Assembly (NCBI GenBank): GCA_963721685.1
Contig: CAVRJJ010000005.1
Coordinates: forward strand, 1-37,942
DNA from: an uncultured bacterium
GTDB taxonomy: Bacteria > Patescibacteriota > Saccharimonadia > UBA4664 > SCTI01
Length of the DNA stretch: 37,942 nt
Reading direction: 5' to 3'
Shown: one piece after another, positions 1-37,942 of the stretch
Position numbering within the stretch: the first letter of the stretch is position 1
Layout: every line of letters begins with the position of its first letter
The notes under the pieces: generated by a model
Told to the model about the DNA's origin: nothing
The model's database searches: none
What the model saw: the letters and a program-made list of their open reading frames with translations, nothing else
Program-made: the position numbers and the translations under genes

Positions 1-287
1 ACCAGGAGATTAAGCAGGTGCGGTTGGGAATGAAGATCGGCGAGCATGACCTGCAGGTTAAGGTTAGGCAGGCAAAAAGCTTTTTAGAAAACGGTAGCAA
101 GGTTAAGGTCAGCCTCAGGTTCCGGGGACGTGAAGTTACCCATCCCGATCTGGGACGAGCGGTATTGGAACGCTTTTTTAGCCACTTAGCAGAAGTCGCT
201 GTTCGCGAACAGGAACCCTCCTTAAGCGGCCGCGAAATGACCATGATATTGGCGCGGGCCAAGACTAGCAAGCAGAAAGAGGAATAA
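1..287 (+). CDS. infC: translation initiation factor IF-3, C-terminal part (5' end lies outside the window)
   Basis: ORF 18..287, with the frame open back to base 3, reads KIGEHDLQVKVRQAKSFLENGSKVKVSLRFRGREVTHPDLG. This is the IF-3 C-domain pattern. It is followed by rpmI and rplT, as in the canonical operon. Confidence 0.9.
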   Translation, partial: QEIKQVRLGMKIGEHDLQVKVRQAKSFLENGSKVKVSLRFRGREVTHPDLGRAVLERFFSHLAEVAVREQEPSLSGREMTMILARAKTSKQKEE

Positions 288-288
288 T

Positions 289-489
289 ATGCCAAAGATG
301 AAAACCCATAAAGGAATGGCCAAACGGATTAAGCTTAGCGGCAGCGGTAAAATGCTGCGGCGCAAAGCCTACCGCAGCCACCTGCTCGCCCATAAGCAAA
401 CCAAGACTAAGCGCACTTACGTGCAGGAGTTTGAGGTTTCCAGCGGCGACGCCGGCAACATTAAGCGGATGTTGGGAACCTACAAATGA
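289..489 (+). CDS. rpmI: 50S ribosomal protein L35
   Basis: 66-aa basic protein MPKMKTHKGMAKRIKLSGSGKMLRRKAYRSHLL, a typical L35 N-terminus. It lies between infC and rplT. Confidence 0.93.
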   Translation: MPKMKTHKGMAKRIKLSGSGKMLRRKAYRSHLLAHKQTKTKRTYVQEFEVSSGDAGNIKRMLGTYK

Positions 490-835
490 GAATTAAACGC
501 GGTGTAACCACCCACGCTAAGCATAAAAAACTGCGCGCCCAGACAAAAGGCATGAGCCACATGCGGCGTGCCAGCGTCCGGATGGCCCGCCAAGCTGTGT
601 TAAAAGCGCTTTCCTACGCCTACCGCGACCGCCGCAATAAAAAGCGCGACCTCCGCTCGCTGTGGATTATCCGTATAAACGCCGCTCTTACCGAGCACAA
701 TTTATCTTATAGCAAGTTCATGGGCTATGCTAACGCGTCAAAGATTCGCTTGACCGAAAGATTCTGGCCGAATTAGCCGTTAATCATCCCGCCGCCTTCA
801 AGGCTGTGGTAGAAAAAGTCAAAACCGCCCAATAA
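486..835 (+). CDS. rplT: 50S ribosomal protein L20; frame interrupted by an apparent 1-nt deletion near 752/753
   Basis: ORF 486..776 matches L20 up to ..SYSKFMGYANASKIRL, then runs out of frame (TERFWPN*). The +1 frame from 755 reads RKILAELAVNHPAAFKAVVEKVKTAQ* with its stop at 833..835, which is the expected L20 C-terminus. TTGACC is present where TTGGACC would restore L-D-R-K-I-L. Confidence 0.85.
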
Positions 836-872
836 CTCGAGTAGCCTTATCCTCTATTACTGCGCAGGTGTA

Positions 873-937
873 TCAGATTTGATGCTAATCTGCGGCAAAT
901 CTGATGCGATTTAGCATCAATTTAGCATCAAATCTGC
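873..937. terminator. long inverted repeat between convergent rplT and the DUF1304 gene; putative bidirectional terminator
   Basis: CAGATTTGATGCTAA (874..888) is perfectly complementary to TTAGCATCAAATCTG (922..936). TTAGCATCAA is also directly repeated at 911..920 and 922..931. No clean U-tract. Confidence 0.4.
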
Positions 938-945
938 CATAGATT

Positions 946-1314
946 TTAAAAACTTTTAAACACTACCACGAAAATAAGAGCCGCGGCCGCGGGCAAAGCC
1001 TGTATAAGCAAAATGCGTTTCATAGCCGTTAGCCCGCCAACCAGCCCAGCGATAACTACACAGGACAGAAAGAAAACTTGAAGCTGAAAGGCCAATGGGT
1101 CTGAAACCACCAGCGACCAGGCCAAGCCCCCCGCTAAAAACAAGTTATAGACGCCTTGGTTGATCGCCATGACGTGCGTGGTTGCCGCCTGTTCCGACGT
1201 GGTGTTAAAGGCCTTCCTGCCGATCGCGGTGTTCCATAAAAATGCCTCTAGAATGAAGAAATATACATGAAGCAGCGCGATAAGGCCAATTAAAATAATA
1301 ATGAATGTGCTCAT
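946..1314 (-). CDS. small integral membrane protein, DUF1304-like
   Basis: 122 aa with four hydrophobic segments. The N-terminal pattern LIALLHVYFFILEAFLW...NQGVYNLFLAGGL resembles the DUF1304 family, from memory. Confidence 0.65.
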   Translation of the reverse strand: MSTFIIILIGLIALLHVYFFILEAFLWNTAIGRKAFNTTSEQAATTHVMAINQGVYNLFLAGGLAWSLVVSDPLAFQLQVFFLSCVVIAGLVGGLTAMKRILLIQALPAAAALIFVVVFKSF

Positions 1315-2429
1315 TATTTATTTACTCCCTCCTCAAGCTTTTTGTTTACAAACTGCTGTATCTTCTTAATAAAGATTGCTTGGTCATACCCTTCGGCATG
1401 GGTCCGGATTTTAGCGGCCTCATACGACTCCGGTTTAAACGCTTGCAAAGCGACCTTAAGCGACTCCACCGTTTGTTCCGCAAAAAAGCTGCCCGTTGTT
1501 CCATCAACAACAGTTTCCAGCGCTCCTCCCTTGGCAAAGGCAATAACCGGCGTACCGCAAGCCATGGCTTCCAGCGGGGTCAACCCGAAATCCTCCTCGC
1601 CCGTAAAGATGAAGGCTTTGGCCTGGCCTAATTCTTCAGCAATTTGGGCGTCATCCAGCCGCCCTGAAAAACGGACGGAGGGACCTGCCATTGCTTGAAG
1701 TCTAGCAAGCTCACTGCCATCACCAATCACATTTAACGGCAAGTTTAACTCGGTGCAGGCCTGAACCGCTAAATCCACCCGCTTGTAAGGTATGAGCCGC
1801 GAAACCACAACAAAACCGCTGCGCGGGCCATGATGCACTTTGAATCGTTTTACATCTATCGGCGGGTTGATCACTTCTGATTCCCGCCGGTAAAATTTAG
1901 CAATACGGCTACTAACATACTGAGAGTTAGCCACAAACGCGTCGACCCGCTGAGCAGCCGCGAAATCCCATATCCGCATCCGCCTCACTAAACCAGGCAT
2001 TACCAGCTTAACTAAGGGCGAAAGCAGCCCAAAGCCGGTGTTTTGACGGTAGTAACTGTAATCGCTCCAATAATACCGGGTTGGGGTATGACAGTATGAC
2101 ACATGCAGGCAGTCCGGTTTGGTAACAATGCCTTTCGCCTCAGCCGAAGAAGACGAAATCACGACATCGTAGCCGCTAAAATCAAACGCCTCAAAGGCTA
2201 GAGTGCGCATCCAGGGGAAGAACTGGTGCTTGGTTTTGGCAAGCGGCCAACGTTGCAAAAAGGATGTCCGTACATCAAGCTGAGCGAACTGCGGCAAGGC
2301 TTCGGCATTAAAAACCGAGGTGTAAATAGGGGCTTCGGGATAAGCCGTATGCAGCGCCCATACCACACGCTCTCCCCCGCCCTGATTAGTAAGCCAATCG
2401 TGGACAATCGCGACTCTGGGTTCAGCCAT
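1314..2429 (-). CDS. glycosyltransferase, GT4 (GT-B fold) family
   Basis: 371 aa. The N-terminus VAIVHDWLTNQGGGERV and the C-terminal FIFTGEEDFGLTPLEAMACGTPVIA (E-x7-E-like motif) are typical of GT4 enzymes. Its ATG overlaps the stop of the upstream sugar-transferase remnant (TAATG). Confidence 0.85.
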   Translation of the reverse strand: MAEPRVAIVHDWLTNQGGGERVVWALHTAYPEAPIYTSVFNAEALPQFAQLDVRTSFLQRWPLAKTKHQFFPWMRTLAFEAFDFSGYDVVISSSSAEAKGIVTKPDCLHVSYCHTPTRYYWSDYSYYRQNTGFGLLSPLVKLVMPGLVRRMRIWDFAAAQRVDAFVANSQYVSSRIAKFYRRESEVINPPIDVKRFKVHHGPRSGFVVVSRLIPYKRVDLAVQACTELNLPLNVIGDGSELARLQAMAGPSVRFSGRLDDAQIAEELGQAKAFIFTGEEDFGLTPLEAMACGTPVIAFAKGGALETVVDGTTGSFFAEQTVESLKVALQAFKPESYEAAKIRTHAEGYDQAIFIKKIQQFVNKKLEEGVNK

Positions 2430-3895
2430 TAATGCGCTCCCTGGCGGGTTAGCACAATTACAACTGTCCGCAGAATAATCTTAATATCAAGCCATAAACT
2501 CCAATTTTCAATGTAATAAATATCTAATTTTGACCCGCTCATCGTAGCTTACGTCGCTGCGTCCGGATACCTGCCATAACCCGGTTAAACCCGGGTTTCA
2601 GTGAAAGTAGGGTTGGACGGCCAGTACCATAACGTTCCAGTTCTCCCGGCACGATCGGACGCGGCCCTACCATACTGATATCGCCCCGCAGGATATTCAA
2701 CAGTTGAGGCAGCTCGTCCAGGCTCGTGCGGCGTAAATACGCCCCTATCTTGCTTACCCGGGGGTCGTCCTTAACCTTTTGGTCGCGCTCAAACTCTTCA
2801 ACCAAGTCCGGGCGGCCCAGTTCAGCAAAAATCTCCACCTCATTTTTGCCTTTGTATTTCTCGGCCGTGGCAAACTCCTGGCGCATAGAACGAAATTTAT
2901 ATACGCGGATCGACTTGCCTATCCGGCTCAGCCGCTTGTGGCTGTAAAAGACCGGGCCAGGATCGGTAAACTTAATCAACAACGCTATAACCAGGAAAGA
3001 CTGGCGACAGCACAATCAGCCCAGCCAGCGACGCGACAGCGTCGAACAAACGTTTTACGATCCTGCCCCATCCATCGAGCGGCGTCCGCTTCATGGCTAC
3101 CATCGGCATGCCAGCCAATGTGCCAAGTTCAGAATGGGTGGCGAACAATCCAAATTGATTGGGCACGAACCGGTAAGTAATGTGGTGGTTAGCGGCGTAT
3201 TCCACAATCTCAAATACTTCCTCCGGCCCAAGCGATGAGTCGGCCTGGATAAACTCATCGATCTTACCGCCATGTAAGCGATTTAAGCAGGTTGGTTAAC
3301 GAGAGGTCAACCCGAAAGGAGCTCATTCGTTTTTGAGCGCCTTTAGCGGTATCAATTACGCCTATAACCTCATACCCGGACCGGCTGCGCTGGTTGAGTG
3401 CAGCCGCCAGCTGCTGCGCCAAAACCCCGCTTCCGATTATCACTACTTTATAAATACCAACTCCCTGACGAAACAGTCGGCGTTGGATCGCCGCGCACCA
3501 ATAGCCGCCCTACCACCACCGTGACCAGGCTTAAGCCATAGGCGTAAACCGGCACGGCCTTGGAAGGGAAGATTGGGGCTTCTACTAAGAAAGTCGAGGA
3601 CTATCATAAACATCACCCCGGACGACACCGCCACAAAGATCGATTTAAGCTCCCACAGCCGACCGCGCTGGCTTGAGAGGTTATAGAGACCATTGACCGC
3701 GAAGAACAAAATCCACACCGGAATAACCAACAAGAATATTTGCAGGAAGAATTCAATGCCTAGATGGATTGGCCACGGGACGTTCGTCGATCTTTAACCC
3801 GCAAGGCGTAAGCCATCACGAAGGCAGACAGGATTGCCAGGAAATCAATTGGCAGATAGTATAAGGCTGAAAAATAATTCGCTTCGTTTACGCAT
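2429..3895 (-). pseudogene. polyprenyl glycosylphosphotransferase (bacterial sugar transferase, WbaP/WcaJ-like) broken by multiple frameshifts
   Basis: The minus-strand translation gives a complete protein only by switching frame at least 9 times. Recognisable parts are MRKRSELFFSLIL.., PIDFLAILSAFVMAYALRV, VVIIGSGVLAQQLAAAL, KFTDPGPVFYSHKRLSRIGKSIRVYKFRSM, DELPQLLNILRGDISMVGPRP, TGLWQVSGRSDVSYDERV and DIYYIENWSLWLDIKIILRTV. The ORF track shows only fragments (2539..3015, 2972..3205, 3443..3733). Confidence 0.8.
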
Positions 3896-3928
3896 GGCTT
3901 TCTGACATTACGGTAAGCATTTTACACC

Positions 3929-3957
3929 AAAAAGACCCCTGTTAGGAGGTCTTTTTT
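3929..3957 (-). terminator. rho-independent terminator downstream of rnpB (A-run and T-run on both sides)
   Basis: The stem AGACC(CC)/(GG)AGGTCT is flanked by AAAAA on the 5' side and TTTTTT on the 3' side. It lies immediately 3' of the RNase P RNA on the minus strand. Confidence 0.6.
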
Positions 3958-3959
3958 AG

Positions 3960-4360
3960 CTTAAGGTTGCCTGTAAGCCGGATTCTGTCCTCCGCGTAAA
4001 CGCGGATGTATGGCCATCTATCTTGCCGTGACGTTACCGTCACGGTCACGCGGCACGTACGCTGATTGGAGCGAGCACTCCCCTGTTGCCAGGTGAACCA
4101 GCAGCCTTGCAGCAGACGGGGTTTACCTCCCTCCCATGTCACCATAGGAGGCTGTGGGCTTTTACCCCACTCGTTTCACCCTTACCTCACGGGTGTGGGG
4201 CGGTATCGTTTCTGTGGCACTTTCCCTAGGCTTGGGCGGCGCTGTTTTCTCGAGAGAAACACCGTCGCTTACTCCCGGTTGCCGTTAACAACCGTCCTGC
4301 TCTATGCTGTCCGGACTTTCCTCTGGTGGTTTAAGCCAGCGACCATCCAGCAACCTTAGC
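3960..4360 (-). ncRNA. rnpB: RNase P RNA, bacterial type A
   Basis: The reverse complement contains the universal blocks GGAAAGTCCGGAC, GGTAAGGGTGAAA, GGTAAACCCC and ACAGAATCCGGCTTA. A terminal P1 pairing forms between AAGGTTGC (4350..4357) and GCAACCTT (3963..3970). Confidence 0.85.
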
Positions 4361-4391
4361 CGAATAATAGTAGCAAAAATAGCGCTTTAGC

Positions 4392-5078
4392 TCAAGTTGT
4401 TACGACAATGCTGAGCACCCCGTTAGCCAATGGCCAACGGGGTGCGGTTGACAGAAGGAGACTGCACCTTTCGCGACCAGCAAACAGGTTGGGCAAAAGC
4501 GCTTTCAGCGCCGGCACCCATTCGCCATTCCCAAAACGATCCCTCAGAGCCATGGCCGTGGGATCGCCTGGCTTCCGCAAGCGGTCATACTCGGTAAGCG
4601 AGAATGTTCTCCCGATAAGATGACTTACACGTCGTGCAGCAGCTTCACACTCTCCGTCAGTGTAGCGTTGATAGGGTGGCCCTGGTAGCTGCGGCTTTAA
4701 CCCTGCCGCCTCAACCCACCAGTTCCATCCTTCCGCTCGTCGCAAAAGCGACGAAGATGGCCACTCTTTGTGAGACACGCGGAGACGGTCGTAGTCTTTG
4801 ATACTGATCTGCCCGCCATTGAGGCGAGCGGCTTCCTTCACGGCAGCAATTTTCTGCTCTCTGGTATACCTCGGCGGACCACTGTCCGATCGGCGGTTTG
4901 CCCTCCACTGCCGCCACAGGCTCTCCGGGACTCCGGACAGTAGACGTCGAAACTCGGGTTCGACTAGACCAAGCTCGTCCCTTATTTCGCGTTTACTCCA
5001 GCGGGCTTCAAGAAGAGCAGCCAAGCGCTCATGGATGCCGGCTTCCGAATCAGTTGGACGTGACGCGGTGATAGCCAT
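4392..5078 (-). CDS. hypothetical protein with two tandem ~60-aa repeats (homing-endonuclease-associated-repeat-like)
   Basis: 228 aa. Internal repeat: YTREQKIAAVKEAARLNGGQISIKDYDRLR..WPSSSLLRRAEGWNWWVEAAGL versus YTDGECEAAARRVSHLIGRTFSLTEYDRLR..PTAMALRDRFGNGEWVPALKALL. The sequence is visibly richer in G+C than its flanks (not computed). Confidence 0.6.
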   Translation of the reverse strand: MAITASRPTDSEAGIHERLAALLEARWSKREIRDELGLVEPEFRRLLSGVPESLWRQWRANRRSDSGPPRYTREQKIAAVKEAARLNGGQISIKDYDRLRVSHKEWPSSSLLRRAEGWNWWVEAAGLKPQLPGPPYQRYTDGECEAAARRVSHLIGRTFSLTEYDRLRKPGDPTAMALRDRFGNGEWVPALKALLPNLFAGRERCSLLLSTAPRWPLANGVLSIVVTT

Positions 5079-5142
5079 ACAGGTACTTCCCTTCTGGTCG
5101 GGTCAGATAATTATATAGGTTTATTAGGACAAGGGTAAGTAG

Positions 5143-5586
5143 CTAAATAGCGTTATGGGCGGCTTCGTCGAGGGCTTTGTTTACCTCGGTGTCAGCTAAA
5201 TGGTTTTTACCCCGTAAAACATGTTCAAAACTTACTTCGCAGCCTTCCGCCAGCTTTTTTACCTGATGAAACAGCGGCTGCAGGTCGGGATGCTTCACCC
5301 GATACTGGCCGTTGAGCTGCTTGACGACAAGTTCGCTATCAAGCAGGAACTGAATTGAGGCAGGATGGTATTTCTTGGCAGCCTCGAGGCCAGCAATGAC
5401 ACCGCTATATTCGGCGAAGTTGTTGGTGCCTTCGCCAAGATACTTACCAAAAGATTCTAAATGCCGGCCATCCGGTGTGGCAATTACAACACCAATCGCC
5501 GCAGGGCCGGGATTGCCACGAGATCCCCCATCGGTGTTAATTACCAGATTGGCTTCGCGGTTAACCGCGTTAATTAATTGACTCAT
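5143..5586 (-). CDS. rnhA: ribonuclease HI (RNase H type 1)
   Basis: 147 aa. The motifs INTDGGSRGNPGPAAIGVV, NNFAEYSGVIAGLE and NHLADTEVNKALD give the DEDD RNase H pattern. Confidence 0.85.
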   Translation of the reverse strand: MSQLINAVNREANLVINTDGGSRGNPGPAAIGVVIATPDGRHLESFGKYLGEGTNNFAEYSGVIAGLEAAKKYHPASIQFLLDSELVVKQLNGQYRVKHPDLQPLFHQVKKLAEGCEVSFEHVLRGKNHLADTEVNKALDEAAHNAI

Positions 5587-5640
5587 ATCTGGTTATTCTA
5601 CGATATTTGATCGAAATGGTCAAAAATGGGACAACCAGAC

Positions 5641-5739
5641 GCCTGGTGGAGGCACCGGGAATCGAACCCGGCCGACTTGAGTCGCAATCACGTCGCGACA
5701 CCAGTCTGTACCCCTAAAAGACACACCGTACCACCAGGC
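5641..5739 (-). ncRNA. orphan tRNA-like element (degenerate tRNA, or tmRNA tRNA-like-domain-like mini RNA)
   Basis: The minus strand ends with the T-arm CCGGG-TTCGATT-CCCGG (5655..5671), the acceptor 3' strand TGCCTCC (5648..5654), discriminator A and CCA (5644..5646). The 5' partner is AGGGGTA (5709..5715; 6/7 pairs, with G3:U70) or GGTGGTA (5729..5735; 6/7 pairs). No canonical D or anticodon arm could be drawn. Confidence 0.4.
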
Positions 5740-5867
5740 ACTTTTATGATATCGATTTCAAATTAAACTAAGATTAAACTGGACGATTTCGTTGAAAAAA
5801 ATTCCGTGGAGAGCTAAAATAATAATTGACTTGGGTCGCAATCCGGATCGCGGCATTAGCCGTACAC

Positions 5868-5898
5868 AAAAAGAGCAGCACAAGCTGCTCTTTTTTTT
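5868..5898 (-). terminator. rho-independent terminator after tRNA-Pro (bidirectional form)
   Basis: GAGCAGC-ACAA-GCTGCTC hairpin (5873..5890) flanked by AAAAA and TTTTTTTT. Confidence 0.7.
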
Positions 5899-5912
5899 AT
5901 TAATAATTTCAT

Positions 5913-5988
5913 TGGTCGGGGTGACAGGACTTGAACCTGCGACCTTACGGCCCCCAGCCGCACGCGCTACCAACTGCGCCACACCCCG
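5913..5988 (-). tRNA. tRNA-Pro (anticodon GGG), CCA encoded
   Basis: Hand-folded cloverleaf: CGGGGTG TG GCGC AGTTGGT AGCGC G TGCGG CTGGGGG CCGTA AGGTC GCAGG TTCAAGT CCTGT CACCCCG A CCA. Confidence 0.92.
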
Positions 5989-6178
5989 CTAAAATGTCAA
6001 AAACTATAAACTCCGCAAGCATGGTAGTACCAGCATCTCTTTCCTGCTACAAAGCAGGTGGGTACCCGCAAGTCTGCCACCTCGGTGGCAGCTAATCTTA
6101 GGTTCCCTGGAGATTAATCATACAGAAAAAATAAGCTAGACTACCGATGCTGCAGAGCTATATCCAGTATAACGGCTA

Positions 6179-6808
6179 TTAGTGGCCAATAGAAGGAACG
6201 AAAATACCGTAAAACAGCTGGATTGCCCCGCCAATCACTTGCGCGATAAAGGGACTTGCTAGGAGCACTATCAAGAAAATTATCATCAAACCGGCACGCT
6301 CCAGGCGGTCAAAGGTGTCCCTTACAAACGGGAAAGCGGCATAGGCAATCCGCGAGCCATCGAGCGGCGGGATAGGCAGCATATTAAAAACAAACAAAGC
6401 GATATTGACCCGAATAATAGTATCAAACAATACCTTTGTAGCATCGGGAAGGGCGGCAACATTCGCCAGCCACAGCGCAAAAAAGATAGCCAGTAAAAGA
6501 TTTGTAAGCGGACCGGCGAACGCCACCATGGCGGCTCCCCATTTTCGGTACTTCAAAGCCCAGGGGTTAAACGGTACCGGCTTGGCGGCGGCGAAAACCG
6601 GTAAACCGGCAATAATAAGGAGCAAAGGCAGCAAGAGGGTCGCGAACGGATCAATATGTACGACTGGGTTGAGGCTGAGCCGCCCCTCCTGATGAGCGGT
6701 GCGATCGCCTAACCAATGGCCAACCAGGGCGTGCGCAAACTCGTGTAAAGTTAGCCCCATAACCAAGGCAAAAATGAGAAAAATGAGGCCGGTAAGATCA
6801 AAATCCAT
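6179..6808 (-). CDS. site-2 protease family (peptidase M50) membrane metalloprotease
   Basis: 209 aa, polytopic. It has an HEFAHALVGH (HExxH) motif in the first TM segment and a downstream NMLPIPPLDGS (LDG) motif. Confidence 0.85.
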   Translation of the reverse strand: MDFDLTGLIFLIFALVMGLTLHEFAHALVGHWLGDRTAHQEGRLSLNPVVHIDPFATLLLPLLLIIAGLPVFAAAKPVPFNPWALKYRKWGAAMVAFAGPLTNLLLAIFFALWLANVAALPDATKVLFDTIIRVNIALFVFNMLPIPPLDGSRIAYAAFPFVRDTFDRLERAGLMIIFLIVLLASPFIAQVIGGAIQLFYGIFVPSIGH

Positions 6809-6895
6809 TGGCTTATTGTACCATCCACTTAATTAATGCCGATATGGGAGGAGTATATTCATGCCCAAGCAATGATTATTGCAGTTTAGTATTTG

Positions 6896-6951
6896 TAGGA
6901 TACTATTTCTTGGTTAACTTTTGATTAAATGAGCTTAAGAATAGTATCCTA
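6896..6951. repeat. 15-bp-arm inverted repeat in the divergent promoter region between the M50 protease gene and rpmB
   Basis: TAGGATACTATT(T)CTT (6896..6911) pairs with AAGAATAGTATCCTA (6937..6951): 12 bp, a 1-nt bulge, then 3 bp, with a 25-nt AT-rich loop. Confidence 0.5.
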
Positions 6952-7077
6952 GGAACACTATTTGGTGAAATTGAAGTAGGTTTGGGAGTATGGACATTTG
7001 CTTGCAAGAGTCTGCATCCTGGCTAGGAGGTTATTAGGTTTGACCTTCAACCTGATTTTTGCTACTATCACCTGGAT

Positions 7078-7320
7078 ATGAGTTACAGTTGCGACATTTG
7101 CGGTAAAGGTAAGCAGTTCGGCCATAACGTGCCGTTTTCCCAAAAGAAAACGAACAAAGTGTGGAAGCCGAACCTGCAACGTACCCATTTAACAATTGAC
7201 GGCTCAAAGATGCGGGTTAAAATCTGCACTCAGTGCATGCGCACGCTAGCTAAATATCAGCGTGCCGCCGACAAAACCAAAACCGACAAGCAACCGGCCC
7301 AAACCCCCGCTTCCGTTTAA
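7078..7320 (+). CDS. rpmB: 50S ribosomal protein L28
   Basis: MSYSCDICGKGKQFGHNVPFSQKKTNKVWKPNLQR...VKICTQCMRT is the L28 signature. A lysine- and threonine-rich C-terminal tail follows. Confidence 0.92.
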   Translation: MSYSCDICGKGKQFGHNVPFSQKKTNKVWKPNLQRTHLTIDGSKMRVKICTQCMRTLAKYQRAADKTKTDKQPAQTPASV

Positions 7321-7958
7321 CTGCCTTGACGCTGCAATACTACGACGGTAACTTCGGCCGGTATGTCTTTGGTTGTTACCCGCAGGCGAGCCTGTGGTTC
7401 ACTGTGCGCGCCAATTTCTTTCAGGAAAACCTCAAGCTTGTCCTGGGGCACTTCGTACTTGGTTTCACCGTCATCGTAATGAGTGGGAATAATATACTTT
7501 GGCTCTAACTGGCTGATAATTTGGGCGGCGGCGGTTGCGTCAAGCGTATAGCCATGTCCGCCAACCGGTACAATCAAGACATCAGCCTGGCTGAGCGTCT
7601 CAACCTGCTCGTTGGAAAGCTTTGGCTCAATATTGCCTAAATATCCTACGCGAACCCCTTCAACCATGATCATATAAACCGTCGCGGTTGCCGGAGCGGT
7701 TGGCTCATCAATATGCAGCCTGGCCGGCACTCCGGTTATCATTGCCCCTTTTATTTCATATTCGCCGGGTCGGTCAATGACCATGTCGGACTTTGCCGAG
7801 ACTGGAACACCCTCTTTTGCAACTGAAGACAGCAATGTAGCGTTATTGCTGCCCTTAATTTCCGGGAACCCGCTTTCTTTGGCATAGGGATCAATTATTA
7901 CCGCTAAGTCTTTGGCGGTGATCCGCACACTATTCATCCCAAGGTATGAGATTTCCAT
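7317..7958 (-). CDS. MBL-fold metal-dependent hydrolase (UPF0173-like)
   Basis: 213 aa. The pattern MEISYLGMNSVRITAKDLAVIIDPY ... VLIVPVGGHGYTLD ... IIPTHYD is typical of small beta-lactamase-fold hydrolases. Confidence 0.7.
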   Translation of the reverse strand: MEISYLGMNSVRITAKDLAVIIDPYAKESGFPEIKGSNNATLLSSVAKEGVPVSAKSDMVIDRPGEYEIKGAMITGVPARLHIDEPTAPATATVYMIMVEGVRVGYLGNIEPKLSNEQVETLSQADVLIVPVGGHGYTLDATAAAQIISQLEPKYIIPTHYDDGETKYEVPQDKLEVFLKEIGAHSEPQARLRVTTKDIPAEVTVVVLQRQGS

Positions 7959-7971
7959 TCAATTACTCCAG

Positions 7972-8640
7972 TTAGTTGGTGTCGGCCCGAATCTCTACCG
8001 GAACAGCGACTTCGGGAATGTCATCGGCAAAGGCGGCCGGTGCCGGCTTGAGGTTAGCGGAACGCTCATCTACCAATATAATCTTCTTGGCGGCCATTAC
8101 GCTGGCCAAAAACCGGTCGTTCAGGCGCTGCCGGTACGAGTACTCTTCCGGCGTCATTACGGTATAGTTAATTTCGCGCCCAAGGTCATGTTCGAGCTCA
8201 TTCATAAATTTCGCAACCCGGGCCCGGTTTACATCGCCCATGATAAAAAAGTCGGTGCCGGCGGCGTGGTCACGGACAAACGTCCCCGTTTCAAAAGCAA
8301 TTTGAACATTGCCGGTCGCTTTTAATTTTTTTAGCAGCTCATTATCTTCGCGGGTATCTTTGAGGTCGGTTTCTTCTTCCAGCGAAATATTAGTGAATAT
8401 CGACCGCAGCGGCGCGTAAAACTGGTACTTTTGGTTTACCTCGTAATAAAGGCGGTTGTTGTTGCTATCTGAGCGCACAATACCAATAGCCAGAAGATTG
8501 GACAGCTCGCGGCGCACCGAGTTGATTTGTTCATCGATTTTCCGGGTAATCTCACGGACATAATAAGGCCGGTTGGGATTATTAAGAAACAAACTTAATA
8601 ATTTTACTCGGGTCTTCGAGCCAAATAGTTGTTCGAACAA
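7972..8640 (-). CDS. winged-helix (ArsR-like) DNA-binding protein with an uncharacterised C-terminal domain
   Basis: 222 aa. The N-terminus FGSKTRVKLLSLFLNNPNRPYYVREITRKIDEQINSVRRELSNLLAIGIV has a wHTH pattern. Confidence 0.55.
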   Translation of the reverse strand: MFEQLFGSKTRVKLLSLFLNNPNRPYYVREITRKIDEQINSVRRELSNLLAIGIVRSDSNNNRLYYEVNQKYQFYAPLRSIFTNISLEEETDLKDTREDNELLKKLKATGNVQIAFETGTFVRDHAAGTDFFIMGDVNRARVAKFMNELEHDLGREINYTVMTPEEYSYRQRLNDRFLASVMAAKKIILVDERSANLKPAPAAFADDIPEVAVPVEIRADTN

Positions 8641-8670
8641 TGCAGCTCCTCGCGTGGTTTTTACTATCTG

Positions 8671-9903
8671 TTAAAAGTATACCAAACGATTATAAACCAC
8701 AATAGTGTTCGTGTTCAGACAGTTAGGCTGCCGGTTTGGAGCTGACTTTAGCCTTAACCGGATGCCATGGCCGGGGAGGTGTCGCTTACCGTATTGGATG
8801 AGGCCGCCAAAGCCAATAAGGACCACCATAAATACTACGAAACCGCCAATAAACGGCAGCAGCTCTATTAGGGTTAGAACCAACAGGCCCACGAACGCGT
8901 TGGCATACGGATTGGGGCGCCATTCGGCTTTGCCGCTTATCCATTCCCCAATTGCCAGCCCCACCCAAAAATGAGTCAAATAAATTGCAAGCGCGTATAA
9001 GCCCGCAGCTATCAACGCCAGCGGGAGTCCAACAAATGAAATCAACATAAGAATGATGAGTATGGGTGTGACCACCAAGCCCAGCACGCCCCATCCTAAA
9101 GCGGCTAAAGGACGCTCGGTAAGCTCAGAGGCCACCCCTAGCGGGAGATGCGGCACCAACCAAAGCAAGAGAGCCCCCACCAAGTAAATCGCGGCTAAGC
9201 TCCATATTGCCGCGAACACGGTATCGGCCACTTCATTCTTGTTAGATTCTTGTGCGGGACGGTTGTGGCTGGTTTCCCCTAGTACCTGGGCACCACTTTG
9301 CCGATGAATAGTAGCACTGCCGTGATAATTGAGGTCGCCACCTATAACTGCCGTTTTTTCCAGGGTGAGATCGTCTGTGCCAACGTACACGTCCTTACCC
9401 AGCTTGCCGCTCACTACAACTTTGCTGGCACCCCCCGCTACACTTTTAGCCACAGCGCCGCGAATGACTGCTCTGGATGAAGCAAAATTAAGCCCGCCGG
9501 AAATTACCGTATCACCTTCTATAGTCATATTTTGCGCGAACACCGTTACGCCCCCGCCGATCGCGGGGCTGGTTATCCTAACGGTTTGTCCGGCAGTGCG
9601 GACTCCCCCAGTCACTGTCCCGCTAATAAACACGTCTTGGCCCGCCGCGAAGACAGATCCATTAACCGTGCCTTTAATTTCTACTGATGATCCGGCGGCG
9701 TAAACATCACCATTTACCGTTCCTTCAATGAGGACCTGGTCTCCGGCAATATATAAGTCATCATCAACGGTACGGCCCGCCTCTACGGTGGCGCTGCCTT
9801 CATCCGAAGCAACCACTGCCGCGTAGCCAGCCGTTGGCACAATTACCGCAACAAGCAGAGCAAATACTAACAATAGTTTTTTACCCACTAGATAGCTCCG
9901 CAT
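8671..9903 (-). CDS. exported or membrane protein with bactofilin-like (polymer-forming cytoskeletal) beta-helical repeats and a polytopic C-terminus
   Basis: 410 aa. It has a signal-like N-terminus (KKLLLVFALLVAVIVPTAGYA). Repeated units follow: G-D-V-Y-A-A-G-x-x-V-x-I-x-G-T-V-x-G. The last ~170 aa are hydrophobic helices. Confidence 0.55.
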   Translation of the reverse strand: MRSYLVGKKLLLVFALLVAVIVPTAGYAAVVASDEGSATVEAGRTVDDDLYIAGDQVLIEGTVNGDVYAAGSSVEIKGTVNGSVFAAGQDVFISGTVTGGVRTAGQTVRITSPAIGGGVTVFAQNMTIEGDTVISGGLNFASSRAVIRGAVAKSVAGGASKVVVSGKLGKDVYVGTDDLTLEKTAVIGGDLNYHGSATIHRQSGAQVLGETSHNRPAQESNKNEVADTVFAAIWSLAAIYLVGALLLWLVPHLPLGVASELTERPLAALGWGVLGLVVTPILIILMLISFVGLPLALIAAGLYALAIYLTHFWVGLAIGEWISGKAEWRPNPYANAFVGLLVLTLIELLPFIGGFVVFMVVLIGFGGLIQYGKRHLPGHGIRLRLKSAPNRQPNCLNTNTIVVYNRLVYF

Positions 9904-9977
9904 CTCATTCTCCGCCTAATACTAGTAGTATCTCCCTTAGCAAAGCCAACTACAAGCATAAGAAATGTGAAGCTTTA

Positions 9978-10700
9978 TTACTGCGGACGGCCAACTGCCT
10001 GCATGACGGCCGCTTGCTCTAGCGCGTTATCAAGCGGTTCAAGCTTATTAATGCCGTATTTGCGCTGCAAAGCCGTGGCAAGCAGATGGTCGGCAAACCT
10101 GAAATTTTTGGGAAGAATTGGACCATGAAGATAGGTGCCATGCACTTGGTACGTAACGGCTCCTTCGTGCCCGCTATCACCGTCATTCCCGTAACCCTGC
10201 ACTACCTTCCCCAGCGCTTCCAGGCCAGGTGCCAAGAGCGTGCGGCCGCTATGGTTTTCAAATCCCACCAATTGTCCAAATGAGGATTCGACCACTACGT
10301 TCCCAATCATTCGCTCCGATGAGCCAACGGTGCTGGCGTCAAAGATCGAAATGCCCGGGATCTCCGTGTTGTCCAAGGTAGTAAAGCCGTGCCCAAATAG
10401 TTGGTAAGTACCACAAATAACCAACATCGGCACACCGGCTTTGGCGGCGGCGTGCAGCGCCTTGGCATGCCGCTGGAGGTCCTTGCCCACGGCCAGCTGC
10501 CCCCGGTCTTGGCCTCCCCCGCCAAAAATTATATCGGCGGCGGCGATATCCAACTTGTCACCTATACCCCCAGCCCGAACTACCGGCTTATACCCCCGCC
10601 ATTTTAAGCGCTGGACCAGTGTGAGAATGTTGCCCCGGTCGCCATACATATTAAGTTCCTCGGGGTAAAGATGAAGGATGGTAATTTCTTTCATCGCCAC
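9978..10700 (-). CDS. gatD: lipid II isoglutaminyl synthase, glutaminase subunit GatD
   Basis: 240 aa. The motifs LNMYGDRGN, FGGGGQDR, VICGTYQLFG (catalytic Cys), GFENHSGRT and GTYLHGPILPKN closely follow the GatD (CobQ-type GATase) pattern. It overlaps murT by 10 nt. Confidence 0.8.
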   Translation of the reverse strand: MAMKEITILHLYPEELNMYGDRGNILTLVQRLKWRGYKPVVRAGGIGDKLDIAAADIIFGGGGQDRGQLAVGKDLQRHAKALHAAAKAGVPMLVICGTYQLFGHGFTTLDNTEIPGISIFDASTVGSSERMIGNVVVESSFGQLVGFENHSGRTLLAPGLEALGKVVQGYGNDGDSGHEGAVTYQVHGTYLHGPILPKNFRFADHLLATALQRKYGINKLEPLDNALEQAAVMQAVGRPQ

Positions 10701-12058
10701 ACCTCTTCAAGATGAGTCATCTTACCCAATTGCTTACGCAAGGCAAGCATGGCGGTATAGGTGGGCACCAGATAGCCAATACCGCCCTCCGGAAGTTGAG
10801 CAATAAACTGGTTCAACGCTGCTTCAAGCTCAGATTCGGACGCTTCCACCATAATATCGGCATACTTGAGACGCAGGGCCATATCATTTGAGCGCAAACC
10901 GGAAACCGTAATGCGGTGGTCTTGGGGCATTAGCTCTTCGAAAGCGACGTCCCACAGCCAAGATATATCCCGGCCATCCGCGAAGTTATCGTTGATGCAA
11001 ATCAATAAATGCTGTTGTTGTTTCTGCAACAAGAAAGTTTGAATTATCTGATTAAACCCGGTTGGGTTCTTTACCAGCAACAGGTATATCGTTTTGTTTT
11101 GTATGGTTATCTTTTCAACCCGGCCAAAGGCCGCTTCGACGCTAGCTAATGAACGTCCGACGCCCATGTGGGCAAATCCCGCGTCATGGGCAACACTGGC
11201 GGCCGCTAACGCGTTGTAAATATTGTAGAGTCCTGGAAGTTGGAGGTGGACTGTTAGCTCGTGCTTAGGCACGGTGATCGTTGCCTCTGCCGACTGATCT
11301 CGCAGCTTAACATGGTGCGCGGAGTAGATGGGTTTTGGACGGGCAAAATGCCCTTTTGTACAACTATAGTGCCCAATGTGGCCAAAAAAGTTTTTGGTGT
11401 ATACCAGTGTTCTACCACACTTCGGACAGGAGTGGGAATCGGATGTTACATCATGAGCAAGCTTTGCGGACTCAGCGTCCTCAACCCCAAAAAATACGGT
11501 TCTCTCTGGATCGGCGAAGCTGGCCAAGCCAGCCACCAACGGGTCGTCGGCATTAAGAAATAACTTAGCCTCCGTAGCAGCGATGCCCTTGCCAATTAGC
11601 TTAGCAGTCGTATCGAGTTCTCCATAACGGTCAAGCTGGTCGCGAAAGATATTAAGCACCACAATCACCCGCGGCTGCACCAGCTCGCAAACCGCCGGCA
11701 TAGCTGCCTCATCGACTTCGAAGAGCCCCATCGTCTGGGTATACCCTTTTGAAAGGTTAGCGTGGTCGATTAAAGCCGAAACCACGCCTCGGCTTAAGTT
11801 TGAGCCGGCAGTATTTACCACCAGCCTCTCCCCCGCGTCGGTTAATACCTTTGCCAGCATCTTGGCAGTAGTAGTTTTGCCGTTGGTGCCGGTAACAATA
11901 ATACTGCCATGCGGAATCTGGCGGGCCAGCTTGCGGCCGATTGTTGGATCAATCCGCTCCGCCACTAGGCCCGGGAGAGCCGACCCCCCTCCTTTGCCCA
12001 GCAAACGGCTCAGAATAATAATAAACTTTCCGATAGTAATGGTGACAATTAGCGGCAT
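10691..12058 (-). CDS. murT: lipid II isoglutaminyl synthase, Mur-ligase-like subunit MurT
   Basis: 455 aa. It has the Mur-ligase P-loop VTGTNGKTTTAKM, a Cys-rich ribbon CPKCGRTLVY..GHYSC, and a C-terminal DISWLWDV (DUF1727-like) region. Confidence 0.85.
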   Translation of the reverse strand: MPLIVTITIGKFIIILSRLLGKGGGSALPGLVAERIDPTIGRKLARQIPHGSIIVTGTNGKTTTAKMLAKVLTDAGERLVVNTAGSNLSRGVVSALIDHANLSKGYTQTMGLFEVDEAAMPAVCELVQPRVIVVLNIFRDQLDRYGELDTTAKLIGKGIAATEAKLFLNADDPLVAGLASFADPERTVFFGVEDAESAKLAHDVTSDSHSCPKCGRTLVYTKNFFGHIGHYSCTKGHFARPKPIYSAHHVKLRDQSAEATITVPKHELTVHLQLPGLYNIYNALAAASVAHDAGFAHMGVGRSLASVEAAFGRVEKITIQNKTIYLLLVKNPTGFNQIIQTFLLQKQQQHLLICINDNFADGRDISWLWDVAFEELMPQDHRITVSGLRSNDMALRLKYADIMVEASESELEAALNQFIAQLPEGGIGYLVPTYTAMLALRKQLGKMTHLEEVWR

Positions 12059-12067
12059 AAGCTTATT

Positions 12068-12940
12068 CTACCTTATTGATAGTAAGGTTAAGCCGAGGAT
12101 TACTACCAACGCACCGATTAATTGATAACGCGATAAGCGCTCCTTGAAGAAGTACAAGGCGAGCGCTACGGTTATAAGGGGTGAAACTGATGTTACCGGT
12201 GCCACAATCGCCACCAATGATGAAGAAAAACCGTAATTCACCAAAATGGTTCCAATAAAACCAAAAGCAGCGATTCCAATAATGGTTTTATTTATTGGCC
12301 TATATTTAGATGAAAAAAATGATTCTTTAGTAATAGTCATAAATGTTCCGACACCAAGAATGACAATGATACCCTGCGCCAACATTGAGTTTTGCCATCC
12401 TACCAGATGAACCAACTGGGCAAGGAAAAATAGCGATATTCCGATACAGATGGCTCCAACAAGTGCCCAGTAGACGGTAGGTTGACGCCAAAACCTTTTT
12501 TGCGGACGGTGTGTATCGTGACTAACCGAAGCCAACATGCCTCCCAAAACCAAGAAAAATACCGCGACAAGCTGAATTGGACGTAAGCGTTCGTGGAGAA
12601 AAACGATCGAAAGCAAGGCTGCGACAAGCGCATAAACGCTTACAAAAGGACTCGCCAAACAAACGGGACCGAGCTTAAAGGCATGAAATATGGCACGTTG
12701 CCCTAGAATAAGAAGCCCGCCAGTAAGCAATGCGGGTATAAGAGCCTCGCCAGAAAAATAAACCTTCCAGCCCATAATTACAAAAGCCCCTACAATAAGC
12801 GCCAGCATTACTACCCTGGTCCAGAATATTGCCCGTAGAACACTATAATTACGGGCGGCGTGGGCCGCAAAAAAATCACTGACGCCAAAACCTGCAGCCG
12901 CGCCAAGACCAGTTAATATACCTAGTGATAGATCAGACAC
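12068..12940 (-). CDS. DMT/EamA-family transporter
   Basis: About ten TM helices in two EamA-like halves. I start it at the in-frame GTG at 12940, which has GGAAAGG about 13 nt upstream. The track ORF 12068..13159 would otherwise run 210 nt into miaA. Confidence 0.7.
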   Translation of the reverse strand: MSDLSLGILTGLGAAAGFGVSDFFAAHAARNYSVLRAIFWTRVVMLALIVGAFVIMGWKVYFSGEALIPALLTGGLLILGQRAIFHAFKLGPVCLASPFVSVYALVAALLSIVFLHERLRPIQLVAVFFLVLGGMLASVSHDTHRPQKRFWRQPTVYWALVGAICIGISLFFLAQLVHLVGWQNSMLAQGIIVILGVGTFMTITKESFFSSKYRPINKTIIGIAAFGFIGTILVNYGFSSSLVAIVAPVTSVSPLITVALALYFFKERLSRYQLIGALVVILGLTLLSIR

Positions 12941-12947
12941 GAGTGTA

Positions 12948-13817
12948 TTATACCTTTCCAGCGACCTGCTTGATGAGGTTGGTTGCCTCGCCATGCGATT
13001 TGACCCATTCAATAGCAGTATTACGCTTAAACCAAGTGATTTGACGCTTAGCCAGTTGCCGCAAATGGAGGTTGATGAGGGCTTGAAGTTGAGCGACATT
13101 GCCTCCCTTTTGCCGGTATTCGAGGATTTCCCGGTACGGTGGTGTATTGAGCGGCTCAATCATACCGAATGTTGTTGCTAAAACATCAGTTTCTTCGAGA
13201 ATATTTTTTTCAAACCATTGCTTAGTACGCTCCACGATACGCTGTTCAATCATTTCAATGCCCGGGTTGAGGCCAATAATATAATAATTTTTCGGTATTT
13301 CACGGGGTTGGTATAGACTCTCTCCGGAACTGACTGCCCGCTCTAACCTGCGCCGATTGAATTGGTCGCTTGGATTAAGCTCTATCCCCTTTTCATCCAG
13401 TAAGACGCGCAATTGATCATCACTGAAGCCAGCCAGCCCCTGCTTCCCTCCTGCCGAGGACACCGGTCGGAAGGAAAAATCATAGAGTAACGCATCAATA
13501 TAAAGCCCGGAGCCGCCAACTATCATCGGCAAGTTGCCGCGGCCTTGAATATCCCTGATAAATTTAGTAGCCAAATGCTTAAAATCAACTACTGAAAACG
13601 GCTTGTCCGGGTTAACCACGTCAATCAGGTGATGCGGGACTATTTGCTGTTCGGCCAGGGTCGGCTTGGCGGTCCCTAAATCCATGCCGCGGTACACCGT
13701 CCGCGAGTCGGCGCAGATAATTTCACCCCTATACTGCTGGGCAATTTGGATAGCCAGGGCAGTTTTTCCACTGGCGGTCGGTCCGACAATAAAAATTACC
13801 GGAGCCGAATTAGACAT
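12948..13817 (-). CDS. miaA: tRNA dimethylallyltransferase
   Basis: From the ATG at 13817: MSNSAPVIFIVGPTASGKTALAIQIA..ICADSRTVYRGMDLGTAKP..HHLID. P-loop and the MiaA pattern. The longer track ORF start (13955) overlaps the upstream gene. Confidence 0.9.
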   Translation of the reverse strand: MSNSAPVIFIVGPTASGKTALAIQIAQQYRGEIICADSRTVYRGMDLGTAKPTLAEQQIVPHHLIDVVNPDKPFSVVDFKHLATKFIRDIQGRGNLPMIVGGSGLYIDALLYDFSFRPVSSAGGKQGLAGFSDDQLRVLLDEKGIELNPSDQFNRRRLERAVSSGESLYQPREIPKNYYIIGLNPGIEMIEQRIVERTKQWFEKNILEETDVLATTFGMIEPLNTPPYREILEYRQKGGNVAQLQALINLHLRQLAKRQITWFKRNTAIEWVKSHGEATNLIKQVAGKV

Positions 13818-14214
13818 CGTCACCTTCCAGTCCCAGCATCGATTGCTTCCCCGGATCCGTTCCCGGCGGCCACCAGATAAGGGATTGGATATCCACCTTA
13901 TATTCCCCATCCACTTTAACGCCATCAGCCTCGAGGTCGCGTTTGTGGGCATCACGGCCGCCGCTGGTGTAACCGCCAGCTAAACCGCCCTGCTTATTCA
14001 CCACGCGCTGCCATGGCAAGTCTGGCGGTCCCCAGTGGGCAACCTGGCCGACAATCCTGGCTGAGCGCGGCGACCCGCATAAGGCCGCGATCTGGCCATA
14101 GGTCATAACGCTCCCCTTAGGGATTTGCACCACCAGGTCGTAGACGTCTTGGGCAAACTGCCCGTCTGGACGTTCAGGTAAGACTTGAATGGGATGCCCG
14201 CTGCTTGATTTCAT
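13810..14214 (-). CDS. MGMT-family DNA-binding protein lacking the acceptor cysteine (alkyltransferase-like, ATL/YbaZ type)
   Basis: VYDLVVQIPKGSVMTYGQIA...PWQRVVNKQG. The sequence PWQRV stands where active MGMTs have PCHRV. The ATG at 14214 lies 41 nt inside the 3' end of thrS. Confidence 0.65.
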   Translation of the reverse strand: MKSSSGHPIQVLPERPDGQFAQDVYDLVVQIPKGSVMTYGQIAALCGSPRSARIVGQVAHWGPPDLPWQRVVNKQGGLAGGYTSGGRDAHKRDLEADGVKVDGEYKVDIQSLIWWPPGTDPGKQSMLGLEGDDV

Positions 14215-16030
14215 CTTGCACTTGGATAATAAAACGCTCAAACGACAGTTTCGGCTCACCATCGCCCAGGTCTTTGCGAATACGCGGGCTCACCTCGCCG
14301 GAGCTAACTTCCTGTTCGCCCACTACGATGGTGTAAGGTACCTTACCCATGCTGGCTAAACGGATTTTTTTTCCAACCGACTCGGAAGCGTCATCAATAT
14401 CCGCTCGTATGCCGGCTTTTTTCAACTGCAGTCGCATTTCTTTGGTTTTATCCTGGATTTCCGGAGCGTCACTTACCGTCAGCAAACGCACTTGTTCTGG
14501 CGACAACCACACCGGGAAGTTACCAGCCGTGTGCTCAATATAGATACTCAGGAACCGGTCGATTGAGCCCATGATCGCGGCGTGGATCATTACAATCCGT
14601 TCTTTTTCCCCGGCTTCGTTAATGCACGATAGGTCAAACCCTTCCGGTTGGTTAAAGTCGAGCTGGATGGTAGCTACCTGCCACTCCCGACCTATGGCGT
14701 CGCGGCCGATAAAATCAATCTTCGGGCCATAAAACGCCGCCTCACCAAGACCGTCAAGATAGTCTTCGCCAACCTTTTGCTCAATAATCGCCTTTATTTG
14801 GTTTTCGGCCGTGCCCCAAGCATCTGGTGATCCCGAATACGCATCCATGGCGTCAGGGTCATGCCGAGAAAATCGGACCTTTAGATTATCAAAGTTGAGC
14901 GTGCTATAGAACCGCTCCACGATGTTCCAAATTTTCAAAACCTCATCCTCAATCTGGCCGTTGCGGCAAAACACGTGCGCGTCATCCTGGGTAAAGGCCC
15001 GCACCCGGCTTAAGCCAAATAGCTCACCGGTCTGCTCGTCACGATAACAGGTGGTCGTTTCGCGGTAACGGACGGGCAGCTCCCGGTAGGAGCGGGGCCG
15101 GCCGGCATATATTTGGGTATGGTGCGGGCAGTTCATCGGCTTCATCGCGAATTCATGGCCTTCACGGGTAGTTATGCGGAAGAGGTCATCGGCAAACTTT
15201 GTCCAGTGGCCGCTAGCTATATAGGCATCTTTTTTAGTTATGTGGGGAATACTGACTTCCTGGTAATCATACTCATCCCGCATTTCCTGCACGAAATTGT
15301 CCAGTTGGCGCCGCAAAACCGCTCCCCTTGGAGTAAATAATGGTAGCCCAGGTCCAATGAGATCGGAAAAGGTAAATAAATCCAGCTCTTTGCCCAATTT
15401 TCGATGATCCCGCTTTTCGGCTTCAGCCTGTTGAGCTAGGTAATTGTTCAACTCCTCTTTTTCGGCAAATGCCACGCCATACACCCGCTGCATTTGAGGG
15501 TTTTCGGCCTTTCCGCGCCAGTAGGCACCAGACACCTTAGTAAGCTTGAAGGCTCCCGCCTGTTTAGTGGTTTCCAGGTGGCCACCGCGGCATAAATCGG
15601 TAAAACCGCCATTGGTATATAGGCTTACTGTTGTAATTTTTTCTGCATTGCCAATTCCCAGCTGCTCCCGGTCGATATCTTTGGCAACGGTAGTTCCGTG
15701 GGTTTTAAGATCACTTAACAGCTCCACTTTATAAGGCTGCTTGCTCTCATCGAAGTAGGCGACAGCTTTTTCAATATCCATATCCTGGTGCTCAAACCGG
15801 TCGCCCGCCTTGATTATTTCCTTCATCTTAGCTTCGATTCGGGGGAGGTCTTCGGGCGTTATGGTTTCCGTTAAGTCGAAATCGTAATAGAAACCATTTT
15901 CAATAACCGGACCCACGCCGAATTTTACCCCCGGATAAAGCTCCTGGACGGCGGTCGCCAAGATATGTGCCATCGAATGGCGCATTGCATGCAAATCTTT
16001 CTTATTTATATCGGTCTTCTCCTCAGCCAT
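14174..16030 (-). CDS. thrS: threonine--tRNA ligase (no N-terminal TGS domain)
   Basis: 618 aa. Editing-site HSMAHIL sits at residues 18-24, followed by GPVIENGFYYDFDL. The class II core motifs (FAMKPMNCPHH, TTCYRDE, RVRAFTQDDAH) and the anticodon-binding C-terminus are present. Confidence 0.95.
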   Translation of the reverse strand: MAEEKTDINKKDLHAMRHSMAHILATAVQELYPGVKFGVGPVIENGFYYDFDLTETITPEDLPRIEAKMKEIIKAGDRFEHQDMDIEKAVAYFDESKQPYKVELLSDLKTHGTTVAKDIDREQLGIGNAEKITTVSLYTNGGFTDLCRGGHLETTKQAGAFKLTKVSGAYWRGKAENPQMQRVYGVAFAEKEELNNYLAQQAEAEKRDHRKLGKELDLFTFSDLIGPGLPLFTPRGAVLRRQLDNFVQEMRDEYDYQEVSIPHITKKDAYIASGHWTKFADDLFRITTREGHEFAMKPMNCPHHTQIYAGRPRSYRELPVRYRETTTCYRDEQTGELFGLSRVRAFTQDDAHVFCRNGQIEDEVLKIWNIVERFYSTLNFDNLKVRFSRHDPDAMDAYSGSPDAWGTAENQIKAIIEQKVGEDYLDGLGEAAFYGPKIDFIGRDAIGREWQVATIQLDFNQPEGFDLSCINEAGEKERIVMIHAAIMGSIDRFLSIYIEHTAGNFPVWLSPEQVRLLTVSDAPEIQDKTKEMRLQLKKAGIRADIDDASESVGKKIRLASMGKVPYTIVVGEQEVSSGEVSPRIRKDLGDGEPKLSFERFIIQVQDEIKQRASHSSLT

Positions 16031-16043
16031 GACTTACTTCTCC

Positions 16044-16262
16044 TTAATAAACAAAAAACACGCATAGACTTATGCGCGTTTGGACCCATTAATGCGGGCG
16101 GTTCCACCAAACTTCCTCCTGAGAACAAGAGGCTCTTGTGTGCCAATATAACGCCATTGGCGACGGGGCTACAGGGTCGTTACCTCCTGATGACTGCCCT
16201 ATTGAACTTTCAATGGCTTAATATTACCAGATTGACTGGATTTCCTCCACATCCAACGGTAC
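16044..16262 (-). promoter_or_regulatory. T-box riboswitch leader of thrS (antiterminator/terminator type)
   Basis: The minus strand reads AAGTTTGGTGGAACCGCCCG (16096..16114), the T-box sequence. The antiterminator is GTTTGG / 7-nt bulge TGGAACC / GCCC-loop-GGGT / CCAAAC. The overlapping terminator is ACGCGCATA-AGTC-TATGCGTGT plus TTTTTT (16053..16079). Stem III is ACAAG-AGCCT-CTTGT, and a basal stem pairs CCGTTGG with CCAATGG. Confidence 0.8.
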
Positions 16263-16293
16263 ACTTACGGTAATATTATTTTCGCGGAGTATC

Positions 16294-16977
16294 ATGGACT
16301 TCTTTAACGTTAATACTATCTTCTTTACAGTCCTTGGTTACGAGATGAGCTACCTTGAGTTCTTTGGTACTGTTTTTAATCTTGCCGCCATTATTTTTGC
16401 CGTTCGCAGCAATATCCTCACTTGGGCTTCTACGCTGGTGGCCGTGACCTTGTTTGCCTTTTTGTTTTACCAATTCGAGCTTTATTCAGACATGGTATTG
16501 CAAGCCTTTTACTTTGGAAGCGGCATTGCCGGTCTTTATATATGGTCTAAGCGCAGGAAAAGCGCGGTGATTACCGCCAAGCCAATAACCCGCAATACTG
16601 CCCTGCAGAATGTGAAGGTAGTTATTACGATTCTGCTTGGTACGGCAGCGCTTGGCAGCTTTATGTCCAATATTCATACCCTGCTTCCTGATTTATTCCC
16701 CAAGCCAGCCGCGTATCCCTATATTGACGCCTCCATCGCGGTCATGGCGGTGGTAGCCCAGCTGCAGCTGCTATTTCGTAAGTTTGAGAACTGGATGCTT
16801 TGGATATTTATGGACGCTATCGCGATTGGCGTGTACTACTCCAGAGGCATAAAATTAGTGGCACTCCTTTATGTCCTGTACTTTGTGATATCTATCCTCG
16901 GCCTTATCCAGTGGCGCAAGGAACTTCGCGGCCATAAGCAGCAAGTGTCCGCGTCCGCTAAGCCGATATCTTTATAG
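16294..16977 (+). CDS. pnuC: nicotinamide riboside transporter PnuC family
   Basis: 227 aa with 7-8 TM segments. The N-terminus YEMSYLEFFGTVFNLAAIIFAVRSNILTW and the central QFELYSDMVLQAFYF follow the PnuC pattern. Confidence 0.8.
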   Translation: MDFFNVNTIFFTVLGYEMSYLEFFGTVFNLAAIIFAVRSNILTWASTLVAVTLFAFLFYQFELYSDMVLQAFYFGSGIAGLYIWSKRRKSAVITAKPITRNTALQNVKVVITILLGTAALGSFMSNIHTLLPDLFPKPAAYPYIDASIAVMAVVAQLQLLFRKFENWMLWIFMDAIAIGVYYSRGIKLVALLYVLYFVISILGLIQWRKELRGHKQQVSASAKPISL

Positions 16978-16979
16978 GA

Positions 16980-17912
16980 TTACTTAACTATCCCCAATGC
17001 TTCCGCGGTTTTTAACACCGCTTCCACTTGGTCTTCGCCCTTATCAACCAGAAAATCGCTGACTACCGCCAATGTGAACGCGATGGCGTCTATCCGCTTA
17101 GTAGCGCGAAGGCGGATATAGGCAGGGTCAGGACCCACGTCATCGCGGTGCCTATCTAGCAAGTCTCCGTCGCGGGCAATGCGGCCTTCAATGGCTACGT
17201 CGGAGGGCTCATCCTCGCGGGAATGCCCCCTCATTAAGGACTGGGCTAGGGTCCGCGATGCCTCCTGCAAGACAGAAAAAACTTTTGGATCGTTCAACGA
17301 CTCCGCGGCTCGTTCGCCATGCTCAATATCTTCCGACTCATCATCTTCCCGTGCCCAGTCATGTCCAATGGCAAAAGCCGCCAATGCCTCATGGTCAATG
17401 CTTTCTACAGTGTAATCTAAATCAGCAGGAATTTCTTTGATAGATAATTCCGATAGCCGAGAGGGCAACTGCGTTTCTATAAGGCGGGAGAGCAATTTGA
17501 TATCAATCAGCACGCGGGTGAAATGGGCTGGACCATGGATCTTTGATTCGCGGTTCAATCGCTCCGGATCATGTAGCCAGGCAGAAATTTCTGGCTGATA
17601 CTTTGTTAAATCGGCTCGGCTGGGAATGCTTCTACCTAAATGTTCTGATAAATACTGTTGTTCAGCGTATAAATCTACCAGCAGCCCTTCGCGCATAGCT
17701 AACTGGCCTTCCAGGGCATCGATTTCCTCAGGCTGCAAATTTAGCCTGCCGCCAATGGCTCGAAAAAACTCAGTATTAACTGGCTGGACAGGTTCCGAAA
17801 GCGCCTCAATAACGTCCGCTTCCGTTTGCTCAGCACCAGCCTCAACATTCTCATGCGGCTGTTCTTCTTCATGACCGGGGCTACCAGGAGTTCCTTCAAC
17901 CATAATCAACAA
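16980..17912 (-). CDS. hypothetical acidic protein, possible HD-type phosphohydrolase fold
   Basis: 310 aa. The N-terminal ~45 aa are very acidic. The spaced residues IHGPAHFTRV ... AIGHDWARED ... ARDGD are compatible with an H..HD..D motif. The assignment is weak. Confidence 0.45.
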   Translation of the reverse strand: MLIMVEGTPGSPGHEEEQPHENVEAGAEQTEADVIEALSEPVQPVNTEFFRAIGGRLNLQPEEIDALEGQLAMREGLLVDLYAEQQYLSEHLGRSIPSRADLTKYQPEISAWLHDPERLNRESKIHGPAHFTRVLIDIKLLSRLIETQLPSRLSELSIKEIPADLDYTVESIDHEALAAFAIGHDWAREDDESEDIEHGERAAESLNDPKVFSVLQEASRTLAQSLMRGHSREDEPSDVAIEGRIARDGDLLDRHRDDVGPDPAYIRLRATKRIDAIAFTLAVVSDFLVDKGEDQVEAVLKTAEALGIVK

Positions 17913-17938
17913 GTACCTTTATTAGTTTTACGTTTTCC

Positions 17939-18015
17939 TGGTGGATCTGACAGGACTCGAACCTGTGACCTCTTGAATGTGAATCAAGCGCTCTAACCAG
18001 CTGAGCTACAGATCC
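17939..18015 (-). tRNA. tRNA-Val (anticodon CAC), CCA encoded
   Basis: GGATCTG TA GCTC AGCTGGTTA GAGC G CTTGA TTCACAT TCAAG AGGTC ACAGG TTCGAGT CCTGT CAGATCC A CCA. Confidence 0.92.
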
Positions 18016-18077
18016 TTACACAAATGACACGAAAGTATTGTACTATACTTGGTATATTCTTAAGCGCGAGAGGTATT

Positions 18078-18866
18078 ATGCTCATCTATGGAAAACCAGT
18101 TGTTGAAAGCCTGCGCGAAGAACAATCCCGGCGGATTAACGCGGCCGGTATTACCCCCAAGTTAGTAATCGTACAATCAGGAAATAACTTAGCCAGCAGC
18201 ACCTACATCCGGATGAAAAAAGCATACGGAGAATCTATTGGCGCCGAAGTTGAACATATACAAACCGGTAGTACTACTGATGAACTACTTCCTTTAATCG
18301 AAAAGCTCAATAATGATCCCAGCGTAAACGGTATTATTGTACAACTGCCGCTGCCCGACATCACCATTACCGATGAAGTGGTGGGCAGTATCGCCCTTGA
18401 AAAAGATGTGGACGGCCTTACCGGCAATAGCCCGTTTTATTCGGCTACCGCCATGGCTGTCATTAACCTGCTCGACTTTTACGGTATTGAGATCAATGGC
18501 ACAAAGATAGCTATGGTTGGTTACGGCCGTTTAGTTGGTAAGCCGTTAACCGCCTTGCTTAAGGAGCGCAACGCCGATGTTACCGTCTGCGATGTGAAAA
18601 CCCCCGATACCGGTGCGGTTACGCGAGCCGCTAAGGTAATTGTAAGTGCTACCGGCCGGGCCGGGCTGATTAAGCCAGATATGGTAACCGACGGCACCTT
18701 CATTGTTGATGTTGGGACGGCCGAGGATAAAGGCTCGATTGTCGGCGACGTTGACCCGAAACTGCTTGATAACGACACGCTAAAGATCACACCCGCCCGC
18801 GGCGGTATTGGCCCGATTACCGTAGCAATGCTTTTTGAGCAGCTGCTAAAGGCCGTTAAGATCTAG
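18078..18866 (+). CDS. folD: bifunctional methylenetetrahydrofolate dehydrogenase/cyclohydrolase
   Basis: From the ATG at 18078 (GAGAGG RBS upstream): MLIYGKPVVESLREE... with YIRMKKKAYGE-like, GIIVQLPLP, VGYGRLVGKPL and GGIGPITVAML motifs. The track start at 18024 abuts the tRNA and is less likely. Confidence 0.9.
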   Translation: MLIYGKPVVESLREEQSRRINAAGITPKLVIVQSGNNLASSTYIRMKKAYGESIGAEVEHIQTGSTTDELLPLIEKLNNDPSVNGIIVQLPLPDITITDEVVGSIALEKDVDGLTGNSPFYSATAMAVINLLDFYGIEINGTKIAMVGYGRLVGKPLTALLKERNADVTVCDVKTPDTGAVTRAAKVIVSATGRAGLIKPDMVTDGTFIVDVGTAEDKGSIVGDVDPKLLDNDTLKITPARGGIGPITVAMLFEQLLKAVKI

Positions 18867-19418
18867 TTTTTTAAGGTCGGTTTTAAGCTGGGCATGGTTT
18901 GTGTATAGAAGGCTGGTAATACCAAGGGCTTCCGCGCCTTCGACGTTTTCTTGGCGGTCATCAATAAAAACCGCTTCCCCCGCCTCCACTTTGAGCCGCT
19001 CTAGGACGAGTTCAAAAATACGCGGGTCGGGCTTTAGCACGCCAGCATCCTCCGAAGTCATTACTACATCAAAATAATTGCCCAAATTCTGATATTTAAG
19101 AAAAGACTGTAAGAAATTATTGTTAATATTTGAGAGCATACCCAGTTTATAGTGAGGCTTTAAAGCTTGAACCAATCCGAGAAGCGTATAGTTTAAGCCT
19201 GAGAGATCCTGCATACGGGCGGAAACCGTAGCCACGTCGTCATGAATTAAGTCCGCTAAACTCTGAAACTTCCGGTTTTGGTCGACCCGCCCAAGATCAA
19301 AATCGATTGTCAGCTGATCGTGCTCCGGTGTGGTATGCGTTTGGCGCGCTTGAAGAATATCCAGTTCCGGATCTTTATACAACACCCCAAAACAATCAAA
19401 AATAATAGCTTTAATCAT
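18846..19418 (-). CDS. HAD-superfamily hydrolase
   Basis: 190 aa. It carries motif I IIFDCFGVL, motif II MLSN and motif IV VFIDDRQENVEGA. Confidence 0.8.
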   Translation of the reverse strand: MIKAIIFDCFGVLYKDPELDILQARQTHTTPEHDQLTIDFDLGRVDQNRKFQSLADLIHDDVATVSARMQDLSGLNYTLLGLVQALKPHYKLGMLSNINNNFLQSFLKYQNLGNYFDVVMTSEDAGVLKPDPRIFELVLERLKVEAGEAVFIDDRQENVEGAEALGITSLLYTNHAQLKTDLKKLDLNGL

Positions 19419-19436
19419 AATTCAATAGTAGCAGAT

Positions 19437-19513
19437 TGGTGGGCTCTACAGGACTCGAACCTGTGACCTCTTCCACGTCAAGGAAGCGCTCTAGCCAGCT
19501 GAGCTAAGAGCCC
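19437..19513 (-). tRNA. tRNA-Val (anticodon GAC), CCA encoded
   Basis: GGGCTCT TA GCTC AGCTGGCTA GAGC G CTTCC TTGACGT GGAAG AGGTC ACAGG TTCGAGT CCTGT AGAGCCC A CCA. Confidence 0.92.
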
Positions 19514-19691
19514 GTACCTAAGTGAATATAGCGAACCAGGGTGAGAAAAGCAATCAACCCATAAGTGCCAATATTCTTATGTTATGCAATTATCCAAATT
19601 TTAATTTGGTTACGCTTGCTGGACGTCCGACTATCAGAGTAAGCTTATAGGACAAGATTACAAAAGGTGGAGTGCTTGCAAGCAGAATGGT

Positions 19692-20813
19692 ATGTTGACC
19701 CAACAAATCGCGGAAGCAATTCATGCCAAAGTCGGGACGCTGGTCAACCAGTCATTATCACTGGTTGATGGCGATGGCCAGATTCTGGTAAGCAACGACC
19801 CCCAGGCCGGGAGCAGCTTAATTGTTGAGGACTACCCTAACGCGATTAGCATATCCCACAATGGCCGCGTAACCGGTTATGTGGTGTTAGCCCGGGAAGT
19901 TCCCAATTATGATGAGATATCACCCCTTATCCGCTCTATCGCCGAACTGATGATGCACCAAGCACTTCTTATTGAGCAACTTCCCCACCACGAGGAGCAG
20001 CTTGATAAATTTGTGTATGACCTTCTCACGAGCAGCAACCTGGACCAGCCAACACTACTGGCCGAAGCGCGGCTGCATAACCTGGATTTAACCCAGCCTC
20101 GCATTTGCATCGTAATTTACGTTGACGACCCGGTGCTTACCGGCGAAACCCCCGATGACAGCAACCGTGAAATGCTCATTACCCGTTATAAGTTTGGCAT
20201 TAACCGCGGTCTTGAATCATATTACACCTCTAGCCGGAACAACATTATCGCTTATCTTGGCCATAACAGCTTTTGCATCTTAAAAGACTTAAGCGGCCCC
20301 CAAGATGAGATGCCGCTGGAGGACGCCTTGGACCGGTTTAAAAAATCCATTAATACCATTTACACGATTTTTCGCTCGGAGCTGAAGCAACCCACCACCG
20401 TGGGTATCGGCAACTACCATCCGGGAATTGAAGGCCTGCGCAAGAGTTACCAGGAAGCGGTGAGCGCCATTGAGCTCGGCTCCCAGAACTGGTACAAAAA
20501 CCGCGTTTACCATATTGATGACTTCGGGGTGGTTGCCCCCCTGCTTTCCGGGATTGATGAAAGCAACATCTACTTTAGCCGGGAGCTGCTGGACCGTCTG
20601 GGGCAAAGTGAAGGGATTATTCAAACCCTGGAAAGTTTTTTCACCCACAATATGGGATTAACTCAAACCGCCAATGAGCTTGGCATCCACCGCAACACAC
20701 TGGTATACCGGCTCGACCGCATAGCTGAAACCCTCCAGCTCGACCCCCGTAATTTTGATGATGCCGTGCAAATTAAACTAGCGATTCTTTTTAATCGCTT
20801 TGTGGAACATTAA
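19692..20813 (+). CDS. CdaR/PucR-family transcriptional regulator (paralog 1)
   Basis: 373 aa. The C-terminal HTH LTQTANELGIHRNTLVYRLDRIAETLQLDPRNFDDAVQIKLAILF is the PucR-type HTH. The N-terminus resembles the sugar-diacid-recognition domain. Confidence 0.75.
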   Translation: MLTQQIAEAIHAKVGTLVNQSLSLVDGDGQILVSNDPQAGSSLIVEDYPNAISISHNGRVTGYVVLAREVPNYDEISPLIRSIAELMMHQALLIEQLPHHEEQLDKFVYDLLTSSNLDQPTLLAEARLHNLDLTQPRICIVIYVDDPVLTGETPDDSNREMLITRYKFGINRGLESYYTSSRNNIIAYLGHNSFCILKDLSGPQDEMPLEDALDRFKKSINTIYTIFRSELKQPTTVGIGNYHPGIEGLRKSYQEAVSAIELGSQNWYKNRVYHIDDFGVVAPLLSGIDESNIYFSRELLDRLGQSEGIIQTLESFFTHNMGLTQTANELGIHRNTLVYRLDRIAETLQLDPRNFDDAVQIKLAILFNRFVEH

Positions 20814-21980
20814 ATGCGTCTTACCCCCGGTGTGGCAGCAGAAATTGTAAGCCGGGCACGATTAGTGCTTAAACGAGAGGTTATTGTTACCGATTCCCGG
20901 GGCGCGGTCCTTAAAGACGGGGGGCACGAGCACAAGACTATGGTTGACGCCTTACGCGCCTGCCAGGAAGGCCGGGTCATCCGCGCCGAACTTGATGATG
21001 AGCTGGTTGCCTGGTGCCCGTTTGTCTACGAGAACCAAACGGTAGGATCCTTTGGCATTGTTGAAGAAAGTGTGAGGATTACCCCGGAAGCGATTGGCTT
21101 GCTGCAGGGGCTGGCCGAGGTGATCGTCCACCAGCATTTCTTGCTTGATCATATCCAACCTACCGAAAAAATGCGGGCTACCTTTTTGCAGCAAGTGCTC
21201 TCTTCGGGAAAAATTAACAGTACCGAGGCCTACCGCCAAGCCGACATATTACAGATGAACCTGCGGGTGCCGCAAGCAATCATCCTGGTTGAGCTAGAAG
21301 GCATTGAGACCACCGCCACAAAAGGATCCCCATCCGCGGAAGCTGCAACCAGCCAAATAGATAAGGAGACCGGAAAGGTTCGCCAGGTTATCGTTGACGC
21401 GTTTCAAGATAATGGCGTTATATGCAGCTATAACGGCAAAAACCAGTTTGTGGTTTCAAAAAGCATTACCGGCGAAAACCTCACCACCCGCAATACTACC
21501 CGGTTTCTCATGGAAAAGGCCGCCTACTTGTACGATGTCTTACGCAAGGCTTTTCCCGACCGCGTCATAACCCTAGGGGTTGGGCAGTATTATCCTGACC
21601 TTGGCGGCTTACGAAAAAGCTTCCAAGAAGCCAAGCTAGCACTGAGCGTAGGCAGCAAGGTGTGGGAAAGCGGCCGAACCTACCACATAAAACAGGTAGG
21701 CATGTACGTCACCCTCGCCAATGTGGCACAGGAGCACAAGGCCGAACTGGCCCATCAAATCCTTCATCCCTTGCTGCAGGATGACCAGCTCTATAAGACC
21801 GTGCAAACCTTCTTAACTGCCGGCTTAAACTTAACTGAAGCGGCCGAACAGCTCCACGTTCACCGCAATACCTTGATTTACCGGCTCGATAAGACCAAAA
21901 AGATTATCGGTTTGGATCCGCGGGTGTTTGATGACGCCCTGCAGATTAAACTAGGCCTGATGTTTTACCAGGAAGCCTAG
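20814..21980 (+). CDS. CdaR/PucR-family transcriptional regulator (paralog 2)
   Basis: 388 aa. It has the same architecture, with LTEAAEQLHVHRNTLIYRLDKTKKIIGLDPRVFDDALQIKLGLMF. Its start codon directly follows the stop of paralog 1. Confidence 0.75.
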   Translation: MRLTPGVAAEIVSRARLVLKREVIVTDSRGAVLKDGGHEHKTMVDALRACQEGRVIRAELDDELVAWCPFVYENQTVGSFGIVEESVRITPEAIGLLQGLAEVIVHQHFLLDHIQPTEKMRATFLQQVLSSGKINSTEAYRQADILQMNLRVPQAIILVELEGIETTATKGSPSAEAATSQIDKETGKVRQVIVDAFQDNGVICSYNGKNQFVVSKSITGENLTTRNTTRFLMEKAAYLYDVLRKAFPDRVITLGVGQYYPDLGGLRKSFQEAKLALSVGSKVWESGRTYHIKQVGMYVTLANVAQEHKAELAHQILHPLLQDDQLYKTVQTFLTAGLNLTEAAEQLHVHRNTLIYRLDKTKKIIGLDPRVFDDALQIKLGLMFYQEA

Positions 21981-23267
21981 TTCCCGCCACTTGTTTAACC
22001 TTAATCTTTACCAGCTCCCGAACTTTAGCGACATCAGCCTCAAGTTTTTTGGGATCCTTGTTGCTCAGGATACCGTCAACTATTAACCGACCCCCATTAC
22101 CGGCGAAAAGGGTTACATCCCCGGTTTTGGCATGGGCTTCAAGAAAGACCACGCTTGATACCTTGCGGGCTTCTTCAATCCCCTCAATCGATTGTATGTG
22201 CCCTTCTTGATCGGGATATATGTTAATGCCGGCCGCGTGACCAATCGGCTTGGATCCGATGCTGGGCTCGAGTCCAATCTTTACCGCTAAGTCGTTGTAG
22301 TAGTGGTCTACACCATAAGATTCCCTATAAAGCGCCTCACGGTAGCCTCCTATACGCGGACCTACTTCAATAATTTTCCAGCCTTCGGGACTCTGAAAAA
22401 GCTCGATATGGGCGGTCGACGAGTTGAGGTTAAGCGCTCGGATAGCCGCGATAGAGGCGGTGTTCGCGGCCTCAATCTCCTCCATGGAAAGGCCGGTAGG
22501 GATAATGTGGCGATAGCTATAAAAACCGGGAAGCCCGAGCGACTCCGCGGTAATCACCTTAACTAAGGGCAAGCAGTGAACTTTCCCCGCGGCGCTAACA
22601 TACGCATCAGTCGAATACATATCTCCCTGGATCATCTCTTCTACCAATACACTGGGGGTACCGCGCCCGAGATCACGCGAATAAATAACGGTTATAACCT
22701 GAAAGACTTGCTTTAGGCACTGTGAGAGTTCAGTCTCATTATTGCAGCGCGTCACCAAGATCGAAGCAGCCAAGCCGTTCGGCTTAACAATTACCGGGAA
22801 TCTCAGTTCTGTGACAATAGTCGCCATAGTCTGCCGGGTGTACTCGGTTACATAGCTGTACCGGGGCACGAGGCGGGCATCATAGTTGCGGAGCCTATCG
22901 CGCATTAAGTGCTTTTGGGTGGACCAGCGTAAGGAGGATTCGGAAGGAGTCGATACATAAGGCAAAAATGGCACGACCTTACGCAATGCTCGAACCGAGC
23001 TTTCATTACGAATGGTAACGGCTAAAATGGATTCGATATGGGGCTTCAAAGCTTTTTGCAAGCTATCGGGGTCATCAAAGTCACAGAATATCTCCTCGAA
23101 GAGTCCTGAGGTATCCTTAGCGCGCTCATGGACTGCCCGGATAATTTAGGTCGACCAAGAACTAACCCTTGAAGTTTCTTGCCTAACTTTTTGCTCAGCT
23201 TTTTGGTAGCCTCCACCAAGCCCGGCTCTACATCATCAATTGCTAGAATAAGATTTTTTTCTTGCAT
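21946..23267 (-). pseudogene. ATP-grasp domain protein, frame broken once near 23140..23160
   Basis: The C-terminal 371 aa (21946..23061) carry ATP-grasp motifs (FPVIVKPNGLAASILV, VLVEEMIQGDMYS, AHIELFQSPEGWKIIEVGPRIGG). The frame stays open upstream to a stop at 23146..23148 (IIRAVHERAKDTSGLFEEIFCDFDDPDS). The N-terminus MQEKNLILAIDDVEPG.. (ATG 23267) is in another frame. Confidence 0.7.
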
Positions 23268-23301
23268 CCAGATGAGATTAGCATAGTTTAGGGGGTCTGC
23301 G

Positions 23302-25977
23302 CTAGGGCATTTTGCGCCACGCGAAATAGGCCAGAAAGCTCGCCGCTCCAACCGCGGCAACCAAAACCAGCACTGTACTTGGCCGCGGCCAGCCCCCAGC
23401 TTGTCGCTTGATTGCGCGGGAAGGCTGATTGCGGCTTTGAAGCAACCTACTTGTCGCGCTTTTAGATGAAGGCTCGCTATAAGCAACCCCTAAGCTATTA
23501 GCACTGGCAGTCTGATTTTTTACCGTTGAGAGGCTTGCGCTCGAGGCCGAGTCGACACTGCCATGACTTTCCTCCTTCGGCGACGGCAAGCGATATTCTT
23601 CGACAGGTCCAGTCCGGACGAGCTTGCCATCGGACCCCTTATAGGAATAATGATGGGCACTGCCCCCGGCAATCATAGCGACATTACTCATTGCAGTGGA
23701 GGCAAGTTCCGTCATATCAAAACCAAATTCATCCTCGGGATCCAAAATGGCAGTGCCTACTCGATACGTCCCTGGCGCTGTCCCCTTCACGGTAATCGCA
23801 TAATCATCATCCTGGCTGGCAGGAATAATCGCCATCTGGGGCCGTACCGATGGTCCCGAGTAATAGGCTCCTGGTATTTCTAACTTCGTTTCATTAATAG
23901 TCTGGCCGTCTTTAGCTATAATCTCGAGCGCTACCGGTCCAGCAGCGTAGACGGTTAAAAAACGTTGTGGCGGCCACATCGGAACAGATACATTTGGTAC
24001 ATATTCGCCCATGAACGTTTGCAGTACAAACGGTGCCGCCGCCGAAACCAGCTGGACGTGGTTAGCCTCAAGCAACAAACTGCTTTTTGCCACGGCCTCG
24101 AGACTAGACAATAAAACCGTGTTATCCCCCTTCCCCGATACGGATGCCAAAACGTTTCCATGCGGCCAGAGGGTAGCAGCAATAGCTTCGCTTGTGACGG
24201 TGAGCGCCTCTAGGGTAGCGTGCTTGAGCGACCCCACAACGTAAAGCGCCACCCGCTGCTTCAACCGCGTAATTTCGGCAGGTTGGTTCAGCTGTTCCAG
24301 GAAGGAATTCGTAGGGTACCCCTCGGGATAATGTCTTCCTGAAAGGTAATTAAAGATTGGCAGCAGCTGCTTAATGGATGGAACCGCCTTGCGCAGCTCC
24401 TCTGCTCTCGGTTCGGCAATAGCCGGGTCCGTGAGTGCAAGCGCTGCGATATTAAGCAATTGACTGGTTGAATTGGGCTTAAGAGCCTTAACGCTGCCTC
24501 CCTCCCATACCTCGTAGGCGGCTACGGATCCCGCGTTGGGTGTGCCAAGCTGAATGAGGTTGCGTATATCATTCTGGTACGCGGGGCTGGCGATATAGCT
24601 CCGCGCGATTAGTCCGCCCATAGAGTGCGCTACCACATCTACTTGGCTGCATTTACATAGCTGCCGGATATCAAACAATTTCTGAAGGAGCTGCGATGCC
24701 GTTACGGCATTATCCTGCATCCAATTGTAGGGAAAGACAAATAAACTTTTGTCCGGCACGTAACCGTTATCCTGAAAAGCCTGAAGAAGACCATCATAGC
24801 TGTGTGAGATTGGGTCCAGCACCAGCGGGGTTTGGTAGGAGCGGTCCCAGTAACCGGTAAACACATGCGGAAAATAGGCCGCCAAGCTTGCCGTAGTTGG
24901 CAAAGACCCAAGTATCCCCGGAATAATGAGAGCCGGCCGATGCACTCGGGGCTGGTTAAGCGAGAGGATGTCATTTACCCATAAGCCATTCTCACCCGCG
25001 GCCCAAATCTGGTTACCTGAACTTGCCACCGAAGCTATTTTTGCATTTAAAATACTGCGTGAGGCGCTGCCGTCGTACTGCACCAAAAAGCGGTAAGGAA
25101 AACTAATGCTCCAAGCGCCGAAGAATGCCTGGTTGCCGCTCGCTGCCAGCCCGCTTAAATGCATATCCTGGCCATAGTAGGTTTCGTTGATATTGGCAGG
25201 GCCGGCCAATCGGTTCCAACTAATGCCGTCGTCATGGGACCGGAAGAGGCCGTCCGGTGAAATTTGCCAAATATAGTCCCCTTCAGCGACCATCCCTACC
25301 GTAAAGTATCCGGCGCCGCCCCCTCCTCCCGACCACGTTCTTCCTTGATCGTTCGATTGATACACTCCTCCCGCGGCACCGACATATAACTTCCGCCGCC
25401 CGTAATCGTAATCCAGGGCCGCGGTATTATCACTCGGCAGGCCCATATCCTCTGCCTCACCGCTAGCCGCAACCCGCCAGACGCGGACGGGTGTGCTAGC
25501 GCCGTCATACATCGCGGCGAAGACGTACTCATCTGTTGTTTGAAGCGCGGTAACGAGCTTCCGATGGGTAGTAGAAGGACCAAACCGTTGCCAACTCATG
25601 CCGCCGTTATCGCTGACAAACAAGCCGCTCCCATTAGTGCCCGCATATATTCGGCCGGAATAAACTAGATCGTAAGAAACCGTGCTGGCCGGAACCGACA
25701 ATAAGCCGGGCACCCAGGTTCTTCCACCGTCATGGGAAAAATGTAGAACACCTTGGGCAATAGCCGCGATTTCCTGCGGACTTCGCTGATTTACCACCAC
25801 GGCACTTACGGAAGTATTGGGAAATGCCGCCAACTGCCATTCCGCTGCCCAGCCCGTGGTGCTCCAAAGCAGCCCCCCGGTTATTATCAGTAGCACCTTA
25901 AGTAAACCGGCAGAACAAAAAGTCACCCTACAATCTCCTGGCAGCCACGCTTCCCCCATATCTGTTATACCTTTCAA
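23302..25977 (-). CDS. large exported protein: BNR/Asp-box beta-propeller-like N-domain fused to an alpha/beta-hydrolase (lipase GxSxG) domain, with a C-terminal membrane anchor
   Basis: 891 aa. It has an N-terminal signal or anchor and four Asp-box-like motifs (SHDGGRTW, SDNGGMSW, SNDQGRTW, SHDDGISW). A lipase-type nucleophile elbow VDVVAHSMGGLIARSY follows. The C-terminus is a hydrophobic stretch, VLVLVAAVGAASFLAYFAW. Confidence 0.7.
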   Translation of the reverse strand: MKGITDMGEAWLPGDCRVTFCSAGLLKVLLIITGGLLWSTTGWAAEWQLAAFPNTSVSAVVVNQRSPQEIAAIAQGVLHFSHDGGRTWVPGLLSVPASTVSYDLVYSGRIYAGTNGSGLFVSDNGGMSWQRFGPSTTHRKLVTALQTTDEYVFAAMYDGASTPVRVWRVAASGEAEDMGLPSDNTAALDYDYGRRKLYVGAAGGVYQSNDQGRTWSGGGGGAGYFTVGMVAEGDYIWQISPDGLFRSHDDGISWNRLAGPANINETYYGQDMHLSGLAASGNQAFFGAWSISFPYRFLVQYDGSASRSILNAKIASVASSGNQIWAAGENGLWVNDILSLNQPRVHRPALIIPGILGSLPTTASLAAYFPHVFTGYWDRSYQTPLVLDPISHSYDGLLQAFQDNGYVPDKSLFVFPYNWMQDNAVTASQLLQKLFDIRQLCKCSQVDVVAHSMGGLIARSYIASPAYQNDIRNLIQLGTPNAGSVAAYEVWEGGSVKALKPNSTSQLLNIAALALTDPAIAEPRAEELRKAVPSIKQLLPIFNYLSGRHYPEGYPTNSFLEQLNQPAEITRLKQRVALYVVGSLKHATLEALTVTSEAIAATLWPHGNVLASVSGKGDNTVLLSSLEAVAKSSLLLEANHVQLVSAAAPFVLQTFMGEYVPNVSVPMWPPQRFLTVYAAGPVALEIIAKDGQTINETKLEIPGAYYSGPSVRPQMAIIPASQDDDYAITVKGTAPGTYRVGTAILDPEDEFGFDMTELASTAMSNVAMIAGGSAHHYSYKGSDGKLVRTGPVEEYRLPSPKEESHGSVDSASSASLSTVKNQTASANSLGVAYSEPSSKSATSRLLQSRNQPSRAIKRQAGGWPRPSTVLVLVAAVGAASFLAYFAWRKMP

Positions 25978-26007
25978 GAATTAAATATTTCTTGTGGTTA
26001 CTACCGC

Positions 26008-26036
26008 TTGACAGTTCGGTTTTTGTTCGGTATATT
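26008..26036 (+). promoter_or_regulatory. sigma-70-type promoter (TTGACA, 17-nt spacer, TATATT)
   Basis: TTGACA at 26008..26013 and TATATT at 26031..26036 have an exact 17-nt spacer. They lie about 30 nt upstream of the AAGGAG RBS and ATG of the next gene. Confidence 0.55.
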
Positions 26037-26067
26037 CAACGTAAGGGATGCTTCTAAAGGAGTAAAG

Positions 26068-26487
26068 ATGGTAAAATCATCATCAATCAAGCACCTGCGG
26101 GTTTACCAGACCAGCCTGCAGCTGGAGGATATAATTCACGAGCTGGTGAAAAAATTACCGGAAAATGAGGTTTACTTCCTAGGTAATGAGCTTCGGCGCA
26201 GCAGCACTGCAATTTCCCACCATCTCTACGCGTTTTATCGGCATCATAATTATCGGCTACGGCTCCAAGCGCTCCATTTAGCACGGAAGGAGGCCGAGGG
26301 CCTCCAAAAACTACTTCTCACCTACCAAAAAGCCGGCTACGGCCCAATTAGTCATATCGATGGATTTTGCGTAAGCGTAATAAAACAGTGCTGGGGTCTT
26401 ATTAAGTACTACAAGCAACAAGAGTCAACCCAGCACGCTCGAGCCTCCATTAGGGCGAGCGATGAGCTGGTAGCTGCCCGCGCGTAG
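26068..26487 (+). CDS. four-helix-bundle protein (23S rRNA intervening-sequence protein family)
   Basis: From the ATG at 26068 (AAGGAG RBS): LRVYQTSLQLEDIIHELVKKLPENEVYFLGNELRRSSTAISHHL ... LHLARKEAEGLQKLL. This fits the family pattern, from memory. Confidence 0.6.
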   Translation: MVKSSSIKHLRVYQTSLQLEDIIHELVKKLPENEVYFLGNELRRSSTAISHHLYAFYRHHNYRLRLQALHLARKEAEGLQKLLLTYQKAGYGPISHIDGFCVSVIKQCWGLIKYYKQQESTQHARASIRASDELVAARA

Positions 26488-26600
26488 CGCTGGACAATGT
26501 GCGACCTGCTTATTCGGCACGATCTACGGTATCTTTCACGGTCCAGAGAGCGATTATCCCCATTTGGGGAGACTTTTCCACTCTCTTATTTTCAAGTCAT

Positions 26601-26618
26601 ATGACAACATATTGTCAT
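26601..26618. promoter_or_regulatory. NrdR-box-like palindrome upstream of nrdR
   Basis: ATGACAACATATTGTCAT is palindromic at 16 of 18 positions. Its core ACAAnATATTGT resembles the NrdR-box consensus acaCwAtATaTwGtgt. It lies about 18 nt upstream of a candidate TTTACA-17-TACTAT promoter (26636..26664). Confidence 0.4.
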
Positions 26619-26744
26619 ATATTTTAAGAAAAGTATTTACACAGAGCCGCATAAGCACTACTATTAATAAGTGGTAAGGAATGCTCTCGGAACGAAACGT
26701 TATAGGCGTTTATCGAACCGGGGGCTTTTTATTAAAAGAAGCCT

Positions 26745-27188
26745 ATGAAATGCCCCTATTGCCGAGCTGAATCAACCGATGTTTTTAACTCCCGTTCTAC
26801 CAAGTCTGGTAACCAAATCTGGAGGAGACGGCGCTGTTTGTCCTGCAGGGAGTCGTTTACTACCTATGAGGCGGCCGATCTGGGGTTTATGGCTATACGC
26901 AAACGCTTGGGCAAACCTCAGCCCTACTCCCGGGCAAAGCTCTTTAGCAGCATATACGGCGCGTTCCAGCTGGCGCCTGCTAATCAAGGCACGGTTGATG
27001 CCGTAACCGACACGGTAGAAACCAAGTTACTTGATATGAAGCAGCAGCTCGTTGATTCAAGGGATGTGGCCGAAGTAGTGCTACAAACCTTAAAGCATTT
27101 TAATACCTCGGCATTTGTGCGCTATCTGGCCAACCAAACTGACCTCATAAATGAGGCGCAGCTCCGGAAAGAGCTTAAGAAATACTAG
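26745..27188 (+). CDS. nrdR: transcriptional repressor NrdR
   Basis: MKCPYCRAESTDVFNSRSTKSGNQIWRRRRCLSCRESFTTYE is the zinc ribbon. An ATP-cone region follows. Confidence 0.92.
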   Translation: MKCPYCRAESTDVFNSRSTKSGNQIWRRRRCLSCRESFTTYEAADLGFMAIRKRLGKPQPYSRAKLFSSIYGAFQLAPANQGTVDAVTDTVETKLLDMKQQLVDSRDVAEVVLQTLKHFNTSAFVRYLANQTDLINEAQLRKELKKY

Positions 27189-27234
27189 TAACTATCCGGT
27201 TACTTATCTTACCCACAATGTGGTGGGTTAGATA

Positions 27235-27942
27235 TTAGTTCTGGGATTTGTCAGAGCGGTTTTCCGGCTCTTTGCGAGTTTGCTGGTCATGGCCGTCTTC
27301 AACAATAACTTCCTGGTCCTCGGCAACACCTTCCGGCAACTCGCCTTCAACAGCCGCGTCCAGCTCTTCCAGCTCTTCATCGGATCGTGGCGGCGTTACG
27401 GTAGCGACAAGGGTTTCCGGCGGCGTCAAAACTTCCACGTTTGAGGGAGTTTTCAGGTCGGCTACGGTAATATTCTTCTCAAAATCATCTAGCACGGAAA
27501 TATCAACTTCGATATTTTCAGGTAAATCAGCCGGTAAGGCCTCAACCTCTATGGTTTCAATTGGGCGGGTGAGTGTCCCCTCCTGTTGGTAAACGGCGGT
27601 TGACTCACCGACAATATGGATGGGAACTTCGGCCTTAATCTTCTCATCCATCCTAACCACCAGGAAATCAGCGTGAAGAATATGACCCGTCCGGCTATCC
27701 AGCTGGACATCATGAATAAGAGCATTGGTTTGCTTACCGTCATCTACCTTCAAACCGACAATCCGGTTGCCGCCGGCATGGGCATACGTCTGCTCCAGCT
27801 CTTTGGACACCACGCTCACCGCTTGGGATTTGGTTCCGTGCCCGTAAAGAACAGCCGGAGTGGTGCCGGCTTTCCGCAGACCACGGTTAGCTTTTCCCAG
27901 TACCTCACGGCTTTGCAATTTAATCGTCATTTTTTCGGCCAT
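27235..27942 (-). CDS. rplY: 50S ribosomal protein L25 / general stress protein Ctc form, with an acidic C-terminal extension
   Basis: From the ATG at 27942 (AGGAG RBS): MAEKMTIKLQSREVLGKANRGLRKAGTTPAVLYGHG..VQLDSRTGHILHADF. The acidic tail is typical of the long Ctc form. Confidence 0.88.
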   Translation of the reverse strand: MAEKMTIKLQSREVLGKANRGLRKAGTTPAVLYGHGTKSQAVSVVSKELEQTYAHAGGNRIVGLKVDDGKQTNALIHDVQLDSRTGHILHADFLVVRMDEKIKAEVPIHIVGESTAVYQQEGTLTRPIETIEVEALPADLPENIEVDISVLDDFEKNITVADLKTPSNVEVLTPPETLVATVTPPRSDEELEELDAAVEGELPEGVAEDQEVIVEDGHDQQTRKEPENRSDKSQN

Positions 27943-27978
27943 AATATCTCCTGCTTGAATCACACACGGTAACCCAAG

Positions 27979-27999
27979 AAAAAAAGCATCTCTGGATGC
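27979..27999 (-). terminator. short hairpin plus U7 tract inside the rplY leader (possible attenuator)
   Basis: The minus strand reads GCATC-CAGA-GATGC followed by TTTTTTT. It lies between the candidate promoter (28014..28042) and the rplY start codon, ending 37 nt upstream of the ATG. The stem has only 5 bp. Confidence 0.35.
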
Positions 28000-28013
28000 G
28001 TTACGTAAGAGCT

Positions 28014-28042
28014 ACTATACCTCAGGTTTACCAGATGAGCAA
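28014..28042 (-). promoter_or_regulatory. candidate rplY promoter (TTGCTC, 17-nt spacer, TATAGT)
   Basis: On the minus strand, TTGCTC is at 28037..28042 and TATAGT at 28014..28019, with a 17-nt spacer. Confidence 0.4.
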
Positions 28043-28057
28043 GTTGAACCGATAGCA

Positions 28058-28153
28058 CCAATACGTTCTTCCCTTGTCTACACATATCGTCTGATACCAT
28101 CCTGATCGGATAATATCAGAATGCATAGTAGTCAAATAGAGAAGAAGGATTGG
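28058..28153. ncRNA. conserved multi-helix element, copy 1 (unassigned family; strand undetermined)
   Basis: Shares the invariant blocks ACACATATCGTCTGA (28080..28094) and TCAGAATGCATAGT (28116..28129) with the copy at 31866..31948. Its nested helices are CCAAT/ATTGG, TTCTTC/GAAGAA, TTGTCTAC/GTAGTCAA and TCTGATA/TATCAGA. Confidence 0.55.
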
Positions 28154-28278
28154 TACCATAAGTAGTTAACACGGTTGGCGCGCCGTGGTAGAACTTTTAT
28201 GGCATGTCGTCACCCGGCGTAAGCCATGGTGACCATGCTCAGAAAAGTTGCTCTCCGGTAAGCCTACCCATCAACAGC

Positions 28279-28608
28279 TTAACGCTTTTTGCTAAACCCG
28301 GTTCGCTTACGGCTGATATAGCGGTGGAATTCGGCAATCTCATCGGCTGAAATGGAGCCCATGGAGGCAAACTTAGCCTCTTCGGCTGAGCGGAGGTCGG
28401 TTTTCGAGCGCTTGGCGGTTTTACCACTGGTGGCAACGGTGGCTAAAACCGGCAGCGAACATTCATGACAGTTAAGCTGGACAAAGCAGTATTGGTTCAA
28501 TTCACCCAGGTAGCGGATATCATCAAGGAAATAGCTGGTATCGCAGGAGGGGCACTTATAAAATTCCTGCAGGTTATTGATAATGTCCTGCAAATGCCTT
28601 CGACTCAT
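28279..28608 (-). CDS. hypothetical zinc-ribbon protein
   Basis: From the ATG at 28608: MSRRHLQDIINNLQEFYKCPSCDTSYF...LNCHECSLPV (CxxC...CxxC), with a basic C-terminal tail. The longer track start (28698) overlaps the upstream gene. Confidence 0.5.
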   Translation of the reverse strand: MSRRHLQDIINNLQEFYKCPSCDTSYFLDDIRYLGELNQYCFVQLNCHECSLPVLATVATSGKTAKRSKTDLRSAEEAKFASMGSISADEIAEFHRYISRKRTGFSKKR

Positions 28609-28675
28609 AAGTATCCCCTTCGTTACCCTCCTATTATATCTGGTGTACGAGCGGTTTGGCAATCGCTTGTTCAGC

Positions 28676-29722
28676 TTAAACAGCGCGATGGCGGCCAATA
28701 CGAATCAGGCTGGCAATTAAGACCACCATTGTAGCGAGCAGTACAATCAACGCCACCAGTTTGGTGAAGCTTTGGGCCTGGAGCGCGATTACCCCAAAGG
28801 TAACCGCTAGCAGATAGAGCGATAAGACTGCGCTGCGCTGGGAAAAACCAGCCTTAAGCAATAAATGATGCAAATGCTCCCGGTCGGAAGTGAAGGGGTG
28901 TACCCGGCGCCGCAATCGGCGGACAACCGCCCACATGGCGTCAATGATGGTAAATCCTAATACCAAAGAAAGCGTTGCTAATTTTCCACCTGAATATATG
29001 GCCAGCATCGCCAGGGTCATGCCCAGGAAATACGCCCCGCTATCCCCCATGAAAATTTTCGCCGGAAAGAAGTTGAATGGCAGAAATCCTAACGCCGAAC
29101 CAGCCAAAATAATCGCCAGAAGGGCCACCAGGGGCTGGTCTACTTGAAGGGCCAGTGTGAAGAGAATAAGGGCCGCAATGGCGGAAACACCTCCCGCCAG
29201 CCCGTCCAGTCCATCGAGAAAGTTAACGGTGTTAACCATGCCGACCATCCATAAAATACTTAAGGCATTGGCAATCGGGGTTATATGAAAATGAATACTC
29301 CCCCAGTCAACCGCGAACCGCCCGGCTGTGAGGTCAATAACTCCGCCAAACGGGTTGGTAATTGAAACAATGCCAATGCCGCCGGCTAAAACCACCCCAG
29401 CGGCCAATACCTGCCAAACGAGCCGCGTCCGCGCCTTCAACCCCCTTACATCATCAATAGCTCCCAGTACCGCCAGTATAGTCCCCCCAAGCAATAAGGC
29501 GGCCAGCTGGCGGCTCATAGGCATCAAAGAAAGCGTGGCTACTACAAAGCTGGCAAAGATGGCGAGGCCGCCTAAATAAGGGATGATCCGATTATCCAAG
29601 GCATGGGATTTAATGCCCGCCGGCTGCGCCACAATTTGGTAGCGCAATGCCAGCGTACGTACTAGCGGGGTTAGGAGCAATGCCAAACCAAAACTTAAAA
29701 CAAAAGCTACAAGGTAATTCAT
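28676..29722 (-). CDS. polyprenyl-phosphate N-acetylhexosamine-1-phosphate transferase (MraY/WecA/TagO family)
   Basis: 348 aa, polytopic. The motifs IDDVRGL, NTVNFLDGLDGLAGG and FMGDSGAYFLG are characteristic of this family. Confidence 0.85.
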   Translation of the reverse strand: MNYLVAFVLSFGLALLLTPLVRTLALRYQIVAQPAGIKSHALDNRIIPYLGGLAIFASFVVATLSLMPMSRQLAALLLGGTILAVLGAIDDVRGLKARTRLVWQVLAAGVVLAGGIGIVSITNPFGGVIDLTAGRFAVDWGSIHFHITPIANALSILWMVGMVNTVNFLDGLDGLAGGVSAIAALILFTLALQVDQPLVALLAIILAGSALGFLPFNFFPAKIFMGDSGAYFLGMTLAMLAIYSGGKLATLSLVLGFTIIDAMWAVVRRLRRRVHPFTSDREHLHHLLLKAGFSQRSAVLSLYLLAVTFGVIALQAQSFTKLVALIVLLATMVVLIASLIRIGRHRAV

Positions 29723-31422
29723 GAGCGGCGGGATTTGGCGGTAACATTAAAGCCAAGATAACGGCCCAGCATCAAGCGGGTCTGAGAATCAATCGCGGCC
29801 AATGCGTTAAACACAATGCCGGTAACCGGAAACAGCACCCATTGGGCAACCATCGCGAGACTGCGGCGGTGTCCGTAGCGGGACGGGCGGGGCGGCAGCG
29901 AAATAATACTAATCGATGCCATTACAAATAACCCGATAAGGGCAATGCTTTGAAGATGACTGGCAATTACCGGCAGCTCATGGGCCAATCCGTACTGGCT
30001 GAATTGGGGGTTCAGGAATAAGGGTAGCCATGCTACAAAAGTGATTAAAAGGACGGCAGTGGCCCAACTGACATGCCCTTCCAAAAGACGCCCCGTCTGG
30101 ACCAGCTTACTTCCCAGCGGAATCTTATTGTTACGGATGCAATTACGCACCACGTAACTAAAGTCGGATATGCCGTAAGCCCAGCGGCGCAACTGGATAT
30201 ATTGTGCCTTAAAGGTTTTAAAGTAGGTTTCCGCTAACACCGCGTCCTGGTAAATCGGGATATACAATGGAACCACCGCGTAATCACCGTTAAAAATAAA
30301 GTAACTGCGCCAAAACTGGTGGCCATCTTCAACCGGTGAAGTAACACTCCAGTAATCCGTTTCAATTAAAGCCCGAAGCGGTTGGGCGTGGGAGGAAAAA
30401 TTACGCAGCCGATGTGGGCGCATCATTTCCATTATCTGGAAGAATGAATTACCAGCGGCAATCACCCGCATCGGCGCCGGCGCATCCCAAATATTATTTA
30501 AAAACATAGGAATGGGCTGGTACGACTTATGAATACGGTTAGGGTCCAGCGCGTAGACGTAGGTGAGGTAAGAAAAATACTGGGTATCAGGCTTGTTATC
30601 AGCATCTAGAGTGGTCACCACAACCTGTTCGGGATCCATCCCATTTTTAATAATTTCCCGGGTCGCTTCCCGCGCAGCAAAGGTTATATTGGCGCCTTTG
30701 CCGCGCATTTCTCCGGGCAGGTTGTCGGGATGCATAATAGCGGCGGCATACCCGAAACGGCTGCCGTAAGACGCGATAAGGTCTTTCGCGGTTTGCTTCA
30801 CCTCGCCCCCCCCGCGCTCCTCATAAGCAATAACAACCATGATCCGCTCTGGCGGATAATCGGCTTCAAGTAATGCCTTAACCGTCGGCTCCAGTACCGT
30901 CCGCGATTCATTGTAGGTAGCGATAATTACCAAATGATGTATGTTATGGGGCAGCATGATTGCCGTTTGGTGCGCCTCGATCTCCTTTAATGTTGCCAGG
31001 TCGGAAAGCGCGTTCCGATAGATTGTACGCTGCTTAGCGCTGGACCTGCTCCAAAAAAAGCGGCGTTGGACCCGCGGATAACGGCGCAGCAAATCCTGAA
31101 TACGCCGGTCGGTGCTTTTAATTTGTTTTTGCGGGTCTTCGAGCCAGTTCAGACGCTCGCGCCAATTAACCGCCTGGTGGTGGCGCAAGCGGCGGAAACC
31201 CCGCACAAGATACGTGCTCATCCGCAAAGCTTTCATTAGCCAGTAAAGGTCGAAAGCGATAATAAAGTAGGAAATGTACACCGGTAGAAAGAAGCTTAAA
31301 ACAATTGGCCCCACCAGCAACGTCCAGGTAAGTAAGCCGGGAATAATTTCCAGTACCCGTATAAACCACCATTGGTCGGTTAAATATTTATACTTGGTTT
31401 TGGTCTGGACGGATTCGCTCAT
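29719..31422 (-). CDS. membrane-embedded family-2 glycosyltransferase (processive synthase-like)
   Basis: From the ATG at 31422, which forms an ATGA overlap with the upstream stop. It has N- and C-terminal TM helices, VIIATYNES, TLDADNKPD and a QLRRWAYG (QxxRW) motif. Confidence 0.8.
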   Translation of the reverse strand: MSESVQTKTKYKYLTDQWWFIRVLEIIPGLLTWTLLVGPIVLSFFLPVYISYFIIAFDLYWLMKALRMSTYLVRGFRRLRHHQAVNWRERLNWLEDPQKQIKSTDRRIQDLLRRYPRVQRRFFWSRSSAKQRTIYRNALSDLATLKEIEAHQTAIMLPHNIHHLVIIATYNESRTVLEPTVKALLEADYPPERIMVVIAYEERGGGEVKQTAKDLIASYGSRFGYAAAIMHPDNLPGEMRGKGANITFAAREATREIIKNGMDPEQVVVTTLDADNKPDTQYFSYLTYVYALDPNRIHKSYQPIPMFLNNIWDAPAPMRVIAAGNSFFQIMEMMRPHRLRNFSSHAQPLRALIETDYWSVTSPVEDGHQFWRSYFIFNGDYAVVPLYIPIYQDAVLAETYFKTFKAQYIQLRRWAYGISDFSYVVRNCIRNNKIPLGSKLVQTGRLLEGHVSWATAVLLITFVAWLPLFLNPQFSQYGLAHELPVIASHLQSIALIGLFVMASISIISLPPRPSRYGHRRSLAMVAQWVLFPVTGIVFNALAAIDSQTRLMLGRYLGFNVTAKSRRS

Positions 31423-31820
31423 ATAATCGCGGCAAACTCCGAGCCAATCACCAGGCACAATAGCCCAACCGCGACACTACCGATAAGCAGGAAGAAGCTG
31501 GTTAACCGGTTACGCTGGAAGCTTTGGGCTGCAAGAAGGGCATTAATAAAAGTAATAGCAAACCCAAAAGCGGCTATCCGATAGTTGTGGTACCACGGCC
31601 CCACCTGATCAAACCCGATCAAGTTTAAGTAGTGCACCGGCACCGGATAATCTACCTGGTGGACTTTCGCGAGCATATTTCCCAGCGTCAAAATATTGAT
31701 AAGCACGCTCAAGCCAAGCGCTACCAAAGAAACCGGATCGTGCATCATCGGATGTTCCCGCACATTACTCGGATGAAGGCGGCGGAGCGCCTGCAGTGGC
31801 GCGTTCAGATTCATGGCCAC
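31419..31820 (-). CDS. small membrane protein, function unknown (first gene of the glycan operon)
   Basis: 133 aa with 3-4 hydrophobic helices. The track start is the GTG at 31820. An in-frame ATG at 31812..31814 sits 7 nt downstream of a TGcTATAAT box, so a leaderless start is possible. Confidence 0.55.
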   Translation of the reverse strand: MAMNLNAPLQALRRLHPSNVREHPMMHDPVSLVALGLSVLINILTLGNMLAKVHQVDYPVPVHYLNLIGFDQVGPWYHNYRIAAFGFAITFINALLAAQSFQRNRLTSFFLLIGSVAVGLLCLVIGSEFAAII

Positions 31821-31829
31821 ATTATAGCA
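31821..31829 (-). promoter_or_regulatory. extended -10 promoter element TGcTATAAT
   Basis: The minus strand reads TGCTATAAT and directly abuts the GTG at 31820. The A of the ATG at 31814 is the seventh nucleotide after the hexamer. Confidence 0.4.
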
Positions 31830-31865
31830 CTTTTTATCTGGAAAAGGCTCATGGTGCCAGCTTTA

Positions 31866-31948
31866 GGCAGACACATGTTTCCCTGTTCCACACATATCGT
31901 CTGACTAGAAGTCAGAATGCATAGTGAACAATAGAAACAGTGTCTGCC
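31866..31948. ncRNA. conserved multi-helix element, copy 2 (unassigned family; strand undetermined)
   Basis: Its invariant blocks are ACACATATCGTCTGA (31890..31904) and TCAGAATGCATAGT (31912..31925). Its helices are GGCAGACAC/GTGTCTGCC, TGTTTC/GAAACA, TGTTC(C)AC/GTGAACA and TCTGACT/AGTCAGA. Confidence 0.55.
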
Positions 31949-31994
31949 TTGCCTAGTAATAACCCCTTATTTTTGGTTTAATACGACTAGTCTT

Positions 31995-32070
31995 GCCGAT
32001 GTAGCTCAGTTGGTAGAGCAATGCTTTCGTAAAGCAGAGGTCGGCGGTTCAAATCCGCCCATCGGCTCCA
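31995..32070 (+). tRNA. tRNA-Thr (anticodon CGU), discriminator U, CCA encoded
   Basis: GCCGATG TA GCTC AGTTGGTA GAGC A ATGCT TTCGTAA AGCAG AGGTC GGCGG TTCAAAT CCGCC CATCGGC T CCA. Confidence 0.9.
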
Positions 32071-32089
32071 GTTGCGACTGTTATGGCAT

Positions 32090-32163
32090 GCGGGTGTAGT
32101 TCATCGGTAGAACGCGACCTTCCCAAGGTTGAGAGAGGGGTTCGATTCCCCTCACCCGCTCCA
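32090..32163 (+). tRNA. tRNA-Gly (anticodon CCC), CCA encoded
   Basis: GCGGGTG TA GTTC ATCGGTA GAAC G CGACC TTCCCAA GGTTG AGAG AGGGG TTCGATT CCCCT CACCCGC T CCA. Confidence 0.9.
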
Positions 32164-32199
32164 GAGAAAGTGTCCAAGCTTGTCTTGGGCTTTTTCTCT
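32164..32199 (+). terminator. rho-independent terminator after the tRNA-Thr/tRNA-Gly pair
   Basis: GTCCAAG-CTTGT-CTTGGGC hairpin followed by TTTTT. The outer AGAGAAAG/CTTTTTCTCT pairing extends the stem. Confidence 0.6.
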
Positions 32200-32309
32200 G
32201 TATTGGTAAGAGGAAGCGAACCTCTAGGTTCGGTGGACGAGGAGCGCAGGAAAGCGCGGAAGCTTGCTTGTGCATTTTCCGAGCACCGCAGGGAGGTGGC
32301 GCCAGCCAC

Positions 32310-32328
32310 ATTCCCCTCACCCGCTCCA
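32310..32328 (+). repeat. 19-nt exact direct repeat of the tRNA-Gly 3' end (att-like scar)
   Basis: ATTCCCCTCACCCGCTCCA occurs at 32145..32163 (T-arm 3' half, acceptor and CCA of tRNA-Gly) and again at 32310..32328. Confidence 0.7.
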
Positions 32329-32353
32329 ATGCACGCGTTGCTACCTTCTCGGA

Positions 32354-32626
32354 TCAATAATGATACCGGCAGGCAATCACCCGCACCTCAGCATCGTCGG
32401 CTTGGTATACCAATCGGTGCTCCCCGTTAATTCGCCTAGACCACAGTCCGGCAAAATTGCCTCGCAGAGGTTCTGGCTTCCCAATACCAGAAAAGGGAGT
32501 TCTCAAGCATTCTGCAAGCAAGTGGTTGATTTTCTGAACCACTTTTTTATCAGTCTGTTGCCAATACTGATAATCTTCCCAGGCGTTACTAACAAACAGC
32601 AGTGTGCGCTTACTCACTAGCCTCAA
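32354..32626 (-). CDS. yoeB: YoeB/Txe-family toxin (mRNA interferase)
   Basis: FVSNAWEDYQYWQQTDKKVVQKINHLLAECLRTPFSGIGKPEPLRGNFAGLWSRRINGEHRLVY....VIACRYHY matches YoeB almost motif for motif. The likely start is the GTG at 32617, overlapping the yefM stop (GTGAGTAA). Confidence 0.85.
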   Translation of the reverse strand: MRLVSKRTLLFVSNAWEDYQYWQQTDKKVVQKINHLLAECLRTPFSGIGKPEPLRGNFAGLWSRRINGEHRLVYQADDAEVRVIACRYHY

Positions 32627-32876
32627 GATCTTCGAGTATTACTAACTTCGTTTGTTTCTTGCGAGATTGTGCCATCCCCTGTTCGATGCGCTTACGCATG
32701 GCCGGGCTCCGGCGCAAGTGTTCAGTTTCGGTCAGGCCGTTATACTCAGCCAAAGGTATGGCAACCACAGTTTCACCATCACTGCGAGTAATAAGCAGTG
32801 GATTCTGATCATTAATAATTTGATCAAAATACTTTTTGGTTTCTTTGCGAAAATCAGAAATGGATGTTATGTTCAT
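32610..32876 (-). CDS. yefM: YefM/Phd-family antitoxin
   Basis: 88 aa. ISDFRKETKKYFDQIINDQNPLLITRSDGETVVAIPLAEYNGLTETEHLLRS-like pattern. It lies directly upstream of and overlaps yoeB. Confidence 0.85.
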   Translation of the reverse strand: MNITSISDFRKETKKYFDQIINDQNPLLITRSDGETVVAIPLAEYNGLTETEHLRRSPAMRKRIEQGMAQSRKKQTKLVILEDLEASE

Positions 32877-32888
32877 GGCTGCTCCTAT

Positions 32889-32918
32889 TGTACGTAATAT
32901 TGTACTTAATTACGTACA
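32889..32918 (-). promoter_or_regulatory. putative YefM-YoeB operator (GTAC-core repeats at 12-bp spacing)
   Basis: TGTACG (32889), TGTACT (32901) and CGTACA (32913) start 12 bp apart, 13-42 nt upstream of the yefM ATG. The characterised yefM-yoeB operator uses TGTACA cores 12 bp apart (established knowledge). Confidence 0.45.
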
Positions 32919-32967
32919 GATAATCAACAGTTCGACAGGGATTACGAATAAACGTATGATTACTTAA

Positions 32968-33929
32968 ATGGTTACGGTAAAAGCACAGTCCCAGCAGATC
33001 ACGAATCATGTAGTCATGGTCAGTCCCGACCAGTTTGGCTTTAACCCGCAAACCGCGGAAAGTAATGTGTTTCAGCACGATTTCGAGGATCAAGGATATT
33101 CGCCTACGGACGTGCAGCGACGGGCACGTTCAGAATTTGACGACCATGGTTCAAACACTTCGGGACAACGGCATAACCGTCTCCGTACTGCCAAGCCCCG
33201 CTGGCGTTAATGTCCCGGACGCCGTTTTCCCCAATAACTGGTTTTCCCACCACCAGGATGGGAACGCTTATTGTATATCCCATGCTTACGGAAAACCGGC
33301 GGGCCGAACGCCAACCTGAGGCAGTGGCCAGCCTTTTAGAACACCTTGGGGCTAAGCCAGCAGAAATTATAGATTTAACCGCGCAAGAACTTAAAGGCAA
33401 CTTTTTAGAGGGCACCGGCAGCTTGGTATTAGACCGAGTACACAAGGTAGCCTTTGCCATGCAATCGCCCCGCACTACCACAGCGGCTCTGGAGTTATGG
33501 AGCAAAACCATGGGCTATGAACCATTTTTATTTCATGCTTACGACAAACATTCCCGGCCGCTTTATCACACCAATGTGTTCATGAATATTGGCGAAGGCT
33601 TCGCGGTTGCCTGTCCGGAGTCAATCGCTAGTGACGAAGAACGGCAAAGCTTCATCAGAAAGCTTGGATCGCTGGGTAAGGAGCTAATAGCCATTTCCCT
33701 TGATCAAGCCTACGGGTTCTGCGGCAATGTTCTTCAGCTGAAATCAAAAGATGGCTCAGCGAAGATCGTCCTTTCGGAAACCGCATTACACGCACTCTCC
33801 ACCCATCAGCGGGAACAACTCCGAAAGCACGGCCAATTAGTTACCATTGCGATCCCAACCATTGAAGCTGTCGGCGGTGGCGGGGTGAGGTGTATGATGG
33901 CGGAGATATTTCCACCTAGCCCCCGGTAA
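32968..33929 (+). pseudogene. amidinotransferase-fold protein (arginine-deiminase-related / CtlX-like), two frameshifts
   Basis: Three consecutive frames together give one protein. The pieces are MVTVKAQSQQITNHVVMVSPDQFGFNPQTAESNVFQ..ARSEFDD, then MVQTLRDNGITVSVLPSP..PDAVFPNNWFSHHQDG, then TLIVYPMLTENRRAER...AVGGGGVRCMMAEIF (catalytic Cys motif). The frame shifts lie near 33140 and 33262. Confidence 0.7.
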
Positions 33930-33938
33930 GCTTCTCTC

Positions 33939-34418
33939 TCATAACCTTAGAAATGTGGCTGGCAGCCCGCAAGCTTGGGCGGCTTTTGCTTCATTGTTGA
34001 ACGCTTTAATTTGTCCAGGATCGGTCGTGAACACATAATTTATAGCATTTTCCCAATCGCACTGCATGTTTTCACACTTAATGATTGTGCGCATCAATTC
34101 AATCGCTGACTGGTTGGCTTCGCCATACATCCGAACGGTTTTTTCGCCCAACCGACTTGATAACCTATGGTAGATAAGATTGTGTTGCGAGGTAATTTTT
34201 CCCGTGGTATTACCGCTAATACCACTTCCAACCGTATCTTTTTCCACAACGACGACCTTCAGCCCAGCCCGCTTTAGCAAATAAGCCGTGGTTAATCCAG
34301 CTATGCCGGCTCCCACAATAGCCACATCTACCTGGATCTCTTCTGCAAGTTTAGGGTAAGCGGCGCTAGAAGTGTTAGCAATCAAATATGACTGTTCTTG
34401 ATCGGGAAGAGTTAACAT
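33939..34418 (-). pseudogene. FAD-dependent oxidoreductase, N-terminal fragment only
   Basis: 159 aa with the dinucleotide fold VAIVGAGIAGLTTAYLLKRAGLKVVVVEKD. Full-length relatives are several hundred aa. This ORF stops 10 nt from the end of the convergent gene, so the C-terminal part is absent. Confidence 0.55.
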
Positions 34419-34504
34419 TTGTTTAGCTTACTTACGTACGTATTCAATGTCTATAACGTATCTAACCATGTTGTAATTTGCACAGGAAATTTAGGATACT
34501 TTAT

Positions 34505-35701
34505 TCAGCGCCTGCCGTGAAAGCACGCGCGGGGCAAGTAGCGATAGTAGACCAATGCCACCACCACCACAATCACCCCAAATACTTGGAAGGCACCGAA
34601 GTTTCCACCAAATTCAGCAACAACACCATAGGCAAAATAAATGCTTATGGCCATAAGCTCCAACGCGAACCCGCTAACCGAACTAACGGTAGCCCGCAGG
34701 CCGCTGGTGATGGCGTGCTGCAATTTACCGTCAAACACAGCCTGCAACATTCTAATTAAGAACGTATAGCCAACAACGAGCAATACGGCAATGCTACCAC
34801 CCATTGTGCCTAGCCCGCCCAACACACCAGCGCCAAATAAACACATGCCGGCAATCATGAGAACAAGCATAAAATGAGAGGTTGAAAGTTTCTCGTAACG
34901 GTACGCGACCAAACTTCCCACCGCCGCCGCGGCTACCGTGGCGCCCACTACCAACGGAATAATCGAAAGCGCCACCCCTATCTCTTGAACAAACAGACCC
35001 ACATACTCTTCAAGCGAGCCGTAGATAGCCCCAATGAAGCCCCCCAGCAGAATAATCGCTAAGATGGTGCGGTTATGGACCGCCTCCTTAATGCCTCCCC
35101 GCAACATGGCAAAATAGCGGGTATCGGCCACTTCGCCAAAGCGCGGGGTCTCCGGCAGCCGCATGACGACAACGGCCGATACGACCACCACGAAAATACT
35201 GGCCGCAAACATAAAACCATACCCTAGCAAGATGGCGGCGGCGGCCAAAACGGTGGCCGCCAGGTTACCAGCTAAAGAAAAACTATCGGCCCGGCCAATC
35301 ACCTTCACATACTGCTTCTCGTGATTAACGGCTTTCAACTCGTCATAAACAAGCGCCTCGAAAGTACCATCAATAAAGGCACCCCCAATTCCCCACAGCA
35401 CAAACCCTAGCGCGAAGCCCTCGTAGCTGGGAAAGAATACCCAGGGAATAAAGCTGGCGGCCTTCAGCAGCTGGCCAATCCCCAGCAGCAGCTTACGGGA
35501 ATACTTATCGGCTAATACGCCCATCGGCACATTGGTAAGAATATCGGTAACCGACCACAGGATGAGCAAAGTGGATATTTCAAAGATACTCAATCCCTTG
35601 CCAGCCATATAAATGCTATAAAAGGGGTATATCAAGACAAAATCATCAAGGAAACAGAAGAGATAAATTTTGCGAAGGGTAGTTTTTAAGCTATTCGGCA
35701 T
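34505..35701 (-). CDS. MFS transporter
   Basis: 398 aa with about 12 TM helices. The loop 2-3 motif GVLADKYSRKLLL is MFS-like. Confidence 0.8.
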   Translation of the reverse strand: MPNSLKTTLRKIYLFCFLDDFVLIYPFYSIYMAGKGLSIFEISTLLILWSVTDILTNVPMGVLADKYSRKLLLGIGQLLKAASFIPWVFFPSYEGFALGFVLWGIGGAFIDGTFEALVYDELKAVNHEKQYVKVIGRADSFSLAGNLAATVLAAAAILLGYGFMFAASIFVVVVSAVVVMRLPETPRFGEVADTRYFAMLRGGIKEAVHNRTILAIILLGGFIGAIYGSLEEYVGLFVQEIGVALSIIPLVVGATVAAAAVGSLVAYRYEKLSTSHFMLVLMIAGMCLFGAGVLGGLGTMGGSIAVLLVVGYTFLIRMLQAVFDGKLQHAITSGLRATVSSVSGFALELMAISIYFAYGVVAEFGGNFGAFQVFGVIVVVVALVYYRYLPRACFHGRR

Positions 35702-35723
35702 GAATAAACTATAGCAAGAATAC

Positions 35724-36584
35724 TTAAGTTACCTTCAGGCGGTTATATTCCTTGATGCAATTGCTTAGTAAGATATCAATCGTCGTATCATCCCTGGGTC
35801 GTTCCCGCTCACCAGTTAAATCCTTGTCCCAGGCCTTGTCCAGCAACTCATCAATAAAGCTGCCGAAGTATATATCGCTTTTTTGGATAAACGCATCCTG
35901 GTTCTTGAAATTTATGGTCCAATAGGGTGCCATGGTATTTGATAGCTCTTCCTGAAGCTCATCCGGGATTTCATCGCCAATGCCATAAAGATTTGTCCGG
36001 TCTTTCGTTCTAATCGAAAGTATATATCCCTTTTGCGCCTCATCCCATTTAAGGTCATAGGTGAGGTCGGTTGGCCGCTCCTCTTCTTCTCCGCCGTCAT
36101 CCGCCACACCAGACCGTTCGGGCTTACCTTGATGGAGCTTCTCTAGAATTTTCGCGCGCAACAGTGCAAGCGAGGCGGCCCGCGCCGTACTGACAATTAT
36201 CCCGTCCTTTTCCGTGCTGATAGTGTCTTTATATAACCACTGGCCATCGGTATCTTGAGCTATTTCCGTTAATTGGGTAGCTTTGCTGCCGTCGGCCATT
36301 AAACCCGACCGGCGCATATCCATATAATTGCTCATCCCCTGCAACTCAATCGCCTGGATGTCCATACTCATCTCGGGTGCCTCATCCATTTCCGGCAAAG
36401 GCTTCCCCTCAAGATTTTCCTGGTCCAAGAGCATCTGAAAAAGGGCTGCTGATTCTTTATTGCGAACCGAATAATCTTCTGTTGCCTGCGGGTTGCCGGC
36501 ATCCTCTACAGATAATGAGCCAAAGTCAGCCATGCCCATAGCGCCGGCTTCATATTTTTCGCTTTCATTTTCAGCTGGAAGCAT
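35724..36584 (-). CDS. hypothetical acidic protein
   Basis: 286-aa intact ORF with a GGAG-like sequence upstream. I recognise no motif. Confidence 0.45.
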   Translation of the reverse strand: MLPAENESEKYEAGAMGMADFGSLSVEDAGNPQATEDYSVRNKESAALFQMLLDQENLEGKPLPEMDEAPEMSMDIQAIELQGMSNYMDMRRSGLMADGSKATQLTEIAQDTDGQWLYKDTISTEKDGIIVSTARAASLALLRAKILEKLHQGKPERSGVADDGGEEEERPTDLTYDLKWDEAQKGYILSIRTKDRTNLYGIGDEIPDELQEELSNTMAPYWTINFKNQDAFIQKSDIYFGSFIDELLDKAWDKDLTGERERPRDDTTIDILLSNCIKEYNRLKVT

Positions 36585-36638
36585 GGTATCCTCTTGGGCT
36601 TATATAAATATATGGTACCAGCGTTACGGGCATACATC

Positions 36639-36666
36639 AAAACAGGGCCATTTTGGCCCTGTTTTT
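36639..36666. terminator. bidirectional rho-independent terminator
   Basis: AAAACAGGGCC-ATTTT-GGCCCTGTTTTT is a perfect 7-bp GC-rich stem with A and T runs on both sides. On the minus strand it follows the small ORF 36688..36864. Confidence 0.65.
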
Positions 36667-36687
36667 CCCCCGTTGATAAATGTAAGA

Positions 36688-36864
36688 TTAACCCTGGTTC
36701 GTTTTCGGCTTTTTAGCGCGGCGGCGCTCATAGCGTTCAGCGAGAAATTCATATTTATTTGAAATCATATCCTTAGCTTCTTCCAGGCTCATATAAAATA
36801 TATCCGGATCCGCGTACGGATTGGCTTTGAGGGCCTTTATACGGCGACCTCTTGAATGACTCAT
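36688..36864 (-). CDS. possible small basic protein (58 aa), not in the supplied ORF track
   Basis: Hand translation: MSHSRGRRIKALKANPYADPDIFYMSLEEAKDMISNKYEFLAERYERRRAKKPKTNQG*. AAGGGGTG lies 5 nt upstream of the ATG. The terminator at 36639..36666 is immediately downstream. Confidence 0.35.
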   Translation of the reverse strand: MSHSRGRRIKALKANPYADPDIFYMSLEEAKDMISNKYEFLAERYERRRAKKPKTNQG

Positions 36865-36980
36865 GTCTGCACCCCTTAATTATGCCCTCAGTATCTTCCA
36901 ATCCAAGCATCTAATCATTAGCGCTTATTACAAACAAAAGACTGTCAGTTGTGTTAGTTTTGGCGGATTGCGGTAATGCT

Positions 36981-37424
36981 TTAATACTGGAGATATGATC
37001 GGTAGATATAACCGTTTTTACCCTGATAGGTTACGCCCTGCCAGGTAGTATCGGCATCAGCCCGTAACTGGACGGTGGTGCCGGCTTCCAGGGTTCCAAT
37101 GATTGGGGTAGAAACGCTCTTCCCCGCGCGCAGGTTGACAAAGCTGCTGGTTAGGGCGGTTTTAGCGGTAGTCTTTACGGGTGAAGCTGCCGGAGCCGGT
37201 ACGGGCTTGGGTACGGCGGTCGGCACCGGTTTGGTGGGCGTTTGCTGGGCCGGGGTAACGGCTGCCGGCTTTTGGGGCGTTTCTTTGGAAATACCAAGCG
37301 TGTTTTGAATATCCCCTAGGGATGGTTGAACTACCTGAAGGAATGTAAGAGGCGCGGCCAAGAGACCTATCACCAAAACCAAACTTAAGCGGTCGAGGAC
37401 AGGATGTGGAACAATGGCCAGCAT
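36981..37424 (-). CDS. membrane-anchored protein with a Pro/Thr-rich linker and a C-terminal bacterial SH3 domain
   Basis: 147 aa. It has an N-terminal TM helix and a PQKPAAVTPAQQTPTKPVPTAVPKPVPAPA linker. FVNLRAGKSVSTPIIGTLEAGTTVQL....WQGVTYQGKNGYIYRSYL fits the SH3b pattern. Confidence 0.6.
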   Translation of the reverse strand: MLAIVPHPVLDRLSLVLVIGLLAAPLTFLQVVQPSLGDIQNTLGISKETPQKPAAVTPAQQTPTKPVPTAVPKPVPAPAASPVKTTAKTALTSSFVNLRAGKSVSTPIIGTLEAGTTVQLRADADTTWQGVTYQGKNGYIYRSYLQY

Positions 37425-37425
37425 C

Positions 37426-37896
37426 TTAGCTTTGGTAGTAACTGAAGTAAATGTAAACGCCTAGAGCAATGATAAGACCAAGCAGGATCAGAAGAAAAAG
37501 GAAGCGCCAAAAAGCTGGCCAAAAACGAGACTGCGAAGGAAAAGCGGCGTCGGTATAAACCTCCGCTTCCGGTGCCTGCTTGAGTTTTGGGCGGGGCGGA
37601 GCGGGAGCGGCGGGAGCTGGTGCTGCCGGGGAAACCGGTGCTGTTACAGGAGACGGTAGAGCCTCCTGTGCTTGAGGTTGGCGATGTGGTCGCTTCTTGG
37701 CAGTCACGGCATTTTTTTCAACCGGAGCGGATGGCTCAGATGATGGCGCCTTTTGCCTAAGGTCAATAACGTGGGCACTGCCCATCGACCTTCGCGGAGG
37801 CCTTACCGCCAAGTCCCCTGCGCCAGCTGGCTTTTGGGGTCGGGATGATCGTGATTTACTGTGCTCCATTAGTGATAAGTATAGCCTTCGCGGCAT
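37426..37896 (-). CDS. hypothetical Pro/Ala-rich protein with a C-terminal TM helix
   Basis: 156 aa, mostly low-complexity basic and proline-rich sequence, followed by FWPAFWRFLFLLILLGLIIALGVYIYF. Its stop abuts the start of the SH3 gene. Confidence 0.4.
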   Translation of the reverse strand: MPRRLYLSLMEHSKSRSSRPQKPAGAGDLAVRPPRRSMGSAHVIDLRQKAPSSEPSAPVEKNAVTAKKRPHRQPQAQEALPSPVTAPVSPAAPAPAAPAPPRPKLKQAPEAEVYTDAAFPSQSRFWPAFWRFLFLLILLGLIIALGVYIYFSYYQS

Positions 37897-37942
37897 AATT
37901 ATTCAACTTATGCTTGTGGTATTTACCTGGATTTACCCACAA

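Follow-up and report, generated by a model that had tools for sequence, protein, structure and literature searches.

The RNA gene studied here lies on the minus strand of contig CAVRJJ010000005.1 (assembly GCA_963721685.1), in a stretch of 37,942 nt that was analysed as a whole and that we call the window. It is intact and belongs to a multi-copy family, so far absent from the catalogues, of tRNA-shaped small RNAs from soil Saccharimonadia. That these are real, conserved tRNA-like RNA genes with alanine identity is in our view very probable, and purifying selection on the 20 homologues is clear. Our search of the literature found no description of this family.

Members and conserved fold

In pattern scans, seven Saccharimonadales/Patescibacteria MAGs together with metagenome contigs from soil and peat yielded 20 distinct homologues. 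A single genome carries at most three copies; cultured phages gave no match. The homologues are all equally short and all carry ACCA, including ~13 that were found with patterns leaving the 3′ end unspecified. A covariance model separated the members (94–115 bits) from everything else that it matched in 1.6 Mb of loci, tRNA-Ala and tmRNA included (≤36 bits). With the model built from the homologues (R1), the window copy reached 109.4 bits (E 2.6e-28, match 5638-5747, minus strand). More distant relatives occur in Peribacteria (minis L116 and L157), with their own promoter-like boxes and leader:ACCA pairing.

An earlier note, made from the sequence of this stretch, had read a T arm, a 3′ end with encoded CCA and a 5′ acceptor partner on the minus strand, and all three are present (Table 1). 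The resulting core measures 72 nt, with six of the seven acceptor positions paired, a G3:U70 wobble and an A1.C72 mismatch. Folding of the 111-nt region gave z = −3.3; taken with the covariance score and an ARAGORN tRNA call, this puts the element well beyond a chance resemblance.

Table 1 Features of the window copy and its surroundings (coordinates of the window).
Feature	Position	Strand	Basis or remark
RNase H gene, downstream of the element	5143-5586	-	
Promoter-like site TTGACC-17-TAGAAT, for the downstream RNase H gene	5595..5623	-	Present too in relatives without the element
Whole gene (leader, 72-nt tRNA-like core and first 3 trailer nt)	5641..5739	-	Covariance model R1 and 18-homologue alignment
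Trailer GGC, completes outer stem	5641..5643	-	Covaries with leader
Acceptor 3′ strand UGCCUCC	5654..5648	-	
Discriminator A	5647	-	
Encoded CCA	5646..5644	-	
Canonical T arm CCGGG-UUCGAUU-CCCGG	5655..5671	-	
Long arm at anticodon-arm position: CGAC:GUCG base helix, inner stem G.A/UGA:UCA	5673..5695	-	
Base helix strands of the long arm: CGAC, GUCG	5695..5692, 5676..5673	-	
7-nt loop of the long arm, UUGCGAC	5687..5681	-	
Mini D-like hairpin GAC-UGGU-GUC	5697..5706	-	
Acceptor stem 5′ strand AGGGGUA	5709..5715	-	
Leader remainder: weak small hairpin GGUAC-GGU-GUGUC (5732..5720) and UUUU linker (5719..5716)	5716..5732	-	Modest support
Leader segment GCCUGGUGG, 5′ strand of outer stem; pairs with C71-C72-A73-C74-C75-A76-GGC and masks CCA	5731..5739	-	
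Putative -10 box TATCAT, 6 nt upstream of the leader's first base	5746..5751	-	Predicted promoter
Hairpin terminator after tRNA-Pro(GGG)	5868..5895	-	Separates tRNA-Pro gene from the element
tRNA-Pro(GGG) gene	5913-5988	-	

The fold was compared across an alignment of 18 homologues. For the tRNA-like fold, 98.3% of the cells were paired and 17 carried a change in both partners (0 of 500 shuffles), as against 37–47% paired in slid controls; the RNAalifold consensus also supports this fold. A 7-bp acceptor stem is stacked on a canonical T arm that is nearly invariant (97.8% of cells paired). A 3-bp D-like hairpin (98.1% of cells paired, with the middle pair changed from A:U to G:C in four sequences) presents a GG, the likely counterpart of G18 G19, in the loop UGGU common to the family. 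The stack of D and anticodon stems is replaced by one arm of 8–10 bp (9–10 layers), with a loop of 7–9 nt in the best pairings. In the window copy, positions 8 and 9 are C8 A9, the D-like stem has 3 bp and its loop 4 nt, and only 23 nt, forming a simple hairpin, run from G20 to the base before the T arm. The earlier note's statement that the RNA has no anticodon arm is thus incorrect, since this arm fills the anticodon-arm position, though not in canonical form.

Two hairpins had been proposed for this middle part, GUCGCG/UGCGAC and CGAC/GUCG, and both are possible in the sequence. Covariation in the family backs the second, whose pairs change from G:C to A:U in seven sequences and from C:G to U:A in three, and with it the inner stem around the loop UUGCGAC and the mini D hairpin; the 6-bp GUCGCG/UGCGAC hairpin is less supported. 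The long arm evolves fast and yet is paired in every member; when its strands were exchanged between members, own pairs reached −8.1 kcal/mol and chimeric ones −4.6. The loop motif (U)UGCGA is common to the family, and many of the arm loops contain UGC, CGC or AGC. Taken in isolation, most members have their energy minimum in an alternative fold, GUCGCGA:UUGCGAC plus GACU:AGUC; comparatively it is weaker (82–87% of cells paired versus 98% for the tRNA-like fold), and it is possibly a competing conformer.

In the acceptor stem, pair 6:67 is variable (U.G, U:A or C:G). G3:U70 is found in 18 of 18 sequences and G:C at 1:72 in 17, position 1 being A in the window copy and in no other; G2:C71, G4:C69, A73 and CCA are invariant across the family. 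G1:C72, G2:C71, G3:U70, G4:C69, A73 and CCA together make up what we take to be the full AlaRS identity set. The analysis supports the earlier suggestion of a genuine small tRNA-like RNA of alanine type. The window copy may be a somewhat weakened member, given its A1.C72 and the G.A mismatch in its arm, the weakest of the family (−4.6 kcal/mol).

The same two weaknesses could be taken as signs of a dead remnant of tRNA-Ala or ssrA left by internal deletion, or of an assembly collapse of ssrA, as the earlier note had considered. The locus itself lends this some colour: the element is absent from the syntenic loci L001–L005 (tRNA-Pro ... RNase H), including L001, whose RNase H is 88% identical, and in an AT-rich Saccharibacteria relative a full tmRNA lies upstream of the RNase H gene. 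We nevertheless hold this explanation to be extremely improbable. Decay is contradicted by twenty same-sized homologues with covariation and invariant functional positions, and by the ortholog L226 (RNase H 89% identical), whose core is invariant and whose stems show compensatory changes; the view of a one-off decayed remnant, hinted at by L001–L005, was overturned by the family and this ortholog. Collapse is contradicted by a mismatch-free 151-nt unitig of a public soil run (X2), which spans 5646-5796 across the element, and by the equal shortness of every homologue. Moreover, the homologues come from many independent projects, which makes an artefact of one assembler unlikely. An integration-site duplicate was likewise rejected: the element has its 5′ acceptor strand, and the family as a whole is conserved.

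The leader and the masked CCA end

Members have a leader of ~30 nt, the first 7–9 nt of which pair with A73-CCA and the trailer. In the window, the leader segment GCCUGGUGG is perfectly complementary to CCACCAGGC (5649..5641). This is the 9-bp, CCA-sequestering pairing that the earlier note had pointed out, and it proved to be conserved with covariation in the family: the RNAalifold consensus contains seven outer-stem pairs, 97.6% of the cells are paired, C:G is replaced by U:A in two sequences and G:C by A:U in one, and the leader base opposite C72 (G8′) is invariant. Such leader:ACCA pairing was absent from the standard tmRNA and tRNA-Ala genes examined. Most homologues can form a further leader hairpin of 4–7 bp, for example GGUA-AGCA-UACC in L226. 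A TAnnAT motif, often preceded by TG, lies 6–8 nt ahead of the outer stem in most homologues; a consensus scan called no full sigma-70 promoter at the window copy. One low-depth metatranscriptome contig that carries a family member starts 2 nt ahead of the outer stem.

These features suggest a maturation path, and we somewhat favour, from the sequence comparison, that the RNA is processed and alanylated. Transcription would start at the outer stem and, therefore, the 5′ end of the primary transcript and the CCA would both be locked in a helix. RNase P, whose RNA gene is present in the window, would then cut off the leader, the trailer would be trimmed, and the freed CCA end would be charged with alanine by AlaRS. 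ACCA, A73 and G3:U70 are fixed while adjacent outer-stem pairs covary, which suggests that selection preserves more than the pairing itself: a free end that can be charged.

Alternatively, the leader might be kept, and a ~105-nt form with locked ends would serve as an uncharged, Y-RNA-like decoy or regulator for some tRNA-binding protein; candidates include AlaRS, toxins and modification enzymes. Terminal helices joining both ends are typical of stable non-coding RNAs, and pairing of the CCA to a leader is expected to hinder RNase P. Both points fit such a closed form, as do the conserved, covarying outer stem with its invariant G8′ and a transcript that probably begins exactly at the outer helix. 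Y RNA-like mimics (YrlA, Deinococcus Y RNA) likewise combine a tRNA-like module with paired ends and have no free CCA when closed. However, the layout of YrlA is circularly permuted, ending at the anticodon side and with the acceptor closed by a loop, whereas in our family it is the acceptor side that the ends close, with a conserved ACCA. The matches to Rfam Y RNA models are consistent with that permuted layout; they cover the T arm only, and the Deinococcus Y RNA model gave a local match to the window hairpin and T arm at 17.3 bits (gathering score 80). Our element does not show the Y RNA combination of a Ro-binding terminal stem, a permuted module and a neighbouring rsr gene; no Ro/Rsr or other partner gene was found in the window, and Pfam scans of 40 window ORFs did not detect TROVE/Rsr. 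The immutability of ACCA, A73 and G3:U70 also speaks against a permanently closed form, which we regard as unlikely.

Comparison with tRNAs and tmRNAs

Model searches of the kind the earlier note had recommended placed the window copy below the gathering scores of the Rfam tRNA, tmRNA and Y RNA models. For tRNA (RF00005, gathering score 29) there was no match at gathering for 5644-5715, and with an E-value cut-off instead, tRNA-Sec came first within the tRNA clan, at 21.7 bits versus a gathering score of 47. ARAGORN, also recommended, did call a tRNA at 5644-5715 and did not call a tmRNA. Of the hallmarks of a canonical tRNA, the 7-bp acceptor (six of seven pairs in the window copy), the discriminator and the UUCRAnY T loop are present, and the set that characterizes the D and anticodon arms (U8, A14 and a D stem of 3–4 bp with a loop of 7–11 nt; a 5-bp anticodon stem with a 7-nt loop, U33 and purine 37) is not: U8 and A14 are absent from the family alignment and U33 is not conserved.

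A further comparison is with the canonical tRNA-Ala(UGC) (70.8 bits) located 290 nt from the family member in L114. The acceptors of these two neighbours are identical (GGGGGCA...UGCCUCC-A-CCA), and this tRNA shares G3:U70, A73, the encoded CCA and a T loop of UUCGAxU type with the family; its anticodon loop is UUUGCAA, versus the family loop UUUGCGA. By contrast, the family lacks U8/A14, a 4-bp D stem with an 8–11-nt loop and a variable region, and has the arm of 8–10 bp with a 7–9-nt loop and a leader that masks the CCA. D-armless mitochondrial tRNAs, such as mt tRNA-Ser(AGY) as outlined in two accounts (PMC4013460, PMC9427863), resemble the family in their tRNA-like size and in offsetting a reduced D region by a longer coaxial arm. 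They are, however, genuine decoders with 7-nt anticodon loops, whereas our RNAs are bacterial and have a perfect T arm and variable loop lengths.

An aberrant but functional decoding tRNA, for alanine or for the arginine or valine of the ARAGORN calls, with an extended anticodon stem offsetting the reduced D arm, is a reading to be weighed. ARAGORN calls members tRNA-Arg(GCG/ACG), tRNA-Ala(UGC) and tRNA-Val(UAC), their length is 72–75 nt, the arm is nearly as long as a stack of D and anticodon stems, and UGC, CGC or AGC occurs in many loops. We consider it very unlikely all the same, since the loops vary between 7 and 9 nt, U33 is not conserved and the "anticodon" varies with the register; indeed, reading anticodons in the NGC and GCG registers failed in both to yield consistent 7-nt loops. 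A triplet of Val or Arg type combined with alanine identity would mistranslate. The absence of U8 and A14, the sub-gathering tRNA score of the window copy and the canonical tRNA-Ala(UGC) so close to the L114 member also tell against decoding.

Standard tmRNA offers another set of likenesses. The 5′ GGGG...CUGG..UCG of the family and its 3′ T arm-CUCCACCA recall the tRNA-like domain of tmRNA (RF00023), and CUGG-N-UCG(CG)AC-N-GAUUGCGA presumably recalls the E. coli tmRNA 5′ end CUGGAUUCGACGGGAUUUGCGA, which we take as a lead and not as a test. For six relatives, the Rfam tmRNA model was the best match in its clan (18–32 bits, E 1e-9 to 7e-4; gathering score 47 bits). These matches rest on the acceptor stem, the T arm and CCA, and the model wins because of features that tmRNA shares with tRNA-Ala. 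The tmRNA kinship put forward in the earlier note thus holds in so far as tmRNA is the best clan match of these relatives; against it, the scores are sub-gathering, the window copy had no tmRNA match at E up to 10, and characteristic motifs are absent. Specifically, in ~70 standard tmRNAs of the fetched loci, UCGAC following the GG loop and GGAC immediately ahead of the T arm are near-universal, whereas the family lacks GGAC before the T arm, does not conserve UCGAC and has instead GUCGCGAC/GUCGCGGC/GUCGCAAU and GUCGG/GCUGG/AUCGG. ARAGORN called family members as tRNAs and none as tmRNA. Standard tmRNAs measure 345–430 nt, as compared with the 72-nt core of the window copy, and possess an mRNA-like domain, a resume codon, a tag reading frame and pseudoknots, of which the family has none. 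We found smpB in none of ~20 member loci, versus 42 standard ssrA loci with smpB adjacent; adjacency of smpB to ssrA is frequent, yet not obligatory.

Tag-less forms of tmRNA are known only as rarities, from one phage (mycobacteriophage DS6A), a few organelles and endosymbionts (two Mallomonadaceae plastids, mitochondria, Nasuia) and one Patescibacteria genus, 9FT-COMBO-53-11 (PMC11915505; PMC4131195). With these forms (Standard NoCDS, TLD-only) the family shares a short RNA of ~65–75 nt, an alanine-type acceptor (G3:U70, A73, CCA; in the window copy with the additional A1.C72), a canonical T arm, a D region that contains GG but forms no normal D arm, and the lack of a coding part and pseudoknots. 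It differs from them in its several paralogues within one genome, its 30-nt leader pairing with ACCA and its full-length covarying arm with the conserved (U)UGCGA loop; it lacks the UCGAC/GGAC motifs, does not lie beside smpB and is missed as tmRNA by ARAGORN and at Rfam thresholds. The view that the element comes closest to a tmRNA pared down to the tRNA-like domain is, therefore, partly supported.

A possible role in ribosome rescue

Our proposal is that the RNA would be no ordinary decoder and that its nearest relatives would be tmRNA tRNA-like domains and tRNA-Ala(UGC), which is why we favour a role on ribosomes. There, a tag-less, tmRNA-like alanyl-RNA might act in rescue without tagging or modulate rescue. 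Of the whole argument this is the part of which we are least sure, and we advance it tentatively; the chain as a whole, an independently transcribed, RNase P-processed, alanine-charged, tag-less tmRNA-like RNA, seems to us evenly balanced between right and wrong.

The charged RNA might also donate alanine apart from translation, feeding a tRNA-dependent transferase (Fem/MurM-type, or alanyl-phosphatidylglycerol synthase) or an RqcH-type tailing factor that reads a tRNA-Ala-like loop. Staphylococci, with their non-proteinogenic tRNA-Gly, provide a case for comparison. The complete alanine identity set, a non-canonical core unlikely to decode, the resemblance of the UUUGCGA loop to UUUGCAA of the tRNA-Ala(UGC) beside a member, and the several paralogues per genome are all compatible with such a supply, and cell-wall enzymes, MurT/GatD among them, are encoded in the window, a circumstantial point. 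However, the genes adjoining family members are heterogeneous, we saw no Fem, MprF-C or NFACT gene among those adjoining any member, and the non-proteinogenic tRNAs known to us all keep a normal cloverleaf. We judge a non-ribosomal alanine donor to be quite improbable.

Beyond the tag-less rescue that we prefer, a more general formulation, speculative to a similar degree, is that the soil Saccharimonadia RNAs and the more divergent Peribacteria ones may be self-masked, alanine-accepting "pro-tRNA-like" RNAs. They would form a new class of tRNA-sized adaptors, freed by RNase P and employed outside normal decoding, e.g., in tag-less rescue or alanine tailing, in genomes with streamlined translation quality control, with the leader:CCA helix and the alternative fold working as a chargeability switch. 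A leader paired with CCA is an unusual precursor design, from which one may learn how charging or processing is controlled. With its clear comparative structure, a bacterial family that is conserved and multi-copy would also offer a tractable system for the function of tag-less tmRNA-like RNAs.

For genome annotation, the family would add a new structured RNA to those of CPR bacteria. Its genes are at present missed, or mis-called by ARAGORN as tRNA-Arg, tRNA-Ala or tRNA-Val, and these mis-calls could distort tRNA counts and inferences about codon usage in Saccharimonadia MAGs.

Two further observations concern the leader and the locus. The leader sequence GGUGGUAC resembles the T-box core because it is complementary to CCACCA; it occurs in only four members, and we rejected a T-box-like leader. 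A functional link between the element and rnpB was rejected, since the conserved rnhA-rnpB synteny accounts for their closeness.

A tRNA-like gene between tRNA-Pro and RNase H

The element lies on the minus strand of the window, which was assigned to the Saccharimonadia (TM7, Patescibacteria) through relatives of its RNase H. All the structural parts described from the sequence alone were recovered at their positions (Table): the T arm CCGGG-UUCGAUU-CCCGG, the 3' end UGCCUCC-A-CCA, the 5' partner AGGGGUA, which yields a G3:U70 pair and an A1.C72 mismatch, and the perfect complementarity between the upstream GCCUGGUGG and CCACCAGGC. The 111-nt region of the element had a folding z of -3.3. At gathering thresholds, Rfam called the window's five ordinary tRNAs along with one RNase P RNA, leaving the element uncalled; in E-value mode the top match of the element was tRNA-Sec (21.7 bits versus a gathering score of 47), with no match to tmRNA. 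ARAGORN reported 5644-5715 as 'tRNA-Arg(gcg)'. The earlier note had also considered an assembly collapse, which is contradicted by a 151-nt unitig, from contigs of a public soil run, that spans 5646-5796 with zero mismatches; therefore, no segment is missing between the two halves of the element.

Features of the window and of comparison loci
Feature	Locus	Position	Strand	Remarks
tRNA-Pro(GGG)	window	5913-5988	minus	first in order; hairpin terminator after it
Element	window	5739..5641	minus	follows the terminator
72-nt core	window	5715..5644	minus	
Leader GCCUGGUGG	window	5739..5731	minus	
Leader partner CCACCAGGC	window	5649..5641	minus	
5' partner AGGGGUA	window	5715..5709	minus	
T arm	window	5671..5655	minus	
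3' end	window	5654..5644	minus	
CCA-end region with trailer GGCGUCUGGUUG	window	5641-5661	minus	also in ortholog L226
Promoter-like site TTGACC-17-TAGAAT	window		minus	between element and RNase H gene
RNase H gene	window	5143-5586	minus	after promoter-like site
HNH-repeat ORF	window	4392-5078	minus	weak, sub-threshold match to HNH_repeat, a homing-endonuclease-associated family
RNase P RNA, bacterial class A	window	3958-4358	minus	236.6 bits; 1.3 kb downstream of element
PucR/CdaR-like regulators	window	19692-21980	plus	tandem pair
23S rRNA intervening-sequence-like ORF	window	26008-26487	plus	
Dimethylarginine dimethylaminohydrolase-like protein	window	33210-33929	plus	eukaryote-type
ORF (~1 kb) and terminator	L001	556-1647	plus	
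Standard tmRNA, 363 nt	L042	3006-3368	plus	tag AKKTARLQQPALVAA; 106.7 bits
Trailer hairpin	L087	7205-7235	plus	7 bp with ACCAGGC
Divergent minis	L116	1921-2545	minus	Peribacteria
Divergent mini	L157	2623-2730	minus	Peribacteria

In related Saccharimonadia rnpB immediately follows the RNase H gene, whereas in the window the HNH_repeat-like ORF stands in between. Since synteny of rnhA and rnpB is conserved in the group, the proximity of the RNase P RNA is no evidence of a functional link to the element. Pfam scans of 40 window ORFs detected no SmpB or Ro/Rsr families. The proteins resembling 23S rRNA intervening-sequence proteins, PucR/CdaR-like regulators and dimethylarginine dimethylaminohydrolase encoded elsewhere in the window are notable for a small CPR genome.

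The element was missing from five syntenic loci of related species, and the slot after tRNA-Pro(GGG) differs among close relatives. In L001, with an RNase H 88% identical to that of the window, an ORF and a terminator replace the mini RNA between tRNA-Pro and RNase H. In an AT-rich Saccharibacteria relative (L042), a standard tmRNA precedes the RNase H homologue by ~630 nt, roughly the slot of the mini RNA in the window, which may be a coincidence or positional homology.

A family with a conserved fold

Scanning with the 5' half of the element retrieved two homologues at separate sites of one 543-kb MAG contig, with a third nearby on the opposite strand. Another six Saccharimonadales/Patescibacteria MAGs, as well as ten metagenome contigs from soil or peat, yielded members in scans with the 3' half and with a gapped pattern. 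A covariance model built on 18 sequences scored every family member at 94-115 bits and revealed a second copy on contig L233, while non-members in 1.6 Mb of fetched DNA (tRNA-Ala, 3' ends of standard tmRNAs, divergent Peribacteria minis) reached at most 36 bits. The ortholog of the element (L226) occupies the same position upstream of an RNase H 89% identical to that of the window. The family is real and conserved, and apparently undescribed so far: it is absent from Rfam 15, and no description of it turned up in searches of the literature.

The RNAalifold consensus, together with explicit counts of pairs in the family alignment, backed five helices. The outer stem, formed by the leader GCCUGGU and ACCAGGC, shows compensatory changes: two sequences have U:A for C:G and one has A:U for G:C. 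The acceptor stem has G3:U70 in 18/18 sequences, and its pair 6:67 alternates between U.G, U:A and C:G. The middle pair of a 3-bp D-like hairpin (GAC-UGGU-GUC) covaries, with G:C replacing A:U in four sequences, the 4-bp helix at the base of the long arm changes from G:C to A:U in seven and from C:G to U:A in three, and the T arm is canonical and almost invariant. Overall, 98.3% of cells in this tRNA-like fold were paired and 17 were changed on both sides (0/500 shuffles), versus 37-47% paired in slid controls. The inner part of the long arm differs in nearly every member, yet it is always paired: the 5' and 3' strands of one and the same member gave -8.1 kcal/mol, versus -4.6 kcal/mol for chimeras. 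Between the window and L226 the core is invariant and the arm has several compensatory substitutions; most members present (U)UGCGA in the arm loop.

The 6-bp hairpin proposed in the earlier note does belong to the best fold of most members in isolation (GUCGCGA:UUGCGAC plus GACU:AGUC). However, only 82-87% of the cells in these helices are paired family-wide, with few compensatory changes, and therefore the tRNA-like fold is the conserved one, the hairpin being a possible conformational alternative.

Among the 18 aligned sequences, only the window copy has A in position 1 (its ortholog has G1), and its arm contains a G.A mismatch and is the weakest in the family (-4.6 kcal/mol); its core is otherwise the consensus. 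Judging from these sequence features, the copy may be slightly impaired.

Relationship to tRNA and tmRNA

A standard decoding tRNA was rejected: C8 A9 replaces U8, A14 is missing, loops measure 7-9 nt without a conserved U33, and which 'anticodon' is read changes with the register. The ARAGORN isotype varies among members (Arg, Ala or Val), and canonical tRNA-Ala(UGC) and tRNA-Ile adjoin one of them (L114). A standard tmRNA was also rejected, with both the coding part and the pseudoknot missing and the UCGAC and GGAC motifs of ~70 standard tmRNAs not retained. No member locus contained smpB, versus 42 standard ssrA loci with smpB adjacent. YrlA, which is permuted and associated with Ro, was likewise discarded.

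The Rfam tmRNA model was the top tRNA-clan match of six other members (18-32 bits, E 1e-9 to 7e-4), in alignments resting on the acceptor stem, T arm and CCA, which are features of tRNA-Ala as well. The acceptor stem of the L114 member is identical to that of the adjoining tRNA-Ala, whose anticodon loop, UUUGCAA, is one base off the common family loop UUUGCGA. Tag-less tmRNA forms are on record in phage DS6A, two plastids, mitochondria, Nasuia and one Patescibacteria genus, and an RNA consisting only of the tRNA-like domain (TLD) is reported to inhibit tmRNA in E. coli (PMC11915505; PMC4131195). Standard tmRNA occurs in 5252/6765 Patescibacteria genomes (PMC11915505), which makes coexistence of the family with ssrA in the same genomes probable. 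We rate the family as being of the tRNA-like or tag-less-tmRNA kind, distinguished by its unusual CCA-masking leader.

Several viral contigs of IMG/VR (L210, L212, L213, L216, L219; L214, L218; L208) carry separate, short TLD-only tmRNA-like genes devoid of a coding part. Distinct from the Saccharimonadia family, these retain canonical UCGAC...GGAC, G3:U70 and CCA, some with leader-trailer pairing (CAACC...GGUUG). In other IMG/VR contigs, several near-identical AT-rich viral ones (L209, L215, L217, L220-L222, L224), ARAGORN called permuted (two-piece type) tmRNA genes. The divergent Peribacteria minis score 30-36 bits under the family model and include a tandem pair ~518 nt apart. Their leader, CCCUGGU, pairs with ACCAGGG; the D-like arm is 5 bp long and the 7-nt loop reads CUYGUCA. 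These RNAs may be the tag-less tmRNA that has been published for one Patescibacteria genus.

The CCA-pairing leader and putative alanylation

In most members a TAnnAT box, often preceded by TG, lies 6-8 nt upstream of the outer stem, and each of the Peribacteria minis has promoter-like boxes (TTGTCA-17-TAnAAT-like). A low-depth metatranscriptome contig with a family member begins 2 nt upstream of the outer stem and extends ~155 nt beyond the CCA. The inferred transcription start is at the outer stem.

The leader:ACCA helix is family-specific, but common to the Peribacteria minis. It would allow the RNA to act as a closed, uncharged mimic, one of the main rival explanations. However, G1:C72 (apart from the A1 of the window copy), G2:C71, G3:U70, G4:C69, A73 and CCA are invariant, also in members found without specifying the 3' end, whereas the neighbouring outer-stem pairs covary. 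Under the identity rules known for AlaRS, this contrast argues for a free end recognised by AlaRS in the mature RNA. The leader helix would then be a precursor feature, protecting or gating the ends ahead of RNase P cleavage and 3' trimming. For the putative alanyl-RNA we tentatively favour a tmRNA-like, tag-less role on ribosomes, the other main rival being a non-ribosomal alanine donor.

A second CUGGU, present in the trailer GGCGUCUGGUUG of the window and L226, is a potential partner for ACCAG, and the L087 trailer folds into a hairpin with ACCAGGC. Thus, the CCA region may be able to switch between upstream and downstream partners.

Follow-up and report, generated by a model that had tools for sequence, protein, structure and literature searches.

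The DNA analysed here, a stretch of 37,942 nucleotides referred to as the window and derived from Ca. Saccharimonadia (TM7, candidate phyla radiation or CPR), contains two intergenic hairpins with identical internal blocks and differing stems. A preliminary description had interpreted the pair as a structure with conserved loops and covarying stems and had denied that it was a mobile-element copy, which raises the question of what kind of object these hairpins are and how they came to their sites. We refer to the structure they share as hairpin A, to a second hairpin next to its first copy as hairpin B, and to loci from related genomes by L numbers. The structural features are as follows:

28058..28153, plus strand (the rRNA sense of the related 23S copies): hairpin A copy 1, from sequence, folds and model matches of 90 and 83.5 bits
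28080..28094, plus strand: 5' core block ACACATATCGTCTGA, repeated exactly at 31890
28116..28129, plus strand: 3' core block TCAGAATGCATAGT, repeated exactly at 31912
28173..28268, plus strand: hairpin B, the second arm, with a basal stem, conserved blocks and a long variable stem, from the fold
28175-28189, plus strand: hairpin B block TTGGCGCGCCGTGGT, exact in the second arm of the L010 23S helix-79 insertion
28254-28264, plus strand: hairpin B block TCCGGTAAGCC, exact in the second arm of the same insertion
28036..28282, no strand assigned: the whole Y-shaped unit (possible closing helix, hairpin A, 19-nt linker, hairpin B), from folds
31866..31948, plus strand: hairpin A copy 2, from sequence, folds and model matches of 93.6 and 84.1 bits

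Both hairpin A intervals match the sequence quoted in the preliminary description, and the two core blocks, of 15 and 14 nt, are identical at 28080/31890 and 28116/31912. The compensatory differences reported there are likewise present in the lower stem (TTCTTC/GAAGAA in copy 1, TGTTTC/GAAACA in copy 2) as well as in the apical stem (ATA/TAT versus ACT/AGT), and the outermost stems indeed differ, with CCAAT/ATTGG closing copy 1 and GGCAGACAC/GTGTCTGCC closing copy 2; the layout drawn for copy 1 is correct overall, except that its 3' internal loop reads ATAGA and not ATA. The ACACATATCGTCTGA block comprises the asymmetric internal loop and the first part of the apical helix. Written in the rRNA sense, this near-invariant loop is 5'-CAUAUCG / 5'-AUGCAUAG, with a UCUG/CAGA helix adjoining it. 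The A module of copy 2 (approximately 31875-31939) is nested inside the unrelated 9-bp stem GGCAGACAC/GTGTCTGCC, and its site is without hairpin B. No further exact copies of ACACATATCGTCTGA and TCAGAATGCATAGT occur within the 38-kb window. A lone 15-mer repeat in 38 kb is not significant, whereas two collinear blocks within two hairpins are. Each window copy, read on either strand, folds more stably than its shuffled versions (z = -4.3 to -7.4; 0 of 200 shuffles equal), and the covariance model matches the hairpin A copies with E-values of 1e-22 to 1e-28. Hairpin A is a genuine structure with a conserved loop and covarying stems.

The statement that the element belongs to no named RNA family agrees with our comparison to Rfam 15, in which only RNase P RNA and tRNAs were matched in the window at gathering thresholds; at E-values of up to 10 across 27800-32300 the hairpins drew only microRNA-precursor matches, which at 21-23 bits against cut-offs of 71-73 are spurious. 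When the loops were compared by eye with consensus features of the kink-turn, the hairpin ribozyme, the hammerhead and integron attC sites, none fitted. The scan for intrinsic terminators reports neither hairpin, and no T-run follows either of them on either strand. The base of hairpin B, GCGCCGUGGUAG, resembles the loop E strand of E. coli 5S rRNA; this candidate was rejected, as there is no 5S match at E-values of up to 10 and the lineage's own 5S differs at this position.

Five copies of hairpin A are known: the two in the window, one in the 23S-5S spacer of L001, and one each in the 23S genes of L001 and L010. The exact-core pattern CATATCGTCTGA-N(3-33)-TCAGAATGCAT, scanned over 185,579 species genomes, occurs at one locus, L001, which belongs to the metagenome-assembled genome (MAG) that also contains L003; a slightly shorter core pattern gave only a chance match inside a coding region among 241 million metagenome contigs, and no core match was found in viral contigs (three patterns) or phage genomes. 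Such patterns are too strict, as the 23S copies carry TCTGT/ACAGA cores, so that the size of the family is underestimated. The L001 spacer copy lies 7 nt upstream of the 5S gene in the rRNA sense and is nested in an extra stem, CTGAAAGC/GCTTTCAG, while the equivalent 23S-5S spacer position of L010 holds a plain hairpin; CATATCGTCTG is found exactly in both the L001 spacer copy and the L010 23S copy. A search of related DNA with a covariance model, as the preliminary description had proposed, here built from three copies, found the fourth copy inside the L001 23S gene, and the fifth lies in the equivalent 23S insertion of the IMPDH-23S-5S locus of L010. The two 23S copies (L001 2197-2285, L010 8563-8651) are part of a 305-nt insertion at LSU model position ~2238, which we place at the tip of 23S helix 79. 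The 23S of L013 has the extended helix base seen in L001 and L010 with a different interior. All rRNA-borne copies are oriented as the window plus strand. No additional A copy was present in a total of ~170 kb that covers the window and related DNA and comes from some seven Saccharimonadia genomes, and model matches of 12-19 bits at L003 457-531, L005 936-1044, L014 903-968 and in L016/L017 were rejected as other hairpins without the core.

In order to assess covariation, the five copies (two from the window, two from L001, one from L010) were aligned to the model. Standard pairs account for 91.5% of the pair cells and changes on both sides are seen in 13 of the 31 pairs, which upholds the earlier claim of conserved loops with covarying stems. 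None of 500 shuffles reaches the observed values, and partners slid by 1-3 columns pair at only 36-56%. The 24 core columns are 88-100% identical, with 21-24 of 24 the same in every pair of the five copies; variable stem columns are 33-80% identical across pairs of copies. Copy 1 and the L001 spacer copy agree in 80% of the variable stem columns, as against 51% for copies 1 and 2, which have all 24 core columns and 23 of 45 stem columns in common. The middle helix differs in all five copies, and the lower helix has in every copy a pyrimidine-rich 5' strand and a purine-rich 3' strand.

Stems outside the core are almost purely Watson-Crick on both strands, a pattern that fits the upkeep of complementarity in the DNA at least as well as RNA-level selection. 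That all pairs are Watson-Crick, as had been stated, holds for the plus strand; reading the minus strand adds several G.U pairs. We considered the minus strand as the RNA strand, where copies 1 to 3 fold better, but this gain has its origin in the conserved core (UAUG/UAUG with G.U pairs). The better fold is no evidence for the strand, because it is seen equally in the L010 copy, whose transcription as part of 23S runs in the plus sense. The preliminary description left the strand undecided within the window, and we agree: fold stability decides nothing.

The interval 28058-28153 turned out to be incomplete as a delineation of the whole element, a homologous second hairpin being present at 28173-28268. 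Its blocks TTGGCGCGCCGTGGT and TCCGGTAAGCC are collinear and similarly spaced in the L010 insertion, and the long stems between them are unrelated yet paired. With nhmmer, positions 21-226 of the L010 insertion aligned to window 28064-28266 at E=2e-5 when A and B were used together; hairpin B alone reached E=0.02. On these alignments, copy 1 and hairpin B are the two arms of one unit, which is homologous to the rRNA insertion. The window unit adopts a Y-shaped fold, as the rRNA insertion does, with -86 and -100 kcal/mol on the two strands (z = -5.7 and -8.0), and the insertions themselves fold with z = -10.7 (L001) and -12.3 (L010). The unit fills the gap from the stop codon of a 109-aa zinc-ribbon gene (28279-28281, minus) to the rplY promoter, whose -35 element may be overlapped by the closing helix that the fold predicts. 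So far, three modules can be distinguished, namely the A core, the B base and the B apex.

We then turn to the corresponding sites in relatives. The window has a gene order in common with MAG GCA_036379755.1, consisting of a 131-aa gene, two glycosyltransferases, the 109-aa zinc-ribbon protein, rplY, nrdR and a PF05635 protein, and the L25 proteins of the two are 80% identical. Hairpin A is absent at the orthologous rplY-upstream site from all five relatives compared (L003, L005, L007, L009, L017) and at the orthologous tRNA-Thr/131-aa-gene site from all three compared there (L003, L009, L017). These sites hold instead unrelated palindromes, the B-apex motif in either orientation, or nothing. 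The B-apex motif, GCATGCAACCTGCGTYAGCAAGGGGCT (~30 nt), forms the apex of hairpin B within the 23S insertion of L010 and recurs in the hairpins upstream of rplY in L007 and L009 (E ~1e-3 to 1e-4), where it lies inside unrelated stems in opposite orientations. At this one locus, a segment of ~45 nt at the apex is inverted between L007 (3817-3910) and L009 (9866-9940) within unrelated perfect stems, as if the loop had been turned round or the segment had inserted in either direction.

The patchy occupation of sites, the inverted B-apex and the closer similarity of copy 1 to the L001 spacer copy together indicate that modules are shuffled among the rRNA insertion, the rRNA spacer and intergenic sites. 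In this respect hairpin A acts as an insertion-like, dispersed element and not as a regulator tied to one gene. The assertion that hairpin A is not a mobile-element copy is not supported, because variable presence, which the preliminary description itself had named as speaking against it, was found: hairpin A is missing at orthologous sites of five relatives, its copies occur in non-orthologous places (the 23S-5S spacer and the 23S helix-79 insertion), and copy 1 has more in common with a spacer copy from a different genome (80%) than with copy 2 (51%). Of the two signs of mobile-element termini it had listed, variable presence among relatives was seen and target-site duplications were not.

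The explanation we favour, and hold with moderate confidence, is that hairpin A is a module of a lineage-specific and modular palindromic family in Ca. Saccharimonadia which resembles the intervening sequences (IVS) of some bacterial 23S rRNA genes and spreads as DNA into hairpin tips. It builds on the copies and their homology, on covariation and nesting, on the patchy distribution and on the occurrence of a module in both orientations. Members would sit at hairpin tips where an extra autonomous stem-loop is tolerated, that is, at the expanded tip of 23S helix 79, in the 23S-5S spacer just 5' of 5S, and in intergenic spacers by promoters. Modules would be copied or swapped between hairpin tips at the DNA level, since they lie in differing orientations to transcription, and transcription from the neighbouring promoters probably misses at least copy 2. 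The asymmetric loop together with the UCUG/CAGA helix is probably the recognition site of a putative trans-acting protein, which might either mobilise the module enzymatically or, as a nuclease, remove it from precursor rRNA, and the stems would be required only to remain complementary. At its present site, copy 1 with hairpin B probably separates the glycosyltransferase operon from rplY as an incidental insulator or structured 3' end, and copy 2 is probably a spacer between two divergent promoters. A bolder version, in which A and B are the cis parts of an undescribed CPR mobile element that inserts into or swaps between hairpin tips, is recognised at its loop by a dedicated protein and stays unspliced in rRNA, strikes us as improbable; if it were true, rRNA expansion segments and intergenic hairpins would use one pool of modules.

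Hallmarks of known transposition were looked for at the copies, and no terminal inverted repeats, target-site duplications or precise pair of filled and empty sites were found. The outermost stems differ between copies (CCAAT/ATTGG, GGCAGACAC/GTGTCTGCC, CTGAAAGC/GCTTTCAG), and there is no flanking direct repeat. A classical MITE was rejected on the lack of terminal inverted repeats and target-site duplications; copies are dispersed and variably present as those of a MITE would be (two in the window, two in L001, one in L010), in low number. The 38-kb window, which is part of a contig spanning at least 466 kb, encodes no transposase, integrase or homing endonuclease, and comparison of 34 of its ORFs with Pfam and NCBIfam gave no transposase or mobile-element enzyme.

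The genes next to the two window copies are served by three promoters:

28014..28042, minus strand: rplY promoter TTGCTC-N17-TATAGT (-35 at 28042-28037, -10 at 28019-14), 15 nt beyond the foot of hairpin A
31821..31829, minus strand: extended -10 TGcTATAAT, serving the 131-aa/glycosyltransferase operon and separated by 36 nt from the foot of copy 2
31974..31982, plus strand: extended -10 TGgTTTAAT of tRNA-Thr, between copy 2 and the tRNA gene (31995)

The rplY promoter motif is also present upstream of rplY in L003 and L005, and a strict consensus promoter scan does not report it; the minus-strand end of copy 1 had correctly been placed 15 nt upstream of its -35 (TTGCTC 28042-28037). The TGnTATAAT of the 131-aa operon is kept in L003, L007, L009 and L017, and L003 has TGaTTTAAT upstream of tRNA-Thr. 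Lying between two divergent extended -10 promoters, copy 2 is probably upstream of both and outside both neighbouring transcripts. The flanks of copies 1 and 2 have no promoter or terminator sequence in common.

This setting bears on the main alternative, which we regard as rather unlikely: hairpin A (and B) would be a functional RNA, a protein- or RNA-binding module of the 23S helix-79 expansion in the rRNA sense, whose non-rRNA copies are expressed as leaders or as RNAs of their own and act as decoys, assembly or processing signals or regulators for the same partner. Deep stem divergence beside invariant loops, as seen in the two copies of one genome and across all five, is less expected after a recent insertion of selfish DNA and suits a long-lived functional RNA. 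In the orthologous 23S copies of L001 and L010 the structure has survived numerous compensated changes under vertical descent in a transcribed RNA, all five A copies are oriented alike to the nearest stable-RNA gene (23S, 5S, tRNA-Thr), and the pyrimidine-rich 5' and purine-rich 3' strands of the lower stem in every copy point the same way. However, copy 2 stands upstream of the tRNA-Thr extended -10, between the divergent promoters and probably outside the tRNA transcript, copy 1 is antisense to both adjacent genes, and the two share no promoter or terminator in their flanks; moreover, the B-apex module occurs in both orientations at one locus, relatives dispense with the element at these sites, and the variable stems are almost without G.U pairs.

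Long palindromes of unrelated sequence are found in 4 of 5 relatives at the rplY-upstream site and in 3 of 4 at the tRNA-Thr/131-aa site, among them a 24-bp perfect inverted repeat around 15 nt at the tRNA-Thr site of L003 (443-525), 25-bp arms around ~105 nt at that of L017 (6173-6327) and 19-bp arms upstream of rplY in L007. Such replacement would follow if the sites need any long hairpin or cruciform, be it as terminator, 3'-end stabiliser, supercoil sink or insulator, with the shared cores stemming from common descent or gene conversion of the rRNA copy and the stems renewed by template switching; the nearly perfect Watson-Crick complementarity on both strands agrees with this, and the loop inversion between L007 and L009 is the type of event expected of DNA palindromes. 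We nevertheless consider it improbable, as it leaves unexplained both the absence of any change in 29 core nucleotides beside stems that are ~50% diverged and the presence of the same core inside 23S rRNA. Nor is a hairpin required, given that L017 has only 43 nt between the 109-aa gene and rplY, with no element, and L009 nearly no spacer at the tRNA-Thr site, and no U-tract follows the hairpins. The L017 palindrome at the tRNA-Thr site contains ATATCG...TGCATA, possibly a degenerate A core, for which the covariance model gave no support.

5S rRNA is the RNA partner of L25, one copy adjoins a 5S gene, copy 1 adjoins rplY and the unit is homologous to an rRNA segment, so that an RNA regulating the adjacent genes in cis comes to mind, such as an L25 leader or an rRNA mimic for autoregulation, as in ribosomal-protein leaders that mimic rRNA sites; this is highly improbable and contradicted by position and strand, as the unit lies upstream of the conserved rplY promoter, outside the leader, in the rRNA sense it is antisense to rplY, hairpin A is not kept at the locus, being absent from five relatives including those with the same promoter, rplY of L017 begins only 43 nt after the upstream gene, copy 2 sits beside unrelated genes, and no 5S-like or leader family matches at E-values of up to 10.

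Returning to the reading as an IVS-like palindromic element, comparison with known systems shows where hairpin A agrees with them and where it departs. The IVS of Salmonella, Yersinia, Coxiella, Leptospira and others are stem-loops of ~100 to several hundred nt at the tips of 23S helices, and the L001 and L010 copies likewise reside within an insertion at a 23S helix tip. Insertions and window unit are, by their fold z-scores, extended self-contained stem-loops of this kind, and their distribution is sporadic (L013 has a different interior, and A is absent at orthologous intergenic sites). Unlike classical IVS, which occupy helices 9, 25 and 45, the L001/L010 insertion is in helix 79, and both window copies are intergenic without flanking rRNA; we know of no IVS with homologous copies outside rRNA genes. 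IVS are excised by RNase III without religation, leaving a fragmented 23S. They occur sporadically in related organisms and have been considered selfish or subject to horizontal transfer (PMC11270868; PMC4990558).

CPR 23S genes often carry insertions (PMC9297842). For Saccharibacteria, the account of Tsurumaki et al. (2024, PMC11270868) gives 64 of 66 rRNA insertions as 250 bp or shorter and as lacking group I and II introns and homing endonucleases, and presents short, ORF-less, non-intron insertions as typical of the rRNA of this lineage and uncharacterised. The insertions of L001 and L010 come from the same lineage and are the same class of object; in the main text of that study, an internal structure, copies outside rRNA and the helix-79 site are not described (PMC11270868). 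A limited literature search found no report of copies of such rRNA insertions outside rRNA genes.

Intergenic hairpin repeats of ~35-150 nt, such as REP/BIME/REPIN, ERIC, Correia and the Rickettsia palindromic elements, resemble the present family in that orthologous sites may or may not carry them and in that both orientations occur. Insertion even into RNA and protein genes is seen for the Rickettsia palindromic elements. These repeats are high-copy and conserved lengthwise or at their ends, whereas hairpin A is low-copy, its ends are not conserved and its conservation is concentrated in asymmetric internal loops; unlike transposase-mobilised repeats, it has no partner transposase within the 38-kb window. 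REP/REPIN, which are mobilised by RAYT, ~20-40 nt long, high-copy and marked by a terminal GTAG, were rejected for an element of 80-96 nt and low copy number in which only TAG is conserved, inside the 3' core block. Fungal mitochondrial double-hairpin elements and GC clusters are small mobile elements of one or two hairpins found in intergenic regions and rRNA variable regions; being organellar and unrelated in sequence, they offer an analogy of behaviour only.

At least one rRNA insertion of the Saccharibacteria type is thus built from modules that are also found in intergenic DNA of related genomes, which provides a handle on how rRNA insertions arise, spread, and are processed out of or kept in rRNA. 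Hairpin A also offers a defined RNA/DNA motif with strong covariation for a search for its binding partner. Should the modules indeed pass from one hairpin tip to another, rRNA expansion segments of bacteria with reduced genomes would have a simple way to grow.

Several further observations were made along the way. The L001 23S gene (1298-4789) has additional insertions, of 176 nt near model position 285 and of ~65 nt near 312. The 23S of L013 (~12000-16900) contains a LAGLIDADG endonuclease ORF and therefore probably carries an intron. The rplY leader of the window has a terminator-like hairpin at 27986-27999 (minus), GCATCCAGAGATGC followed by TTTTTTTCTT, between the -10 and the ATG at 27942, which could be an attenuator; the rplY leaders of L003 and L005 have no obvious counterpart. 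The probable ATG of the 131-aa gene (31814, minus) comes only 6 nt after TGcTATAAT, so that the first gene of this operon may be leaderless, and the same arrangement is seen in L003, L007, L009 and L017. The 109-aa protein (28279-28608, minus) has CPSC...CHEC motifs, is zinc-ribbon-like with a basic tail and matches no Pfam or NCBIfam family; by eye it is ~97% identical to its L003 homologue, far above the value for L25 (80%). The plus-strand segment 26008-26487 is syntenic in most relatives, including L003 and L017, which are there without hairpin A or the whole unit.

Elsewhere in the window, 32164-34418 appears decayed: after tRNA-Gly there is ~1 kb without a convincing gene, followed by a DDAH/CtlX-like ORF (33210-33929) that lacks ~70 N-terminal residues and by an FAD oxidoreductase fragment (33939-34418) comprising 159 aa of the N-terminus. 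Further long intergenic hairpins, with no relation to A or B, are located at 874-936 (26-nt arms), 4415-4445 (a 15-nt near-perfect palindrome beside RNase P RNA) and 6887-6960 (21-nt arms). The motif CTTAGCCGAATAATAGTAGCA occurs in four copies (4355-4375, 6405-6425, 9296-9316, 9910-9930), one of which directly adjoins RNase P RNA (3958-4358, minus) at its 5' end; the minus-strand reading of the motif, TGCTACTATTATTCGG, has the look of an extended -10 promoter, and the motif resembles TGCTATTAT/TGCTATCAT before rplY in L007 and L009.
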